Shown in pieces: positions 1 through 64,000 of a stretch of 64,000 nucleotides of DNA (positions within the stretch are counted from its first letter, which is position 1; every line of letters starts with the position of its first letter). The position numbers were made by a program, and so were the translations under genes. Origin of the DNA: a virus (lineage: Duplodnaviria > Caudoviricetes); the IMG/VR virus record IMGVR_UViG_3300032303_002590; one strand, written 5' to 3'. The notes under the pieces are model-generated. The model saw only the letters and a program-made list of their open reading frames with translations. It did not search any database and was not told the origin of the DNA.

Positions 1-621
1 AAACCTGAAAAGAATATTATGGAGGTAGATGATATTATTCAAATAGTATTAGACAATACCTCATCTCAAAAAATAAAACACGTAGTAATTTCAGGAGGTG
101 AACCCACAATGCAAACTGAAGCATTAGAAGAACTATTAGAGAAATTACAAACTTTAGGGTACCATACCACTATTGAAACAAACGCAACTATTTTTAGTAA
201 TAAGATTGCTGAACATACTGATTTAGTTTCAATGTCTCCTAAACTTTCAACTTCTACACCACATCAAGCTAATCTTGTAGATACAGGTATTGCTTATAAT
301 GAGAAATGGGCTGATAAACATGAGAGATTAAGAATTAATATTCCTGTAATTCAATCTTATATTGACGGAAGTAAAAAGCATTTAACTGACTTTCAATTAA
401 AATTTGTAGTAGCTACAGACCAAGATATTATAGAAATAGAGCAAATATTAAATCAATTAACCGGTTGGGAACCTTCAGACATATGCTTAATGCCCGAAGG
501 AGTAGATGTTAATACTTTAAATAGTAGAACCGGATGGATAGCAGAACAAGCATTGAAAAGAGGTTGGAGATTCGCTCCTAGACTTCATATTATGATGTTT
601 GGTAAAAATAGATTTGTATAA
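1..621 (+). CDS. queE: 7-carboxy-7-deazaguanine synthase QueE-like radical SAM protein (5' truncated by window edge)
   Basis: VVISGGEPTMQ, IETNAT, SMSPKL, LKFVV, MPEG, RLHI motifs; frame open from base 1, so the CxxxCxxC motif lies upstream. Confidence 0.88.
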   Translation, partial: KPEKNIMEVDDIIQIVLDNTSSQKIKHVVISGGEPTMQTEALEELLEKLQTLGYHTTIETNATIFSNKIAEHTDLVSMSPKLSTSTPHQANLVDTGIAYNEKWADKHERLRINIPVIQSYIDGSKKHLTDFQLKFVVATDQDIIEIEQILNQLTGWEPSDICLMPEGVDVNTLNSRTGWIAEQALKRGWRFAPRLHIMMFGKNRFV

Positions 622-636
622 TAAACAATAAAAAAT

Positions 637-1227
637 ATGGAAAATCAAATTACAAAAAAATTCATGGACATTGTAGGTCCAGTTACAGATGAGCGACATG
701 CTTTTGGTAAATACAAACAAGAACCTAACCCAGGGGGTTATAATGTAGTAGCACTAACAGATGAGCAAATACAGCAAGTAGAGCAATTAGTAATAGATCA
801 TTACAAAGTAAAAAAAGTACTTTGGATGGAAATACCAGCAGGATTAACTGAAGATGGTAAACAAGCAATAGTAGCTAAAACACATAAACTAGTAGATTCA
901 GATTATGAAACTTACGAAGGAAAGACAGCATATGTTTATCAAATTATGTTCTCACCTAAAATGTACGATCCTAAAACAATACACTCACCAGTAAAGGATG
1001 GATGTACATTTGGACCACTACTATACAATCCTGAAAATTTTGAACCTTCAAGATCAATCACAATCACATTCAGCCCTACCTATCCACAAGATATAGATAA
1101 CAAAGAAGACCAAGATGAAGTAATGAAACAATCTCTTCATGATAAACTTGAGAAAGTTCTAGCAAATCCAGAAGATTATATGCCGGAAGCTTTTAGGGCA
1201 TGTATGTTAAGATTTGCAGCAAAATAA
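637..1227 (+). CDS. hypothetical protein
   Basis: 196-aa ORF in operon, A-rich leader. Confidence 0.7.
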   Translation: MENQITKKFMDIVGPVTDERHAFGKYKQEPNPGGYNVVALTDEQIQQVEQLVIDHYKVKKVLWMEIPAGLTEDGKQAIVAKTHKLVDSDYETYEGKTAYVYQIMFSPKMYDPKTIHSPVKDGCTFGPLLYNPENFEPSRSITITFSPTYPQDIDNKEDQDEVMKQSLHDKLEKVLANPEDYMPEAFRACMLRFAAK

Positions 1228-1239
1228 AAGAGAGGTGTA

Positions 1240-1443
1240 ATGAAATTAAGAAACTCAGGATTAACAGAATTTGAATTACTCAGTTCACTTTGGTGGTTAT
1301 GGTGTACTCAAAAAATTAGTATAGGTGATGTAAAATTCTTCATACAAGATTTGGATCTTGAACTAGAGTTTATTACATTAAACGGATATAAATTTACAAG
1401 CAAAGATAAAAAAACAACTTATTTTTATGACAGAAAACAATAG
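1240..1443 (+). CDS. hypothetical protein
   Basis: 67-aa ORF filling gap, overlaps folE start. Confidence 0.55.
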   Translation: MKLRNSGLTEFELLSSLWWLWCTQKISIGDVKFFIQDLDLELEFITLNGYKFTSKDKKTTYFYDRKQ

Positions 1444-2125
1444 AAAGAAAGTCCACAAATATTTAGAAATAGTTCCTGTGGGTTATGCAAACGGTGTAGC
1501 ACCAAATTTCCCTTTAGATGATCTTCAAAAACAACGTATGATTGAAGATGCAGCTGAAGCATACGGTCAATTTTTAACAGCATTAGGATGTGATTGGAAA
1601 AACGATCCAAACTCATCTGATACACCAAAACGTGTAGCTAAAGCCTATGTTAATGATTTATGGAAAGGTAGATATACAGAAATGTCTGAAATTACTTCAT
1701 TTCCTTCTGATGGTTACGATGGAATTGTAATTGAAAGAAATATTCCATTAACTTCAATGTGTTCACACCACCACCAAACAATTGGAGGAGTAGTTCATAT
1801 TGGTTATGTAGTAGGTGAAGGAGGTAGAGTAATTGGTTTATCTAAATTAAATAGAATTGTAGAGCATTTTGGAAGAAGAGGTGCTATACAAGAACAATTA
1901 ACTTCAGCCATTCATCAAGCAGTAGACAAAATTTGTGAAAATAATAGAGGTATAATTGTTTCTATTGTTGGTACTCACAACTGTGTATCTTGTAGAGGAG
2001 TTAAACATCAAGGTGCTTCGATGGTTACAACTAAAGCATCAGGTGTATTCATGGATAATAATAATCAAGCTCGTAAAGAGTTCTTCGATTCAATTAAAAT
2101 TAATAACGGAACACACCCAGTATAA
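1427..2125 (+). CDS. folE: GTP cyclohydrolase I
   Basis: DTPKRVAKAY, SMCSHHH, IGLSKLNRIV, IQEQLT, HNCVSCRGV motifs. Confidence 0.95.
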   Translation: MTENNRKKVHKYLEIVPVGYANGVAPNFPLDDLQKQRMIEDAAEAYGQFLTALGCDWKNDPNSSDTPKRVAKAYVNDLWKGRYTEMSEITSFPSDGYDGIVIERNIPLTSMCSHHHQTIGGVVHIGYVVGEGGRVIGLSKLNRIVEHFGRRGAIQEQLTSAIHQAVDKICENNRGIIVSIVGTHNCVSCRGVKHQGASMVTTKASGVFMDNNNQARKEFFDSIKINNGTHPV

Positions 2126-2526
2126 TGGCTTTAAAATTAGATAATAAGATTTATTTAAGTTGGGATGATATTAATGATTTAGTTGATAAATTATGTGAAA
2201 AAATTATCACTGAACAACCAAATATTGATTCAGTATTTGGATTAAAACGCGGCGGGCTTATACCTGCCGTGATGGTGTCGCATAAATTAGATTTACCGTG
2301 GTCTGACGTGATGTATCCTAATACTTTAGTAGTAGATGATATTTGTGATACTGGGGTAACTTTAAAAAATACAATAGGTTGTAATACAGCTGTATTACAT
2401 TATAAACCTCATACTTCCTGTTATAAACCAAATATTTATGCTCAAATACATGAGGGTGATGAATGGTTAATTTACCCTTGGGAAAAACGAGATTCAGAAC
2501 CAATTCAAGATTACTTAAAAAGATAA
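2125..2526 (+). CDS. type I phosphoribosyltransferase (gpt-like)
   Basis: GLKRGGLIPA, LVVDDICDTGVTL PRPP loop, WLIYPWE; TAATG-coupled to folE. Confidence 0.88.
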   Translation: MALKLDNKIYLSWDDINDLVDKLCEKIITEQPNIDSVFGLKRGGLIPAVMVSHKLDLPWSDVMYPNTLVVDDICDTGVTLKNTIGCNTAVLHYKPHTSCYKPNIYAQIHEGDEWLIYPWEKRDSEPIQDYLKR

Positions 2527-2530
2527 AAAC

Positions 2531-2725
2531 ATGACAACTTACGAACAAATTGAACAATCTACAGAAGTTATTACAAATCTAGAAAAAGATATTGCATCTA
2601 TTTCAGATTCTCTTTCAACAACCTCACCAAAAGATTTACCAGAGGTAGAACAAAATTTACAATATTTAAGAGATCTTTTACAAGATTTAAAATTGCAAAA
2701 AGAATTACTAATAACTGAACTATAA
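2531..2725 (+). CDS. hypothetical coiled-coil protein
   Basis: 64-aa ORF, TAATG-coupled to next gene. Confidence 0.6.
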   Translation: MTTYEQIEQSTEVITNLEKDIASISDSLSTTSPKDLPEVEQNLQYLRDLLQDLKLQKELLITEL

Positions 2726-3111
2726 TGAAAGATTTTGATCCTAAAGCTCCTTCAAGAGGGTTAGGTGATACAATTGCTAAATTTACTCATGCTACTGGTA
2801 TAGCTAAAGCTGTAGAAGTTGTAACTGAGATTTTAGGAATTGAAGATTGCGGTTGTGGGGCAAGACAAGAATGGGCAAACGGTTTTGTACCTTACAATGT
2901 GGAAGCTAATTCACCACCACTTTATGATCCACAAAATGCAACACCTGCAGAGGAAGGAATTTATGAAATAATGCATGAGATTCATTCTACTAAAGGAGAA
3001 GTAAAATTTGATCTCTTTCCTGGTGAAAAAGTTTTGATGAACGAAGATCATTTATTATATTCAGACTGGCCATTTTATTTATTAATAGGAGCCGTTAAAA
3101 AAACAATTTAA
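2725..3111 (+). CDS. hypothetical protein (GLGDTIAK..CGC motif)
   Basis: 128-aa ORF with a motif common in phage ORFs. Confidence 0.65.
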   Translation: MKDFDPKAPSRGLGDTIAKFTHATGIAKAVEVVTEILGIEDCGCGARQEWANGFVPYNVEANSPPLYDPQNATPAEEGIYEIMHEIHSTKGEVKFDLFPGEKVLMNEDHLLYSDWPFYLLIGAVKKTI

Positions 3112-3120
3112 AATAAAGTT

Positions 3121-3603
3121 ATGATTACAAATCCAAAAGTTCCCTTTGTAGACGAAGTAGAAGAATTCAATGCCATAATGGGCAAACCAAATAACTATGA
3201 ACCAACTATCCCCGAAAGAAAAGAATGGGAATTTGTATACAATTTCATCCTTGAGGAACTTGAAGAATATAGAGAAGCTTGCGAAGCAGGAGACATCGTT
3301 GAGGTTCTGGATGCTTTGTGCGATATTACTTATGTTGCCACTGGGAACGGTACTATGTTACATGGCCTTAAGGATAAGATATGGCCAGCATATCAAGAAG
3401 TTCAAGCTTCAAATTTATCTAAAGCTTGCAAAACAGAAGAAGACGCTAAAGCAACTGTCATTCAAAGATCGAGTGAACAAGGTGAAGAGTGTCATTACGA
3501 AAAAGTTGGCGAGTATTATATCGTCTATAGAACAAGAGATAGAAAAGTAATGAAAAATATAAATTACTTTAGACCTAATTTAAAACAATTTTTTAACCAA
3601 TAA
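3121..3603 (+). CDS. MazG-like all-alpha NTP pyrophosphohydrolase (PRA-PH/DR2231 family)
   Basis: EELEEY..EVLDALCDITYV..EVQASNLSK. Confidence 0.85.
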   Translation: MITNPKVPFVDEVEEFNAIMGKPNNYEPTIPERKEWEFVYNFILEELEEYREACEAGDIVEVLDALCDITYVATGNGTMLHGLKDKIWPAYQEVQASNLSKACKTEEDAKATVIQRSSEQGEECHYEKVGEYYIVYRTRDRKVMKNINYFRPNLKQFFNQ

Positions 3604-3612
3604 AACCCAATT

Positions 3613-3876
3613 ATGACCGGAATTGAAATTTTTACCCTAGTATTATTAATAATTTTCCTAGCAGCAGGAATAGGTTACAACTATTCAAAATATTATGGAT
3701 CTTTAAAAGACATGGTAGAAGATGTAAAAGACATCGAAGTAAAAGCTGAAGAAGTAGTAAACGAACTTTACAATAAAGACTTGCGCCCAGCCGTTGGAGA
3801 AAAAACAACTGAAGAAGTTGCTAAACCAAAGAAAAAAAGAAAATACTATCCTAAAAAACCAAAAACTAGTATTTAA
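3613..3876 (+). CDS. membrane-anchored hypothetical protein
   Basis: N-terminal hydrophobic helix, Lys-rich C-terminus. Confidence 0.7.
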   Translation: MTGIEIFTLVLLIIFLAAGIGYNYSKYYGSLKDMVEDVKDIEVKAEEVVNELYNKDLRPAVGEKTTEEVAKPKKKRKYYPKKPKTSI

Positions 3877-3896
3877 TAAAACAAAAAAAGGTTATA

Positions 3897-5627
3897 ATGA
3901 GTTATAAAAATATATTTACTACATCATTAGGTAAAAACAGATACAATGTTACCTTATGGACTGATGATGGAGTAGAACAACATGAATTTCAAAATTATGC
4001 CTATGAAGTGTGTAGCCAAAACCAGGCTACACATTTTGGTCTAAACGGAGAACCTCTAAAGAAAACCACATATTGGGATGGAAGTAATCCTTTTATTCAT
4101 TATCATGATATGCCTGTACATCAAAAGTTTTTGATTGACAAGTATGGTATTAATGATGAACCTTCAACTACACACCAAGAAATATTTTTTGATATTGAGA
4201 TTGAAATGGGTGGTGCTCTTACTCCTGAGTACATTAGAAAAGCACCTAAACCTGTTACATCAATTGCTTGGTGGCACAAGCAAGAAGACAAGTGGTACAT
4301 TTTAATTTTAGATAAAGAAAATAAAATAGAAAAAACTACTATAGGTAACAAACAAATTATACCTGTACCTAATGAAAGAGAATTACTAAATAAATGGTTA
4401 AATTATTTAAATAAAGTTAATCCAGATATTCTAATTGGTTATAATAGTGATTACTTCGATATACCTTATCTTTATTACCGAATATTAAATCAGTTAGGTG
4501 AACGTAGAGCTAGTGCTTTATCTTCAATGGGTAAAATTAAAGAACAAAAATTTACTAATGATAGTGGAATTACAATCTATAATGAAGATCAACCTATAAG
4601 AATTGAAGGTATGTACTCTTTAGATTACATTCGTCTTCATAAAAAATACTCATTTTCAGATGAACCATCTTATAAATTGGATGTATTAGGTGAAAAGTAT
4701 TGTAAATTAGGTAAAATTGAATATGAAGGTAGTTTAGATAGATTATTTGAGACTGATAAAGAAAAATTCATTGAATATAACTTTCGTGATGTTGAAATCT
4801 TAAAAGCATTAGACAATAAATTTAACTATATTAGTTTAACTAAAAACTTAGCTCATAAAGGTAAAATCCATTATGATGATGTTTATCAATCATCTAAAAT
4901 CCATGATGGTGCTATTTCAGCCTTCTTATTATCTGAAGATATAGTTCCTCCTTCTAGGGATAGAAATCCAATTAAAAAAGCTAATTATGCTGGTGGTTAT
5001 TTATTTTGCCCTAAAGCAGGTTTATATCGCTATATGTTTGATGAGGATTTAACTTCACTATATCCTTCAATTATTATGTCTTTAAACATTGGGAAGGAAA
5101 CATTAGTAGGTAGAATTATCGATCTAAATGATAGAAATAATCATTTAGGGTTAAATGATTTAATCAACGATACTGAAGATAAACCTCGTACTATGGAATG
5201 GTTTACTAATAAAGATAAGTTTAGTAAAATTGATTGGACTTCTTCAAAAATAGTTAAATTACTTCAGCAATATAATTTGGCTATCTCAGCAAATGGTGTT
5301 ATATTCCGTACAGATAAAGAGTCAGTACTATCAACTATATTAGCAAAATGGTTTGATGAACGTGTTTTATATAAAAACCAAATGAAAGCAGCATATAAAA
5401 AAGGTGATATAGTAAGTGGTGAGAAAGGTCATTTAATGCAATATACAATGAAAATCTTACTGAATTCATTATATGGAGCTACAGCTTTACCTTCATTTAG
5501 ATATGGAAACGTAATATTATCAGAAGCCATCACATTAAGTGGTCAACGCATCATTCAAGAATCAGCACTTTGTGCTAATAGACATATGAATGCAGTAATT
5601 AGAAATCAAATAAAACTAGAGATATAA
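3897..5627 (+). CDS. family B DNA polymerase, N-terminal subunit (3'-5' exonuclease, motifs A and B)
   Basis: FDIEIE, GYNSDYFDIPY, YNFRDV, DLTSLYPSII, KILLNSLYG; lacks motif C. Confidence 0.93.
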   Translation: MSYKNIFTTSLGKNRYNVTLWTDDGVEQHEFQNYAYEVCSQNQATHFGLNGEPLKKTTYWDGSNPFIHYHDMPVHQKFLIDKYGINDEPSTTHQEIFFDIEIEMGGALTPEYIRKAPKPVTSIAWWHKQEDKWYILILDKENKIEKTTIGNKQIIPVPNERELLNKWLNYLNKVNPDILIGYNSDYFDIPYLYYRILNQLGERRASALSSMGKIKEQKFTNDSGITIYNEDQPIRIEGMYSLDYIRLHKKYSFSDEPSYKLDVLGEKYCKLGKIEYEGSLDRLFETDKEKFIEYNFRDVEILKALDNKFNYISLTKNLAHKGKIHYDDVYQSSKIHDGAISAFLLSEDIVPPSRDRNPIKKANYAGGYLFCPKAGLYRYMFDEDLTSLYPSIIMSLNIGKETLVGRIIDLNDRNNHLGLNDLINDTEDKPRTMEWFTNKDKFSKIDWTSSKIVKLLQQYNLAISANGVIFRTDKESVLSTILAKWFDERVLYKNQMKAAYKKGDIVSGEKGHLMQYTMKILLNSLYGATALPSFRYGNVILSEAITLSGQRIIQESALCANRHMNAVIRNQIKLEI

Positions 5628-5890
5628 TGGCGTTAAAAGGACAATCAATTAGAAACGGAGTTACTATCAATGTAAACGGAGTTAAAGCTGAAAAACAATT
5701 AGTTATTAAATTATCGGAAAGTTGGGATGAATCACAAGAGAAATTCTTTAAAAAGATGCTTAAACAAGGAGGTAAATGTAAAGTTAATGGGAATTCTTTT
5801 GAAATACTTCTTAAAGAAAGATCTGATATAGATTCTAAAGGTAACAGACCGATTAATTTACCACCAATCCCAGGAGAAAGAACATTTTAA
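5627..5890 (+). CDS. small basic protein lying between the two polymerase halves
   Basis: 87-aa ORF, TAATG-coupled to upstream half, 1 nt before downstream half. Confidence 0.75.
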   Translation: MALKGQSIRNGVTINVNGVKAEKQLVIKLSESWDESQEKFFKKMLKQGGKCKVNGNSFEILLKERSDIDSKGNRPINLPPIPGERTF

Positions 5891-5891
5891 T

Positions 5892-6827
5892 ATGAAGCAT
5901 TTAGAAGATACACCATGGTGGATTTGTGATGAAGGCGATTTTAATTTTTGCGCTTATGTGGATACAGACTCTAATTATTTCAATGCTGAACCTCTTCTAT
6001 TACATTTATATCCTGATTTTGAAACTAAAACCGATCAAGAAAAAGATGATATACTAGAGAAAGTAGCTCTCAAATATCAAGACATTATAACTGAGTATTA
6101 TGACATTTTAGCTAAAGAAGCATTTAATGTTCCTACTCATAGACTTGAGATGAAAACAGAAGCTGTTATTCGTTCTGCTTATTTCAGAGCAACACGAAGA
6201 TATGCTCAATGGATTACTAAAAAAGAAGGTAGAGCTGTAGAGGAACTTGATATTAAAGGATTAGAATTTAAAAAAGCTAATTTTCCAAAATACTTTGGTA
6301 GATTTTATCAAGAAATTCTTGAATTAATTATTAAAGGTACTCCACAAAGTATTGTAGATAAAAAAATTCATGATTTTAGAGCAGAAGCTACCTCACCTGA
6401 TGTTGACTTTACTTTAATTGGTAACCCAACCTCAGTTAAAGTATTAAATGATTATGTTGAGGCTACTCCTAAACCAGGTAAAATATTATCTACACTTAAA
6501 AAAGGTGCAGGTGCTAATGTTAAAGCCGCTACTTGTTATAATGACTTATTAAGATTTTGGCAATTAGATAGAGATCATAGTCAAATAGTACAAGGTGATA
6601 AAATTAAATGGGTTTACTTAAAAGATAATCCCTATCAAATGGAAGCTATAGCTTTCTTAGAATTTGATTTACCTCAAAAAATGAAAGACTTTATTAATGA
6701 ATACATTGATAGAGGTAAAAGTTTCGAAACCATATTACAAAATAAACTACAAGGATTCTATACAGACTTAGAATGGGTGTTACCACCAGCAAATCCTTTA
6801 ATACATAAATTCTTTACATTCTCATAA
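5892..6827 (+). CDS. family B DNA polymerase, C-terminal subunit (motif C, thumb)
   Basis: YVDTDS motif C, RRYA, DIKGLE, GDKIKWVYL. Confidence 0.92.
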   Translation: MKHLEDTPWWICDEGDFNFCAYVDTDSNYFNAEPLLLHLYPDFETKTDQEKDDILEKVALKYQDIITEYYDILAKEAFNVPTHRLEMKTEAVIRSAYFRATRRYAQWITKKEGRAVEELDIKGLEFKKANFPKYFGRFYQEILELIIKGTPQSIVDKKIHDFRAEATSPDVDFTLIGNPTSVKVLNDYVEATPKPGKILSTLKKGAGANVKAATCYNDLLRFWQLDRDHSQIVQGDKIKWVYLKDNPYQMEAIAFLEFDLPQKMKDFINEYIDRGKSFETILQNKLQGFYTDLEWVLPPANPLIHKFFTFS

Positions 6828-6828
6828 A

Positions 6829-7551
6829 ATGGATAAAACAATATTAGCACAAATAATTGAAAGTTTTTACTTAAACGGACTAACGTCTCAAGTTAAATTT
6901 AAGGTAAAAGACAACGAAGCTCACATTAAATTTGCAGTCGACAATAAGGACTGTATAGGAGAAGTTATAGCGCCTATAACCTTAGAAGATTGCGAGATTG
7001 GTATTTTTAATACTGGACAATTACTTAAATTACTTAATATCACAAATGATTTTATTGAGTTAAAATTAGAAAAACAAAATAACCACTTCTTAAAACTTCA
7101 CATTAGTGATAATCAATTTGATTTATCATATAACTTAAGTGATCTAGGATTAATTCAAGATCCAGGTGTAGTACCTAACTTACCACCTCATGATTTAGAA
7201 TTTGATATTAATTTTGATTTTACTCAAAAATACATTAAAGCTCATAATGCATTAGATAAACCACCTCGTTTTGAAATAGGAATAACAAAGGATTTCCAAA
7301 AAGAAGATGTTGTTAATTTTATGATTGGAGAAAAATCATCTTATTCAAATAAAGTTAATTTCATTGAAACTGGAATTATTACTAATCAAGTTAAACCAGT
7401 AGCATTTAGCGCTAATAATTTTAGAGAAATAGTATCAGTAAATAAAGATGCAGTTGGTAAAGCATATCTTTACAAAGATGGTTTATTAAAAGTTAATTTA
7501 GAAGAAGCAGGTGTAAAAGCTGAATATTTTCTTGTAGCTTTACATGAGTAA
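6829..7551 (+). CDS. sliding clamp (T4 gp45-like)
   Basis: 240 aa, IGIFNTGQLLKLL, beta-rich, between polymerase and clamp loader. Confidence 0.7.
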   Translation: MDKTILAQIIESFYLNGLTSQVKFKVKDNEAHIKFAVDNKDCIGEVIAPITLEDCEIGIFNTGQLLKLLNITNDFIELKLEKQNNHFLKLHISDNQFDLSYNLSDLGLIQDPGVVPNLPPHDLEFDINFDFTQKYIKAHNALDKPPRFEIGITKDFQKEDVVNFMIGEKSSYSNKVNFIETGIITNQVKPVAFSANNFREIVSVNKDAVGKAYLYKDGLLKVNLEEAGVKAEYFLVALHE

Positions 7552-7553
7552 TA

Positions 7554-7561
7554 ATATTTAT
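7554..7561 (+). promoter_or_regulatory. putative late promoter ATATTTAT
   Basis: intergenic copy of the motif found before structural genes. Confidence 0.55.
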
Positions 7562-7567
7562 GACAAA

Positions 7568-8052
7568 TGACCTAAGGGCAATTAATAACGAGTAGCAAAA
7601 GCACTCACAAAACGTAAATCAATATGAGTACAAACTTCAACGAATTTGACATTCTATTCCACAATTTCTTTTACCCAACAAGTGGATTCGGTTCAGCAGC
7701 AACCACAAAACAACCTCACCCTTTAAATATCTTCTATGACGATGATGGACTTCACTTTGAAGTAGCATGTACTGGTCTTGCTAAAGATGATGTAAGTGTA
7801 GATATCGAAGACGATGTCTTAAAAATTAGTTATAATAAACCAGAAGAAGAAAAAGAACTTCACCCTGGAACAATTGTAAGAGGATTATCTAAAAAATCCT
7901 TTAATTTAGGTTATAAAATTTCAGCTAAATATGATTTATCATTAGCGCTAGCAAAACTAGAAAATGGTTTGCTAGAAATTTCTATTCCTATTGCTGAAAA
8001 AGCAAAACCAAAATCAATAAAAATAAAATAATAATCTTACGCCCTTAGGTTA
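7568..8052. repeat. inverted repeat pair flanking hsp20 (ACCTAAGGGC 7570-7579 / GCCCTTAGGT 8041-8050)
   Basis: perfect 10-bp reverse complements, 12 bp with one G-U. Confidence 0.75.
7624..8031 (+). CDS. small heat-shock protein Hsp20
   Basis: HPLNI, EVACTGL, RGLSKKSF, AKLENGLLEISIP alpha-crystallin motifs. Confidence 0.92.
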   Translation: MSTNFNEFDILFHNFFYPTSGFGSAATTKQPHPLNIFYDDDGLHFEVACTGLAKDDVSVDIEDDVLKISYNKPEEEKELHPGTIVRGLSKKSFNLGYKISAKYDLSLALAKLENGLLEISIPIAEKAKPKSIKIK

Positions 8053-8060
8053 AGTTTTAT

Positions 8061-8090
8061 TTGGATCCCCAAAAAATTTTTCGTATATTA
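8061..8090 (+). promoter_or_regulatory. early/host-sigma promoter
   Basis: TTGGAT at 8061, TTCGTATATTA at 8080. Confidence 0.75.
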
Positions 8091-8114
8091 TACGAAACAA
8101 AAAAATTAAAAGTT

Positions 8115-8417
8115 ATGGCAAATGCGAATTTTAAAGGTCGTCAAGTAGGTTCTGTTAAGAAAACATCAACAATTATAGATCCTGCTTTAGGAGACTATAA
8201 AATTATTATTGATGAAGATTCTTTTAACCTTGTTTTTACAGACCCTTCAACACAAAAAGAAAAAATAGTAGGTTATTACACACAATTGAACAATGCTTTA
8301 AAATGTGTAGTTAAAAACCAAACTATAGAGAAAAAACCTGTTTATACTATTAAAGAGTATATATCAGAATTAGAAACAACTTTAACCAATTTAAAAAATT
8401 TAATCAACAATGAGTAA
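8115..8417 (+). CDS. hypothetical protein
   Basis: start moved to ATG 8115 (AAGTTATG leader after promoter). Confidence 0.7.
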   Translation: MANANFKGRQVGSVKKTSTIIDPALGDYKIIIDEDSFNLVFTDPSTQKEKIVGYYTQLNNALKCVVKNQTIEKKPVYTIKEYISELETTLTNLKNLINNE

Positions 8418-8703
8418 ATTAGTACCAAGACTGGGTAGTATTATCCTAAAACAACTTGAAGAAAATGAAATGATGGTAGGTAATATCATTATCCCCGATG
8501 TAGGTCATGAAAAATCCCTTGTAGCTGAAGTTATAGCAGTATCTGATACTTTCAACTGGCATAATGGTGAATTTGTACCAACCGATTTAAAAGTAGGTAT
8601 GAGAGTTACAATTCCACCAATGGGTGCACAAAAATTAACATTAGATAATGTAGATTATTTAATTATTTCACAAGAACAAATTCCAGCAATAATAGAAGAT
8701 TAA
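8410..8703 (+). CDS. groES: co-chaperonin GroES
   Basis: LVPRLGSIIL..GNIIIPD..AEVIAV..LKVG; directly upstream of groEL. Confidence 0.88.
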   Translation: MSKLVPRLGSIILKQLEENEMMVGNIIIPDVGHEKSLVAEVIAVSDTFNWHNGEFVPTDLKVGMRVTIPPMGAQKLTLDNVDYLIISQEQIPAIIED

Positions 8704-8705
8704 TC

Positions 8706-10346
8706 ATGACAGAAACAGCATTCGGAACAGAATTAAAAACCAAATTACTATCAGGAGTTAAAAAACTTAATGATAGTGTATCTTCTACTTTAGGACCAGC
8801 AGGTAGAACAGTATTAATTAAAGGAGAATATGGTCAATTAACAGTAACTAAAGATGGAGTAACTGTAGCTAAAGCCTTTAAAGAATTAGAAGATCCAATC
8901 GAATCAACAGGAGCTGAGTTAGTACAAAAAGTATCAGTAAAATCAGCTAATGAGGTTGGAGATGGTACAACTACAAGTACCTTATTAACTTATGCTATTT
9001 TAGAAGAAGGCCTTAAACATGTTAATGCAGGTCAAAATGCAGTTGAAATTAAAAAAGGTATTGACGCCGCTGTAGAAGAAATTAAAACCGCGTTAGAAAA
9101 CTTAACAGAAGACATTTCTGATAATCAACAAATTAAAGAAGTTGCTACTATTTCAGGTAACAATGATAAAGAAATTGGTAACTTAATTGCTACTGCTTTA
9201 GAAAAAGTAGGTAGAGATGGAGTTGTAGCAATTGAAGAATCAAAATCTGGAGAAACTTCACTTGAAATTGTAGAAGGTATGCAATTTGATAGAGGTTACA
9301 AATCACCTTATTTTGTAACTGATAACAATACAATGACAGCTGTATTAGAAAACCCTTATATTTTAATTTATAATGGTAGAATTACTAATCATCAAGAATT
9401 AATTCCAGCTTTAACATTAGTTAATACTGAAAAACGTTCATTGCTAATTGTTGCGGAAGACATTGATGGTGAAGCATTAGCGGTAACAATCGTTAATAAA
9501 ATGAGAGGTATTGTAAATGTAGTAGCAGTTAAAGCGCCTGAATTTGGAGATCGTAGAACAATGGCTTTAGAAGATTTAGCTATTATTACAGGTGGTCAAG
9601 TTTTATCTAAAGACAAAGGTCATAAGTTAGAAAAAATTGATGTTAATACATTAAAACAATGTTTAGGTTCATCACGTACTGCTACAATTGGTAAAGAGAA
9701 AACCACTATTGTAGATGGTAAAGGTGAAGAAGAAGCTATTACAAACAGAGCTCAAGAAATTAAAAAACAAATTGATGACGCAGGTTCTCCATTTGAGAAA
9801 GAAAAATTACAAGAGCGTTTAGGTAAAATGATTGGTGGTGTAGCTATTATTAACGTAGGTGGTAATAGTGAATTAGAAATCAAAGAGAAAAAAGATAGAG
9901 TAGAAGATGCTTTATTCGCTACAAGAGCTGCTTTAGAAGAAGGTATTGTAGTAGGTGGTGGTACTGCTTTATTATACGCTAGAAAATCAATTACATTTGA
10001 AGGTTCAAATGATTTTGTAAACGGTAAGAAAATTGTTTACAGAGCGACAGCAGCTCCATTCCAAAGAATTTTAACTAACGCAGGACATGATCTAGTAGAA
10101 GTTCAATATTTAGGTTCTCAATTAACTGATTCAGAAAAAGGAAGTAATTGGGCAGGTCTTAATTATAAAGACTTATCAGTAATGGACTTTAAAAAAGCTG
10201 GTATTATTGATCCTAAAAAAGTAACTCGTATTGCTTTAGAAAATGCAGCTTCAGTTGCAGGTACAATCCTAACAACAGAATCTGTAATTTACGAGAAAAA
10301 AGAAGACAAGAAAGAAGAAATCAATCCTATGCAAGGAATGATGTAA
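8706..10346 (+). CDS. groEL: chaperonin GroEL
   Basis: [47 protein letters not shown] tail. Confidence 0.97.
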
Positions 10347-10350
10347 TAAT

Positions 10351-10380
10351 TAGGAGGGGCGAAAGCCCCTTCATATATTA
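10351..10380 (+). terminator. GAAA-loop hairpin after groEL, inside a variant promoter
   Basis: AGGGGC-GAAA-GCCCCT 10355-10370; TAGGA at 10351 and TTCATATATTA at 10370 have promoter spacing. Confidence 0.7.
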
Positions 10381-10385
10381 AAGTT

Positions 10386-11297
10386 ATGTTCAATAAAAAA
10401 CACACCTTATTTACCGAAAAGTATAGACCTGATACTCTAGAAGGATATATTGGTAATGATGATTTTAAATCGTCTTTACAACAATGGATTGATTCTAATG
10501 ATATCCCTCATCTACTATTAACAGGTGGAGCTGGAACAGGTAAAACCACAGCAGCCAAATTAATTATTAATAATATTAATTGTGACTCACTATACATTAA
10601 CTGTTCTGATGAAAATGGTATTGATACTATCAGAGATAAGGTAAAATCATTTGCTTCAGCCGCTAGTTTTAAACCACAAAAAGTGGTTATTATGGATGAA
10701 GCAGATTTCTTAACAATAAACGCTCAAGCAGCACTTCGTAATATAATTGAAACTTATAGTTTAAATACTCGTTTTGTTTTCACTTGTAACTACATTGAAC
10801 GTATAATTGATCCAATCCAATCTAGAACAGTAATGTTTGAATTAACTCCTCCATCAATGCAGGATGTTGCATTTAAATGTGTTGAAATTTTAGATTTAGA
10901 AGAAATTGTTTATACTAAGGCTGATATAGTAAGAATTGTTAAACAAACTTACCCTGATATTAGAAAAACTTTAAACCTATTACAATCCTCTATTAAAAAT
11001 GGAGAGTTAATAGAAAGTAGAACGGTTACTAATTTCAAACAAACATCTGATCAAGTAATAGAACTACTTAAAGGTCAAAATATTAAAAACTTTACTACTA
11101 TAAGACAGTTAGTAATGGATTCTAATATACGAGATTATAACGAATTATATAGAGTATTATTTGAAAGAGCAGATGAATTTACTAATTCAGCAATTGCTAC
11201 TCTTATAATAGCAGATTACCAATACAAATCAATTATGGCACCAGATAAAGAAATTACATTCTGTGCCGCTATCAGTAAATTATTAACAACTAAATAA
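10386..11297 (+). CDS. clamp loader AAA+ subunit (T4 gp44/RFC-like)
   Basis: EKYRP, GGAGTGKTT, DEAD, QAALR, IQSR. Confidence 0.93.
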   Translation: MFNKKHTLFTEKYRPDTLEGYIGNDDFKSSLQQWIDSNDIPHLLLTGGAGTGKTTAAKLIINNINCDSLYINCSDENGIDTIRDKVKSFASAASFKPQKVVIMDEADFLTINAQAALRNIIETYSLNTRFVFTCNYIERIIDPIQSRTVMFELTPPSMQDVAFKCVEILDLEEIVYTKADIVRIVKQTYPDIRKTLNLLQSSIKNGELIESRTVTNFKQTSDQVIELLKGQNIKNFTTIRQLVMDSNIRDYNELYRVLFERADEFTNSAIATLIIADYQYKSIMAPDKEITFCAAISKLLTTK

Positions 11298-11303
11298 ATA
11301 AAG

Positions 11304-11546
11304 ATGGAAGATCAACAACCACAAATGAGCCTAGACATTCACAAAACAACTCCTATTTTAACTGCAGACGGAGGTAAAATCTGGCATCAAGGGTACTTAT
11401 TAAGAAAAGTATCTAAATTCGTAACAGGTACAAACGAAGATAATGTTTTACCTATCCAAGTATTTTATGATCCAACAAATGGAGAAATATTAAAAGAAGG
11501 ATTGCCTGATGAATTGAAATTCATGATTGAAGATGACCAAGATTAA
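11304..11546 (+). CDS. hypothetical protein
   Basis: 80-aa ORF between clamp loader subunits. Confidence 0.7.
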   Translation: MEDQQPQMSLDIHKTTPILTADGGKIWHQGYLLRKVSKFVTGTNEDNVLPIQVFYDPTNGEILKEGLPDELKFMIEDDQD

Positions 11547-11952
11547 AACGATTTTTGATTGGGTAAAGCAATTATCATATGATAAAGAACCATGGTCCTC
11601 ATTTTCAAATGAGGAGCATGAGATCTTTAACAATTTTATGATTAATAAAATTATCTCTATGAATCCTAACTACATTGAATTAGTAGCTGAGATTCAAGAA
11701 CACCAAATGCCAAAACAAAAGTTATATGAATTTTATTGTAAAACTTTACCCAAACAAAAATTTTTTAACAAGTATATAAAACCATCCAAACAACAGTACG
11801 TTAAGGAAGTATTAAATTTATTATCTGATTATTTTCAAATAAGTACTAGAGAGGTTTTAGATTATTGTAATATTCTAACTCAACAAGATGTAACTGAAAT
11901 TTTACAACAGTTAGGTAAAGAAGAAAAAGAAATTAAAAAATTGCTAAAATGA
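11533..11952 (+). CDS. clamp loader small subunit (T4 gp62-like)
   Basis: IFDW..FNNFMINKIISM..LPKQKFFNKYIK; ATG 11533 preferred. Confidence 0.78.
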   Translation: MTKIKTIFDWVKQLSYDKEPWSSFSNEEHEIFNNFMINKIISMNPNYIELVAEIQEHQMPKQKLYEFYCKTLPKQKFFNKYIKPSKQQYVKEVLNLLSDYFQISTREVLDYCNILTQQDVTEILQQLGKEEKEIKKLLK

Positions 11953-12239
11953 GCGATTCATTAAAAAAATTTGAAGAAATGAATGATAGAGAAGGTATTT
12001 TCATAATTGATAAAGAAAAACCAAAAAAAGAATCTGTAATACACCCATCACATTATGGTGGTAAAGATAATCCATACGAAGCTATTAAAGTTATAGAAGC
12101 TTGGGAAGTAGGATTTAATTTAGGTAATACTCTTAAATATATTTCTAGAGCAGGTAAAAAAGACAATATAATCCAGGATTTAGAAAAAGCTTTATTCTAT
12201 TTAGATAGAGAAATCCAAAACAGAAAAAAACTTGGCTAA
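11949..12239 (+). CDS. DUF3310 family protein
   Basis: HPSHY..EAIKVIE..GFNLGNTLKYISRAGKK..DLEKA. Confidence 0.88.
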   Translation: MSDSLKKFEEMNDREGIFIIDKEKPKKESVIHPSHYGGKDNPYEAIKVIEAWEVGFNLGNTLKYISRAGKKDNIIQDLEKALFYLDREIQNRKKLG

Positions 12240-13203
12240 AAAACTTCCTTCAATATTAAAAGAATTTAAAAAGGTAAATGTACCTGAGATAAATTATGCT
12301 TTTCATAAATCCATATCTTATTCTCAATTAAGTATATTTTCAATTTGCCCATTTCATTGGGGATTAAAGTATAGAGATGGATATAAGGTTTTTGAACCAA
12401 GTATATACGCTGTATTTGGTACCGCCTTACACCGTGCTCTCCAACATTACCTAACAGTCTTTTATGAAGAAAGTGGAGCTGCTGCTGATAGATTAGATAT
12501 TGAAGCTGAATTTAAAAATGCATTAAGAGAAGAATATCAAGCATTCTATAAAAAAAATAAAAACATCCATTTTTCAAATGCCGCTGAGCTAGCCGAATTT
12601 TGTGATGATGGTATTCAGATTTTAGATTATATTAAAAAGAAAAAAGGTAATTATTTTTCAAAACGAGGATGGTACCTAGTGGGTTGTGAAATACCTATTG
12701 TTTTAAATCCAATCAAAAAACTAAATAATGTTTTATTTAATGGATTTTTAGACGTAGTATTTTATCACGAACCAACTAATACAATTAAAATTCTAGATAT
12801 TAAAACATCAACTAGAGGTTGGGGTGATAGAGAAAAAAAGGATGATATTAAAATATCTCAATTAATCCTATATAAAAAATTCTTTGCAGAACAATATAAT
12901 TTTCCAATCGATAATATTGAGGTGGAGTATTTTATTACTAGAAGAAAAGTATATGAAGGAGGAGATTTCCCACAAAAACGTATACAAGAATACAAACCAG
13001 CAGCTGGTAAGGTAAAAATAAATAAATCAACACAATTATTAGAAGGGTTTTTAACTCAAGTGTTTACAAATGAAGGTACTTATAATCCTGTTGAATTAGA
13101 AAAAAAACCAAGCAAACACAATTGTCACTTTTGCCCTTACAACAATAACCCTGATTTGTGCAATAAGAATGAAGAAGTTAAACAATCCTTCAAATTTTAT
13201 TAG
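12232..13203 (+). CDS. PD-(D/E)xK nuclease, Cas4/RecB-like, probable Fe-S cluster
   Basis: ISYSQL..CP, FGTALH, GFLD..ILDIKT, QL..Y, CHFCPY..C; TTG start. Confidence 0.85.
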   Translation: MAKKLPSILKEFKKVNVPEINYAFHKSISYSQLSIFSICPFHWGLKYRDGYKVFEPSIYAVFGTALHRALQHYLTVFYEESGAAADRLDIEAEFKNALREEYQAFYKKNKNIHFSNAAELAEFCDDGIQILDYIKKKKGNYFSKRGWYLVGCEIPIVLNPIKKLNNVLFNGFLDVVFYHEPTNTIKILDIKTSTRGWGDREKKDDIKISQLILYKKFFAEQYNFPIDNIEVEYFITRRKVYEGGDFPQKRIQEYKPAAGKVKINKSTQLLEGFLTQVFTNEGTYNPVELEKKPSKHNCHFCPYNNNPDLCNKNEEVKQSFKFY

Positions 13204-13211
13204 AAGTATGT

Positions 13212-13220
13212 ATATTTATA
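13212..13220 (+). promoter_or_regulatory. putative late promoter ATATTTATA
   Basis: intergenic motif copy. Confidence 0.55.
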
Positions 13221-13245
13221 TCATATATATATAACATTATTTATT

Positions 13246-13680
13246 ATGGAAGGAAACATAGTTTACATTTATGCCTTATTAGATGAACAAAATAATATTA
13301 CTTACATAGGTAAATCATCTTCACCTAAAGTTAGGTTATACACCCATTCCTCATCTTTACCTTATAATAATCCTAGAGCTAAAATACTAGATTATTTTTA
13401 TGACACTGAGGATTATTGGATTAAAAAAATGTTATCTGAAGGGCATCCTCTTCAAAATAGAGAAATTGATGTGGCTATGGAAAAATGGAATATTGGTGAT
13501 GTAATATCTATTTTTAAAAGAATAGATAAAAAGATTCTCAATAAAACAACTGGGGTTATTTATAAAAGTATTAATGATGCTAGTATTAAAATTAATTTGA
13601 ATCCTACTACTATTAAATCAATTTTGGAAAAACCTACCCATAAATTAAAAAAGTTATATGATTTAGAATACATTAACTAA
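13246..13680 (+). mobile_element. free-standing GIY-YIG homing endonuclease with NUMOD1-like C-terminus
   Basis: YIYAL..YIGKS..RLYTH; TGVIYKSINDAS. Confidence 0.75.
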
Positions 13681-13694
13681 TAATCATTAAAAAC

Positions 13695-13883
13695 ATGAGT
13701 ACAAATCAACAACTAACAAGTGTGAAGGTAGATAAAGATATCTTCGAGGCATTTAAAATCGAGACTATTAAAACTAAGTTCTCATTACAAAAATTAGCAG
13801 ACAGGTGTATGCATTTATACCTAACTGATCCTGAATTCCAAAAATTAGTTCATAACCATATGAACTTAGAATTAGAAAAATAA
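13695..13883 (+). CDS. ribbon-helix-helix-like small protein
   Basis: LTSVKVDKDIFEAFK strand-helix pattern. Confidence 0.6.
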   Translation: MSTNQQLTSVKVDKDIFEAFKIETIKTKFSLQKLADRCMHLYLTDPEFQKLVHNHMNLELEK

Positions 13884-13889
13884 AAATTT

Positions 13890-15314
13890 ATGAAAGAAGG
13901 TTACATATCAAAAGAACAACGAAAAAAAATATTATTCATTTGTGATGATATTAGAATGCACTCGGGTGTTGCTACAATGGCTCGAGAAATAGTTTTAGGA
14001 ACCTCTCACCACTACAATTGGGTAGTAATTGGAGCAGCTATTAATCATCCTGAAGCAGGACAGAGAATGGATTTATCAGAAGCTACTAATACAGAAACTG
14101 GTAATACTGACTCAAACATTATATTATACCCTAATAATGGGTATGGGAATGCTGATTTAATCAGATATATGATAAAAAATGAAAAACCCGATGGTTTAAT
14201 GTTTTTTACAGACCCAAGATATTACGATTGGTTATTTGCTATTGAAAATGAGGTAAGAAAACAAATTCCAATGATTTACTTAAACATTTGGGATGATCTA
14301 CCAGCTCCACTTTATAATAAAGCTTTCTATGAATCATGTGATGCTTTATTAGCAATATCTAAACAAACCAAAAATATTAATGAAATGGTTTTAGGTAAAA
14401 AAGCAGATGGTAAAGTTATTTCTTATGTACCTCATGGTATAAATGAAAAAATGTTTTTTCCAATAGAAGATAAATCTCAATTACAAGCTACTAAGAAAAA
14501 ATTATTTGGAGATAAAGAATTTGATTTTGTATTATTCTTTAATTCACGTAATATTAGAAGAAAATGTATTAGTGATTTACTAGCTGCTCATAAATTATTC
14601 CTAGATTCTTTACCTAAAGAAAAAGCTGATAAAGTAGCTTTAGTATTACATACTCAGATAGTAGATGATAATGGTACTGATTTAAATGCAGTTAAAACCC
14701 TATTATTTGGTAAAAAATCAAACATATTCTTCTCAGATCAAAGAATTGAAACAGCTGAATTAAACACCATTTATAACCTTGCAGATGCCGTAGTATTACC
14801 ATCTTCAAATGAAGGTTGGGGATTAGCACTTACTGAAGCTATGATGGCAGGTAAAATGATTATTGCTAATGTAACAGGTGGTATGCAAGATCAAATGCGT
14901 TTTGAAGATGAAAATGGAAAATGGGTTGATTTTACTCCTGAATTCCCATCAAATCATTTTGGTACTTATAAAAAACATGGTAAATGGGCAGTACCAGTAT
15001 TTCCAAATAATATGTCATTAGTAGGTTCACCAATCACTCCTTATATTTGGGATGATAGATTAGATTTTAGAGACTTAGCTAAAGCTATAACTCAGGTTTA
15101 TGAATTAACACCTGAAGTAAGAACTGAGAATGGTAAAGCAGCTAGAGAATGGGTAACTTCGAATGAATCAGGTATGTCAGCTCGTATGATGTGTAATAAC
15201 GTAATCAAGGACATTGATTTGACTTTAGAAAAATTTATACCTAGAAAATCATTTGAATTTTCTTTAATAGAAGATTTGGAGCCCCTAGAATTAGTTCATA
15301 AATTAACGTATTAA
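13890..15314 (+). CDS. GT-B glycosyltransferase (GT4-like)
   Basis: RNIRRK, EGWGLALTEAM motif. Confidence 0.88.
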   Translation: MKEGYISKEQRKKILFICDDIRMHSGVATMAREIVLGTSHHYNWVVIGAAINHPEAGQRMDLSEATNTETGNTDSNIILYPNNGYGNADLIRYMIKNEKPDGLMFFTDPRYYDWLFAIENEVRKQIPMIYLNIWDDLPAPLYNKAFYESCDALLAISKQTKNINEMVLGKKADGKVISYVPHGINEKMFFPIEDKSQLQATKKKLFGDKEFDFVLFFNSRNIRRKCISDLLAAHKLFLDSLPKEKADKVALVLHTQIVDDNGTDLNAVKTLLFGKKSNIFFSDQRIETAELNTIYNLADAVVLPSSNEGWGLALTEAMMAGKMIIANVTGGMQDQMRFEDENGKWVDFTPEFPSNHFGTYKKHGKWAVPVFPNNMSLVGSPITPYIWDDRLDFRDLAKAITQVYELTPEVRTENGKAAREWVTSNESGMSARMMCNNVIKDIDLTLEKFIPRKSFEFSLIEDLEPLELVHKLTY

Positions 15315-15323
15315 TAAAATAAA

Positions 15324-16631
15324 ATGAAAAATACATTTGTAATAAGTTGTCCAATTGACACTTACAGTGGATATGGTTCTCGTAGTAGAGATTTAATTAA
15401 AGCGTTAATTAACTTAGATAAATACGACGTTAAAATAATGCCACAACGTTGGGGTAATACACCTTGGGGATTCATAGAAGACCATAAAGAAGAATGGGGA
15501 TTTTTAGAATCTCATATTTTACCAGGTCAAATGACACAACAACCTGATATTTGGGCTCAAATCACAGTACCTAACGAATTCCAACCTGTAGGAAAATATA
15601 ATATAGGAATTACAGCAGGTATTGAAACTACAATTTGTGCCCCACAATGGATTGAAGGTATGAATAGAATGAACTTAAATTTAGTATCTTCAGAACATGC
15701 TAAAAAGGTATTCCAAGATTCTAAGTTTCAAAAACAAGATGATAAAACCAAACAAGTTGTTGGTACAGTAGAATTAACAGCACCTATTGAAGTACTATTT
15801 GAAGGAATAGATATTACTAAATATTTTGTATCTCCATTAACTCCTACTTCTGAAATAAAACAAGCATTAGATAATGTAAAAGAAGATTTTGCATTCCTAT
15901 TTGTAGGTCATTGGCTTCAAGGTGAATGGGGACAAGATAGAAAAGATGTAGGTGGTTTGGTTAGAATGTTTTTAGAAGCATTTAAAAATAAATCCAAAAA
16001 ACCTGCTCTTATATTAAAAACAATGTCTGGTCCTACTAGTATTATAGACAGAAATAACATCTTAAGAAAAATAGATGCTATAAGACAATCTATGCCTTCT
16101 AAAAATTTACCTAACATTTACTTATTTCACGGTGAAATATCAGATGATGAAGTAAACCAGTTATATAACCATTCTAAAGTTAAAGCAATGGTTAGTTTTA
16201 CTAAAGGTGAAGGATTTGGTAGACCCTTATTAGAATTTACTCAAACTAAAAAACCAGTTATAGCTTCAAATTGGAGTGGCCATTTAGATTTCTTAAATCC
16301 TGAATTTACGTCATTAATACCTGGAACTTTAACTAATATTCACCCATCGGCCCAAGTGCCTGATATGTTAATTGAAGGATCTCAATGGTTTACAGTTGAT
16401 TATGGTTTTGCAGGTGGTATATTAAGAGATTATTTTGAAAATTATAAAAAATATCAAGATAATGGTAAACGTTTAGCACATTATTGTAAAACTAATTTCT
16501 CATTTGAAAAAATGCAAGAAAAACTAGATACCTTATTAACTGCTAATGTACCTGAGTTTCCTAAACAAGTACAATTAAAATTACCTCAATTAAAAAAGAT
16601 TGAATTACCTAAATTAAAAAAAGTAGAATAA
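15324..16631 (+). CDS. GT-B glycosyltransferase (GT4-like)
   Basis: SGYG, DRKD, GEGFGRPLLE, NWSGHLDF. Confidence 0.88.
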   Translation: MKNTFVISCPIDTYSGYGSRSRDLIKALINLDKYDVKIMPQRWGNTPWGFIEDHKEEWGFLESHILPGQMTQQPDIWAQITVPNEFQPVGKYNIGITAGIETTICAPQWIEGMNRMNLNLVSSEHAKKVFQDSKFQKQDDKTKQVVGTVELTAPIEVLFEGIDITKYFVSPLTPTSEIKQALDNVKEDFAFLFVGHWLQGEWGQDRKDVGGLVRMFLEAFKNKSKKPALILKTMSGPTSIIDRNNILRKIDAIRQSMPSKNLPNIYLFHGEISDDEVNQLYNHSKVKAMVSFTKGEGFGRPLLEFTQTKKPVIASNWSGHLDFLNPEFTSLIPGTLTNIHPSAQVPDMLIEGSQWFTVDYGFAGGILRDYFENYKKYQDNGKRLAHYCKTNFSFEKMQEKLDTLLTANVPEFPKQVQLKLPQLKKIELPKLKKVE

Positions 16632-16632
16632 A

Positions 16633-17085
16633 ATGAAAGATAAATTATCTATATGCCCACGTTGCGGGAGTGATGCTTGTTATGTCACTCCTGTAAACGA
16701 AGTGAAAAACAGTTATTTCTGTTTTGGATGTGGTTTTCAAACAAATGACCTAATGAAAGAAGGTGAATTTGATTTTGAAACATATGAAGAAACATTACCT
16801 GAACTTTATAAAGACCTTAAAAATACAGACTCAGAAAAACGAGTATGGTATCCAATTACCGTTAATATTCAGGATAAAGGAACGGTATTTGCCAACGGTA
16901 AAAATAAATATGATTGGCAGTGGGCTGGTATAAAGGCTGTTGAAGTAAACGAAGAAGAAAAAGGTAAATTTAAAATACCTGGTACTGAAGAATTTTACAC
17001 TCATAAAACTGATATAAAAACTCTAAAAAATTACTCACAAGAAGATTTTATAGAAGCTTTAGATTACATAGGTTTTTACAACTAA
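16633..17085 (+). CDS. zinc-ribbon hypothetical protein
   Basis: CPRCG..CFGCG. Confidence 0.7.
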   Translation: MKDKLSICPRCGSDACYVTPVNEVKNSYFCFGCGFQTNDLMKEGEFDFETYEETLPELYKDLKNTDSEKRVWYPITVNIQDKGTVFANGKNKYDWQWAGIKAVEVNEEEKGKFKIPGTEEFYTHKTDIKTLKNYSQEDFIEALDYIGFYN

Positions 17086-17088
17086 GAT

Positions 17089-17706
17089 ATGAAAATAAGT
17101 TATGCAATAACAGTTTGTAATGAATTGGAGGAAGTGAAAAGACTAGTCAACTTCCTCCTTTCCAACAAACGTACAGAAGATGAAATAGTAATCTTATATG
17201 ATCTAAACGGAAGTAGGGAAGTTTATGACTACATAGATGAAGTGGATAAAATAGTAAACATCTTTGTAGCAAAGGATAATTTTACAGGACACTTTGCTGA
17301 TTGGAAAAATAAACTAGCACTTCTATGCAAAGGCGACTACATCTTTCAAATAGATGCTGATGAGATTCCACATATCAATTTAGTTGAGAACCTACCTACA
17401 TTACTACAAACTAATGATATTGATATGCTTAGAGTCCCTAGAGTAAACACTGTAGAAGGATTAACTCAAGAGCATATTCAAAAGTGGGGATGGAATGTAA
17501 ATGAAAAAGGATGGGTGAATTGGGCTGATTGGCAAATGAGAATATATAAGAATGCTCCTCACATCAAATGGGTTAACAAAGTACACGAAGTATTAGAAGG
17601 ATTTAAGAACCATGGAATGCTTCCACCAGAAGAGGAATGGGCTTTATATCATCCAAAGACAATTGAACGACAAGAAAAACAAAATAATTATTACGATACA
17701 TTATGA
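17089..17706 (+). CDS. GT-A glycosyltransferase (GT2-like)
   Basis: ISYAITVCNE, IFQIDADE, VHEVL. Confidence 0.88.
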   Translation: MKISYAITVCNELEEVKRLVNFLLSNKRTEDEIVILYDLNGSREVYDYIDEVDKIVNIFVAKDNFTGHFADWKNKLALLCKGDYIFQIDADEIPHINLVENLPTLLQTNDIDMLRVPRVNTVEGLTQEHIQKWGWNVNEKGWVNWADWQMRIYKNAPHIKWVNKVHEVLEGFKNHGMLPPEEEWALYHPKTIERQEKQNNYYDTL

Positions 17707-18587
17707 AAATAACCTTTATATACGCCTATGATGGGGAGCAGTGGTCTACTCCTATGGCTTTAATAAATGAATTTAAAAAATTAAATTGGGATACTGAAAT
17801 AATTTCAATAGGTTCTAATAAAACCGGTTACTATCATGATAATGATCTTAAAAAATGGATTGATTCTAAACCTAAAACTGATATAGTTTTATTTTTGGAT
17901 TGGGGTAGATTTGATTCACCTTATTTAAATAAGAATTTAGTACCTGCCTTTTGGATACAAGAAAGTGGAGACGATCCACAAAATTTTGAAAGAAACTATC
18001 CTAAATCTAACAGATTTAATTTAACTATTACCCCGGATTATGATTCATATTTAGAATATAAAAATAGAGGAATAAATGTTGAATGGATTACACATTTTGC
18101 AGATACCAATATTCAATATCCTATAGGAATTGATCCTGAATATATTGCTGTTACTACTAGAGGTAGAGGTGGATCTCAATTTTTAGATCAAATCACAGAT
18201 TGGTCTGAAGGGTCTATAGGTAACCAAAACGGATTTGAAGGTGAAAAACATACTGAGTTTTTAAATAAGGGATTAATGGTTATTCAAAATAGCAGATGGG
18301 GGGAAATTACTCGTCGTATTTTTGAGGGAATGGCCTGTGGTAAATTAATAATCACGGATAGACTAAATGATAATAAAAAACTACATGAATTATTTCTTGA
18401 TAAACAAGATATAATATATTATGATGACATGGTAGATTGTATTAATAAAATTAATTACTATGCCGAACATTCTACAGAAAGAGAAGCTATAGCTAAATCT
18501 GGTATGAAAAAGGTACTAGAAAACCATACCCAAATTCAAGTTGTAAATAAATTAATAGAAAAATGGAAAAATTACCACTCAGTATAG
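17703..18587 (+). CDS. glycosyltransferase, CgeB/Glyco_trans_1_2-like
   Basis: RIFEGMACG..ITD..REAIAKSG..HT. Confidence 0.82.
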   Translation: MKITFIYAYDGEQWSTPMALINEFKKLNWDTEIISIGSNKTGYYHDNDLKKWIDSKPKTDIVLFLDWGRFDSPYLNKNLVPAFWIQESGDDPQNFERNYPKSNRFNLTITPDYDSYLEYKNRGINVEWITHFADTNIQYPIGIDPEYIAVTTRGRGGSQFLDQITDWSEGSIGNQNGFEGEKHTEFLNKGLMVIQNSRWGEITRRIFEGMACGKLIITDRLNDNKKLHELFLDKQDIIYYDDMVDCINKINYYAEHSTEREAIAKSGMKKVLENHTQIQVVNKLIEKWKNYHSV

Positions 18588-19303
18588 GAATACTATCTTG
18601 GAATTCAGGTCAAACCCTAGTAAATACACTTACTACATACTATGAAAATGGATTATTTGATATAATAGATGATTATAAAATCCTATTCCAAGAAGTATCT
18701 GAACAAGATAAACAAATAGCAGATTATTTTTCAATCCCTTATATTGGTTTAGATAGTAATATAGGGATAGGTAAAGCCTTTATTCAACTAACTGAACAAG
18801 CTCAAACTGATAATGTTTTAATTTTAGAACATGATTGGCAATTGATAGAGGGTTTAGAAACTACTTATTCTAGATTAAATAGTGGAATACAACTAATAGA
18901 AAATGGATTTAGCTGTGTTCGATATAGACACCGTAAAAACCCAGGATTCCCACATTTTTCTTTTAAACATATTGGAAACGAATTAAACTACTATGATGAT
19001 GAATTAGAATGTACATCTCCACACTTATTAGATTCGGTACATTGGTTAAACCCCTCAGAATCATTCCCCGATAAAATACAAACCAAAGGTGAATATTTTG
19101 TAACAACTTCTCGTTGGGGAAATTGGACAAACAATCCATGTTTATATAAGAAAGATTTTTATTTAAATACCGTTAAAGAATTTGCAGGAGATGGTATTGC
19201 ATTGGAGGGTAATATTAGTAGATGGTGGGCTAAACAAAATTATAAAGTAGCTCATGGTGAAGGGTTATTTAAACATGTAGATTTAATTAAATATGGGCAA
19301 TAA
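18563..19303 (+). CDS. GT-A-like glycosyltransferase
   Basis: IGILSWN, NIGIG, LILEHDW, WTNNP. Confidence 0.68.
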   Translation: MEKLPLSIGILSWNSGQTLVNTLTTYYENGLFDIIDDYKILFQEVSEQDKQIADYFSIPYIGLDSNIGIGKAFIQLTEQAQTDNVLILEHDWQLIEGLETTYSRLNSGIQLIENGFSCVRYRHRKNPGFPHFSFKHIGNELNYYDDELECTSPHLLDSVHWLNPSESFPDKIQTKGEYFVTTSRWGNWTNNPCLYKKDFYLNTVKEFAGDGIALEGNISRWWAKQNYKVAHGEGLFKHVDLIKYGQ

Positions 19304-20657
19304 TATAAAATTTATAATATTTGATTTAGATGGTGTATTAGTAGAAGCTAAAAACATCCATTTTGAAGCATTAAACGAAGCATTAGGATCTGAATATGAG
19401 ATATCTTGGAGCGAACATTTAAGTAAATATGATGGTTTAAAAACTAATCAAAAACTTGAAATGTTAACTCAAGATAAAGGCTTACCACAAGAACTTTATA
19501 AACAAGTTTGGGATGAAAAACAGCGATTAACTTTATACAAACTAAAAAATTTAAAACCTAATTCTCAACTAATAGATTGTATGAATAAGTTGGTAGAACA
19601 AGGTTATAAATTGGCAGTATGTTCAAATAGTATACGTAAAACCGTATTAACAGTATTATCCAAATTAAACATAATTGAAAATTTTGATTTAATACTATCT
19701 AATGAAGATGTAAAAAATAGTAAACCTCATCCTGAAATTTATTGGAAAGCTATATCTCAAATGGGATTTTTACCTGAAGAAACATTAATAGTAGAAGATT
19801 CACCTTATGGGTTGTTAGCAGCTTCTCGTAGTAAAGCTTCTGTTATGAGAGTTGGATCCCCAAAAGATATTTCATATAATAATATAAATAAATATTTAAA
19901 CCAAGAAAAAATGAATTCAACACCAAAATGGAAAGATGAAAAATTAAATGTCTTAATTCCTATGGCTGGAGCCGGTTCAAGATTTGAACAAGCAGGTTAT
20001 ACCTTTCCTAAACCTCTTATTGAAGTAAAAGGTAAACCTATGATTCAAGTTGTAGTAGAAAACTTAAATCTAGAAGCTAACTACATTTATGTAGTACAAA
20101 AATCTCATAGACAAAAATATAACTTAGACACACTATTAAATTTATTAACCCCAGGATGTAAAATTGTAGAAACTGATGGATTAACTGAAGGAGCTGCATG
20201 TACTGCATTATTAGCTAAAGAATTTATAAATAACGATTCACCATTATTTTTTGCTAACTCAGATCAATTTGTAGAATGGGATTCAAATGAATTCATGTAC
20301 AAAATGAATGAAACTAATGCTGATGGAGGTATAGTTACATTTACAGCTACACACCCTAAATGGTCATTTGCTAAAGTTGATGATAATGGGTTAGTAACTG
20401 AAGTAGCAGAAAAAAACCCAATCTCTGATATTGCAACAGTAGGTTATTATTATTGGAAGAATGGATCTGATTTTGTAAAATACGCGGAACAGATGATTGA
20501 AAAAAATATTAGAGTAAACAATGAATTTTATGTTTGTCCTGTATTTAATCAAGCCATTGAAGATGACAAACAAATTAGAACATTCAATACATCCGGAATG
20601 TGGGGGTTAGGAACACCTGAAGATTTAAATTATTATTTAGAAAATTATAAAAATTAA
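19293..20657 (+). CDS. HAD phosphatase fused to sugar-phosphate nucleotidyltransferase (BcbE-like)
   Basis: FDLDGVL, KPHPEIY, VEDS; IPMAGAGSRF..PKPLI, HPKWSF, NNEFYV, LGTPEDL. Confidence 0.88.
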   Translation: MGNNIKFIIFDLDGVLVEAKNIHFEALNEALGSEYEISWSEHLSKYDGLKTNQKLEMLTQDKGLPQELYKQVWDEKQRLTLYKLKNLKPNSQLIDCMNKLVEQGYKLAVCSNSIRKTVLTVLSKLNIIENFDLILSNEDVKNSKPHPEIYWKAISQMGFLPEETLIVEDSPYGLLAASRSKASVMRVGSPKDISYNNINKYLNQEKMNSTPKWKDEKLNVLIPMAGAGSRFEQAGYTFPKPLIEVKGKPMIQVVVENLNLEANYIYVVQKSHRQKYNLDTLLNLLTPGCKIVETDGLTEGAACTALLAKEFINNDSPLFFANSDQFVEWDSNEFMYKMNETNADGGIVTFTATHPKWSFAKVDDNGLVTEVAEKNPISDIATVGYYYWKNGSDFVKYAEQMIEKNIRVNNEFYVCPVFNQAIEDDKQIRTFNTSGMWGLGTPEDLNYYLENYKN

Positions 20658-21337
20658 TGAAAGTAGCATTATTATTAAGTGGTTTACCACGTAAAGTAGA
20701 AGAAGGATTTAACTCAACTTGGTCACATATTATTAATAATTATGATACAGATGTATATTTACAATCTTGGAAAGATGGTAGCTGGGGATGTGATTGGAAA
20801 AAAGTTTATGAAGTATATGATATTCCACAAGTTAAATCTGTAAATATTCAATCTCCTTTTAAATTTACTGAATATAAAAAAGGTATTTCTCTACCTCATC
20901 AGGATAAATCTAGACCCTTACCTGAGTATGATGTAATAAGCTGCTTTAGACAACTCCCAATGTTTTATAGTTGGCAAAAAGTATACCAAGATTGTATAGA
21001 TACCCAAGTAAAATATGATTGCATTATTAGAAGTAGGTATGATTTAAATTCAGTATACTCAATAGATTTATCAATCTTAGATTTAAATTATTTAAATCAT
21101 GCTCCTGGAGGGAATTTTTTTGATGATAATTTGTGTATTACTAATTTTGAAAATTCATATAAAATTTTTCATCAAATATTTGACAGACTTATTAAAAAAT
21201 CAAGACTTAAAGGAGTATTAAATTCTGCTGAAACTAGCTGGACCGATTTAATATCAGATTCAAAATGTGAAGCTAAAGTGGTTGAAAGTTTAAGATTTAA
21301 TTTATTAAGAGAAGATCATTTATGGTGGGGAGAATAA
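20657..21337 (+). CDS. putative glycosyltransferase (KVALLLSGLPR family)
   Basis: N-terminal ALLLSGxPR and YDCIIRSRYD motif. Confidence 0.6.
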   Translation: MKVALLLSGLPRKVEEGFNSTWSHIINNYDTDVYLQSWKDGSWGCDWKKVYEVYDIPQVKSVNIQSPFKFTEYKKGISLPHQDKSRPLPEYDVISCFRQLPMFYSWQKVYQDCIDTQVKYDCIIRSRYDLNSVYSIDLSILDLNYLNHAPGGNFFDDNLCITNFENSYKIFHQIFDRLIKKSRLKGVLNSAETSWTDLISDSKCEAKVVESLRFNLLREDHLWWGE

Positions 21338-21347
21338 AATTAATAGA

Positions 21348-21785
21348 ATGATACTAATATCACATAGAGGAAATATAGAAGGAAAAATCCCAGAAAGAGA
21401 AAACCATCCCAACTACATCGACGAAGCAATAGCATTAGGTTATGATGTAGAGATTGATTTATGGAGTGTTGAAGGTGTTCTTTTATTAGGACATGATGGA
21501 CCCCAATATGGGATATCTCAAGATTGGTTAAATGAAAGAATCCATAAGTTATGGATACATTGTAAAAATATAGAAGCTATAGAATGGATGAACACAGTAG
21601 GTAGTTTTATATACTTCTGGCATCAAGAAGATACAATGACATTAACATCCTTTAACCATATCTGGGCTTATCCAGGAAAGCAGCCTATCAAAAATAGTAT
21701 TGCAGTTATGCCTGAGATTTATAATGAAGAAATTACGCAATGTAAAGGAGTGTGTAGTGATTATATAAAAAAATATAAAAAATAA
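21348..21785 (+). CDS. GDPD/PLC-like phosphodiesterase
   Basis: ISHRGN..EN..VEIDL..LGHD..WIHCKN..GVCSD. Confidence 0.78.
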   Translation: MILISHRGNIEGKIPERENHPNYIDEAIALGYDVEIDLWSVEGVLLLGHDGPQYGISQDWLNERIHKLWIHCKNIEAIEWMNTVGSFIYFWHQEDTMTLTSFNHIWAYPGKQPIKNSIAVMPEIYNEEITQCKGVCSDYIKKYKK

Positions 21786-21789
21786 TAAT

Positions 21790-22980
21790 ATGAAAAAACC
21801 CCAAAACCCCATTCAATTATTTAAGGTTCATATGAGCCCCAATGCTAAAATAGAAGTTAGTAAAATTTTAGATAGTGGTTATATAGGACAAGGACCTAAA
21901 GTAGAAGAATTTGAAACACAACTAAAAAACTATTTTAATAACGATTACCTAGTTACACTAAACTCAGGTACTTCAGGATTGCATTTAGCCTTAAATCTTC
22001 TAAAAAAATCAAACTTTTCAACTATAGCTGATGGTTATTCTTTTTCTGAGAGAAATTGGCCGGGTCTTGAGGAGGAAGATGAAGTATTAGCTACGGCTTT
22101 AACTTGTACTGCATCAAATTTCCCTATTTTGGCAAATGGGTTAAAAATTAAATGGGTGGATATAGATCCTGAAACACTAAATATGGATTTAGATGATTTA
22201 GAAAGAAAAATTACCCCTAAAACTAAAGTTATTATGTTAGTACATTGGGGGGGGTATCCAAATGATCTAAATAGAATTAAAGAAATACAAAATAAAGCCC
22301 AACAATTATATGGGTTTAAACCTGCTGTTATTGAAGATGGAGCTCATTCCTTTGGTTCAAAATATAAAGGTAAATATTTAGGAAATCATGGTAATATGGT
22401 TATGTATTCATTACAAGCTATTAAACATATAACTTCAATTGATGGGGGTATATTGACTTTACCTTATCAAAATTTGTATAAAAGAGCAAAATTGAAAAGA
22501 TGGTATGGCATTGATAGAGACTCAAATAGAAAAGATTTTAGATGTGAAGCAGACATTGAGGAATGGGGATTTAAATTTCACATGAATGATGTATGTGCCA
22601 CAGTTGGTATTGAAAATTTAAAAGAAGCCAATTCCATTATATCTAAACATCAAAAAAATGCCAAATATTATGATGAGAATCTAAAAGGAATCAATAAATT
22701 AACTCTATTAAAGCGTCATTCTGATAGAGAATCAGCATTTTGGATTTACAGTATGTTAGTAGAAGATAGAGATAAATTTATGGAACATATGAAAAATTGT
22801 AATATAATAGTATCTCAAGTTCATGAACGTAATGATAAACATACTTGTGTAAAAGAGTACAAAACATCCTTACCCACATTAGATAAAACTATTAATAAGA
22901 TAGTTTCAATCCCTGTTGGGTGGTGGATAACTCCTGAAGAAAGAGAATATATTGTTGAATGTATTAAAAAAGGATGGTAA
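21790..22980 (+). CDS. DegT/DnrJ/EryC1/StrS sugar aminotransferase
   Basis: NSGTSGLHLAL, IEDGAHSFG, SLQAIKHIT..GG. Confidence 0.93.
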   Translation: MKKPQNPIQLFKVHMSPNAKIEVSKILDSGYIGQGPKVEEFETQLKNYFNNDYLVTLNSGTSGLHLALNLLKKSNFSTIADGYSFSERNWPGLEEEDEVLATALTCTASNFPILANGLKIKWVDIDPETLNMDLDDLERKITPKTKVIMLVHWGGYPNDLNRIKEIQNKAQQLYGFKPAVIEDGAHSFGSKYKGKYLGNHGNMVMYSLQAIKHITSIDGGILTLPYQNLYKRAKLKRWYGIDRDSNRKDFRCEADIEEWGFKFHMNDVCATVGIENLKEANSIISKHQKNAKYYDENLKGINKLTLLKRHSDRESAFWIYSMLVEDRDKFMEHMKNCNIIVSQVHERNDKHTCVKEYKTSLPTLDKTINKIVSIPVGWWITPEEREYIVECIKKGW

Positions 22981-23474
22981 TGGATTTAGAATTTAAAAAA
23001 ATTGATGAATTAGATTTATTTTTTTTAAATAATTTAAGAAACCAATGTGCCGCAGAATATCTTCATGATAATAGAACATTTACCGATTATGAAACTATAG
23101 TGTGGTTTAATAAAACAAAACCTAATTACTATATAATTTTATATAAAAGTAAAAAAATTGGATATTTTAGAATAAATTCACATTCAAGTATTAACCAAAA
23201 CTTATATTTAGGCGCTGATCTTCTTCCAGAATATAGAGGTAAAGGGTTAGCTAAAAAATCATATCAATTATTTATTCCAATTTTATTTAAAAAATATGAT
23301 TTACATAAAATTAATCTTGAAGTATTATCTACTAACTTTAATGCATTACAATTATATAAAAGTTTAGGATTTAAAGAAGATGGAATTAAACGACAAGAAG
23401 TACTTAAGGGAGATAAGTGGGTGGATTCAATAATGATGTCTTTATTAAAAGAAGAATATGAAAATTGGGATTAA
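22980..23474 (+). CDS. GNAT N-acetyltransferase (PseH/RimJ-like)
   Basis: YRGKGLA, LEVLSTN..ALQLYKSLGFKEDG; ATG 22980 coupled to degT stop. Confidence 0.85.
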   Translation: MDLEFKKIDELDLFFLNNLRNQCAAEYLHDNRTFTDYETIVWFNKTKPNYYIILYKSKKIGYFRINSHSSINQNLYLGADLLPEYRGKGLAKKSYQLFIPILFKKYDLHKINLEVLSTNFNALQLYKSLGFKEDGIKRQEVLKGDKWVDSIMMSLLKEEYENWD

Positions 23475-24129
23475 TTTAGTAGGTGTATCATATAATGATG
23501 GTTCTAATGGTGGTAGATATCGAAATTATAAAGATGCTATTGAGGGGTTTTATGAAAATGTTGTTAACCCTTTACAAAAAGAAGGAAATGAAATATTCTT
23601 TTACTTATTTTCATATAATAATTCTAAACAAGAAGAAATACGTAATTCATATCAACCCTTAAAAAAATCACTATTTATTGATTCTAACTTAAATCAATTA
23701 GGAGGTGGGGATAAAGTACATGGGCCTAAAGTTATGTCTGTGTCTTATATTAATAGTTTATCCCAATTATTAGAAGAAGATCTGGATTTAGTGATATCTA
23801 CTAGATTTGATATAAATTTTTATAAAAATCCGTTTAAGGAATACTCCTATGATCTAAATAAATGTAATTTTTTATGGAGAGAGCCTGAATTTATACATTT
23901 ACCGTTAGTAAATGATACTTTTATAGTATTCCCTCATTCAATGACTCAAAATTTAATAGATGCTATAATAGAAATGGAAACTAATCCACCCTATAACGTT
24001 AATATTGGAATGCATAACTTATATTTACCTTTAATAAACCAAATTGGAGAAAACCAAGTTCAATGGGTATGTAATGATTTTAAAACAGCATTAAATAATG
24101 ATTTATATAAACTAATGAGACATGAATAA
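23458..24129 (+). CDS. putative glycosyltransferase (paralog type of 20657)
   Basis: KIGINLVG..DLVISTRFD. Confidence 0.55.
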   Translation: MKIGINLVGVSYNDGSNGGRYRNYKDAIEGFYENVVNPLQKEGNEIFFYLFSYNNSKQEEIRNSYQPLKKSLFIDSNLNQLGGGDKVHGPKVMSVSYINSLSQLLEEDLDLVISTRFDINFYKNPFKEYSYDLNKCNFLWREPEFIHLPLVNDTFIVFPHSMTQNLIDAIIEMETNPPYNVNIGMHNLYLPLINQIGENQVQWVCNDFKTALNNDLYKLMRHE

Positions 24130-24883
24130 AATAGTAAGCGGATACCTATGGGCCTATCGTAATTACGAATCAGGTAAAAAATCATTATTAAGTTTAAAAA
24201 AATATTACCCTAATGCAGATCTATTTATAAATGTAGATTATGAAGGTGATTTAACTAATTATACTCAAGTATCAAATGAAGTTGGTGGTATTATAAGTAG
24301 AAATAATTTCCAATTAGGATATTGTGGAGATTTTGCATATAATCAAGTTGGATATGAATGTTGGTCTAAACAAGCTACCTTTGAATGGTTTAGAGGTTTT
24401 TATGAGGCATGTTTAAAAACTGATTCACATTATATGATACTACTAGAAGAAGATGATTTTCTGTTAAAACCCTTAACATTATTAGATTATCAATTTTCAA
24501 TAGCTATTCACCCAACTGATCCAAGTCCAACAGGAAGAATTAGACCTAATTATATCCCACCTGAATTTTTAGAATATTCTAAAAGATTTGGAGGTGCAGA
24601 TAAATGTCCGGGTTATGCTTCTGGAGGAGGAACTTTAATTAATAGAAAAGAATTCATACATTCATGGGAAAAGTGCAAAGACCAACTTTGGGAAGACTAC
24701 GATAATTTAGTTAAAATAAACAAAATAATTGGATGGGTTGATTTCAGTCTACAATTTATCCTAATGTTAGGAGGTTATGAAGTAATTCAAAATCCTTATT
24801 TATGTGAACATTGGGAAGTGCCTAATTTTGAAGAATTTGAGATAATAACAGGTTTAAAAGACCATACATTGATAAAAATATGA
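24122..24883 (+). CDS. GT-A-like glycosyltransferase
   Basis: YMILLEEDD, in glycan cluster. Confidence 0.6.
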   Translation: MNKIVSGYLWAYRNYESGKKSLLSLKKYYPNADLFINVDYEGDLTNYTQVSNEVGGIISRNNFQLGYCGDFAYNQVGYECWSKQATFEWFRGFYEACLKTDSHYMILLEEDDFLLKPLTLLDYQFSIAIHPTDPSPTGRIRPNYIPPEFLEYSKRFGGADKCPGYASGGGTLINRKEFIHSWEKCKDQLWEDYDNLVKINKIIGWVDFSLQFILMLGGYEVIQNPYLCEHWEVPNFEEFEIITGLKDHTLIKI

Positions 24884-25746
24884 TTCATATAGTAATACAT
24901 GTTTTACCCCAAGAAATAGATCAACTTGAACAATTACTTATTCATTTAAAACAATCTTCAATCTATTTACAATCAAATGATTACTTAGTTGAAGTAGTTT
25001 TAAATACTAAATTAACAGATTGGTCAAAATCTAAATTAGATGAACAATTTTTTATTAATAAATTTAATTCTTTAGAACAATTAACTAATAGTTGGTGTGA
25101 AACTAAATTTGAGGTAAGTGATGGAACTATTTTAGGATGTAATGATATAAGACGTAGAGCTTTAAGAACAAGTAAAGCTGATTATATCATGTATTTAGAT
25201 GCTGATAATATATTCTCCAAAAGTTTATTATATCATATAAAAGAATACACTGATTATCTATTAACTCAAGAAGGATATAATATTATTGTACCTGAAATAA
25301 CAAGACTATGGGATAATACTTGGGATGTAATTACTAATAAAAATTATTTAAATTCTGAGGCATCACATGAAAGTTATTTTAATAGAGATCCTTATATTGT
25401 AGATTTTATACCTGATAATGTATCTATAAATCCTATAAATGATTTTAAATTTGCAGGGTGGGGTACTTGCATTCCAACTAAATTAAAAAATATAATAGAT
25501 ATCCCTGATAGTTTAGGTTCATATGGGTTAGATGATACTTTTATAATGACTGCATGTTCTATTTTAAAAAGTAAAGGACATCTTATTCAACAATATACTC
25601 TTCAGAATGAAATTATTATAGAAAATAACAAATTTAGATATAATCCCTATCAAAATTATCTAAATTCAATAGATAGAAGAGAAGAATTCAAAACCCAAGC
25701 TCATAACAATTTTAATTTAGAACTACAAAAATACTTAAACCTATGA
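24880..25746 (+). CDS. GT-A glycosyltransferase (GT2-like)
   Basis: YIMYLDAD, YGLDD. Confidence 0.68.
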   Translation: MIHIVIHVLPQEIDQLEQLLIHLKQSSIYLQSNDYLVEVVLNTKLTDWSKSKLDEQFFINKFNSLEQLTNSWCETKFEVSDGTILGCNDIRRRALRTSKADYIMYLDADNIFSKSLLYHIKEYTDYLLTQEGYNIIVPEITRLWDNTWDVITNKNYLNSEASHESYFNRDPYIVDFIPDNVSINPINDFKFAGWGTCIPTKLKNIIDIPDSLGSYGLDDTFIMTACSILKSKGHLIQQYTLQNEIIIENNKFRYNPYQNYLNSIDRREEFKTQAHNNFNLELQKYLNL

Positions 25747-26555
25747 AAGACTTAATTATAGGGTGCATAAGCAATTACCACCCAGAACATATAAAACCCT
25801 GGGTTAACTCCATTATTAAATCAGGTTTTGAAGGTGATAAAATTATAATATCTTTTGGTGTACCCGAAGAAACTATAACTTATTTAACTCAAAATGGGTT
25901 TGAAATATATTCATTTGAACCTAATGGAAGACATATAGTAATAGAACGTTTTTATGCTCTATGGGGGTTAATGAATGAATTACAAGACACTTATAGATAT
26001 ATAATAACAACAGATGTAAAAGATGTTATATTCCAATATAATCCTTCACAATGGTTAGAAAATAATCTACATAATAAAAAAATACTAGTTTCATCAGAAT
26101 GTTTAACATATTCTAATGAAGATTGGGGAAATAATAATCTTAAGACTTCATATCCCCAATTTTATGAAAATAATAAAAACAATGTTATATATAATGCCGG
26201 TACTATAGCAGGTGATTTTAATTATATGAAAGATTTTTTCTTACATATATTTAACCTTTCTTTAATTGGGAATGATTCTCAACCCGATCAAGCAGCGTTG
26301 AATATTTTAATCCATACATACCCATTTAAAGATCATGTTTTATTAGCTAATCAAGAAAATGGGTGGTGTTGTCAATTAGGTACTACTTTAGATCCTAAAG
26401 TTCAAAACAAATACCTTCCTTTACTTTTAGAACCTATACCATCATATGATGATAAGGGATTAGTATATAATTCTAAAAATGAATTATTTTGTTTAGTACA
26501 TCAATATGATCGAGTACCTGAATTAAAAAAATTAATAACCCCAACTTATTCTTAA
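25743..26555 (+). CDS. nucleotide-diphospho-sugar transferase (GT-A)
   Basis: TTDVKDVIFQYNP, NAGTIAG, DQAALN, HQYDR. Confidence 0.78.
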   Translation: MKDLIIGCISNYHPEHIKPWVNSIIKSGFEGDKIIISFGVPEETITYLTQNGFEIYSFEPNGRHIVIERFYALWGLMNELQDTYRYIITTDVKDVIFQYNPSQWLENNLHNKKILVSSECLTYSNEDWGNNNLKTSYPQFYENNKNNVIYNAGTIAGDFNYMKDFFLHIFNLSLIGNDSQPDQAALNILIHTYPFKDHVLLANQENGWCCQLGTTLDPKVQNKYLPLLLEPIPSYDDKGLVYNSKNELFCLVHQYDRVPELKKLITPTYS

Positions 26556-26563
26556 TATTTATA
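26555..26563 (+). promoter_or_regulatory. putative late promoter ATATTTATA
   Basis: intergenic motif copy. Confidence 0.6.
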
Positions 26564-26577
26564 CCAAAATCAATAAT

Positions 26578-27024
26578 ATGGAATTTAAACTACGTGATTT
26601 CTTTTTAAAAGAAGAATTTCTTAAAGAAGAAGGTGAATTAAATTATAACGCTACTATTGGAGGTGAAGACTTTAAAGTAGTAGTAGATGTGAATAAAAAC
26701 CCAACTAAAAAAGGTATTAAAGTAAAATTCTTCCCTGTAAATGAAAATGGAGAAGTATTAACTAACTTAACTCCTGAAGAAGTAGATTCATTACAAAGTT
26801 CAATATCAACTGCTGTATCTAAAAAGTTTGTTAATTTTGGTTTGGAATTTGATAGAGATACAGACGCTCCAGATAAAATGGCAGCTAATTTTCAAATCCC
26901 ATTAGACTCAATCTTCTCATTTATTAGAGATAAAGTATTAGGTGGGGGTGAAGAATCAAATGAAGCACCTGCTGAAACTGGAGAAGAAACAACAGGTTCT
27001 GAAGATGAAACACAAAACGCCTAA
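26578..27024 (+). CDS. late hypothetical protein (LKEE leader, acidic tail)
   Basis: 148-aa ORF behind late motif. Confidence 0.7.
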   Translation: MEFKLRDFFLKEEFLKEEGELNYNATIGGEDFKVVVDVNKNPTKKGIKVKFFPVNENGEVLTNLTPEEVDSLQSSISTAVSKKFVNFGLEFDRDTDAPDKMAANFQIPLDSIFSFIRDKVLGGGEESNEAPAETGEETTGSEDETQNA

Positions 27025-27328
27025 TTTATTAATAAACGAATATAGTGCAAGGGGTATCTTAGATACCCTTTATGCACCTAAAATACAACAATCATTATTT
27101 GAAAATGTTGTAGATGGGATAAAATTATCAGTTAAAACTGATAGAAGGGAATTTGTAGTTTGTAATATACCTCAAGTTGAACTTAGTGTTACAATACCAA
27201 AAACAAGTTTTATACCTGCTTTAAAATCAGCTATTGATTTTTATCTTAAAGTAGAGGATTATCATAAATGTACCCAAATCAATAACTTAATTCAAGAATT
27301 AGAAAATGGACGAAGAGTTAAAACGTAG
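27005..27328 (+). CDS. hypothetical protein with C-terminal UVR-like motif
   Basis: ATG 27005 preferred; AIDFYLKVEDYHKCTQINNLI. Confidence 0.65.
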   Translation: MKHKTPNLLINEYSARGILDTLYAPKIQQSLFENVVDGIKLSVKTDRREFVVCNIPQVELSVTIPKTSFIPALKSAIDFYLKVEDYHKCTQINNLIQELENGRRVKT

Positions 27329-27734
27329 TTTAGAAGAGGGTTTTTTAAAGTTATTTAACTCCCCTGTTATTGTTAAAAAGCAAAGACGAAACAAAGCATT
27401 TAAAAAGAAAGCATTATTCATCTCACTTATAGATCAATACGAGAAAGCCCTCAACAAATCAGTGTTATTACAAAGTAATTTTGGTATTGATTTATTTGAA
27501 TATGAAGAATCATTTTATGGTGTTATAGATAAATTAATGTTATTAATGTGGGGTGGAAGCATTTATGAATTAGTTACATTTTATTTATACGAGCGTCTTA
27601 ATTTAGATGGTACTATAAATTATTTAGTTGAAACTAAAGAGGATGGAACTGAAGAAGAAATATTCTTAAAAACACCTGAAGATTTGTATAATTACTTAAT
27701 GCAAGTAAATCCCGATTTTATAAACGAAAAATAA
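27306..27734 (+). CDS. hypothetical protein
   Basis: 142-aa ORF in operon. Confidence 0.7.
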   Translation: MDEELKRSLEEGFLKLFNSPVIVKKQRRNKAFKKKALFISLIDQYEKALNKSVLLQSNFGIDLFEYEESFYGVIDKLMLLMWGGSIYELVTFYLYERLNLDGTINYLVETKEDGTEEEIFLKTPEDLYNYLMQVNPDFINEK

Positions 27735-27739
27735 GTTAT

Positions 27740-28420
27740 ATGGCTGGAATTAATGACCATAAAAAGGGTCCTAAACCAAAGATATACTCTAAAGAAGATT
27801 TGTTACGTGCAATGAAGGTTACTAAAAGTATTAGATCTGCGGCTCGATACTTAAACTGTTCATACCAACACGTTAAACCCTATTTCAAATCATTTAGAGT
27901 AGACGACAACGATCCTAACTCACCAACATTATTTGATGTACATAAAAATCAAGTAGGTAAAGGTATCCCTAAATTTTTAAAACATCATGGTAAAGACCCT
28001 GATTTGCAAAAAATATTAAGAGGAGAACTATACACTGAATCATTCAGTATAGACAAATTTAAACGTAGATTAATTCAAGAAGCAATATTAGCTGAAGAAT
28101 GCTCGTGTTGTGGATTTAAAGAGCAACGTGTATCAGATTATAGAGTACCATTACTAATTAATTTTAAAAATGGGAATAAACGAGATTGGAAACAAGAAAA
28201 TTTAGAATTTTTATGTTACAATTGCTATTATTTAACTATAGGAGATATATTTACACCTAAACAAATCCAAGGTATAGAAGACACTTATGAAATACCTAAA
28301 GCTCAAGAAGTTAAATGGGAAATGGATGATGCAATGTATGAACACTTTAAATCGTTAAATTTATTAGATGAAAACGATTTTAGAGATGAGGACGACGATA
28401 TTATCTCGTATACTAAATAA
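27740..28420 (+). CDS. HTH plus degenerate HNH zinc-finger protein
   Basis: SIRSAARYLNCSY; CSCCG..LLINFKNGN..ENLEFLCYNC. Confidence 0.72.
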   Translation: MAGINDHKKGPKPKIYSKEDLLRAMKVTKSIRSAARYLNCSYQHVKPYFKSFRVDDNDPNSPTLFDVHKNQVGKGIPKFLKHHGKDPDLQKILRGELYTESFSIDKFKRRLIQEAILAEECSCCGFKEQRVSDYRVPLLINFKNGNKRDWKQENLEFLCYNCYYLTIGDIFTPKQIQGIEDTYEIPKAQEVKWEMDDAMYEHFKSLNLLDENDFRDEDDDIISYTK

Positions 28421-28424
28421 AAAC

Positions 28425-28457
28425 TTGGATATTTAATTTTTCTTTCATATATTTATA
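28425..28457 (+). promoter_or_regulatory. overlapping early-type and late-type promoter
   Basis: TTGGA 28425, TTCATATATTTA 28444, ATATTTATA 28449. Confidence 0.6.
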
Positions 28458-28480
28458 ACATATAAATTAAAATAATAACA

Positions 28481-28918
28481 ATGGAAAATTTCGATTTTAA
28501 AAAATACCTTGCTGAAGGAACATTATTAAAAGAAGTTCAACTTGATCCTGAAAATCAAAAACTAAAAGATCAATATATAGATGCATATCTAACACTTACC
28601 ATTGATCCATATGCATATGAGGATAGTTATGATGGTAGTGATGATTTTTATTACCCGGATGTGGAAGAAATAGAAAACCATGCTAAGGAATATGGATATG
28701 AAAATACTTTACGTACTATAGATAAAATGGAAGATGTTGAAAATGCTAGAAATCAAAACTTTGGAGGTGAAGACCCATTAGCCAAAAAAGCACCAGGTAA
28801 TAGTATTGATAATTTATATATGAGGGACCCAATCCAAAATCAAACTAAAAGTGGTAAGATGAATAAGTTAGATGTTGATCGTCTTAAAATGAGAATTAAG
28901 AAAAATTTAGGTATTTAA
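28481..28918 (+). CDS. hypothetical protein (FDFKKYLAE leader)
   Basis: 145-aa ORF. Confidence 0.7.
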   Translation: MENFDFKKYLAEGTLLKEVQLDPENQKLKDQYIDAYLTLTIDPYAYEDSYDGSDDFYYPDVEEIENHAKEYGYENTLRTIDKMEDVENARNQNFGGEDPLAKKAPGNSIDNLYMRDPIQNQTKSGKMNKLDVDRLKMRIKKNLGI

Positions 28919-28944
28919 TTAAAAATTTCCTTATATAAAAAGTT

Positions 28945-28974
28945 AGGCTCCGTAAGGAGCCTTTCGTATATTTA
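28945..28974 (+). promoter_or_regulatory. hairpin plus early promoter
   Basis: AGGCTCC-GTAA-GGAGCCT 28945-28962; core 28963. Confidence 0.78.
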
Positions 28975-28999
28975 AGTATAAAATTAAAAAAGAAAGGTT

Positions 29000-29425
29000 A
29001 TGTTATACAGTGTTTCAAATACTTGGAAATGTGGATTTATGGAAGATTACACGGCACATTCTAAAGGTGCATTAGAATTAGACCCAACTAATATTTTAAT
29101 TTCAATTGTTAGTCCCTTTAGATATGAAGTGAAATCATTACTAAAACCCGGTATAGCAATTCTACAAGGTAAAAAGTATATTACACCTGGATTCATGCCA
29201 TGTCATCCAAACACTGAATTAAGTGATATAAAATGGATCCCGAAAATATCAAAACAAGAACAAGTAAAAGAAATTGATACTTGGAGATTCAAATCATCTA
29301 GTGGAGATGGAGAATACGTTACTAAACGAAATGGGTTCAAATTCACTTGCAATTGCCCAGGTGTATGGAGAGCTAAGGATAGAGAATGTAAACATATAAA
29401 AGAAGTAAAGGGTTTGGTTAAGTAA
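29000..29425 (+). CDS. SWIM zinc-finger protein
   Basis: YVTK..FTCNCPG..ECKHI. Confidence 0.8.
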   Translation: MLYSVSNTWKCGFMEDYTAHSKGALELDPTNILISIVSPFRYEVKSLLKPGIAILQGKKYITPGFMPCHPNTELSDIKWIPKISKQEQVKEIDTWRFKSSSGDGEYVTKRNGFKFTCNCPGVWRAKDRECKHIKEVKGLVK

Positions 29426-29443
29426 GATTTTTTTCGTATATTA
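29414..29443 (+). promoter_or_regulatory. early promoter
   Basis: TTGGT 29414; core 29433. Confidence 0.72.
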
Positions 29444-29473
29444 TATTATATTAATAATTAAAATAATAATGTT

Positions 29474-29644
29474 ATGTTAAATAAAATTTACACATTAGAA
29501 AAAGAATATTTTTTAAACAATTACAAATATTTAATTCTAGAACATAAAGATGATTGTATTAAAATAATTTTAAACGATACTCAAGTAGATTTATTTTATT
29601 ATGGTCCAAGAATTGCTTACCATTTTATTCATATATTAAATTAA
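29474..29644 (+). CDS. hypothetical protein, 56 aa (not in ORF track)
   Basis: GTTATG start after promoter; MLNKIYTLEKEY. Confidence 0.55.
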   Translation: MLNKIYTLEKEYFLNNYKYLILEHKDDCIKIILNDTQVDLFYYGPRIAYHFIHILN

Positions 29645-29654
29645 TATAAATGTT

Positions 29655-30020
29655 ATGGAAAAGAAAATAGAACGTAGAGGTAGAATAGCTGAGAATGATA
29701 CTCTTATTTTACAATATACACAAGAATTTAAAGAACATACTGGTGAAACATTCACTTGGGAATGGGATAAAACCAAATTCCCTAATGGTCCACTTTCAGT
29801 TGAAATAAAAGACCCACAATGGGCTCAATATGATAAGAAAGAAAAACAACTAGTTGAATTATTAGCTAAATATGAATTTAAAAAAGGTGAACGTAAACCA
29901 CGTGTTACTAAAGTTGATAAAGAATTAATTGAACAACTAGAACATGAAATGGATGAAATATTTTATTCATTTTACCCCGAAGACCGACCTAAACAACGTA
30001 AATCCAGAAAAACCAAATAG
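29655..30020 (+). CDS. hypothetical protein
   Basis: 121-aa ORF, GTTATG start. Confidence 0.7.
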   Translation: MEKKIERRGRIAENDTLILQYTQEFKEHTGETFTWEWDKTKFPNGPLSVEIKDPQWAQYDKKEKQLVELLAKYEFKKGERKPRVTKVDKELIEQLEHEMDEIFYSFYPEDRPKQRKSRKTK

Positions 30021-30329
30021 ATGAAAGTAAAAAAATTAACTTTAAAGGACACAGACGAAGTAATAGATTATACTGAAAACAATCCTGATATTATTTATAC
30101 TCAAACCTATGATATATTAAATCATACTTGGAAGAAGAGTAAAAAAATATCAATGGTTGATCTATTTATTATCACTTTAACTGATGATGAAGAAATGGAT
30201 GAAGTTGTATTAACAGTTAATTCTGATGAATGGGAACCTGCTTTAGAAATGGCATTAGTATATTTTGAAGAAGTAGAAAATTATGAAATGTGTTCAAGTA
30301 TTCAAAAATTATTAGAAACTATAAATTAA
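30021..30329 (+). CDS. acidic protein with C-terminal UVR-like motif
   Basis: ALVYFEEVENYEMCSSIQKLL. Confidence 0.68.
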   Translation: MKVKKLTLKDTDEVIDYTENNPDIIYTQTYDILNHTWKKSKKISMVDLFIITLTDDEEMDEVVLTVNSDEWEPALEMALVYFEEVENYEMCSSIQKLLETIN

Positions 30330-30336
30330 ATTAAAA

Positions 30337-30540
30337 ATGAGTTATTTTCAAGCAACAGTAGAAATCATTGATTTCACAGACAAAGGTAAACAAATTAAAA
30401 TGAGAGAACAGTATTTAGTAGATGCAGTTTCTGTTACAGAAGCAGAAGTAAAAATTACTAAATTATTTGAATCCGAAGGTGGGCAAGCAGATTTTCAAGT
30501 TAAAATTGTTAAGGAAACAAAAATATTGCAGGTAATATAA
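30337..30540 (+). CDS. DUF4494-like protein
   Basis: EQYLVDAVSVTEAE motif. Confidence 0.72.
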   Translation: MSYFQATVEIIDFTDKGKQIKMREQYLVDAVSVTEAEVKITKLFESEGGQADFQVKIVKETKILQVI

Positions 30541-30577
30541 TCACCCACTCCTATATATATCCCTCCATATATACGCC

Positions 30578-30790
30578 ATGAAACAATTATTCAAATTTAA
30601 CGATAAACTCTATGTTGTAGTACGTAACGTACCTACCCACAACTTTGAAAACAAAGATGGGAGTATAAACATGGAGGTACTTAAAACATGGAGGGATCAT
30701 GTAGGGTGTGATCACGTTATAAAACATAATGATCATTATTTATTAGTACAAACAATACAAGAAGCAGAAATAGATGAAAACAGTAATTAA
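30578..30790 (+). CDS. hypothetical protein
   Basis: 70-aa ORF overlapping thioredoxin start. Confidence 0.65.
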   Translation: MKQLFKFNDKLYVVVRNVPTHNFENKDGSINMEVLKTWRDHVGCDHVIKHNDHYLLVQTIQEAEIDENSN

Positions 30791-31025
30791 ATACGGAGCT
30801 GCATGGTGTGGACCATGTAAAATGTATGCTCCAACATTCAATAAAGTAGCAAGTGAAGTTCCGGGAGTATCATTTCAATCAATAGATGTAGATTCGGGTG
30901 ATCCAAGAATAATTGAACACGGAGTTAGAAACGTTCCAACTACAGTTGTAGTAGAAAATGGAGTTGTTATTAACCGTCAAAGTGGAAACATGAGCGCAGA
31001 TCAATTAAAAGCGCTAATAGGGTAA
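30774..31025 (+). CDS. thioredoxin
   Basis: WCGPC active site, VPT cis-Pro. Confidence 0.92.
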   Translation: MKTVIKYGAAWCGPCKMYAPTFNKVASEVPGVSFQSIDVDSGDPRIIEHGVRNVPTTVVVENGVVINRQSGNMSADQLKALIG

Positions 31026-31032
31026 TATTTAT
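31025..31032 (+). promoter_or_regulatory. putative late promoter ATATTTAT
   Basis: intergenic motif copy. Confidence 0.55.
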
Positions 31033-31049
31033 TACCACAGTATGAATTC

Positions 31050-32291
31050 ATGGCAAAATTAAAAGACGTATTACCTCAAATACCCAAAGACGAATTAGCG
31101 ATTCTAAGAACGTTAAATCAAGAATTATCTAAAGAATTAACAGAAGCATCTACTAAAGATGTTGCTCAAGCTGTTAAAACTATCGTTTCAGGATGGAAAG
31201 GATGGAGTAAAGCAATGTTGTTAGCTTTAATGCTAACACCAAATATTGCTACTGCCTTAGAGACTTATTCACCTTCAACTTATAATGACATTCAAACTGA
31301 AATATCAGCAACTGATAATAAAGCAGCTCAACCAACAGCTCAAGTACCTGGAGCAATTAAAACAATAAGTTTTGGAGAAAATTTTCCGAGTGGGAAAGCA
31401 ACTCTAGTTAATAAAGATAATTTAATTCAGAAAGTTACAGAAATGAAGAACTTTTTGAATGGTAAGGATGCTTCTAAATTTAAAGTTGTAATTGAAGCAG
31501 GTGAATCTCAAGTAACTAATCCTAAAGGGTATGAAAAGAAAAGTGCAAATGACGCTCCACTAGCACGAGCAAGAGCACAGGCAGTTGAAGATGTAATTAA
31601 AGGGTTAGGGTTTAATAATATTGATATTCAAACTAAGGTAGGTACAACACCCTACAAGCCAGGAAATAACCCAGCCGATGAGAATTATACAAGAGAACAA
31701 TTCGTTACTATAAACATTATAGCAGATAATGATATCTGTAATATGGATGATGTTGATAAAAATGAAGGTCAAGGAGTAGCTTCAAATGATTATGTAACTT
31801 ATGATGATTATATTAGTGGTGTAGGAGAATTGATATTAGATACTGGTACAATACCTGATAGAATGGTTGTATTGGATGCAAACGGCAATATAAAACAGGA
31901 TACAGGGTATATAACTACTAAAAAAAGTAAATATCCACAATGGGAATATACTCCAGCATATGTACTAGCATTAACAAAGGCTTATTTAGCTAAAAGTCCA
32001 TCAATGAAGGGTATTGATCCCCAAACTGTAATAACTGTAACAGATTATGATGATTTAGTAAAACAAATATCAAATACTGCTAAACCGGATGTTATTGGAG
32101 ATGAAATAGGGCCGGCATTAAATCAAATGAGGAAAATGATTCAGAAAGGGCAAAAACAATTTGTTATATATACTAATGGAGCCTCTCCATCAAAATTAAA
32201 ATTTGATCAAAATAAAGGAGAAGTTCAAGCTAAAGTTTATTCACCTGTAGGTAAAACAGGATATAAGATAACAGGTAGTTGTAAAAGATAA
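31050..32291 (+). CDS. OmpA-C-like (peptidoglycan-binding) domain protein
   Basis: FPSGKATL..IEAGES..LARARAQAV..QFVTINI; hydrophobic segment near aa 52-70. Confidence 0.6.
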   Translation: MAKLKDVLPQIPKDELAILRTLNQELSKELTEASTKDVAQAVKTIVSGWKGWSKAMLLALMLTPNIATALETYSPSTYNDIQTEISATDNKAAQPTAQVPGAIKTISFGENFPSGKATLVNKDNLIQKVTEMKNFLNGKDASKFKVVIEAGESQVTNPKGYEKKSANDAPLARARAQAVEDVIKGLGFNNIDIQTKVGTTPYKPGNNPADENYTREQFVTINIIADNDICNMDDVDKNEGQGVASNDYVTYDDYISGVGELILDTGTIPDRMVVLDANGNIKQDTGYITTKKSKYPQWEYTPAYVLALTKAYLAKSPSMKGIDPQTVITVTDYDDLVKQISNTAKPDVIGDEIGPALNQMRKMIQKGQKQFVIYTNGASPSKLKFDQNKGEVQAKVYSPVGKTGYKITGSCKR

Positions 32292-32314
32292 TCTTAATAA
32301 AATATTTTTGTTAG

Positions 32315-32350
32315 AAGGTTTGCTTATGCAAACCTTTTTTCGTATATTAA
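32315..32350 (+). promoter_or_regulatory. terminator hairpin plus early promoter
   Basis: AAGGTTTGC-TTAT-GCAAACCTT plus T-tract; core 32339. Confidence 0.78.
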
Positions 32351-32370
32351 AGTATAAAAATGAAGAAGTT

Positions 32371-32802
32371 ATGAAAAAGTTATTAGTAATGCTGTTATTT
32401 AGTACAGCAATGTTTTCCCAAACAATTAAAGTAAGAGGTGTTACTTTATCTTATGATAAAGTTCATAAAACAATGATCTTAACCATTCCAGAAAAACTAA
32501 TGAGAGTTTATGATATAGGTAATGAGGTAAAAGTTATGATAAACAAACAATATAGTTTACGTATGATTATAAATGGAATGGATGTAGCAACATATTCAGA
32601 ATACTTTTTACATCAAGGGCATTCTTATGAAAATATGTGGATGTTTTCTACAATTCAACCTGATAATTGTATAGAGGTGAAAAAAAATTATGTGTATAAA
32701 TTTACTAATGTGCAACCCAATGAATATATTTTACAGGTAAGTAATATTTGTGATAATAAATGGGAAAGTAATCAACAGAATTATTCAATTATAATAAATT
32801 AA
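32371..32802 (+). CDS. secreted hypothetical protein
   Basis: start moved to 32371: MKKLLVMLLFSTAMFSQ signal peptide. Confidence 0.72.
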   Translation: MKKLLVMLLFSTAMFSQTIKVRGVTLSYDKVHKTMILTIPEKLMRVYDIGNEVKVMINKQYSLRMIINGMDVATYSEYFLHQGHSYENMWMFSTIQPDNCIEVKKNYVYKFTNVQPNEYILQVSNICDNKWESNQQNYSIIIN

Positions 32803-32803
32803 T

Positions 32804-32926
32804 ATGGTACATGTAATAGTAGGATCAATAGCATTAGGGTGTGTTTTAGGAGGATTCATAATAGGTTTTGGATTAATATTTGAAAATTTAATAAAAAAAA
32901 TTAAAAATGACCGAAAAAACAGGTAA
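32804..32926 (+). CDS. small membrane peptide, 40 aa (not in ORF track)
   Basis: MVHVIVGSIALGCVLGGFIIGFGLIF plus basic tail. Confidence 0.55.
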   Translation: MVHVIVGSIALGCVLGGFIIGFGLIFENLIKKIKNDRKNR

Positions 32927-33176
32927 TACTGAAAAACTAAATTATGATTTTAATACCGCTTCTAATTTGGAAGTGTTTATGATCAATTTAGATGATTGGT
33001 ATCGAGTTACTTCAAGAGAATTTCGTTCATTCAACGGAAAACGACGTATAAACAACGTTGATTATAACGGACCAATATACCATTATGCTACAAATAGACG
33101 TGCTAATAAATCGCTGTTTCCTAAAGGAAAAATAGTAGAGCATAACTGGGTAAGTAAAAGAAGACCTAACGATTAG
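32907..33176 (+). CDS. hypothetical protein
   Basis: 89-aa ORF (WYRVTSREFRSF). Confidence 0.68.
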   Translation: MTEKTGNTEKLNYDFNTASNLEVFMINLDDWYRVTSREFRSFNGKRRINNVDYNGPIYHYATNRRANKSLFPKGKIVEHNWVSKRRPND

Positions 33177-33177
33177 T

Positions 33178-33208
33178 TTGGATTTTGGAGAAAATTTTCG
33201 TATATTTA
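33178..33208 (+). promoter_or_regulatory. early promoter
   Basis: TTGGA 33178; core 33197. Confidence 0.78.
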
Positions 33209-33230
33209 AGTATAAAAAGAAATTAAGGTT

Positions 33231-33467
33231 ATGGAAGAACAAGGGATTATTTTAGAACGAGCAACATTTGAATTCTCACAAGATGGGAATTGTATATCAA
33301 GCTCAGATCAATACGAATCTTTAACAATTGAATGTGAATCATCTTTAGGAATTGATAGAGATGAAGGATGTTTTTATGTTTTGAAAACAGAAAAGTGGTC
33401 AATTGAAGACGAACAAGATTTAAAAAAATTATTTGATAGAATAAGAAAAGTAATAACAAATAAATAA
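33231..33467 (+). CDS. hypothetical protein
   Basis: GGTTATG start after promoter. Confidence 0.7.
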   Translation: MEEQGIILERATFEFSQDGNCISSSDQYESLTIECESSLGIDRDEGCFYVLKTEKWSIEDEQDLKKLFDRIRKVITNK

Positions 33468-33471
33468 AAAA

Positions 33472-33669
33472 ATGAATAAATTAACAATTCTAGGATCAGC
33501 TATTGGGGTGTTATTAGTAACAGCAGTTATTTTAGCTTGGCCTACACAATTATTATGGAATTATTGTTTAGTAGGAGCAGTAAATGGAATTAATCCAATA
33601 GGATTTTGGCAAGCATTAGGAATTACGTTTTTATTTAACATATTATTTAAACCAACAAGTAATAAATAA
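33472..33669 (+). CDS. small membrane protein
   Basis: two hydrophobic segments, IGFWQALG. Confidence 0.68.
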   Translation: MNKLTILGSAIGVLLVTAVILAWPTQLLWNYCLVGAVNGINPIGFWQALGITFLFNILFKPTSNK

Positions 33670-33851
33670 TGGCTGAAAAATATTATCAAGTTGTGTTAAC
33701 CAATGGTAAAACACATACATCAATATATAGAACTATACCTAATGCTATTAAAAATGTAGGTGTAAGTAATATAAAAAAGATTGTTGAGTTAAGAAAAGAA
33801 TTAGTTGAAACTAAGTATTTAGAACAAGTAGGAACACAAAACATAGAATAA
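33669..33851 (+). CDS. hypothetical protein
   Basis: TAATG-coupled. Confidence 0.6.
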   Translation: MAEKYYQVVLTNGKTHTSIYRTIPNAIKNVGVSNIKKIVELRKELVETKYLEQVGTQNIE

Positions 33852-34060
33852 TGCAATTTAGTTTTAAAGGTAAAACATATAGAATGGATGAATCGTATTG
33901 GAAAGGAGATATGCTCAACACATCACCTGAATTTCAGTATGAGCAATTAATTTATTGTATTCAAATAGGTGATTTTAAAACCTTAGAAAATAGAATTACA
34001 AATATGTTAAAATGGGGTGGATTATTAGAAGTAACAAATAAAAATAAAGAAAATGAGTAA
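33851..34060 (+). CDS. hypothetical protein
   Basis: TAATG-coupled. Confidence 0.62.
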   Translation: MQFSFKGKTYRMDESYWKGDMLNTSPEFQYEQLIYCIQIGDFKTLENRITNMLKWGGLLEVTNKNKENE

Positions 34061-34193
34061 GAATTCAGCAAAAAGCAACTACGAACAATTAATGGCTTGG
34101 TTACCAACATTAAATCAACCTAAAGCTAAGGTGGAACAATCAACTACTAAGTTTTCAAAGGCAGACCATTATAAGAAAAGTGGTGTAAAATAA
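34053..34193 (+). CDS. hypothetical protein, 46 aa (not in ORF track)
   Basis: MSKNSAKSNYEQLMAWLPTL fills gap to next promoter. Confidence 0.55.
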   Translation: MSKNSAKSNYEQLMAWLPTLNQPKAKVEQSTTKFSKADHYKKSGVK

Positions 34194-34194
34194 T

Positions 34195-34225
34195 TTGGAG
34201 ATTTAAGATTTTTTTCGTATATTTA
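34195..34225 (+). promoter_or_regulatory. early promoter
   Basis: TTGGA 34195; core 34214. Confidence 0.78.
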
Positions 34226-34253
34226 AGTATAGAAATTTAAAAACATAAAGGTT

Positions 34254-35048
34254 ATGAAAAGTTTAAAAGCATTATCAAGAGAGGAATTAAAATCATTAGC
34301 TCCTTCAATTTTCAATCACACAGTTGGTACAAAATTAACTGAAAAATATGTGCATATTCCAACAGATACAATTGTTGATGATATGGAAGCATTAGGATGG
34401 GTTCCTTATTCAGTAAAAACAGTTCGTTCTAGAGCTAAAAATGCTGCTACTAAGAAACATTTAGTACAGTTTTTTAATCCTGATATCGTTATTAATGACG
34501 AAAAGGGTGAAGCTGACATGTATCCGCAATTATTATTGATCAATTCACATGATGGTTCAACAGCTGTTAAATTTGAAATGGGTGTATTTCGTTTAGTATG
34601 TGAAAATGGTTTAGTTATTAAATCACAGGATTTTGGTGGTTTCAAAATGAGACATATGGGATATTCATTTGAGGATTTACGAGTGTATATTAATCAGTTA
34701 GTTGAAACATTACCAACTGTAGTTGCTAACTTAAACAAGTTTTCACAAGTTGAAATGACACCTGAACAACAATATGAGTTTGCTACTAAAGCAGTTGAAG
34801 CTCGTTTTGGTGAAGAAAAACAATTATCTTCAGATGAAATTGATAACTTACTTTCAGCTGAACGTAAAGAGGATCAAGGTAATTCAGTTTGGGTTGTTAT
34901 GAATCGTGTTCAAGAAAAGTTAACAAATGGTGGATTTAGTTACTTAAATGCTAAAGGTAAACCAAGAAAAGCGAGAGCTATTAAGAACTTTACTCAAGAC
35001 ATTGATTTTAATCAAAAGATTTGGTCATTGATTGAAGAATATGTTTAA
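34254..35048 (+). CDS. DUF932/DUF945 family protein
   Basis: LLLINSHDGS, GVFRLVCENGL, RH, NRVQE. Confidence 0.88.
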   Translation: MKSLKALSREELKSLAPSIFNHTVGTKLTEKYVHIPTDTIVDDMEALGWVPYSVKTVRSRAKNAATKKHLVQFFNPDIVINDEKGEADMYPQLLLINSHDGSTAVKFEMGVFRLVCENGLVIKSQDFGGFKMRHMGYSFEDLRVYINQLVETLPTVVANLNKFSQVEMTPEQQYEFATKAVEARFGEEKQLSSDEIDNLLSAERKEDQGNSVWVVMNRVQEKLTNGGFSYLNAKGKPRKARAIKNFTQDIDFNQKIWSLIEEYV

Positions 35049-35055
35049 AAGTACT

Positions 35056-35092
35056 AAGGAAGGGGATTTTATAATCCCCTTTCGTATATTTA
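35056..35092 (+). promoter_or_regulatory. hairpin plus early promoter
   Basis: AAGGA 35056; AAGGGGATT-TTAT-AATCCCCTT; core 35081. Confidence 0.78.
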
Positions 35093-35119
35093 TCCATAAT
35101 TAAAAAATGATATTTAAAA

Positions 35120-35269
35120 ATGGAACAAAATAAAGGAAATAATCGTAAGTTAGAAAAGGTTCAATTTTCAATGCAGGAAATTTGGGCTGCAAGTAAAACA
35201 AAAGTATTTAAGAATAAAAAGAAATATAACAGAAAGGACTCTAATAAGGGTCCTTTTTATATTTGTTAG
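35120..35269 (+). CDS. ArfA-like alternative ribosome-rescue factor candidate, 49 aa (not in ORF track)
   Basis: MEQNKGNNRKLEKVQFSMQEIWAASKTKVFKNKKKYNRKDSNKGPFYIC; basic VxKNKK..YxRK motif. Confidence 0.5.
   Translation: MEQNKGNNRKLEKVQFSMQEIWAASKTKVFKNKKKYNRKDSNKGPFYIC
35233..35264 (+). terminator. intrinsic terminator inside the 3' end of the 35120 ORF
   Basis: AAAGGACTCT-AATA-AGGGTCCTTT then T-rich tract, upstream of TAG 35267. Confidence 0.72.
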
Positions 35270-35297
35270 GAGATTTAAAAAATCTTTCGTATATTTA
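35267..35297 (+). promoter_or_regulatory. early promoter
   Basis: TAGGA 35267; core 35286. Confidence 0.75.
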
Positions 35298-35319
35298 AGT
35301 ATAATAAGAAATTAAGGTT

Positions 35320-35517
35320 ATGGAAAATAAAGAAGATAATTTTTACAAAGACGTAAAAGAAACAGGTAAAGTATTAATAATTTCAGCAATTATATACTTT
35401 TTTATTAAGTGGTTAAATGCAAGACCTATTAGATGGGTTTGGTTTATAGCAATATGTACAGTATTGTATTTTATTTCAAAAAATACAGGTTATCAATATC
35501 AAATTTTAGAACCATAA
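35320..35517 (+). CDS. small two-TM membrane protein
   Basis: two hydrophobic segments; GGTTATG start. Confidence 0.68.
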   Translation: MENKEDNFYKDVKETGKVLIISAIIYFFIKWLNARPIRWVWFIAICTVLYFISKNTGYQYQILEP

Positions 35518-35528
35518 AAAATTAAATT

Positions 35529-35648
35529 ATGTCACATCCAACAACACAGGAATTTTTAGAGTATTGGACAGAGTTTTATATGAATCAAGGAATTGATTTA
35601 GAGAGAGCAATTGAGTTAGCAGAGAAGGAATTAGATAAGTGGGATTAA
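35529..35648 (+). CDS. small acidic protein, 39 aa (not in ORF track)
   Basis: MSHPTTQEFLEYWTEFY. Confidence 0.55.
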   Translation: MSHPTTQEFLEYWTEFYMNQGIDLERAIELAEKELDKWD

Positions 35649-35661
35649 TTTCGTATATTTA
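35625..35661 (+). promoter_or_regulatory. early promoter
   Basis: AAGGAA 35625; core 35650. Confidence 0.75.
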
Positions 35662-35687
35662 AGTATAAATTTAAAAAATAAAAGGTT

Positions 35688-36428
35688 ATGACAAATCAAT
35701 TAGAATTAGAATTAGGGGTATTAACAGATGTTCAACAAGAACGTGTTAACAGTTTTGTAAAATCTCAAAAATCAGAGGTTGAAAAATTAATTAGTCTTCA
35801 AACTAAAATTGAAGGATTATTAATTAGTGGGGGTTTTAAAGCAGGTATTGACTATATTAATGATTTAGAATATAGTATGGTTAATGAATATAGAAATTTT
35901 GGTTATAGAGAAGATGCATTTACTTCTAATGTAACTTATATGAAATCTTCAGGTGGTTGTAAAATTATATTTAAAAGATATAATAAAAGTTCAAATAAAA
36001 TTGAAGTTAATAAATCAATGGTATATAATGAACATAATAAATTAGAATGTTCAGCTATTACTCCACAGTATAGAGCTTACTTACCATCTTCATTATTTGA
36101 TAAATTATTAGAGAATAATAATAAAGCACAACTTGATTATAATAGTGCTAATCGTGAAAAAACAGTTATTAACTATACTATTGACAAATATAAAATATTA
36201 TTTCCTAATGCTACTGTTAATGTAAGTAATGATTATAGTAAAAATTATAAAGGTAATTATACTGAATTTCCAATTATAACTGTAACATTTGAAAATGGTT
36301 CATATGTTAGTTTTAGATTAGGTTATGAAAATGATAAAGAATTTGTTCATAAGAAATTTGATGCAATTGCTTCAAAATTAACAGCAATTGAATTGTTAAA
36401 TGTATTTAATGATCAAAATATTAAGTAA
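35688..36428 (+). CDS. hypothetical early protein
   Basis: 246-aa cassette ORF. Confidence 0.75.
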   Translation: MTNQLELELGVLTDVQQERVNSFVKSQKSEVEKLISLQTKIEGLLISGGFKAGIDYINDLEYSMVNEYRNFGYREDAFTSNVTYMKSSGGCKIIFKRYNKSSNKIEVNKSMVYNEHNKLECSAITPQYRAYLPSSLFDKLLENNNKAQLDYNSANREKTVINYTIDKYKILFPNATVNVSNDYSKNYKGNYTEFPIITVTFENGSYVSFRLGYENDKEFVHKKFDAIASKLTAIELLNVFNDQNIK

Positions 36429-36430
36429 TT

Positions 36431-36467
36431 AAGGAAGGGGTTTTTAAAACCCCTTTTCGTATATTTA
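36431..36467 (+). promoter_or_regulatory. hairpin plus early promoter
   Basis: AAGGAA 36431; AAGGGGTTTT/AAAACCCCTT; core 36456. Confidence 0.78.
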
Positions 36468-36490
36468 AGTATAATTAAAAAATTAAAATT

Positions 36491-36940
36491 ATGACAAGAT
36501 TATTTAGAGATGTAGATTATTACATCGTACAAGCTTCTAATAGCACACAAAGAGAATTTGAATTAGACTTTGCAGACATCATAGAAGTATATGATGAACA
36601 TGAAACAGAGCTTACTACTGAGTGTGGGAGAACGTTAATCATTCATTGGTATTCAAACGGCTATTATCAAAGTTATCAAGTAATCTATGAGACTGAACAA
36701 ATGTCTAATAGAGTTGACAGAGAGATGATATTAAAGGTTATTGATTTACTTCGGACAATAGAGGTAGATGGAGAAACAATGCAATACATTCTAAACAAGG
36801 TAGGAATGGAAGATCAAATGTTAAGACAATTAATAATGTCTCAACCAATTGAAGAGGTAAGATATTTGATTGAAGAAAGAGAAGAATTAGAAGAGGAATT
36901 TGAATATGAAGGTGATATAGAAGATTTACAAGGGAATTAA
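36491..36940 (+). CDS. acidic hypothetical early protein
   Basis: 149-aa cassette ORF. Confidence 0.72.
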   Translation: MTRLFRDVDYYIVQASNSTQREFELDFADIIEVYDEHETELTTECGRTLIIHWYSNGYYQSYQVIYETEQMSNRVDREMILKVIDLLRTIEVDGETMQYILNKVGMEDQMLRQLIMSQPIEEVRYLIEEREELEEEFEYEGDIEDLQGN

Positions 36941-36967
36941 ATAATCAAATTTAATTTCGTATATTTA
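36931..36967 (+). promoter_or_regulatory. early promoter
   Basis: AGGGAA 36931; core 36956. Confidence 0.75.
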
Positions 36968-37004
36968 AGTATAAGAAAAATTAATAATTTAAAAAATAAA
37001 GGTT

Positions 37005-37316
37005 ATGTGTAAAAAAACAACTCAAAGTGCAAACGGAACATCATTCCACAGTACAACAATTAATGCAAGTGTTAATCAATTAATCAATACTTTTGGTGAA
37101 CCTACCAATCAATATAATACAGGTGAAGATAAAGTAAATTTTGAATGGGTATTAGAAACTGATGAAGGTGATGTATTTACCTTATATGATTGGAAAGAAG
37201 GTCGTCCATTAAGTTCAGATGAAACTATTGAATGGCATATTGGTTCACATTCAAGAGATATTTCAGGTGAAGCTCAATATGAAGTGATGAGAGAATTAGG
37301 TAATTATGTTGAGTAA
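37005..37316 (+). CDS. hypothetical early protein
   Basis: FGEP..DKVNFEW..FTLYDWK..WHIG phage motif. Confidence 0.75.
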   Translation: MCKKTTQSANGTSFHSTTINASVNQLINTFGEPTNQYNTGEDKVNFEWVLETDEGDVFTLYDWKEGRPLSSDETIEWHIGSHSRDISGEAQYEVMRELGNYVE

Positions 37317-37351
37317 GGAATAAGATTTTTAAAATATCTTTCGTATATTTA
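37315..37351 (+). promoter_or_regulatory. early promoter
   Basis: AAGGAA 37315; core 37340. Confidence 0.75.
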
Positions 37352-37377
37352 GGTATCAATAATTAAAAAAGAAAATT

Positions 37378-37653
37378 ATGTCATATAATGAAGTTTTTAG
37401 AAAGAATGCACGTGATTTAGAGGAAGAAAAACAAAACACCTTCCCTTCATGTATCAGTATTATAGAAAAGTTTATTCAAAGTGAAATTGATAAAAACACA
37501 GCATCTAATGAATATATTCTAGCATTAAATGAATGTACAACATTAGAGGACTTGGTTTATGAAGTTGATATGTGGAAAGTTCCTAATGTAATAAAAAATT
37601 ATGGTAGTGTTGCTAATTATATTTTAATGAGTTTAGATAAGGAATATGATTAA
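37378..37653 (+). CDS. hypothetical early protein
   Basis: cassette ORF. Confidence 0.7.
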   Translation: MSYNEVFRKNARDLEEEKQNTFPSCISIIEKFIQSEIDKNTASNEYILALNECTTLEDLVYEVDMWKVPNVIKNYGSVANYILMSLDKEYD

Positions 37654-37675
37654 TAAATAAAAGTTCGTATATTTA
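37639..37675 (+). promoter_or_regulatory. early promoter
   Basis: AAGGAA 37639; core 37664. Confidence 0.75.
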
Positions 37676-37714
37676 ATTATAAGAAAAATTAATAATTTAA
37701 AACAAAAAAAGGTT

Positions 37715-38092
37715 ATGAAAGTTACAAAAGAAAATGCAATCGCTTCAGTTCAAAATTCAGTTAGTTCTATCTTTTCAAAAGATGATGTGTTATTCCTTCT
37801 TAATTCAGTAGAAGTAGGTTCTAGTAGAAAAATTACTACTGAGGATATTGAAAGAGCGATTGATAAAACTATTAATTGGATTGATAATAATGAAAGAGAG
37901 ATAGTTGATTTAGATTCAGCTGAGTTTGAATTAACTTACAATAATCAAATTGAATGTGTTGGTGTTCCAATTAGTTCTGAAAGTATTAGAGAAGTATTAG
38001 AAAATAACTTCATGGATTTTGGTGAAACAGAAGATGAGGAGGAAGAAGAGTTTATTAGAATAACAGATGTAGTTGTTAATAACGAATTGTAG
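37715..38092 (+). CDS. acidic hypothetical early protein
   Basis: cassette ORF. Confidence 0.72.
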   Translation: MKVTKENAIASVQNSVSSIFSKDDVLFLLNSVEVGSSRKITTEDIERAIDKTINWIDNNEREIVDLDSAEFELTYNNQIECVGVPISSESIREVLENNFMDFGETEDEEEEEFIRITDVVVNNEL

Positions 38093-38103
38093 TAAATGAA
38101 TAG

Positions 38104-38134
38104 AGAGCGATTTTAATTAATCGCTCTTTTTTTT
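38104..38134 (+). terminator. intrinsic terminator
   Basis: AGAGCGATT/AATCGCTCT plus T-tract. Confidence 0.82.
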
Positions 38135-38137
38135 ATT

Positions 38138-38174
38138 AAGGAATAAGTTTTTTAAATTTAATTTCGTATATTTA
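38138..38174 (+). promoter_or_regulatory. early promoter
   Basis: AAGGAA 38138; core 38163. Confidence 0.75.
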
Positions 38175-38209
38175 AACGTTCAAGAGATATAAATTAAAAA
38201 AGAAAAGTT

Positions 38210-38410
38210 ATGGAATCAAATAAAAGAATTAGTGATGTAAGGGAATATTTTGATGTAAATTATTCTTATGTAGACATTGGAAGCATTTCAGATGAAGTTA
38301 TTTTAGATTACTTAAGTAATGGTTGGGTGTTAAATGTACCATTTGAAAGAAAAATGGACTTGTTATATGATTATATTTTAGCAAATGATTTAACTTATAT
38401 TAGTAGATAA
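38210..38410 (+). CDS. hypothetical early protein
   Basis: cassette ORF. Confidence 0.65.
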   Translation: MESNKRISDVREYFDVNYSYVDIGSISDEVILDYLSNGWVLNVPFERKMDLLYDYILANDLTYISR

Positions 38411-38445
38411 GGAATAAATTTTTTAATATAAATTTCGTATATTTA
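38409..38445 (+). promoter_or_regulatory. early promoter
   Basis: AAGGAA 38409; core 38434. Confidence 0.75.
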
Positions 38446-38469
38446 AGTATAATAATTAAAACAAATGTT

Positions 38470-38766
38470 ATGACTAAGAAAGAACAAAAAAACATTATTA
38501 CAAAACATGTAATTGAAGCAGTACAAAAGAATTTTAATGTAGTTGCAGATTTTAATGATGATGAAGGTCATGGTTATTTTACTTTTTCTATTGAAAGTGA
38601 AGGTAATGAATTTTTCTTTGATATGAGTAGAAATGATTTTTCTATTATATCTTATAAAGTTAGAGGTGAAAAATTATACAATGAAGCTCAACAATTAGAA
38701 CAGGAATTGGATGAGTTTATTGCAAATGAAATAGCAATTGTTGTTATAAATGAATTTTTTATTTAA
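38470..38766 (+). CDS. acidic hypothetical early protein
   Basis: cassette ORF. Confidence 0.68.
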   Translation: MTKKEQKNIITKHVIEAVQKNFNVVADFNDDEGHGYFTFSIESEGNEFFFDMSRNDFSIISYKVRGEKLYNEAQQLEQELDEFIANEIAIVVINEFFI

Positions 38767-38785
38767 AATAAATTTCGTATATTTA
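38749..38785 (+). promoter_or_regulatory. early promoter
   Basis: AATGAA 38749; core 38774. Confidence 0.72.
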
Positions 38786-38823
38786 ATCTGTAAGAAAGTT
38801 AAATAATTAAAAAAGAAAATGTT

Positions 38824-39120
38824 ATGAGTAAATTTAGAGAATTAAGAATGAATCCACCTAAATTAACAATTAAAGAAGGTGCGAGAGAAGTAATATTTAA
38901 AACTATTGATGCAATGTGTGATAATGTTCACTACATTACATTTAAGAAAAATGAAGAAGGTGACTTTAAAATGAATGGGAATGGTTTCTCACTTTCTAAT
39001 TGGCAAATGAAACATGAAAAACATGAAGTTGAATGGGAAGCAGATGAAAATATGTGGGGAGGAGTTATTGCAATGATTAATTCAGGAGTATCGGTAGTTG
39101 AATCAGTAATAAGTAGATAA
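38824..39120 (+). CDS. hypothetical early protein
   Basis: cassette ORF. Confidence 0.7.
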   Translation: MSKFRELRMNPPKLTIKEGAREVIFKTIDAMCDNVHYITFKKNEEGDFKMNGNGFSLSNWQMKHEKHEVEWEADENMWGGVIAMINSGVSVVESVISR

Positions 39121-39128
39121 ATTAAATA

Positions 39129-39165
39129 AAGGAAGGGAGTTTTTAACTCCCTTTTCGTATATTTA
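39129..39165 (+). promoter_or_regulatory. hairpin plus early promoter
   Basis: AAGGAA 39129; AAGGGAGTT/AACTCCCTT; core 39154. Confidence 0.78.
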
Positions 39166-39189
39166 AGTATAATTAAAAAGATAAAAATT

Positions 39190-39333
39190 ATGGAAAATTT
39201 AGACAGATTTTACGATTGGATGTTAAGAATGGGAAATGTACATTTAGCTGATAATGAGCAAATGTCAAAAGCATATGAAGCTATAGTGGAAAGTGATAAA
39301 CAAGTGAAAAATGTAATTTTAATAACTAAATAA
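39190..39333 (+). CDS. hypothetical protein, 47 aa (not in ORF track)
   Basis: MENLDRFYDWMLRMGNV after promoter. Confidence 0.6.
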   Translation: MENLDRFYDWMLRMGNVHLADNEQMSKAYEAIVESDKQVKNVILITK

Positions 39334-39335
39334 TT

Positions 39336-39581
39336 ATGATAAACTTAACTATTCAAGATCAAATAAATGGTTCAAACAAAACACAAATGTTAAGAGAAGC
39401 AATTGGTAAGGAATTCAGTGATAATTATAGTTCAACTAATCGAAGTATGTTAATTGATGTAAGCGAATGTGGTAATGTTTGTTATACTATGGAAATTATG
39501 AGTGAATATTCAAAAAATGAACCTAAATTAGGTATTTTTAAACAACCAAGTTGGTTGACTTGGAACGGAATGTTTTATTAA
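39336..39581 (+). CDS. hypothetical early protein
   Basis: 81-aa ORF. Confidence 0.65.
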   Translation: MINLTIQDQINGSNKTQMLREAIGKEFSDNYSSTNRSMLIDVSECGNVCYTMEIMSEYSKNEPKLGIFKQPSWLTWNGMFY

Positions 39582-39588
39582 AGTAAAG

Positions 39589-39625
39589 ATGGAAGGTGAT
39601 TTTAAATCACCTTTTCGTATATTTA
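39589..39625 (+). promoter_or_regulatory. hairpin plus early promoter
   Basis: ATGGAA 39589; AAGGTGATTT/AAATCACCTT; core 39614. Confidence 0.78.
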
Positions 39626-39649
39626 AGTATAATTAAAAAAATAAAAATT

Positions 39650-39862
39650 ATGAAATTTATAAAATTAACATCAGTGGACCAATCCTCAATTTTAATTAAT
39701 GTAAACCAAATAGGACATTTTTATCAAGTTGATGATAAAATGGAATATGGAAGAGTTACAGAAAAAAAACATACCAGAATAGGTGTAACAACACATAATA
39801 ATGGTGGTTTTAAAGTAATTGAAAGTGTAGAAAAAATACTTAAATTAATTAGTGAGAACTAA
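39650..39862 (+). CDS. hypothetical early protein (FlbD-like pattern)
   Basis: start moved to 39650: MKFIKLT..ILINVNQI..VIESVEKIL. Confidence 0.65.
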   Translation: MKFIKLTSVDQSSILINVNQIGHFYQVDDKMEYGRVTEKKHTRIGVTTHNNGGFKVIESVEKILKLISEN

Positions 39863-39897
39863 GGTATTTGAGAATTAAATAAAATTTCGTATATTTA
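39861..39897 (+). promoter_or_regulatory. early promoter
   Basis: AAGGTA 39861; core 39886. Confidence 0.75.
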
Positions 39898-39931
39898 ATC
39901 TGTAATAAGTTAATAATTAAAAAAGAAAATT

Positions 39932-40198
39932 ATGAAAATCGAATTAAACACAGAAGCAAGAGACAAAAGAATTAACCAAAACTATCATGATGCCTTAAAT
40001 AAGATATCTTCTTATGCTGAACAAGGTTTTGATTTAACAGAACATATCTTTCCAAAAGATATATATGAACAAGTAAGGACTAAAATTAGTGATCACATGT
40101 ATGCGTTTGATATTAAATTTGTCTGGGCGAGTATAGGTAATATGAATAGTATTGCTGTTGGGGACGGTCGTTTAATGAGATTTAAACTGTTAAATTAA
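39932..40198 (+). CDS. hypothetical early protein
   Basis: cassette ORF. Confidence 0.68.
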   Translation: MKIELNTEARDKRINQNYHDALNKISSYAEQGFDLTEHIFPKDIYEQVRTKISDHMYAFDIKFVWASIGNMNSIAVGDGRLMRFKLLN

Positions 40199-40233
40199 GG
40201 TATTTGAGAATTAAATTAAAGTTCGTATATTTC
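40197..40233 (+). promoter_or_regulatory. early promoter
   Basis: AAGGTA 40197; core 40222. Confidence 0.72.
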
Positions 40234-40270
40234 GAATGTTAAAAAGATAAATAATTAAAAAAGTAATGTT

Positions 40271-40438
40271 ATGAAAGAACAAATTTTAAATTTAGCAGAT
40301 GATTTATTTTTAGAAGATAATTCACCTAAAAGAGAGGCATTTATTAAAGAATTCGAAAGTGCAGTTGCATTAATGAGAGAAAATGATTTTGATCAATTTT
40401 ATGCTTTTGCAGATATTATAATGCAAAAATATAATTAA
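40271..40438 (+). CDS. hypothetical protein, 55 aa (not in ORF track)
   Basis: MKEQILNLADDLFLED, GTTATG start. Confidence 0.6.
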   Translation: MKEQILNLADDLFLEDNSPKREAFIKEFESAVALMRENDFDQFYAFADIIMQKYN

Positions 40439-40450
40439 AAAATAAATGTT

Positions 40451-40648
40451 ATGAAAGTATTTAAAATTATAACTAAGGTAAAATCAGTTAAAACTATTCA
40501 ATATATTGTTGAAGCAAACTCAATAGAGGAAGCAGAAATGTTAATAATTGAAGGTAATGAAAGAGGTGAAGGTGAAGAAGTTAAAGATAAAATAAAATGG
40601 GGAAGTGAGATTTTAACTAAAATCGAATTTATAGAGGAATTAGATTAA
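40451..40648 (+). CDS. hypothetical early protein
   Basis: VEANSIEEA motif. Confidence 0.68.
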   Translation: MKVFKIITKVKSVKTIQYIVEANSIEEAEMLIIEGNERGEGEEVKDKIKWGSEILTKIEFIEELD

Positions 40649-40670
40649 TTAAATTAATTTCGTATATTTA
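40634..40670 (+). promoter_or_regulatory. early promoter
   Basis: GAGGAA 40634; core 40659. Confidence 0.72.
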
Positions 40671-40707
40671 ACATGTAAAAAAGATATAATAATTAAAAAA
40701 GAAAAAT

Positions 40708-40950
40708 ATGTTAGTATTTAAAGAAAATGTTTATGGTTTTGTTTATGATTCAGTTGATGGTACTGTTACAAAGGTATATAAGGAACCTTTAAAGGAAAAA
40801 GAAATATTTTTAATAAATAATGTATTAGATAAAGATGTTTATTTATTTACAGATATTGAAGATTGTAATGACTGTTTTAATATTATTACTAAGGAAGATC
40901 TTGATAATGATGAGGAAGGTTTAAATAAGGTATTTGATTTTATAAATTAA
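40708..40950 (+). CDS. acidic hypothetical early protein
   Basis: cassette ORF. Confidence 0.65.
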   Translation: MLVFKENVYGFVYDSVDGTVTKVYKEPLKEKEIFLINNVLDKDVYLFTDIEDCNDCFNIITKEDLDNDEEGLNKVFDFIN

Positions 40951-40963
40951 TTTCGTATATTTA
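40927..40963 (+). promoter_or_regulatory. early promoter
   Basis: AAGGTA 40927; core 40952. Confidence 0.72.
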
Positions 40964-40996
40964 ATCTGTAATAAGATAATAATTAAAAAATAAGTT

Positions 40997-41323
40997 ATGA
41001 AAATACAATTTAAGGTTATCAATTTAGGTTTAAATGAATTTGGTGTTCAAGAATTAAATAATTATTATAAAGATAATATTAGTGAGAATTGGGTTCATAA
41101 ATTCAAATTAGGAGAAATTGTAGATAGTAACACAAAAATATTTAAACAAGAGAAATCATTTTTAAAATTGAAAGAAAATAACTATATTGGAAATTATAAT
41201 TGTACACAATATATTAAAGGTTCAGAATATGGTGGAGGTTATTTTTCAATTCAATTAAAACATATTAATTATAGAATAGTTAAATTAGAAATAATTGAGA
41301 AAGAGAATGAATTTGTTTTTTAA
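40997..41323 (+). CDS. hypothetical early protein
   Basis: cassette ORF. Confidence 0.65.
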   Translation: MKIQFKVINLGLNEFGVQELNNYYKDNISENWVHKFKLGEIVDSNTKIFKQEKSFLKLKENNYIGNYNCTQYIKGSEYGGGYFSIQLKHINYRIVKLEIIEKENEFVF

Positions 41324-41342
41324 AATACTTTTCGTATATTTA
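41306..41342 (+). promoter_or_regulatory. early promoter
   Basis: AATGAA 41306; core 41331. Confidence 0.72.
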
Positions 41343-41380
41343 ATCTGTAATTGAGTTAAATAATTAAAAGAAAAAAAGTT

Positions 41381-41638
41381 ATGAAAAATGTATTTGTTAT
41401 GTCCTTTGTTGATGATTTAGAAACTGTTAATAAGTTTGATGAATTTGGTTTTGTTTGTGGAATTGATGATTCGGTAAATGGTATTTGGTGTTGTGAAAGA
41501 GATTTAAGTTATTTAAGTGAAGAAGAAGTAATTAATTTTATTGAAAAAACATCTAAGGAATTGGACTATTTTGTTAATGTAAATGGTGAAAATTTTGATA
41601 AAGAAGATATTGAATTAATTAAAAATAAATTAAATTAA
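41381..41638 (+). CDS. acidic hypothetical early protein
   Basis: cassette ORF. Confidence 0.65.
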   Translation: MKNVFVMSFVDDLETVNKFDEFGFVCGIDDSVNGIWCCERDLSYLSEEEVINFIEKTSKELDYFVNVNGENFDKEDIELIKNKLN

Positions 41639-41642
41639 GGTT

Positions 41643-41834
41643 ATGAAGAAATTGAATAGTTTTGAAAGTTATTTAGTGATTGAAGGATTAAATAATTTAA
41701 AGGAGGAATATAAAAAAGATATAAGAAGAATTATTGAAGAAGGTAAAAATCCTTTAATGACTCAAGGTTATATAGAAATGGTGGTGGAAGAAACAATAAA
41801 TAAAATAAAACAACTGACACTAAAACAAAAATAA
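41643..41834 (+). CDS. hypothetical early protein
   Basis: GGTTATG start. Confidence 0.65.
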   Translation: MKKLNSFESYLVIEGLNNLKEEYKKDIRRIIEEGKNPLMTQGYIEMVVEETINKIKQLTLKQK

Positions 41835-42200
41835 AACTCAGTAAATAAATGATGGAAGATAAAGAAATATTATTAAGTGATTTAGTGGGGGAAAACTAAA
41901 TAAGTAATGTAAAAGAAATGTAGAGGTAATGTAGGGGAAGTGATTTCCCTATCTCTATTATAATGTGGAAAAAACATCCTATGAGGGAACGTATTTAGGA
42001 AAGATAATCCTAATATGAGTGAGGAATAGGATTGTATGTGGAAATGAGTAGTGGTGTGATGTGGTGGTTGGGAGGAAGGTACCGGTACTTTACCTATCCC
42101 AGGAAAACAATTCCTCCCCCCTAAAAAAGTATATACAAACCCTACCTCCAATTTCCAATTCCCTCAATAAAAGCAACGGTTTATAAAAAATATGTTGTAA
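41835..42200. other. non-coding block with a G-rich to C-rich switch at palindrome GTACCGGTAC (42079-42088); possible terminus/origin
   Basis: no credible ORF; hairpins such as TAGGGGAA-GTGA-TTTCCCTA 41932-41951. Confidence 0.5.
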
Positions 42201-42205
42201 AATGG

Positions 42206-42236
42206 TTGGAGTTTTAAAATATCTTTCGTATATTTA
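42206..42236 (+). promoter_or_regulatory. early promoter
   Basis: TTGGA 42206; core 42225. Confidence 0.78.
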
Positions 42237-42278
42237 ATATGTAAGAAAGTTAAATAATTAAAAGAAAAATAAAAGGTT

Positions 42279-42650
42279 ATGACAAAAGAACAATTTTTAA
42301 ACGGAACTGAATTTTATATTGGTAGAAAAAGTTACAAAGGAGCGGAAACATATTCCTACAATGCAAAAGACAATTATATGTCTAAACAAATCAGATCTTC
42401 TATTGATGAAAGAGTGGTATTAGAAGACTATGTTTGTAACGTAACAAAGATTGGTCGTGTAGGTTTTGTATGTATTACATTTGTAATGAAAAAGAAAGTA
42501 GTAGTTAAATATAAGTTTGAAGATTTGGTTGAATTTGAAGATCAAGGACCACAATATGATGGTGCGGGATTTAGTATTGAAGATAGAGAAGATGATGATG
42601 AAGAACAATCACACCACTGCGATGATCCATCTTGTAACTGTTCAATTTAG
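42279..42650 (+). CDS. hypothetical early protein with acidic, His/Cys-rich tail
   Basis: MTKEQFLNG..; ends DDDEEQSHHCDDPSCNCSI. Confidence 0.72.
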   Translation: MTKEQFLNGTEFYIGRKSYKGAETYSYNAKDNYMSKQIRSSIDERVVLEDYVCNVTKIGRVGFVCITFVMKKKVVVKYKFEDLVEFEDQGPQYDGAGFSIEDREDDDEEQSHHCDDPSCNCSI

Positions 42651-42695
42651 TAAAATTTGAAGGGGAGAATAGCTAACTCCCCAAGTATTAATCCA

Positions 42696-42766
42696 GACTA
42701 ATAGGCGTAATTGGAAAAACGCTCCGCAATGACGGAAGAGAGTGGGTTCGATTCCCACATTAGTCA
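42696..42766 (+). tRNA. tRNA-like RNA with non-canonical anticodon arm (no isotype assignable)
   Basis: acceptor GACTAAT/ATTAGTC, D-arm GCGT-AATTGGAAAA-ACGC, T-arm GTGGG-TTCGATT-CCCAC; anticodon arm only TCCG-CAATGA-CGGA. Confidence 0.68.
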
Positions 42767-42817
42767 CTATAGTGCTTCTCATAACCACTATTATTTTTTA
42801 ATTATTACAAGCCAGCC

Positions 42818-42838
42818 GCCCCACTATGTGGGGCTTTT
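42818..42838 (+). terminator. intrinsic terminator
   Basis: GCCCCAC-TAT-GTGGGGC-TTTT. Confidence 0.75.
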
Positions 42839-42980
42839 GGTGATTAATGGAGGATCCTCCCCATATAGCGCGCCTCATGGTGAAGGATGCTCTACGTTAT
42901 AGACGAAAGAGAAAGGATCCATGAGCAATGCTCAATGAATATCCCAACTTATTGAGCATCTGTTAGTTTGCGTGGTAAAT

Positions 42981-43011
42981 TTGGATACGCTAAAATAATT
43001 TCGTATATTTA
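42981..43011 (+). promoter_or_regulatory. early promoter
   Basis: TTGGA 42981; core 43000. Confidence 0.78.
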
Positions 43012-43035
43012 CATGTAATTAAAAAATGATATATT

Positions 43036-43218
43036 ATGAAAAAGTTTACAGTAGAAATTGGTCTTAGAAAACAAGCTAATAAAGCCTTAATCAATTCAAA
43101 TAAGTTAAAACATGTGTTTTATAATACCGGAACTACCTTTATTGTAAACAGTGAAGATTTAGGTGATTGTATTGATATATTAGATCGAAACATGATAAAA
43201 GTGAATTTGATTAGTTAA
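43036..43218 (+). CDS. hypothetical early protein
   Basis: cassette ORF. Confidence 0.62.
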   Translation: MKKFTVEIGLRKQANKALINSNKLKHVFYNTGTTFIVNSEDLGDCIDILDRNMIKVNLIS

Positions 43219-43236
43219 AACAATTTCGTATATTTA
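43200..43236 (+). promoter_or_regulatory. early promoter
   Basis: AGTGAA 43200; core 43225. Confidence 0.72.
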
Positions 43237-43275
43237 ACATGTAATAAGAAATTAATTAATAAATAAATAAAGGTT

Positions 43276-43641
43276 ATGAAAAATCAAGAAACAAAATTAG
43301 GTAGACCAGTTAACGTAAATTCAGTAAGACAAATTAGATTGGCCGAATTGGCTGCCAAACGTGAGGCAGGTGAAATTAAACGTGGAAGACCCGTGAATGT
43401 TGAAAGTAAATTCAACCAACGTAAATTGGAATTAGAGGCTAAACGTTTAAATGGAGAATTAAAACGTGGTAGACCAGTAGTGGAAGGATCTAAACGTCAA
43501 TTAAGATTATCAGTTAAGGGATTAGTTAAATTAGGACGTAAGCCAAACCCTCTAAGTAAATCCTACCAACGTAAGTTGGAGTTGCAAACAAAACGTTTGA
43601 ATGGGACCATAAAATTAGGTCGTCCTGCTAAAGCGGAATAA
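43276..43641 (+). CDS. basic protein with five AT-hook-like (GRP) repeats
   Basis: LGRP, KRGRP, KRGRP, LGRKP, LGRP spaced about 21-29 aa. Confidence 0.75.
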   Translation: MKNQETKLGRPVNVNSVRQIRLAELAAKREAGEIKRGRPVNVESKFNQRKLELEAKRLNGELKRGRPVVEGSKRQLRLSVKGLVKLGRKPNPLSKSYQRKLELQTKRLNGTIKLGRPAKAE

Positions 43642-43653
43642 ATCTCCCATAAT

Positions 43654-43695
43654 GTAGTTTCGGGCCTGCCCTCACAGGCCCACTACTTTATATTT
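43654..43695 (+). terminator. intrinsic terminator
   Basis: GGGCCTG/CAGGCCC with GTAGT/ACTAC extension, then TTTATATTT. Confidence 0.65.
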
Positions 43696-43724
43696 GGATA
43701 CGCCAGATCAATTTCGTATATTTA
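43694..43724 (+). promoter_or_regulatory. early promoter
   Basis: TTGGA 43694; core 43713. Confidence 0.78.
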
Positions 43725-43750
43725 ACATGTAATAAGATAAAAATTAGGTT

Positions 43751-43897
43751 ATGACAGACAAAACAACACAACGTGTAGCAAATATTGCTAAAATTGGATT
43801 AGTTATTTTATGGTTAGCATTTATGTGCTCCCTAACATCATGTGCATCACATTGCAGACAACAACACCGTTACTGGAATAACCATAGATGTGTATAA
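43751..43897 (+). CDS. small lipoprotein, 48 aa (not in ORF track)
   Basis: hydrophobic stretch then LTSC lipobox; TAATG-coupled to next ORF. Confidence 0.62.
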   Translation: MTDKTTQRVANIAKIGLVILWLAFMCSLTSCASHCRQQHRYWNNHRCV

Positions 43898-44121
43898 TGA
43901 TAATTTCATCTAAAAAATATGCCGCATGGCATAAGAAGGTTACCAATAAGCCCGTTACGCCTACCCTACAAATAGGAGTGGTATACTGGGGCGATACAGG
44001 TAATGGCAACATGGTCTGTGGTATGCTAGTTGGATACGAAAACGATATGGCTATAATAACCGATGCACGTGGTAAAGAGCATATCGTTATACAATCCACG
44101 TTACGCCCAGCGTATAATTAA
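43897..44121 (+). CDS. hypothetical protein
   Basis: start moved to ATG 43897; GC-richer codons. Confidence 0.6.
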   Translation: MIISSKKYAAWHKKVTNKPVTPTLQIGVVYWGDTGNGNMVCGMLVGYENDMAIITDARGKEHIVIQSTLRPAYN

Positions 44122-44178
44122 AATTTACTCGCGGGGATAACTCCTCCCATATAGTTATGGTTAAAAATACCATATACT

Positions 44179-44412
44179 ATGAATACATTTAAATCACTTA
44201 CCAAATTATCCGCCCAACTGGCGGATCTTATGGAGCAACTGGATGATGCGTTGAATGATATCGATAATAGCGAGTTATATAGCGAAATTGATAATAACGT
44301 TAAATCTCCCATAGAAAACGCGCTTACGCACCTGGATATCGCTTTGGATGATATTTCCGATGGCTTGTACGAGGATGCTCCCGAGTCTGAGGATTTCGAA
44401 GAGTGGGACTAA
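44179..44412 (+). CDS. highly acidic helical protein (DNA-mimic candidate)
   Basis: 22 D/E against 3 K and 0 R in 77 aa. Confidence 0.7.
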   Translation: MNTFKSLTKLSAQLADLMEQLDDALNDIDNSELYSEIDNNVKSPIENALTHLDIALDDISDGLYEDAPESEDFEEWD

Positions 44413-44423
44413 AAAGGATTTTC

Positions 44424-44640
44424 TTGGATGATTTCGATCCGCATACGGCCGCTGGCGATCTATAATGGATCGCCCACGCGGCGTTGCTGTCCATACGCGC
44501 GCCGGTGGCGGGTCAGGATCTGAATGCGCCATCTACAGATCGAAAACGATCTTTCACCCAACCCCCCATATATACTAATATACCCACAATTCGGAATTTA
44601 ATTTCCGAAATACCCTTTTCAGACTCACTTCACAAGATCT
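44424..44640. other. GC-rich multi-hairpin non-coding island
   Basis: stems at 44448-44482, 44504-44533, 44537-44552, 44590-44609; several GATC. Confidence 0.6.
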
Positions 44641-44675
44641 TAAAATCTCCTTTTTAAAAATTTTTTACCAAACGC

Positions 44676-44706
44676 TTGGATATACAAATCTTTGTTCGTA
44701 TATTAA
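44676..44706 (+). promoter_or_regulatory. early promoter
   Basis: TTGGA 44676; core 44695. Confidence 0.75.
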
Positions 44707-44728
44707 TGGATAATAAAAAAACAGTTAT

Positions 44729-44917
44729 ATGAAAAAGTTTTTAGAAATTTATTTAGGGTTCTGTATAGTCTTACCATTAGCATTTTGTATAGTATTATAT
44801 ACAATAGGATGTTTCTTAACATGGAGTATTATTGAACCAAACATTGAATGGGGAGTTATTAGAGTGTATATGGTAATAGCTCTTATAGTATCAATATTTT
44901 TAGCAGCAGATGAATAA
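44729..44917 (+). CDS. small membrane protein
   Basis: two TM segments. Confidence 0.65.
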   Translation: MKKFLEIYLGFCIVLPLAFCIVLYTIGCFLTWSIIEPNIEWGVIRVYMVIALIVSIFLAADE

Positions 44918-45125
44918 TATGAAAAAGTTATTCTTAAACTTATCTTGGAGGTTCTTAAATTGGATAGGATATGTTATTGTCTTTAGAGATTACTATGATC
45001 CGGAAACATTTACATTGGTAAAAAAGAATACCCATATGGTTATTCATAAATGTACAAGCAAGACAGATGAGAATGGATGGAGAAACGTAAAACAAATATT
45101 TAAAATACAAATCAGAAAGATATGA
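44910..45125 (+). CDS. hypothetical protein
   Basis: overlapping operon ORF. Confidence 0.6.
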   Translation: MNNMKKLFLNLSWRFLNWIGYVIVFRDYYDPETFTLVKKNTHMVIHKCTSKTDENGWRNVKQIFKIQIRKI

Positions 45126-45325
45126 CATCAAAAGAAAAAGCAAAAGAGTTATTTGATAAAATGTGGTTAAATTTACCTACACAATATGGATATTTATATT
45201 GTAAACAATGCGCATTAATAGCAGTTGATGAAATAATCAAAGAACTATTAGAGTGTGGTGAAGTTTGGATGAAATCAAAAATTAAATATTGGCAAGAAGT
45301 TAAACAAGAAATAGAGCTATTATGA
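45122..45325 (+). CDS. hypothetical protein (KEKAKEL..CALIAVDEI..YWQEVKQEI family)
   Basis: motif typical of Bacteroidota phage small ORFs. Confidence 0.72.
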   Translation: MTSKEKAKELFDKMWLNLPTQYGYLYCKQCALIAVDEIIKELLECGEVWMKSKIKYWQEVKQEIELL

Positions 45326-45555
45326 CAATAAAACAATTAATTGAAGAACTAAGTAAAATCGAAGATCAAGATTTAAGAGTAATGACTTCGGGATATGAAG
45401 GTGGATTTAATGATGTAGAAAACATAAATCTAACACCTATATATATGGCTTTAGACGTGAATACGGAATGGTATTACGGAAAACACGAGCCCGTAGATAA
45501 TCTGTACGAGGCTACCAATAGCAATTACCAAATAGTAAAGGCAATTATTTTATAA
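45322..45555 (+). CDS. hypothetical protein
   Basis: MTIKQLIEEL..GYEGG motif. Confidence 0.72.
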   Translation: MTIKQLIEELSKIEDQDLRVMTSGYEGGFNDVENINLTPIYMALDVNTEWYYGKHEPVDNLYEATNSNYQIVKAIIL

Positions 45556-45570
45556 ACCATTTTTCTCCCC

Positions 45571-46197
45571 ATGAACACACTCAATATTACTCAGGCTCAA
45601 ACCATGGAACAAAATGGTGAACTTATAATTTACCATACAGGTACTGTAAAATCCATTTTAAACGAATTATCCAACTACTCTATATGGAAATCTAATTTCC
45701 AAGAATTAAAAACCCAGTATAAAAAAATCCCACGTGGTAAATTACTGGATTTTCTTTCCTTCGATTATATTATCGAATGTGAGGAACAATCCAATTGTGA
45801 GGAAGAGAAAATTATATGGACATATATGTATGGGAAGAAAACCGAGTCAGCATCCCGTTTTTACCATTCCCACAATAAGGGGCAATACGTGTATATTTTA
45901 ACTAATGAGGCATATCCTGAGATATGTAAAATAGGAAAAGCCGTTATGCCTATTTCTCGAATTAAACAAATTAATGGTGCAGGAACTGTTTCTGAATGGA
46001 AATTACGTTGGGCTTTACCTGTTTCTGATGGGTATGTTGTGGAAAGTGTAGTACATAAATCCTTAGAGAATTTAAGGAGAGGCTCAATTCAAGGTTCCTC
46101 TAGAGAATTTTTTGAAATTTCTTTAGAAGAAGCTATTGTGGAGGTTGAAAAATTAGGTGAATATTTTAAAACTAGTGAAGGAATTTGGTATGAGTGA
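45571..46197 (+). CDS. T5orf172 / GIY-YIG superfamily protein
   Basis: YVYILTN..KIGK..RIKQIN..E..VH..REFF. Confidence 0.82.
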   Translation: MNTLNITQAQTMEQNGELIIYHTGTVKSILNELSNYSIWKSNFQELKTQYKKIPRGKLLDFLSFDYIIECEEQSNCEEEKIIWTYMYGKKTESASRFYHSHNKGQYVYILTNEAYPEICKIGKAVMPISRIKQINGAGTVSEWKLRWALPVSDGYVVESVVHKSLENLRRGSIQGSSREFFEISLEEAIVEVEKLGEYFKTSEGIWYE

Positions 46198-46393
46198 GTT
46201 AATTTGGTGGTATATATGGATTTTAGTTGAATCGTATTTGGAGGCAGGCTTACTTATAGCTTTAATCTTTATTATGATTAACTATATTTTCCCATCAGAT
46301 CAAATTTTTACTTTAAAAGATTATTTTATTATTATTTTTTTACATCCTATTGTGATATATCATTTTATAAAAGCATTATATGGAGACGATTAA
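46190..46393 (+). CDS. small membrane protein
   Basis: ATG 46190 preferred; two TM segments. Confidence 0.6.
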   Translation: MSELIWWYIWILVESYLEAGLLIALIFIMINYIFPSDQIFTLKDYFIIIFLHPIVIYHFIKALYGDD

Positions 46394-46649
46394 TTTAAAT
46401 AAACAAATAATTCCTTATTTAGAACCTGTTATTTCTCAAACTTTAGATATAATTGAGGAAACTCTTAGTGAGGAAGGTTTTGATGAAGGGGAAGTAAATG
46501 AATTACTTTATCAATTAGATGAAGAATTTGGTGAGTATATTACTATGTTATCACCACAAATTCGTGGAAGACTTATGGAAATACACGATAAATTATTAAA
46601 TAATGATATAGTATATGATTTGAAAAAATCAATCGATATTAATATATAA
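46380..46649 (+). CDS. acidic hypothetical protein
   Basis: about 20 D/E in 89 aa. Confidence 0.65.
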   Translation: METINLNKQIIPYLEPVISQTLDIIEETLSEEGFDEGEVNELLYQLDEEFGEYITMLSPQIRGRLMEIHDKLLNNDIVYDLKKSIDINI

Positions 46650-46692
46650 AAATATAAATTATAAATCTTCATTAAATCTTCAGTTAGAAAAC

Positions 46693-46722
46693 TTGGATAT
46701 TAAAGATATTTGTCGTATAATT
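46693..46722 (+). promoter_or_regulatory. variant early/middle promoter
   Basis: TTGGA 46693; GTCGTATAATT at 46712 (same spacing). Confidence 0.55.
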
Positions 46723-46761
46723 GAGGGACGGGAAGGAGAAAAAAATAGATAATATAGAAAG

Positions 46762-47061
46762 ATGAGAAAATGGGACATGGTAATATTCACGTTGGAGGGG
46801 TGTGAGTATTGTAAAACGTTAGGAGAGGGGTTACAAACATTAAATATTCCTTTTAATACTATAGACGTTTCATATAATAGTAAAGCAGGGGATATAATTG
46901 AGAATACCTATAAATGTTATTCTTATCCCATAGTAATATTAAAACAACCTACACAGATAACTTGGCTACCTGAAACAGAATTATTACCTTCACCTTCAAT
47001 TAGAACATATTTTTCAATTTATGGATTAATAGATGAAATTTTTAACACATTTAATAAATAA
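46762..47061 (+). CDS. glutaredoxin-like protein
   Basis: IFTLEGCEYC, SYPIV. Confidence 0.82.
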   Translation: MRKWDMVIFTLEGCEYCKTLGEGLQTLNIPFNTIDVSYNSKAGDIIENTYKCYSYPIVILKQPTQITWLPETELLPSPSIRTYFSIYGLIDEIFNTFNK

Positions 47062-47066
47062 AAGTT

Positions 47067-47822
47067 ATGCAATTAACAGCCGAACAAATTAAAGAAAACT
47101 GGATTGATTTAGAAGAAACTATTAAAGTCTTTATTGAAGAACCTCGTCGTTCTCAATTATTAGATTTTTACCAAAAATATCAGGAACGTATTATTATGAT
47201 GCCAGCAGCACATAAGAAAGAATACCATAATGCATTTCCAGGAGGATATGTTGATCACGTTTTACGTGTAATTGACTGTTCTCTTAAATTACATAATATA
47301 TGGGAGGAAATGGGAGCTGATATTTCTACATATACCAAGGAAGAACTAGTATTTTCTGCACTTAATCATGATTTAGGTAAAATGGGAGACGATCAATATG
47401 AAGCATATATTCCTCAGACTGATCAATGGAGAAGAGATAAATTAGGAGAAGATTACATGTTTAATACTAAATTAGCATTTGCATCAGTCCCAGATCGTTC
47501 ATTATTTTTACTCATGTCACATGGTATCCAATATACATTTAATGAAATGATAGCTATTCAGACACATGATGGTTTATATGATGAAGGAAATAAAAAATAT
47601 CTTATGACTTATATGCCCGAACAAAAACCACGTACTGCTTTACCATTAATATTACACCAGGCTGATATGATGGCTGCTCGTATTGAATTTGAGAAAGAAT
47701 GGTTACCTAAATTTAAACAAGATAAAAAAGTAGAAGTTAAGGTACCTAATAAATTCTCAGTTAAGGCACCTAAATTATCTAACCCAGACGCTCCATTTGC
47801 TAACTTATTAAATAATATATAA
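47067..47822 (+). CDS. HD-domain phosphohydrolase (YhaM-like)
   Basis: PAA..YHNAFPGG..DH, HDLGK, HDG, HQAD. Confidence 0.85.
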   Translation: MQLTAEQIKENWIDLEETIKVFIEEPRRSQLLDFYQKYQERIIMMPAAHKKEYHNAFPGGYVDHVLRVIDCSLKLHNIWEEMGADISTYTKEELVFSALNHDLGKMGDDQYEAYIPQTDQWRRDKLGEDYMFNTKLAFASVPDRSLFLLMSHGIQYTFNEMIAIQTHDGLYDEGNKKYLMTYMPEQKPRTALPLILHQADMMAARIEFEKEWLPKFKQDKKVEVKVPNKFSVKAPKLSNPDAPFANLLNNI

Positions 47823-47823
47823 T

Positions 47824-48102
47824 ATGATACTAATTTTAATTAATATTGCAGTAATTATTTTACTTGTAATAGGATACGTTATTTGGAATTTACTTAAAAA
47901 AGTAGAGAAATTAGAAAATCAAATTACAGTACAAGAAACTTATATTCTTGAATTTTATGATTTAGTTAAAACCTCAGAAGTAAAAATAAAAGAAATTGAT
48001 AATAAACAATTATTTCAATCAGATGATGAAGTAGGTTTTTTCTTTACTAATTTGAAAACAATCCAAGAAGCACTTTCGGATTACGTAAAATTTATAAAAT
48101 AA
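47824..48102 (+). CDS. membrane-anchored coiled-coil protein
   Basis: N-terminal TM helix, FQSDDEVGFFF. Confidence 0.7.
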   Translation: MILILINIAVIILLVIGYVIWNLLKKVEKLENQITVQETYILEFYDLVKTSEVKIKEIDNKQLFQSDDEVGFFFTNLKTIQEALSDYVKFIK

Positions 48103-48103
48103 C

Positions 48104-48904
48104 ATGGAAGTATTAAATTCCGAAATAAAAGTTCTTCATGTACCCCAAGAAGAAACAGAAGTACAATATACAAAAAAGGGAACAGTTCGTAAAAGAAAAC
48201 CCAAAACCAAAAAAATGTACTTCACTCAAGATACAGAAGATGCTATTATTGAGTATTTAGCTGAAACTGATCCTATAAAAAGAAATAGAATTTATAATGA
48301 ACGTATTGATTATGGTTTTTTTAAATTAACAGAAAATATAATTCATACCTTTAAGTTTTATTATACTGAAGTAGAAACAATTGCCGAACTTCAACACGAA
48401 GTAACTTCATTTTTACTTGAAAAACTCCATTTATATAATCAAGCTAAAGGAAAAGCTTATTCTTATTTTGGTACTATTGCTAAAAGATATTTAATTCTTT
48501 ATAATAATAAAAATTATGAAAAATTAAAAGGTAAAGCTGAAGTAGAAGCTATAGATGAAGATAAAACAATTGTTTTAAATATAGTTAATAACTCAGAAAG
48601 TGTAGATGACCCATTAATGGGTGAAAATTATTTTATGGATAAGTTTATAGCGTATGTAGATTTATATTTGTTTAAAATTTTTACAGAACCAGAAGATTCT
48701 AAAACAGCAGATGCTATTATGCAATTATTTAAACATAGAGAAAGTTTAGATATTTTTAATAAGAAAGCTATTTACATCTATATTAGAGAACAAACCGAAC
48801 AAGATACTCCTCAAATAACTAAAGTAATGAAAAAATTAGAGAGAGTTTATAAACGTTTACATAATCAATATTTAGATTATGGGTATGTTAGCTTAAATTA
48901 CTAA
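48104..48904 (+). CDS. phage late sigma factor (T4 gp55-like)
   Basis: YFTQDTE..KLTENII..KF.Y..KAYSYFGTIA region-2 pattern; precedes late genes. Confidence 0.7.
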   Translation: MEVLNSEIKVLHVPQEETEVQYTKKGTVRKRKPKTKKMYFTQDTEDAIIEYLAETDPIKRNRIYNERIDYGFFKLTENIIHTFKFYYTEVETIAELQHEVTSFLLEKLHLYNQAKGKAYSYFGTIAKRYLILYNNKNYEKLKGKAEVEAIDEDKTIVLNIVNNSESVDDPLMGENYFMDKFIAYVDLYLFKIFTEPEDSKTADAIMQLFKHRESLDIFNKKAIYIYIREQTEQDTPQITKVMKKLERVYKRLHNQYLDYGYVSLNY

Positions 48905-48920
48905 AAAATTTTTAAGATTT

Positions 48921-48929
48921 ATATTTATA
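48921..48929 (+). promoter_or_regulatory. putative late promoter ATATTTATA
   Basis: intergenic, heads structural operon. Confidence 0.65.
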
Positions 48930-48943
48930 AATAAAACAAAAAT

Positions 48944-49318
48944 ATGGATTTTAACACAGTAACCCTTTTTGGTAAAAAAACATTTGCCGATTTATTAAAA
49001 GAGATACATACTAATTCTTCTAATAAAGAGAAAGAAATTAGAAATTTAATAGAAAACCTAAAACCATTTATTAATTCAGCAGGTGATGCGGTTATTATTG
49101 TTCCTTTAATTAAAGATTACTTAGATGTATCGGTTAAAAATGATGATTTATTAATTAAAATGGCAGGTATAGTTCAAAGAGCTATGAATGCTACTTCAAG
49201 TGATGATGGCATGTTAATTTCTGACGCTGAAAAAGAAATGCTTTTTGAATCAATTCAACAACTAAATTCTAAATCTGAAGAAGAGATTCCAGTTAGAAAA
49301 TTAAATATGAATGAGTAG
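48944..49318 (+). CDS. late hypothetical helical protein
   Basis: 124-aa ORF. Confidence 0.72.
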   Translation: MDFNTVTLFGKKTFADLLKEIHTNSSNKEKEIRNLIENLKPFINSAGDAVIIVPLIKDYLDVSVKNDDLLIKMAGIVQRAMNATSSDDGMLISDAEKEMLFESIQQLNSKSEEEIPVRKLNMNE

Positions 49319-50162
49319 TTTATATCCTAGTTTACAGCAGAGCATATCTAATATTTCATCAGGTAAAGGAAAAGGTTCACCAACACCTTTTTTCTTTGCT
49401 CGTGTTAATGATATTGTTTTGTCTCCAAATACCTATACTACAGATTTTTTTACGGCAGCTGGTGGTTGGGCAGGATTAGGATCTGTTAAATTTACTCCAT
49501 TAAATTCTAAACCTGATAATGATAAACCTTCAAGTTTAATAGCTAAACCTTTATTTAATAATATTTTCAAATATCCTCTTTTAAATGAGGTAGTTTTAAT
49601 ATTAAGTGCTCCTTCATATGATTTGAATGAAAAACCTAATGCTAAAACTTTTTATTATTTAACAACAGTTGGGTTATGGAATAGTGTTCATCATAATGCT
49701 TTTCCCGATATAGCTACGTATAAAGGTGGCGAGTTAAATTTTGGTCATACATTCACCGAAAAAGAAGATATACGCAGTTTATTACCTGAAGAAGGAGATG
49801 TATTGTTAGAGGGGAGATGGGGTAATTCAATTAGATTTTCTTCCACTACTAAACAAAAACAACCAAATAATCCTTGGAGTTCAATAGGTGATATAGGAAT
49901 GCCTATTACTATTATAAGAAATAATCAATCAATGGTTGATATAAATCCTGATCCATGGGTTCCTGTTTATGAAGATCCAAATAATGATGGTTCTTCTATT
50001 TATATGTGCGCAGGGCAAGATATTCCTTTAGAGTATGCTTCTAAAAATTTACAAACATTTGGAGTAACAATAGGAGCTGCATTTAATAGTTCATTACAAA
50101 TACCAGATCCTGCATTTCCAAATTTAGATCAAACACCTAAACAAGCAGATAGTTTAAAATAA
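49311..50162 (+). CDS. baseplate hub protein (gp5/VgrG OB-fold-like N-terminal part)
   Basis: YPLLNEVV, EGDVLLEGRWGNSIRF; baseplate context. Confidence 0.55.
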   Translation: MSSLYPSLQQSISNISSGKGKGSPTPFFFARVNDIVLSPNTYTTDFFTAAGGWAGLGSVKFTPLNSKPDNDKPSSLIAKPLFNNIFKYPLLNEVVLILSAPSYDLNEKPNAKTFYYLTTVGLWNSVHHNAFPDIATYKGGELNFGHTFTEKEDIRSLLPEEGDVLLEGRWGNSIRFSSTTKQKQPNNPWSSIGDIGMPITIIRNNQSMVDINPDPWVPVYEDPNNDGSSIYMCAGQDIPLEYASKNLQTFGVTIGAAFNSSLQIPDPAFPNLDQTPKQADSLK

Positions 50163-50163
50163 T

Positions 50164-50598
50164 ATGATTACATCTTATAAACCCGAATTCCCTTATACAG
50201 GAGACCATTTAATTTTTAATTCTGGTAGAGTTACTATTAACTCTAAAGATGATTCTATAATGTTATTTGCTAAAGAATCAATTAGCTTTTCAGCTGCGGG
50301 TTCAATTCATTTTAATTGTGATAGTAATTTAATTATTAATGCAGATAAAATTTATTTAGGGTTAGAAACAGATATAGATAAACCAGAACCTGCTATTAGA
50401 GGGCAAAAATTATATGATTTATTAGATTCTTTAAATACGGCTTTAATGAATTTAGGAGAAGGATTATCATATGCTACAGATAGTAATGGTATAGGGATAC
50501 CTTCAGTTTCAGTATCTGGGGAAAGTTTAATGGTTGATACTTTACAATTACAAACTTTAGTAGAAAAAATTAGATCTGAAAAAACCTTTTTATTATAA
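50164..50598 (+). CDS. baseplate spike-like beta-helix protein
   Basis: short beta-strand repeats, IYLG..EPAIRG. Confidence 0.5.
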   Translation: MITSYKPEFPYTGDHLIFNSGRVTINSKDDSIMLFAKESISFSAAGSIHFNCDSNLIINADKIYLGLETDIDKPEPAIRGQKLYDLLDSLNTALMNLGEGLSYATDSNGIGIPSVSVSGESLMVDTLQLQTLVEKIRSEKTFLL

Positions 50599-52046
50599 TG
50601 GCAGTACCAGCAGGATTATCAAGAATATTATGTGATGTAGCCCCTAAAAGAATTAGTAAGGTTACAAATCAAATTCTTAAAATTTTATTTAAAATTAATA
50701 ATGTATTAATGGAAATTAATTCTATTGATTTTTGTAATCCATTAGGATATATTTTAACTAAAGCTTTACCTCCTGGGGGATTTTTAGAAGCTAAACTTTT
50801 AAAATATGGAAAAGCAATAACTGATTTTATTAATAAAGCAGGTGATAAATTAAATCCTGCTAAATTAACAGGAGAAACAGATGAACAATATAAAGCCAGA
50901 ATAAAATCTTATCAAGCATCTCTTGAAGAAATTAGATTAGCTTTAGAAGATATAATACCTCCAGATGATTTAATAACAATTATTCCTGGTGGGGAAGGTT
51001 TAGCAAAAACTATTCAATCTATAAATTTAGCTTTAGTTGCAACTAGTGATACTATAGATCCTACTATTAATATTATTAATAAAATCACTATAGTAAAATC
51101 TTTTACTAGAAAATTAACTCCATTCTTATCTCCAATTAATATTGCTACTTTAGCTATAGGAGGACAAGAAGCAGAAATAAATAAAAAATTAGCAGGTATT
51201 ATTAAACCTGAAAGATTTAGAGAAAGTGTTGGATTTTTAGTTAGACAAGTAAAAGCTGTTGATCAAGCCATAGTTCAAATACAAGCTACAGTTAAATTAA
51301 TTAATACTATTGTACGAATTATTAATATTTTAGCTAAAGTATATAAATTTGTTGTTAAAGTTTTAACTCGTTTGAATACTCCATTAGCCATAGGTGGAGG
51401 AGGTAGTCCTGTTATTTCACAAACTAATGCTTCAACTAATACTCAAGCAGATAGAATTTCTAAAAGTAATCAAATAGTTGATGATCTAGAAAAGATAACA
51501 GGTATAGTTGCTAATTTCTTAAAGGGACCAGTTTTATTAAATATAAAACGTATAAGAAAACAAATATTACAATTACTAACAGGACTTAATATATTATATC
51601 AAAATCTCCATGCTTGTCAATATACTAACGGAGATAAAGGGTTATTAGATTCAGTACAAGGAAGTATTAATTCATTAACCAGTAATTTAGAAACTTTAGA
51701 TAATTTATTCCCTACAGCTAAAACTACAAACTTACCATTATTATATAGTGGTTATACTATTAATATAATAAAAGAAGAGGTAGTTGATACTGGTATTAAA
51801 TTAATAAGAAGAACTGTAATAGTAGCAGATCAAAGAGGAGTTATTGAATACGAAGGTACTCCAACTTATGCTACAGATGATCAAGTATTAATTAAAGAAG
51901 GTCAATACTATCTTGATAAGAAAAATCAAACTGGTACTAGTAATACAGGTAATGATTCACCAACAGATCAAGAAGTAATAGATATAACAATGCAAACTGG
52001 ATTAAATCCTGATGATACAATAGGAGGTCCAGTAACACCAAATTAA
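50598..52046 (+). CDS. putative structural protein
   Basis: 482-aa helical ORF in baseplate operon. Confidence 0.65.
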   Translation: MAVPAGLSRILCDVAPKRISKVTNQILKILFKINNVLMEINSIDFCNPLGYILTKALPPGGFLEAKLLKYGKAITDFINKAGDKLNPAKLTGETDEQYKARIKSYQASLEEIRLALEDIIPPDDLITIIPGGEGLAKTIQSINLALVATSDTIDPTINIINKITIVKSFTRKLTPFLSPINIATLAIGGQEAEINKKLAGIIKPERFRESVGFLVRQVKAVDQAIVQIQATVKLINTIVRIINILAKVYKFVVKVLTRLNTPLAIGGGGSPVISQTNASTNTQADRISKSNQIVDDLEKITGIVANFLKGPVLLNIKRIRKQILQLLTGLNILYQNLHACQYTNGDKGLLDSVQGSINSLTSNLETLDNLFPTAKTTNLPLLYSGYTINIIKEEVVDTGIKLIRRTVIVADQRGVIEYEGTPTYATDDQVLIKEGQYYLDKKNQTGTSNTGNDSPTDQEVIDITMQTGLNPDDTIGGPVTPN

Positions 52047-52064
52047 AATAAGTTTTAATATTAA

Positions 52065-52073
52065 ATATTTATA
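52065..52073 (+). promoter_or_regulatory. putative late promoter ATATTTATA
   Basis: intergenic motif copy. Confidence 0.62.
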
Positions 52074-52076
52074 CTC

Positions 52077-52565
52077 ATGAAATTAGACGCATTCAGAAAA
52101 GTAATTAGAGAAGAAGTTAAAAAGGCTATTCAAGAAGAAATGAGAGATATTCTACTTGAAGCAGTTAAAGCTGCTAGTAAACCTAACTTAACTGAAAACA
52201 AATCTACTCAACCTTATTCTAAAGTAGAATCTACTTACAAACCCTCATTTTCAGAAATAATTTCTGAAGAAAGAAAACCAATACCTTCAACAGGTAATCC
52301 AATGTTAGATATTTTAAATGAAACTGCTCAAGCAGGAGAATGGAGAACCTTAAATGGAGGAGAATTTAATGCTTCACAAGCAGTAGGTTGGGCTGGAGGA
52401 GCTCCAAATATGATGGGTGGAGGAAATAATGTTCCTGTAGTAGCTACAGTAGATGAAATGATTAAATCACAAGGTCCTGTTAGAGATATAAATGATGTAC
52501 GTATTGATGTTGTACCTGATTTTTCAAAAATAATGGGTGCTTTAAAAGAGAAAGGTAGTATTTAA
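52077..52565 (+). CDS. late hypothetical protein (IREEV leader)
   Basis: 162-aa ORF. Confidence 0.72.
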   Translation: MKLDAFRKVIREEVKKAIQEEMRDILLEAVKAASKPNLTENKSTQPYSKVESTYKPSFSEIISEERKPIPSTGNPMLDILNETAQAGEWRTLNGGEFNASQAVGWAGGAPNMMGGGNNVPVVATVDEMIKSQGPVRDINDVRIDVVPDFSKIMGALKEKGSI

Positions 52566-52978
52566 TGGCCTATAGTATAGTACATATTAATCCTTTAGAC
52601 TTACAACCTAGTAAGGGTGTAGGTATTCAATTACCATTTGATGGTCCAACTGGATTAAATATTACTTATACTACTGCTGAATCTATAAAATCAAATATTT
52701 TAAATTTTTTCTTAACAGGGAAAAGAGAAAGAATAATGAATCCTACTTTTGGGGCAGGTATTAGAGAACAATTATTTGAACAAATTACTCAAGGCACAAC
52801 TCAAAATATAGAAGATATTATAAAATTTGGATTAAGTGATTATTTCCCACAGGTTAAATTAAATCAACTTACAGTTAGTGCTTCACCAGATAAGAATTTA
52901 ATTCAAGTATATTTTAGTTATTCTATATCAAATACAAACATACAAGACCAAATTGCAATAAATTTTAATAATGGCTAA
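52565..52978 (+). CDS. baseplate wedge protein gp25-like
   Basis: IKSNILNFFLT..ERIMNPTFG..LFE. Confidence 0.88.
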   Translation: MAYSIVHINPLDLQPSKGVGIQLPFDGPTGLNITYTTAESIKSNILNFFLTGKRERIMNPTFGAGIREQLFEQITQGTTQNIEDIIKFGLSDYFPQVKLNQLTVSASPDKNLIQVYFSYSISNTNIQDQIAINFNNG

Positions 52979-54845
52979 TACTAAAGCGGTACAATATTTA
53001 AATAAGGATTTTGATAGTTTAAAAGCACAGTTAATTAATTTTGCTAAAACTTATTATCCTAATACCTATAATGATTTTACAGATGCCTCACCAGGTATGA
53101 TGCTTATTGAAATGGCTTCATATGTTGGTGATATTCTTTCATTTTATACTGATAATCAAATTCAAGAGAATTTCTTACAATTTGCTAAACAAAGAAAAAA
53201 TTTATTAGCTATAGCTTATAATTTTGGATATCGTCCTAAAGTTACTAGTGCTGCATCTGTTGAAGTTACTGTTTTCCAATCTGTACCTTCAACTTTAAGT
53301 AATAATCAATATGTACCTGATTTTAGCTATTCTTTAGTACTAGAAGAAGGAACCCAATTACAATCTACAATAGGAAATGTAGCATTCTATATTGATAATA
53401 AAATAGATTTCTCAAATTCAGGATCATCTCCCACAAATATTTCGGTTTTAAATTATGATATCCAAGGTAATCCATTATTTTATTTATTACAAAAAACTGC
53501 GAAAGCTACGGCGGGAGCTTTAACTACAACTACCTTTACATTTGGTAATCCTGAGCGTTTTCCTACCGTTACTCTTACTGATACTAACATAATTTCATTA
53601 ATTGGTGCAGTTGATTCTGATAATAATAAATGGTATGAAGTACCTTATTTAGCACAAGATACTATTTTTGAAGAAGTTGAAAATACTGCTACAAATGATC
53701 CTAATTTATCTCAATTTAGTGATACTACCCCTTATTTACTTAAACTAAAAAAAGTACCTAGAAGATTTGTTTCTCGTTTTAAAACAAATAATTCACTAGA
53801 ATTGCAATTTGGTCCTGGAGTATCTTCAGGAGCAGATGAAGAAATTATTCCAAATCCTGATAATATAGGTTTAGGTTTACCTTATGGAGTTAATAAAATG
53901 ATGACTGCTTGGGATCCTTCCAACTTTTTATATACACAAACTTATGGTATCTCCCCTTCAAATACTACTTTAACAGTAACTTATTTAAAAGGAGGAGGAG
54001 CTACTTCAAATATACCTTCTAATACTTTAACTAAAAGAATAGGTGGTAATACTACATTTGCTGGAACTGGTTTAGATCCTACTATGCAAACCACAGTACT
54101 TAATTCTTTAGCTTTTACTAATGATAGTGCAGCAGTAGGAGGAGGAGATGGAGATACAAATGAAGAGATAAGACAAAATTCTTTAGCTATGTATCCTACA
54201 CAGTTAAGAACTATTACAGCTGATGATTATATCATTAGAACTTTATCTTTACCTTCTAAATTTGGATTAATCTCTAAAGCATATCCAACACAAGATATGG
54301 GAATAAGTGTTAATTACCCAACAGATTTATTAGCTACACAAAACCCCAATGCTATTTCATTATATATTTTATCTAAAAATACTTCAAATAATTTAACAGT
54401 TTCTAGTTTAGCTTTAAAACAAAACCTAAAAACATTCCTTTCAGAATATAGAATGTTAACTGATGGTGTAACTATAAAAGATGCTTTTATTATTAATATA
54501 GGAGTAAATTTTGATATAATAGTTAGACCTAATTATAATGGGAAATTAGTATTAAATAATTGTTTAAATGTACTACAATCCTATTTTAATATAGATAAAT
54601 GGCAAATTAACCAACCAATAATTTTATCTGATATTTATAGTAATTTAGACCAAGTTGACGGAGTACAAACAGTACAAAATATTGAAATAATAAATAAAGC
54701 AGGAACCAATTCAGGTTATTCACAATACTCATATGATATTAAAGGAGCTACAATTAATAAAATTATTTATCCTTCTTTAGATCCTAGTATTTTTGAAGTT
54801 AAAAATTTAACATCTGACATTCAAGGTAGAGTAGTTACTTTTTAA
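52971..54845 (+). CDS. baseplate wedge protein gp6-like (baseplate J family)
   Basis: DFDSLK..DF..LIEMASYVGDILSFY, GGGDGDTNEEIR, RTITADDY. Confidence 0.88.
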   Translation: MANTKAVQYLNKDFDSLKAQLINFAKTYYPNTYNDFTDASPGMMLIEMASYVGDILSFYTDNQIQENFLQFAKQRKNLLAIAYNFGYRPKVTSAASVEVTVFQSVPSTLSNNQYVPDFSYSLVLEEGTQLQSTIGNVAFYIDNKIDFSNSGSSPTNISVLNYDIQGNPLFYLLQKTAKATAGALTTTTFTFGNPERFPTVTLTDTNIISLIGAVDSDNNKWYEVPYLAQDTIFEEVENTATNDPNLSQFSDTTPYLLKLKKVPRRFVSRFKTNNSLELQFGPGVSSGADEEIIPNPDNIGLGLPYGVNKMMTAWDPSNFLYTQTYGISPSNTTLTVTYLKGGGATSNIPSNTLTKRIGGNTTFAGTGLDPTMQTTVLNSLAFTNDSAAVGGGDGDTNEEIRQNSLAMYPTQLRTITADDYIIRTLSLPSKFGLISKAYPTQDMGISVNYPTDLLATQNPNAISLYILSKNTSNNLTVSSLALKQNLKTFLSEYRMLTDGVTIKDAFIINIGVNFDIIVRPNYNGKLVLNNCLNVLQSYFNIDKWQINQPIILSDIYSNLDQVDGVQTVQNIEIINKAGTNSGYSQYSYDIKGATINKIIYPSLDPSIFEVKNLTSDIQGRVVTF

Positions 54846-54862
54846 AAAAATTTATCTAATGT

Positions 54863-54871
54863 ATATTTATA
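54863..54871 (+). promoter_or_regulatory. putative late promoter ATATTTATA
   Basis: intergenic motif copy. Confidence 0.62.
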
Positions 54872-54886
54872 TTATATATTAGATTT

Positions 54887-55906
54887 ATGGCTGTATACAA
54901 AATATTCTCCGAGAAAGATACTTTTATTTCTTCATATCGTTCATCTCAAAACTTCGGTAGAGATGAAATATTAGAAATTTTTAGATATGCTTCTGATTCT
55001 TCTACTAACTTAGATACTACAAGAGCATTAGTTCAATTTCCAAATACATCTATTCAAGATGTAATCACTAATACTATTAGTGGAAGTACTTATAGTGCTT
55101 CTCTTAGATTATATTTAGCAAGTGCTACTTTACCTGCTAATTATACTATTTTTGGTCATAGAATAACTAAAGCATGGGATATGGGATTAGGTAAATCTGC
55201 TGATATTCCTACAACTACTGTTGGGTGTACTTGGAATTCTCCTTGGACTACAGCTGGTGGTGATTATAATGCTACAGCATATACTCAAAGTTTCCTTTAT
55301 ATTGATAATAAAGATATTAATATGGATGTTACTTCTCTAGTTAATTACTGGTATAGTAACCCAACTTCTAATTATGGAGTTTTATTAAAGCAAAGTAGCA
55401 GTATAGAAAGTAATACTACTTCTTCATTTGGTACTAAGTTTTTTTCTATGGATACTCATACTATCTACCCTCCTCAAATTGAATTAAAATGGGATGATAG
55501 TTATTATACTTCATCACTAACACCACAAACATCATCCGATTTTGTAGCAGTTATTTCTAATTTAAAAAGTGAATTTTCTGAAGGAACTACTTATACTTTT
55601 ACATTAAGAACAAGAGATAAATTCCCTGCTAGGGCGTTTACTACTACTTCTGTATATTTAGTTCCAAAAAGACTACCTATTACTACTTACTGGGCATTAA
55701 AAGATGCTAAAACTGAAGAAATGGTAATTGATTTTGATACTAATTACACTAAAGTAAGTTGTGATAATTCAGGTAATTATTTTAAAATTTATATGAATGG
55801 TTTAGAACCTGAAAGATATTACCAAATTGTAATAAAAACTATACTTGCGAATGGTGAAACTATGGTTATAGAAGATCCACTAAATTACTTTAAATTAGTT
55901 AGATAA
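54887..55906 (+). CDS. virion protein with DNRLRE/CBM96-like domain
   Basis: DTFI..NFG..RALVQF..ASLRLY..W..GGD..DVTSLV..NYGVLL..P.IEL. Confidence 0.65.
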   Translation: MAVYKIFSEKDTFISSYRSSQNFGRDEILEIFRYASDSSTNLDTTRALVQFPNTSIQDVITNTISGSTYSASLRLYLASATLPANYTIFGHRITKAWDMGLGKSADIPTTTVGCTWNSPWTTAGGDYNATAYTQSFLYIDNKDINMDVTSLVNYWYSNPTSNYGVLLKQSSSIESNTTSSFGTKFFSMDTHTIYPPQIELKWDDSYYTSSLTPQTSSDFVAVISNLKSEFSEGTTYTFTLRTRDKFPARAFTTTSVYLVPKRLPITTYWALKDAKTEEMVIDFDTNYTKVSCDNSGNYFKIYMNGLEPERYYQIVIKTILANGETMVIEDPLNYFKLVR

Positions 55907-56247
55907 TGGCTGAAGTTATTCGATTAAATAGAAACGTTTATGGTAAAATTACCTACCCTAACGTAATTAATACTGAATTTTCCCAATTAACTAAACCTGC
56001 TACTCAAGTAACTGCTTCAGTATTTACCGTAGATCAATTTTTCAATGAATATAATAATTTATTTTACGAAATACCTACTGAAGGAAATTTTAATTCACAT
56101 TTAGAATTAATACAAAGAAGTACAGAGTATGTAGGTGTAAACCAAAACACAGGAGAGATAGATGCCTTATTAGACGAGATAAACCAATTAAGACTAGAAA
56201 ATCTAACATTACAACAAACCGTAGATGATTTAACAAAATCTAAATAA
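55906..56247 (+). CDS. structural operon hypothetical protein
   Basis: TAATG-coupled on both sides. Confidence 0.7.
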   Translation: MAEVIRLNRNVYGKITYPNVINTEFSQLTKPATQVTASVFTVDQFFNEYNNLFYEIPTEGNFNSHLELIQRSTEYVGVNQNTGEIDALLDEINQLRLENLTLQQTVDDLTKSK

Positions 56248-59200
56248 TGGAAATTACCAACATATCAAATATTGATTCAAATCAATTTTTAAATCAAAAT
56301 TATACTTCAAAAGATGAAGCTTTATTAAATTCATTAAATGTAAGTAAAGAATTTGGTTTACCTGAAGATAATGTAGAATTACATGTTATATCAAATAATG
56401 GAGATTTATTAGATATTGTATATGATTTTAAAAATTATACTACATATAAAACTACTGAAGGGACTTCTTTATATAATCAAATAGTTGTTGACCCTAAATC
56501 CGATTTAGAATCATTTGGTTTAAATCAAGGAACATATGATGTAGTTTATAACTTCTATAGAACTATGTTTTCTAGTTCTGAAGCAAATCAATTCTATATT
56601 ACAGAAATATCTTCAAATAGAACTGAAATAAAAGTTTCTACTAATAATACTTCATATACTGCTTTAGGTCAATCTTATTTAACATTTGTTGCTGAAAGAA
56701 ATTCAAGAGCCTTTTATTCTGATTTTATCTTAAATTTTGGTGATAACAAAACTTATATAGGGGTAAATGTTGCTTTTGATAATGTTAATCAAACATTACC
56801 TAGTTTATATATTAAATTATATGAACCCTTACCTGCAAATATTACAACTAAAGATACATTTTGGTTAGTAGAAAATATTTCTGACCCTTATGCTTTTCAA
56901 GTTACTACTAATTTTATAGCAGAAACTACAATAGATAGTTCTCCTTTAAGAGGGCCTAACATTAATATTGAATTAGCAGAAAAGGCTAATTTAACTACTC
57001 CATATTTAAACTTATCTTCTTTATTAAGTTCTAATATTTCTTCTTCTTACCAACAATTACAATCTTGGTTAGAGGAAAAAAGTATTGAAATTTCAGTTGA
57101 TTATAGTAATTTTTCTAATTTTGTTCATTTTTCTTCTGCAAACGAACGTTTACAAAATTTTAAATATAAATTACATCAAATCCAATTATTACAAGCAGAT
57201 ATTAATGCTATTAATAGTTTAAATATATCTTCAAGTGTAACTTACATTTCATCAAGTGTACTTACTTTACAAAACCAATTAAATACTCTTATCCAAAAAT
57301 TAGATGGATATGAATACTATTTGTACTATGAATCAGGAAGTAATGCTTGGCCTAAATCAAATACTACTAAACCCTACACTAACACTAGTACAACTGATGC
57401 AGTTGCTATTACTTGGTTTAACAATCAATTAATAAATGCCACTAATTATGATACTTCTAATAGAGATTATGTTTGGAATAATTTACCAGAATATATCACG
57501 GTAGATCAGCAAAATTCAAATTTAGAATTATTTGTTTCCATGCTTGGTCAACACTATGATTATATTTGGACTTACATTAAGGATATCACTGATTTACAGG
57601 TAGCAGATAATAGAATCGATCATGGTATTTCAAAAGACTTAGTAGCAGATACCTTAAGAAATTTTGGTATTAAACTTTATACTAATTCAAGAGGACAAGA
57701 TGATCTTTATATTTCATTGTTAGGAATAAACCCTAATAATAGTACTTTACCTTCTACAGGTTCATTAGTAATTAATAATTATGTAAGTGCTTCTCAATAT
57801 ACTATTCCAGGTAATGATATTACAAAAGAAACATATAAAAGAATTTATCATAATTTACCTTACTTACTTAAAACTAAAGGTACAAGAAGAGGATTACGTG
57901 CTTTAATCAATTGCTTTGGAATTTCAGATACTATATTAAAAATAAAAGAATATGGTGGTAATAAGAAAGATCAAGATATAATTGAACAAATTACTCCTAA
58001 GTTTAATTATGCTTTAAATTTAAATAATACTGGTATATTATTATCACAAATGTTTGCTTCTTATAAACAATATTTAGATACTGGACATGATGATATAGTA
58101 CCTGATACAATAGAATTTAGATTTAAATTAGATTCTACTAATTACTTTCCTACCCAATCCCTCTTAGAAAGTGATAATAGTTGGAAACATATAAGAGTAC
58201 TAAAAACCACAGGTTCAAATGCTAATATATCTTTTGGTTTAAGTAATGGCTCAGGTCTTACTTATTCAACTCCTATAGAATTACCCTTATATAATGACGA
58301 TTGGTGGACTTTAAATTTAACTAGAGAAACTGGAAGTTTAGGACTTTCACAAACTGGTTCTAATCAAACCTACACTTTAACTATTGGTAATAAAGATTTT
58401 AATGGTATTCAATACTTAGCTTCTTGTTCAATTTATAATACGGGTTCTGGTAGAGCAAATTATAATAATTATGGATGGTCACAATTTGATACATTATATC
58501 TTGGAGGAGCCAGTTACATAGCTCCATTTACGGGTTCATTTCAAGAATTTAGATATTGGATAGGATCTATTCCTATTAATGATTTTAAAGATCATATTTT
58601 AAATCCTCGCTCTATTGTATTTAATGGGGTGACAGGTTCTTATAATAATCTAATTTTTAGATTACCCTTAGGAAGCGAATTAGATAATTACATAGTTGAT
58701 ACTTTATACTCAGTCCATCCATCCCCAACATCTTCATTTTGGGATGGTTCAGTTTCAAGTTCATTAGCTAGTTTATACTATACTGAATCTATTACTTACA
58801 ACGTTAATCATGAAACCTATTTAATTAATACTCCTAATATAGGAAACTTTACAGAAATAGATGAAAAAGTAAGAATTGCTACTCCTAATTTAGTACCTGG
58901 AGATGTTTTAACACCTTATATTTCAATACAAAAACCTGAAGAATATCCTTATTCTACAGATTTAAATGTAGTTGAAGTAGCTATTTCACCTCAAGATTCA
59001 ATTAATGCTGATATAATAGAGCAATTAGGTTCATTTAGTATAGATGAATATATTGGAGATCCAAGATTAGCATCTTCGGGTTCATATCCTGCTTTAACAG
59101 ATTTAAGAAATTTTTACTTTAAAAAGTATTCTAATAAAGAAAATGTTTTTGATTTAATAAAACTTTTATCTTATTTTGATAACTCGTTATTTAAAATGAT

Positions 59201-61793
59201 AAAGGATTTTGTTCCTGCTAAAGCTAACTTATCAACAGGATTAGTTATTAACACTAATATCTTAGAAAGAAATAAGATGGCAAGACATGAGCCTGTAATG
59301 ATCTTTGTAGATTATAGTGGTTCAATAGAAACAGCTTTTATAAGTGGATCAAACGGATTAAACAAAATATATAATACATCCTATACTTCTTCTATACCTA
59401 CTATTTCAGGTAGTGTACAAAGAATTAATACTCAAGGTAAAGAATTATTTACAGGTGAATTGGGTGGAACAGTTTTAGTAGTTCATTCTCAATCTTTAGA
59501 TAACGTTGTATATGAATTAAATCATATATCAACTAATGCTGATCAGGGTTTACATGATGCTTTTTACAAATTACCATTCAATCCCGAATTAAATAATGTA
59601 ATGGGTGCAAGAATATCTTCAACTTATCTAAAAGTAGATTATTCTTCAAATCCAATATTACCAGTTAATTATGATTACTTAACTGCAAGTTTAGCTAACT
59701 TAAATAATACTGCTTACCCATTTTTAAGAGCTGCAATCCAAGATAGTAACTATACTTTATATAGACATTTTACCCCAAGGTACGATGGAAGTAAATTATT
59801 TAATACCCAAAATAATGTTTATAACCCAAATGATATATCATATGGTAATAATCCTGTAATTAATTATAATTCTGTTAAATTTGCTTATTTTAAAGAAATA
59901 ACTTCTCAATCCCTTACTTTACCAGGTAGAGTAAATGCTAATATTAAGTATTTAATTGATAGTGCCTCTAGTGTAATTGAATTAACAGAAGCCAATAAAA
60001 ATTTATTTGATATACAATCTATATTTAATAGAGTAGATGCAAATATATCTTTAGACAATGTTAATCAACCCTCTGATCAAAAAATATTAAACGGTTTAAA
60101 ACCAATCTATGCTGGAGGATTTAAATATTACCCTATATTACAAAATATAAATCCAACATCAGGGAGTATATCATTTAATTTAAGTACTCCTATGAAAATT
60201 AATAACCCATCTGGTTCAGGATCAACAGTTCCCGTATCAGCACCAGGTGCATTAACAGTTCAAAATTATAGTTTAACTAACCCCGTAAGTTTTTCCCCTT
60301 TAAATACTGTAAGAGGAAATGTTACCTCAAGTATAGATTCAACTATTACTGTTAGTGTAAGAAAAACCCAAAATATTAATACTGATCTTTATCAAAGGGT
60401 AACAGGAAATGTTACATTTAGTTTTTATATTTCTACCGCAAACCCAACAGGAGGTTATCCAAGATATTATGACTTCGATCATAACTTAAAATTTACCCCT
60501 TCAGGATTAGGTACTTATGGAATTGAAGATGGTATGCTTAGTGTTCCTGGTGGTTTTAATGATAATATAAAAACTGTTGAAATTCCAGCAGGATTTGTAG
60601 TTAATTCATGGAATTATGGAGGTCCAGGATATACTGATTTTGGACCCTCTACAGCATCATATGCAGGAGGTTCTCTGGTTTATAGACAAGGACCATCAGG
60701 TATAGATGCTACTTGGATAGGGGGAATTGATAGTTCAGCTTCATTAGAATTATCTAATATTACCAATCAATTTAACCCCTCAGGTATTACCCAAACTTTC
60801 AAACAAGGGAATGATATAAATCTTACTAATGGTGCTATTAATTATACATCAACCAACTTTACAAGTAATAATGTAGGTTTAACTGGTATACCATTTAGTA
60901 ATGGTTTAGGATGTGTAATTACTTATAATATTGAGGGAATAGTTATAGTTCCTAATACTGTAAATGCCGGAGAAACTTATACTACCACATTATTAAATTT
61001 AAGTAATCAAGCAGCCACTATAAAGGGTACTATGAAATTTCTTAGTATAATCCGTAATGCTATTAGTATAACATCCACACCCACCATTACTACCCCAATA
61101 TATACTAACACCAATCCATACTATGGAGGATCACCACCAGCATATTATTACAATTATACTATAATAGATAATGGATTTGTCTCAGGTTCAGGAGCAGCCA
61201 ATTATTATTTTGAAAGAGGAGTACAAGGATATGATAGTGATTTAAATACAACCGGATCTAATTATTATTGTTATTTAACTGCATCTTACGATTTATCTAA
61301 TTATTATTATAGTAATATAACAAATTATATAGGTGGTAATAACAGTATCAATTCTTTTATTCAAGTTGAAACTACATCTTCTCAAGCATCTTTTTTAAAT
61401 TATGAAGATATAAAAACTCCCTTTTTACCTAAACCTGGAGATTTAATTAGATTTTATGACCATGATAGAAATATATTCCCAATAGAATTTGAAAGAGAAA
61501 TTTTAGATGTATTACCACCATTAAATACACCCCAAAGTGGTTCCATTTATAATAGACTGGTATTCAAACTCTCAGATTCTATACCAAATCAATCATGTTC
61601 TGATTATATAAAACATATCCAAAACTTTATTTTCCTTTCTAAAGTAGAAGATGAAACTAATGTAGTATTATTTACTGATAAAAACCCTGGACAAACATCA
61701 GCAGGTATTTTACTTCCTGAGTATTTAGATCCAAAAACTAAAGAAGATGCTGGTAATATTGTTAAAAGATTAAAATCACAAAACTTAATTTAA
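56247..61793 (+). CDS. large baseplate/tail protein (gp7/P2-I-like domain plus LamG-like domain)
   Basis: LLKTKGTRRGLRALI; IEFRFK..WW..LYLGG..FTGSFQEFRYW; S/T/N-rich. Confidence 0.7.
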   Translation: MEITNISNIDSNQFLNQNYTSKDEALLNSLNVSKEFGLPEDNVELHVISNNGDLLDIVYDFKNYTTYKTTEGTSLYNQIVVDPKSDLESFGLNQGTYDVVYNFYRTMFSSSEANQFYITEISSNRTEIKVSTNNTSYTALGQSYLTFVAERNSRAFYSDFILNFGDNKTYIGVNVAFDNVNQTLPSLYIKLYEPLPANITTKDTFWLVENISDPYAFQVTTNFIAETTIDSSPLRGPNINIELAEKANLTTPYLNLSSLLSSNISSSYQQLQSWLEEKSIEISVDYSNFSNFVHFSSANERLQNFKYKLHQIQLLQADINAINSLNISSSVTYISSSVLTLQNQLNTLIQKLDGYEYYLYYESGSNAWPKSNTTKPYTNTSTTDAVAITWFNNQLINATNYDTSNRDYVWNNLPEYITVDQQNSNLELFVSMLGQHYDYIWTYIKDITDLQVADNRIDHGISKDLVADTLRNFGIKLYTNSRGQDDLYISLLGINPNNSTLPSTGSLVINNYVSASQYTIPGNDITKETYKRIYHNLPYLLKTKGTRRGLRALINCFGISDTILKIKEYGGNKKDQDIIEQITPKFNYALNLNNTGILLSQMFASYKQYLDTGHDDIVPDTIEFRFKLDSTNYFPTQSLLESDNSWKHIRVLKTTGSNANISFGLSNGSGLTYSTPIELPLYNDDWWTLNLTRETGSLGLSQTGSNQTYTLTIGNKDFNGIQYLASCSIYNTGSGRANYNNYGWSQFDTLYLGGASYIAPFTGSFQEFRYWIGSIPINDFKDHILNPRSIVFNGVTGSYNNLIFRLPLGSELDNYIVDTLYSVHPSPTSSFWDGSVSSSLASLYYTESITYNVNHETYLINTPNIGNFTEIDEKVRIATPNLVPGDVLTPYISIQKPEEYPYSTDLNVVEVAISPQDSINADIIEQLGSFSIDEYIGDPRLASSGSYPALTDLRNFYFKKYSNKENVFDLIKLLSYFDNSLFKMIKDFVPAKANLSTGLVINTNILERNKMARHEPVMIFVDYSGSIETAFISGSNGLNKIYNTSYTSSIPTISGSVQRINTQGKELFTGELGGTVLVVHSQSLDNVVYELNHISTNADQGLHDAFYKLPFNPELNNVMGARISSTYLKVDYSSNPILPVNYDYLTASLANLNNTAYPFLRAAIQDSNYTLYRHFTPRYDGSKLFNTQNNVYNPNDISYGNNPVINYNSVKFAYFKEITSQSLTLPGRVNANIKYLIDSASSVIELTEANKNLFDIQSIFNRVDANISLDNVNQPSDQKILNGLKPIYAGGFKYYPILQNINPTSGSISFNLSTPMKINNPSGSGSTVPVSAPGALTVQNYSLTNPVSFSPLNTVRGNVTSSIDSTITVSVRKTQNINTDLYQRVTGNVTFSFYISTANPTGGYPRYYDFDHNLKFTPSGLGTYGIEDGMLSVPGGFNDNIKTVEIPAGFVVNSWNYGGPGYTDFGPSTASYAGGSLVYRQGPSGIDATWIGGIDSSASLELSNITNQFNPSGITQTFKQGNDINLTNGAINYTSTNFTSNNVGLTGIPFSNGLGCVITYNIEGIVIVPNTVNAGETYTTTLLNLSNQAATIKGTMKFLSIIRNAISITSTPTITTPIYTNTNPYYGGSPPAYYYNYTIIDNGFVSGSGAANYYFERGVQGYDSDLNTTGSNYYCYLTASYDLSNYYYSNITNYIGGNNSINSFIQVETTSSQASFLNYEDIKTPFLPKPGDLIRFYDHDRNIFPIEFEREILDVLPPLNTPQSGSIYNRLVFKLSDSIPNQSCSDYIKHIQNFIFLSKVEDETNVVLFTDKNPGQTSAGILLPEYLDPKTKEDAGNIVKRLKSQNLI

Positions 61794-61809
61794 AAGATAA
61801 AAACTATAC

Positions 61810-61818
61810 ATATTTATA
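61810..61818 (+). promoter_or_regulatory. putative late promoter ATATTTATA
   Basis: intergenic motif copy. Confidence 0.62.
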
Positions 61819-61839
61819 ATTGTAAATTAACAAAAACTT

Positions 61840-62499
61840 ATGGGATTCTTAAATAACACATCTGTAACCGTAGATGCTATTCTAACTAAAAAAGGTAGAG
61901 AATTATTAGCTAAAAATGACGGTTCATTTAGAATTACTCAATTTTCATTATCTGATGATGAAATTGATTATACTTTATATAACCCTTCTCATCCTTCAGG
62001 ATCAGCTTATTATGGTGAAGCTATTGAAGCAATGCCCATAATTGAAGCATTTCCTGATGAGACCCAAATAATGAAGTATAAACTTTTAACCTTACCAAGA
62101 GGTACAGCTAAATTACCTGTATTAAATGTAGGTTATACTACTATTGTTTTAAAACAAGGTGCTACATTAGCTATTACTCCTCAAACATTAAATTACTTAG
62201 GAGCTTCTACAGCATTTGAATCTTCAGGTTATACAGCAACAATTGGTGATTCTAGATTATTATCTACATTCAATGGGGTAGGTATTAATACTACAGAAGC
62301 TACAACATTAAATTCAACTACTACTATTGGAACTAATGTTTCAAGAACAGTAATTGGATCTACTATAAATTTAACAGCAACTACTGTTAATACTTTATTT
62401 GGTGCTCAACCTTCATTATCAACTGTCTTAACTATAATTGGTAGAGATTCAGGAGCCCGATTAACAATCCCTGTAACAATAACTAAAGTAACTCAATAA
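61840..62499 (+). CDS. virion structural protein
   Basis: AILTKKGRELLA..ITQFSLSDDE, resembling tail-collar N-terminus. Confidence 0.65.
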   Translation: MGFLNNTSVTVDAILTKKGRELLAKNDGSFRITQFSLSDDEIDYTLYNPSHPSGSAYYGEAIEAMPIIEAFPDETQIMKYKLLTLPRGTAKLPVLNVGYTTIVLKQGATLAITPQTLNYLGASTAFESSGYTATIGDSRLLSTFNGVGINTTEATTLNSTTTIGTNVSRTVIGSTINLTATTVNTLFGAQPSLSTVLTIIGRDSGARLTIPVTITKVTQ

Positions 62500-62503
62500 T
62501 AAT

Positions 62504-63538
62504 ATGAGCTTTGTATCTTTTAACCCTGAAGACTTTGTAGTAAGTGCTGATTCAATTACTTCAGTATTATGGAGTAGTGGAAATACTACTTTAACTACTT
62601 TCTTTACTTCTTCAACTGCAATTACCAATAATGCTTATTTACCAGTATACTGGAGAAATCCTTCTATTTATACTTCGGATCAATCTCAATTCTCAATTGC
62701 ATATGGACATATAGATGGAACAGGATCAGCTCCTATTAACCCTTCAGTTGCAGGTAAATCACCATCAAGAATTACTTATGGTCAATTTAGAACATTAGTT
62801 AATGGTGATGAGAATATTCCTTTTAATTTTGGAGCAGGTAATACAACATCCCCTGATGTTTTTGTGATAAATGTTAATAGAGCTAATTATAAAGAAAAAT
62901 TATTCCCAGGAACATTTAATTTATCACTATCAGGTTCAGCTCAAATTAATTTAACAGATAATAGTAACCAAGTAACTACTTTAACCTATTGTGATGCAGG
63001 TAGAGTATTTGATATAGTAAGTGGTTCAAATGGAACAGCTACAACATCTATCCCATTTTCTAGTTCAGCAGCAGGATATACAGTTTCAGGTTCATATGGT
63101 AAATACTTACCAGATGTAGGTTTAATTTTATTAAACCCAAGAGCATTAGCTTTATCTGCTAGTTTTGGTGGTGTAGGATTAAGTATACCAACTTCTAATA
63201 CTTCAAATAATTTAGGAAATATAAATAGTGCCTTATTTACAGCTATGAATTTAGCAGGAGGAGCTGGATTTTCATTAAATAGCGAAGAAACAATAACATC
63301 AGATTACATTTTTACTAGAATAAAAAATGGTGATTTTAATTATACTACTAACCCTTCTATGATAAGTGGTAGTGGAGATTTTTATTATCCAACTCTAGTA
63401 AACAATCCAAGAACCTATATTACTACAGTAGGTATGTATAATAGTAGTAATGAGTTATTAGCTGTAGCTAAATTATCAACTCCATTAGCCAAAGATTTCA
63501 CAAAAGAAGCTCTTATTAGAGTAAAATTAGACTTTTAA
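62504..63538 (+). CDS. virion structural protein (tail-collar-like C-terminus)
   Basis: YITTVGMYN..ELLAVAKL..P..K. Confidence 0.65.
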   Translation: MSFVSFNPEDFVVSADSITSVLWSSGNTTLTTFFTSSTAITNNAYLPVYWRNPSIYTSDQSQFSIAYGHIDGTGSAPINPSVAGKSPSRITYGQFRTLVNGDENIPFNFGAGNTTSPDVFVINVNRANYKEKLFPGTFNLSLSGSAQINLTDNSNQVTTLTYCDAGRVFDIVSGSNGTATTSIPFSSSAAGYTVSGSYGKYLPDVGLILLNPRALALSASFGGVGLSIPTSNTSNNLGNINSALFTAMNLAGGAGFSLNSEETITSDYIFTRIKNGDFNYTTNPSMISGSGDFYYPTLVNNPRTYITTVGMYNSSNELLAVAKLSTPLAKDFTKEALIRVKLDF

Positions 63539-63541
63539 TGA

Positions 63542-64000
63542 ATGAGTTTTTCATACAAAACATTAAATTCAAATGATATAGCACTAACCTCCTATATTGC
63601 TAATAAGCAATGGGAGGTTACTGATGCTACTCTATCTCAAAATGGTGTTGCGATTTATATAGGTGAAAATTTACCTATTAATAAAGCTAACCCATTTGAT
63701 CCAATAAATGACTCTCAAACTGAAAATGAAGAATATAGAAGATTAGTATTTGACTCTATAAAAAATCTTTATTACCAAAACTATGTTTCTGGAACACTAT
63801 CAGGACAATTTTTTCAATCATCTTCATTTTTTAATTACGAGCAATCTACATTAGTATCAGGTACTATTAGGAATTTACCTACAATTACAGGTAGTTCAGC
63901 TATAGCTAATAATCCAACACTATATGGTTCTAGTTTATATGATATTTCTTCTAGTTTATATGATACAACAGGATATGACCCTGATAAAGGGAGTAAAATA
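63542..64000 (+). CDS. structural protein, 3' truncated by window edge
   Basis: MSFSYKTLNSNDI; frame appears open to window end. Confidence 0.65.
   Translation, partial: MSFSYKTLNSNDIALTSYIANKQWEVTDATLSQNGVAIYIGENLPINKANPFDPINDSQTENEEYRRLVFDSIKNLYYQNYVSGTLSGQFFQSSSFFNYEQSTLVSGTIRNLPTITGSSAIANNPTLYGSSLYDISSSLYDTTGYDPDKGSKI

Follow-up and report, generated by a model that had tools for sequence, protein, structure and literature searches.

A 64,000-nucleotide stretch of DNA from a Flavobacterium-type phage of the Caudoviricetes (IMG/VR record IMGVR_UViG_3300032303_002590; the whole stretch is called the window here) carries a gene for a 49-residue protein with an intrinsic terminator inside its own reading frame. 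The gene belongs to a large family of small basic phage proteins, the in-frame terminator is conserved among its closest relatives, and a basic motif of the family resembles a segment of the ribosome rescue factor ArfA. We put at about an even chance that the product is an ArfA- or BrfA-like rescue peptide gated by trans-translation. The features on which the analysis rests are the following.

35058-35083, plus strand: terminator hairpin of the upstream DUF932 gene (11 pairs, 5 of them G-C, then GTATATTTAT), situated within the spacer of the small gene's promoter-like module.
35080-35099, plus strand: core TTTCGTATATTTATCCATAA of the promoter-like module, diverged from the repeated cassette motif at 3 of 20 positions and lying 21 nt upstream of the ATG.
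35120-35269, plus strand: ORF of 49 aa from ATG to TAG, encoding MEQNKGNNRKLEKVQFSMQEIWAASKTKVFKNKKKYNRKDSNKGPFYIC, a member of the phage family of small basic proteins.
35174-35236, plus strand: conserved core QEIWAASKTKVFKNKKKYNRK, residues 19-39, defined by family comparison.
35231-35258, plus strand: terminator hairpin inside the ORF, encoding R38-Y47, from the terminator scan, RNAfold and conservation in relatives.
35254-35266, plus strand: T-rich tract TTTTTATATTTGT, where transcripts are expected to end; it encodes the hydrophobic tail (P)FYIC.
35267-35273, plus strand: TAGGAGA, which contains the stop codon TAG (35267-35269) and serves as upstream element for the promoter module that follows; TTGGAGA at 34196 and at 42205 is comparable.
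35285-35304, plus strand: core of the next promoter-like module, an exact consensus match in the motif scan, preceding a 65-aa gene (35320-35517).

The 49-aa ORF that the first-pass annotation placed at 35120-35269 is present on the plus strand, running from ATG to TAG. A close search for its product retrieved 24 proteins of 32-73 aa, and a profile search of 1.84 billion representatives retrieved 243 clusters (50% identity) at E <= 0.001, nearly all of 35-80 aa; because of these homologues, the ORF is judged to be a real gene. The family consensus reads MK.I.vT.QEIW.A.RP.V.KNKKKY.RK.KHK, followed by a short polar tail, and in 101 of 146 family representatives Y.RK is immediately succeeded by x-K-H, which contains the dipeptide Lys-His. 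The window clade has lost the five residues that hold it, as seen when ...YNRKEKHNRKDPNKGPYLVC from a relative (L001) is set against ...YNRKDSNKGPFYIC from the window. More than 130 family loci were found in scans of IMG/VR. A survey of one genome per species across 185,579 prokaryote species returned only four matches, all in metagenome-assembled genomes of Bacteroidota, and the family is almost purely phage-borne, with hosts in that phylum. The only cultured carriers found were Flavobacterium phages of the immuto group. In Flavobacterium phage vB_FspM_immuto, the family member is gp147 (YP_010114536.1, "hypothetical protein"; L150:1501-1650, corresponding to NC_055915.1 67229-67378), and its hairpin likewise lies inside the ORF.

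Several departures from this simple layout were seen among the relatives. On a 430-kb viral contig (L016:3001-3405, the same contig as L056, with P0162 similar), the family gene lacks a stop and continues in frame into lipoprotein-like sequence (…LSSLCLIVLFSGC…), giving a total of 134 aa; in two other loci (L004 and L006), a separate lipoprotein ORF directly follows the family gene. Gene order also varies. In the window, the upstream neighbor encodes a 264-aa DUF932 protein whose stop lies at 35046-35048, and the small gene comes after it with a promoter module of its own, in the manner of a mobile cassette. Related sequences (L031 and the P0008 contig), compared with window positions 34053-35269, have a different order: there, the end of a 46-aa gene overlaps the small gene, which lies ahead of the DUF932 gene. 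No family could be assigned to the remaining neighbors, and no tRNA or tmRNA genes were found in the window. An 8-codon upstream ORF (ATG ATA TTT AAA AAT GGA ACA AAA TAA; 35107-35133) extends in a different frame into the first codons of the 49-aa gene.

Searches of Pfam, PHROGs and the ESM Atlas returned no function for the window protein or its family, the hits being PHROGs of unknown function and "hypothetical protein" clusters, and no description of such a family was found in the literature. AlphaFold2, run on the family alignment, gave a mean pLDDT of 74.7, with values above 88 over residues 11-30, and modeled a single short helix (residues 18-25) with the rest of the chain extended. The missing Pfam or PHROG function and the one-helix model both favor the serious rival to the rescue reading: a small basic phage protein that binds nucleic acid or ribosomes in some other role, such as host take-over, anti-defence or modification of translation. 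On that account, the C-terminus would be irrelevant, loss of a stop ahead of a neighboring terminator would be tolerated, and the likeness to ArfA would be due to chance or to the composition of lysine-rich peptides. We consider this explanation rather unlikely, and the evidence that bears on it in either direction is given below as it arises.

A terminator stem and T-tract ahead of the TAG had been claimed for this gene, and both were recovered. The terminator scan, which found four terminator-like sites in a 5-kb region where 0.9 were expected, places at 35231-35258 a hairpin of 12 pairs (4 of them G-C) with a loop of four nucleotides, followed by ATATTTGTTA. Its G+C core, GGACTCT/AGGGTCC, spans 35236-35253 around the loop AATA (35243-35246). 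RNAfold returned an 11-pair stem, and an 86-nt stretch folded at -21.7 kcal/mol (z = -4.6), a stability reached by none of 200 shuffles. Hairpin and T-tract together encode R38-C49. Since the T-tract ends at 35266 and the TAG occupies 35267-35269, the entire terminator, core and T-tract alike, precedes the stop. The margin is narrow in the window copy: the stop begins 13 nt past the G+C core, and for this reason some terminated transcripts could still include the TAG. A second small hairpin just past this point (35269-35290) was considered as a further terminator and rejected, since it forms the ordinary spacer of the promoter module that follows.

Conservation of this arrangement was examined among relatives. 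In the window clade, the hairpin and T-tract lie inside the ORF in all 11 loci. The stems read GGACTC/GGGTCC, GGACCC/GGGTCC, GGGATC/GATCCC, GGGGTC/GACTCC, AGAGGATC/GATCCTCT and GGACTC/GAGTCC, with changes on both sides that keep the pairing, and the peptides encoded by them vary (DSNKGP, DPNKGP, GSKDP, GSKDS, RGSMDP and DSNNKSP). Because the stems remain paired through compensatory substitutions while the peptide changes, selection acts on this hairpin as RNA. Beyond the hairpin the frame is unconstrained, with tails of 2-25 aa and stops 7-63 nt after the stem. For some family ORFs, the stop is the TAA within the following promoter motif ("...SYI*"), and members of another clade stay open past the ATG of the next gene. 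In three such loci (L069, L070 and L073; ~1579-1695), the family ORF has no stop until it has crossed its terminator, the promoter motif after it and the start codon of the gene downstream.

Further hairpins inside the ORF were found elsewhere in the family. A clade with ...KHKKKGSQQGPSFL, which includes immuto gp147, carries aagggctc/gggccctt and variants thereof; a clade with ...KHKKNGNQFGSHNYF carries atgggaacca/tggttcccat along with the compensatory variant atggcaacca/tggttgccat. A third group has agagctgc/gcggctct with the variant agagctgg/ccagctct, a hairpin built on the AWKS codons of sister genes whose normal stop (...KHKDAWKSEK*) comes directly before the promoter, and one locus carries aaggcttgg/ccaggcctt. 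Stems were compared in register from the loop outward, MAFFT having failed to align different hairpins in structural register. At least three unrelated types of in-ORF hairpin occur within the family. An in-ORF terminator is present in about a quarter of the family genes retrieved; about 75% have normal stops, and in four family lineages the terminator follows the stop. Because of these ordinary stops and late terminators, the non-stop design is not required across the family. The expectation that homologues keep the in-ORF terminator is thus borne out by all window-clade loci, by the compensatory changes and by the unrelated hairpins of other branches, but it fails for the roughly three-quarters of the family with an ordinary stop and for the four lineages with the terminator behind it. 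In members with an ordinary stop, the protein extends 6-11 aa past Y.RK, approximately to the point where the truncated product is predicted to end.

A quantitative comparison was made across unique plus-strand ORFs from all loci and the window. Among 123 family genes, a terminator lies inside the ORF in 26, after the stop in 6 and nowhere nearby in 91, with four more family genes, whose hairpin lies more than 75 nt before the stop, tallied as "none". Among 909 other ORFs, 11 have a terminator inside (mostly weak sites), 6 have one overlapping the stop and 58 have one after it. When only genes with a 3'-end terminator are counted, the terminator is inside the ORF in 26/32 family genes versus 11/75 other ORFs (Fisher p = 3e-10, with rows that are not phylogenetically independent). 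A poorly resolved tree built on 31 core columns required 10 state changes, compared with 22 for shuffled labels. The in-ORF state is present in both deep branches, and the well-supported branches of this weak tree are compatible with a single origin; it is because the hairpins are unrelated, and not because of the tree, that several origins are proposed. The preponderance of ordinary stops favors a protein with another role, as introduced above; that explanation leaves unaccounted for both the enrichment of in-ORF terminators and the emergence of unrelated hairpins in different branches. Outside the family, a 318-kb phage contig was seen to carry an unrelated 47-aa ORF (…NNNNPHKRGGF; L007:5799-5942) with a strong terminator (ccctcacaaacgtggggg + TTTTT) just before its stop.

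The genomic setting of the small gene is an array of cassettes. Between 28.9 and 44.7 kb, the window consists of small plus-strand genes, each behind a copy of a shared motif. With up to 3 mismatches allowed, the motif TTTCGTATATTTAAGTATAA occurs 15 times on the plus strand (0.12 expected), and its core TTCGTATATT occurs 32 times there at up to 1 mismatch. Some 30 plus-strand cassettes are spread over 28944-44706, with further ones at 8080 and 10370. Each is laid out as a GGAA or TTGGA element, a spacer of ~20 nt, the core TTCGTATATTTAAGTATAAT and an A-rich leader, often with AAGGTTATG at the start codon; the 49-aa gene is without this start context, which is found in most cassettes. The promoter of its own that had been proposed for the small gene corresponds to the promoter-like element at 35080-35099, which differs from the repeated motif at 3 of 20 positions. 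Terminators and promoters form compact units in which the hairpin of an upstream gene sits in the spacer of the next module (35058-35083, 36433-36457, ~39135-39153 and ~39596-39613). At all six other modules checked (28963, 32339, 35081, 36456, 39154 and 39614), the preceding ORF stops before the hairpin. With its TCGTA, the core is reminiscent of a CGT box described for ECF-type promoters in Flavobacterium psychrophilum (motif SM6, "-10 CGT"; PMC9723704), more so than of the Bacteroidota sigma-A box TAnnTTTG.

This setting bears on two other uses for a terminator in frame. An intragenic terminator may be suppressed by a translating ribosome, which counts against the rescue reading. The hairpin could instead act as a translation-sensing attenuator: a closely following ribosome would melt it and let the next cassette be transcribed, slow translation would lead to termination, and the peptide would have a separate function. 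The position of the hairpin in translated sequence a few codons before the stop is in keeping with such a device, as are the relatives in which the ORF crosses the next promoter and the start of the next gene. We nevertheless consider an attenuator improbable. The core at 35285-35304 appears to drive the 65-aa gene downstream, and because that gene has its own full-consensus promoter module immediately after the terminator, read-through would add little. The conserved peptide and the stop-bearing relatives furthermore indicate that the protein is the purpose of the gene. The other possible use is as a decoy, in which an abundant non-stop mRNA would occupy tmRNA-SmpB and thereby disturb host quality control or tmRNA-dependent defences, with the peptide secondary. 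A decoy would be served by the cassette's own promoter-like module and by a terminator ahead of the stop; strong purifying selection on the peptide across the 243 clusters, most with normal stops, makes it very improbable. As for a basic protein with some other function, a strong cassette yielding a product destined for tmRNA tagging would be wasteful unless selected, which that explanation does not address.

Likeness to ArfA was assessed at the level of the protein sequence. The first-pass annotation had called the product ArfA-like and quoted a motif of Escherichia coli ArfA, which is correct when compared with the K-12 record. A blind profile search with 122 family members against 177,635 distinct PDB sequences returned E. 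coli ArfA (5u4i_w) as the best match, a borderline one at E = 0.01 and 18.6 bits that took 6 of the top 10 rows. The family segment "r.nVhKNKK---kYtRKkkhknk" aligns with ArfA 26-52, and the basic part of the window protein, KVFKNKKKYNRK, lies in the profile columns aligned with ArfA residues 26-42. The matched stretch of ArfA is the segment that it places in the mRNA channel (residues about 28-48), including Lys-His, a dipeptide that in both ArfA and BrfA contacts U534 of 16S rRNA there (PMC6881298, PMC8012679). In a local search with filters off, the family profile scored 14.7 bits against ArfA, a value reached by 0/5000 shuffles of the whole sequence and by 1/5000 shuffles of the basic segment alone.

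Formal membership of the ArfA family was rejected. The Pfam ArfA model PF03889 (gathering score 25.5 bits) gave no match at E <= 10 for the window protein and 22 family members, nor in three phage records carrying the gene, whereas the same model gave 89.7 bits for E. coli. The family aligned by hhalign to the single E. coli ArfA sequence with a probability of 4.6% (P = 0.009). The RF2-binding part of ArfA (residues 15-31, with A18 and F25) showed no alignment upstream of ArfA R26, and Lys-His is lost in the window clade. What stands of the claimed likeness is the best match in the PDB profile search; it is confined to the basic segment, and the window protein falls outside PF03889 and lacks Lys-His. 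When ArfA was the query of a homology search, the matches listed were all close enterobacterial ArfAs, which are too uniform for a better profile-profile test. A PDB search with the window-clade profile alone gave no ArfA and instead matched nesprin-1 at E = 0.008, a match judged spurious; because of it, an E value near 0.01 counts as weak evidence. The short, borderline similarity and the existence of a comparable spurious match speak for a protein with another function, which in turn leaves unexplained why the top PDB match should come from the only protein family for which this design is known.

Another Pfam model touches the same region. DUF7230 (PF23876) gave weak matches over the basic segment for 7 of the 22 family members, the best at E = 0.0026 and 18.3 bits (profile positions 17-37), and none of these matches reached its gathering score of 27 bits. 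The literature search found no mention of DUF7230, for which no function is known. A DUF7230 match elsewhere in a relative's genome (L022) was set aside as an unrelated membrane protein.

On the favored rescue reading, the product would be a small, basic, largely unstructured peptide working like ArfA or BrfA. In the window lineage and several others, the only intrinsic terminator of the unit lies within the reading frame, so most transcripts should lack a stop codon, with their 3' ends near 35260: the module at 35080 would start transcription and the T-tract would end it. Ribosomes would arrive at the 3' end with no stop to read, and tmRNA-SmpB would tag the nascent peptide for degradation as long as trans-translation has capacity. 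Once trans-translation is saturated, for example during infection when mRNAs are being cut, a peptide of about 46 residues would be released and accumulate. Its KNKKKY.RK segment, followed by.KH in most relatives, might then bind the vacant mRNA channel of ribosomes stalled on broken messages, and the conserved N-terminal strand and QEIW.A helix might recruit a host release factor, freeing the ribosome to the possible benefit of the phage. Family members with ordinary stops would be a constitutive version, like ArfT.

A broader proposal, which we hold more tentatively, is that phages of Bacteroidota own a release-factor-dependent family of rescue peptides, either very distantly related to ArfA or convergent with it in the mRNA-channel segment. 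Several lineages would independently have moved the terminator into the frame and so placed the peptide under tmRNA control, creating a viral rescue system that switches on just when cells fill with broken mRNAs as a result of infection or of host nuclease defences. That the gene counters such defences is pure speculation.

If correct, these proposals would add family-wide, phage-borne rescue factors to a phylum in which we know of no ArfA, BrfA or ArfT. Rescue factors of these types are hard to detect by homology. Reviews expect more alternative rescue factors to exist (PMC8012679). Repeated emergence of the in-ORF terminator within the family would argue, by comparison among lineages, that the design has been selected and did not arise by accident, and ribosome rescue would become something that phages manage as a resource in the course of infection. 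Peptides of the family are also potential probes for the mRNA channel of the unusual Bacteroidota ribosome. A cultured system is available in Flavobacterium sp. LMO8 with phage vB_FspM_immuto and its gene gp147.

Four known systems invite comparison. Gene g10 of Citromicrobium phage vB_CbaS-RXM is a phage gene named alternative ribosome-rescue factor A (PMC8953757). It is likened to ArfA by annotation alone, belongs to an alphaproteobacterial phage and has no described non-stop design. ArfT of Francisella tularensis, at ~40 aa with a basic C-terminal stretch, shares a short motif with ArfA but no further homology that could be detected (PMC6299226). Like most of the family described here, it has an ordinary stop, and no tmRNA gating of it is known. 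Unlike the family, ArfT is chromosomal, and its motif KKGGSTNKK, as quoted in PMC6299226, is absent from the family consensus.

ArfA (YhdL, PF03889; PDB 5U4I, 5MDV, 5H5U, 5MGP) belongs to E. coli and other gamma- and betaproteobacteria and, like the window protein, is small and basic. Its N-terminus, AIEALLHDPLF, is unrelated to the family's QEIW.A helix; its KGKGS loop is missing from the family and its Lys-His from the window protein. The family is also set apart by being phage-borne in Bacteroidota, with ordinary stops in most members, whereas arfA was found in 0 of 1,956 genomes of the FCB group (PMC11633108). The basic order V.KNKK..Y.RK.KH is common to both, with a 3-residue gap in the family opposite ArfA GKG. 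So are an in-ORF hairpin expected to yield a non-stop mRNA, a variable hydrophobic tail past the hairpin and a varying ORF length. The hallmark of ArfA, an mRNA truncated inside its ORF, has a sequence-level counterpart in the hairpin and T-tract before the stop and in the compensatory changes that maintain them.

BrfA (YqkK; PDB 6SZS) of Bacillus subtilis differs in its N-terminal helices, which bind h44, H69 and H71 and to which the family shows nothing comparable; the BrfA chain of 6SZS was absent from the PDB profile matches at E <= 10. Its basic C-terminal tail carries a Lys-His motif (PMC6881298), as does most of the family. A parallel lies in the gene itself: brfA has a canonical intrinsic terminator, rather than an RNase III site, in its coding region a few codons before the stop (PMC6881298), just as the window gene does. 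A terminator or hairpin within the ORF that generates a non-stop mRNA is a known regulatory design, established for both brfA and arfA (PMC6881298, PMC8012679).
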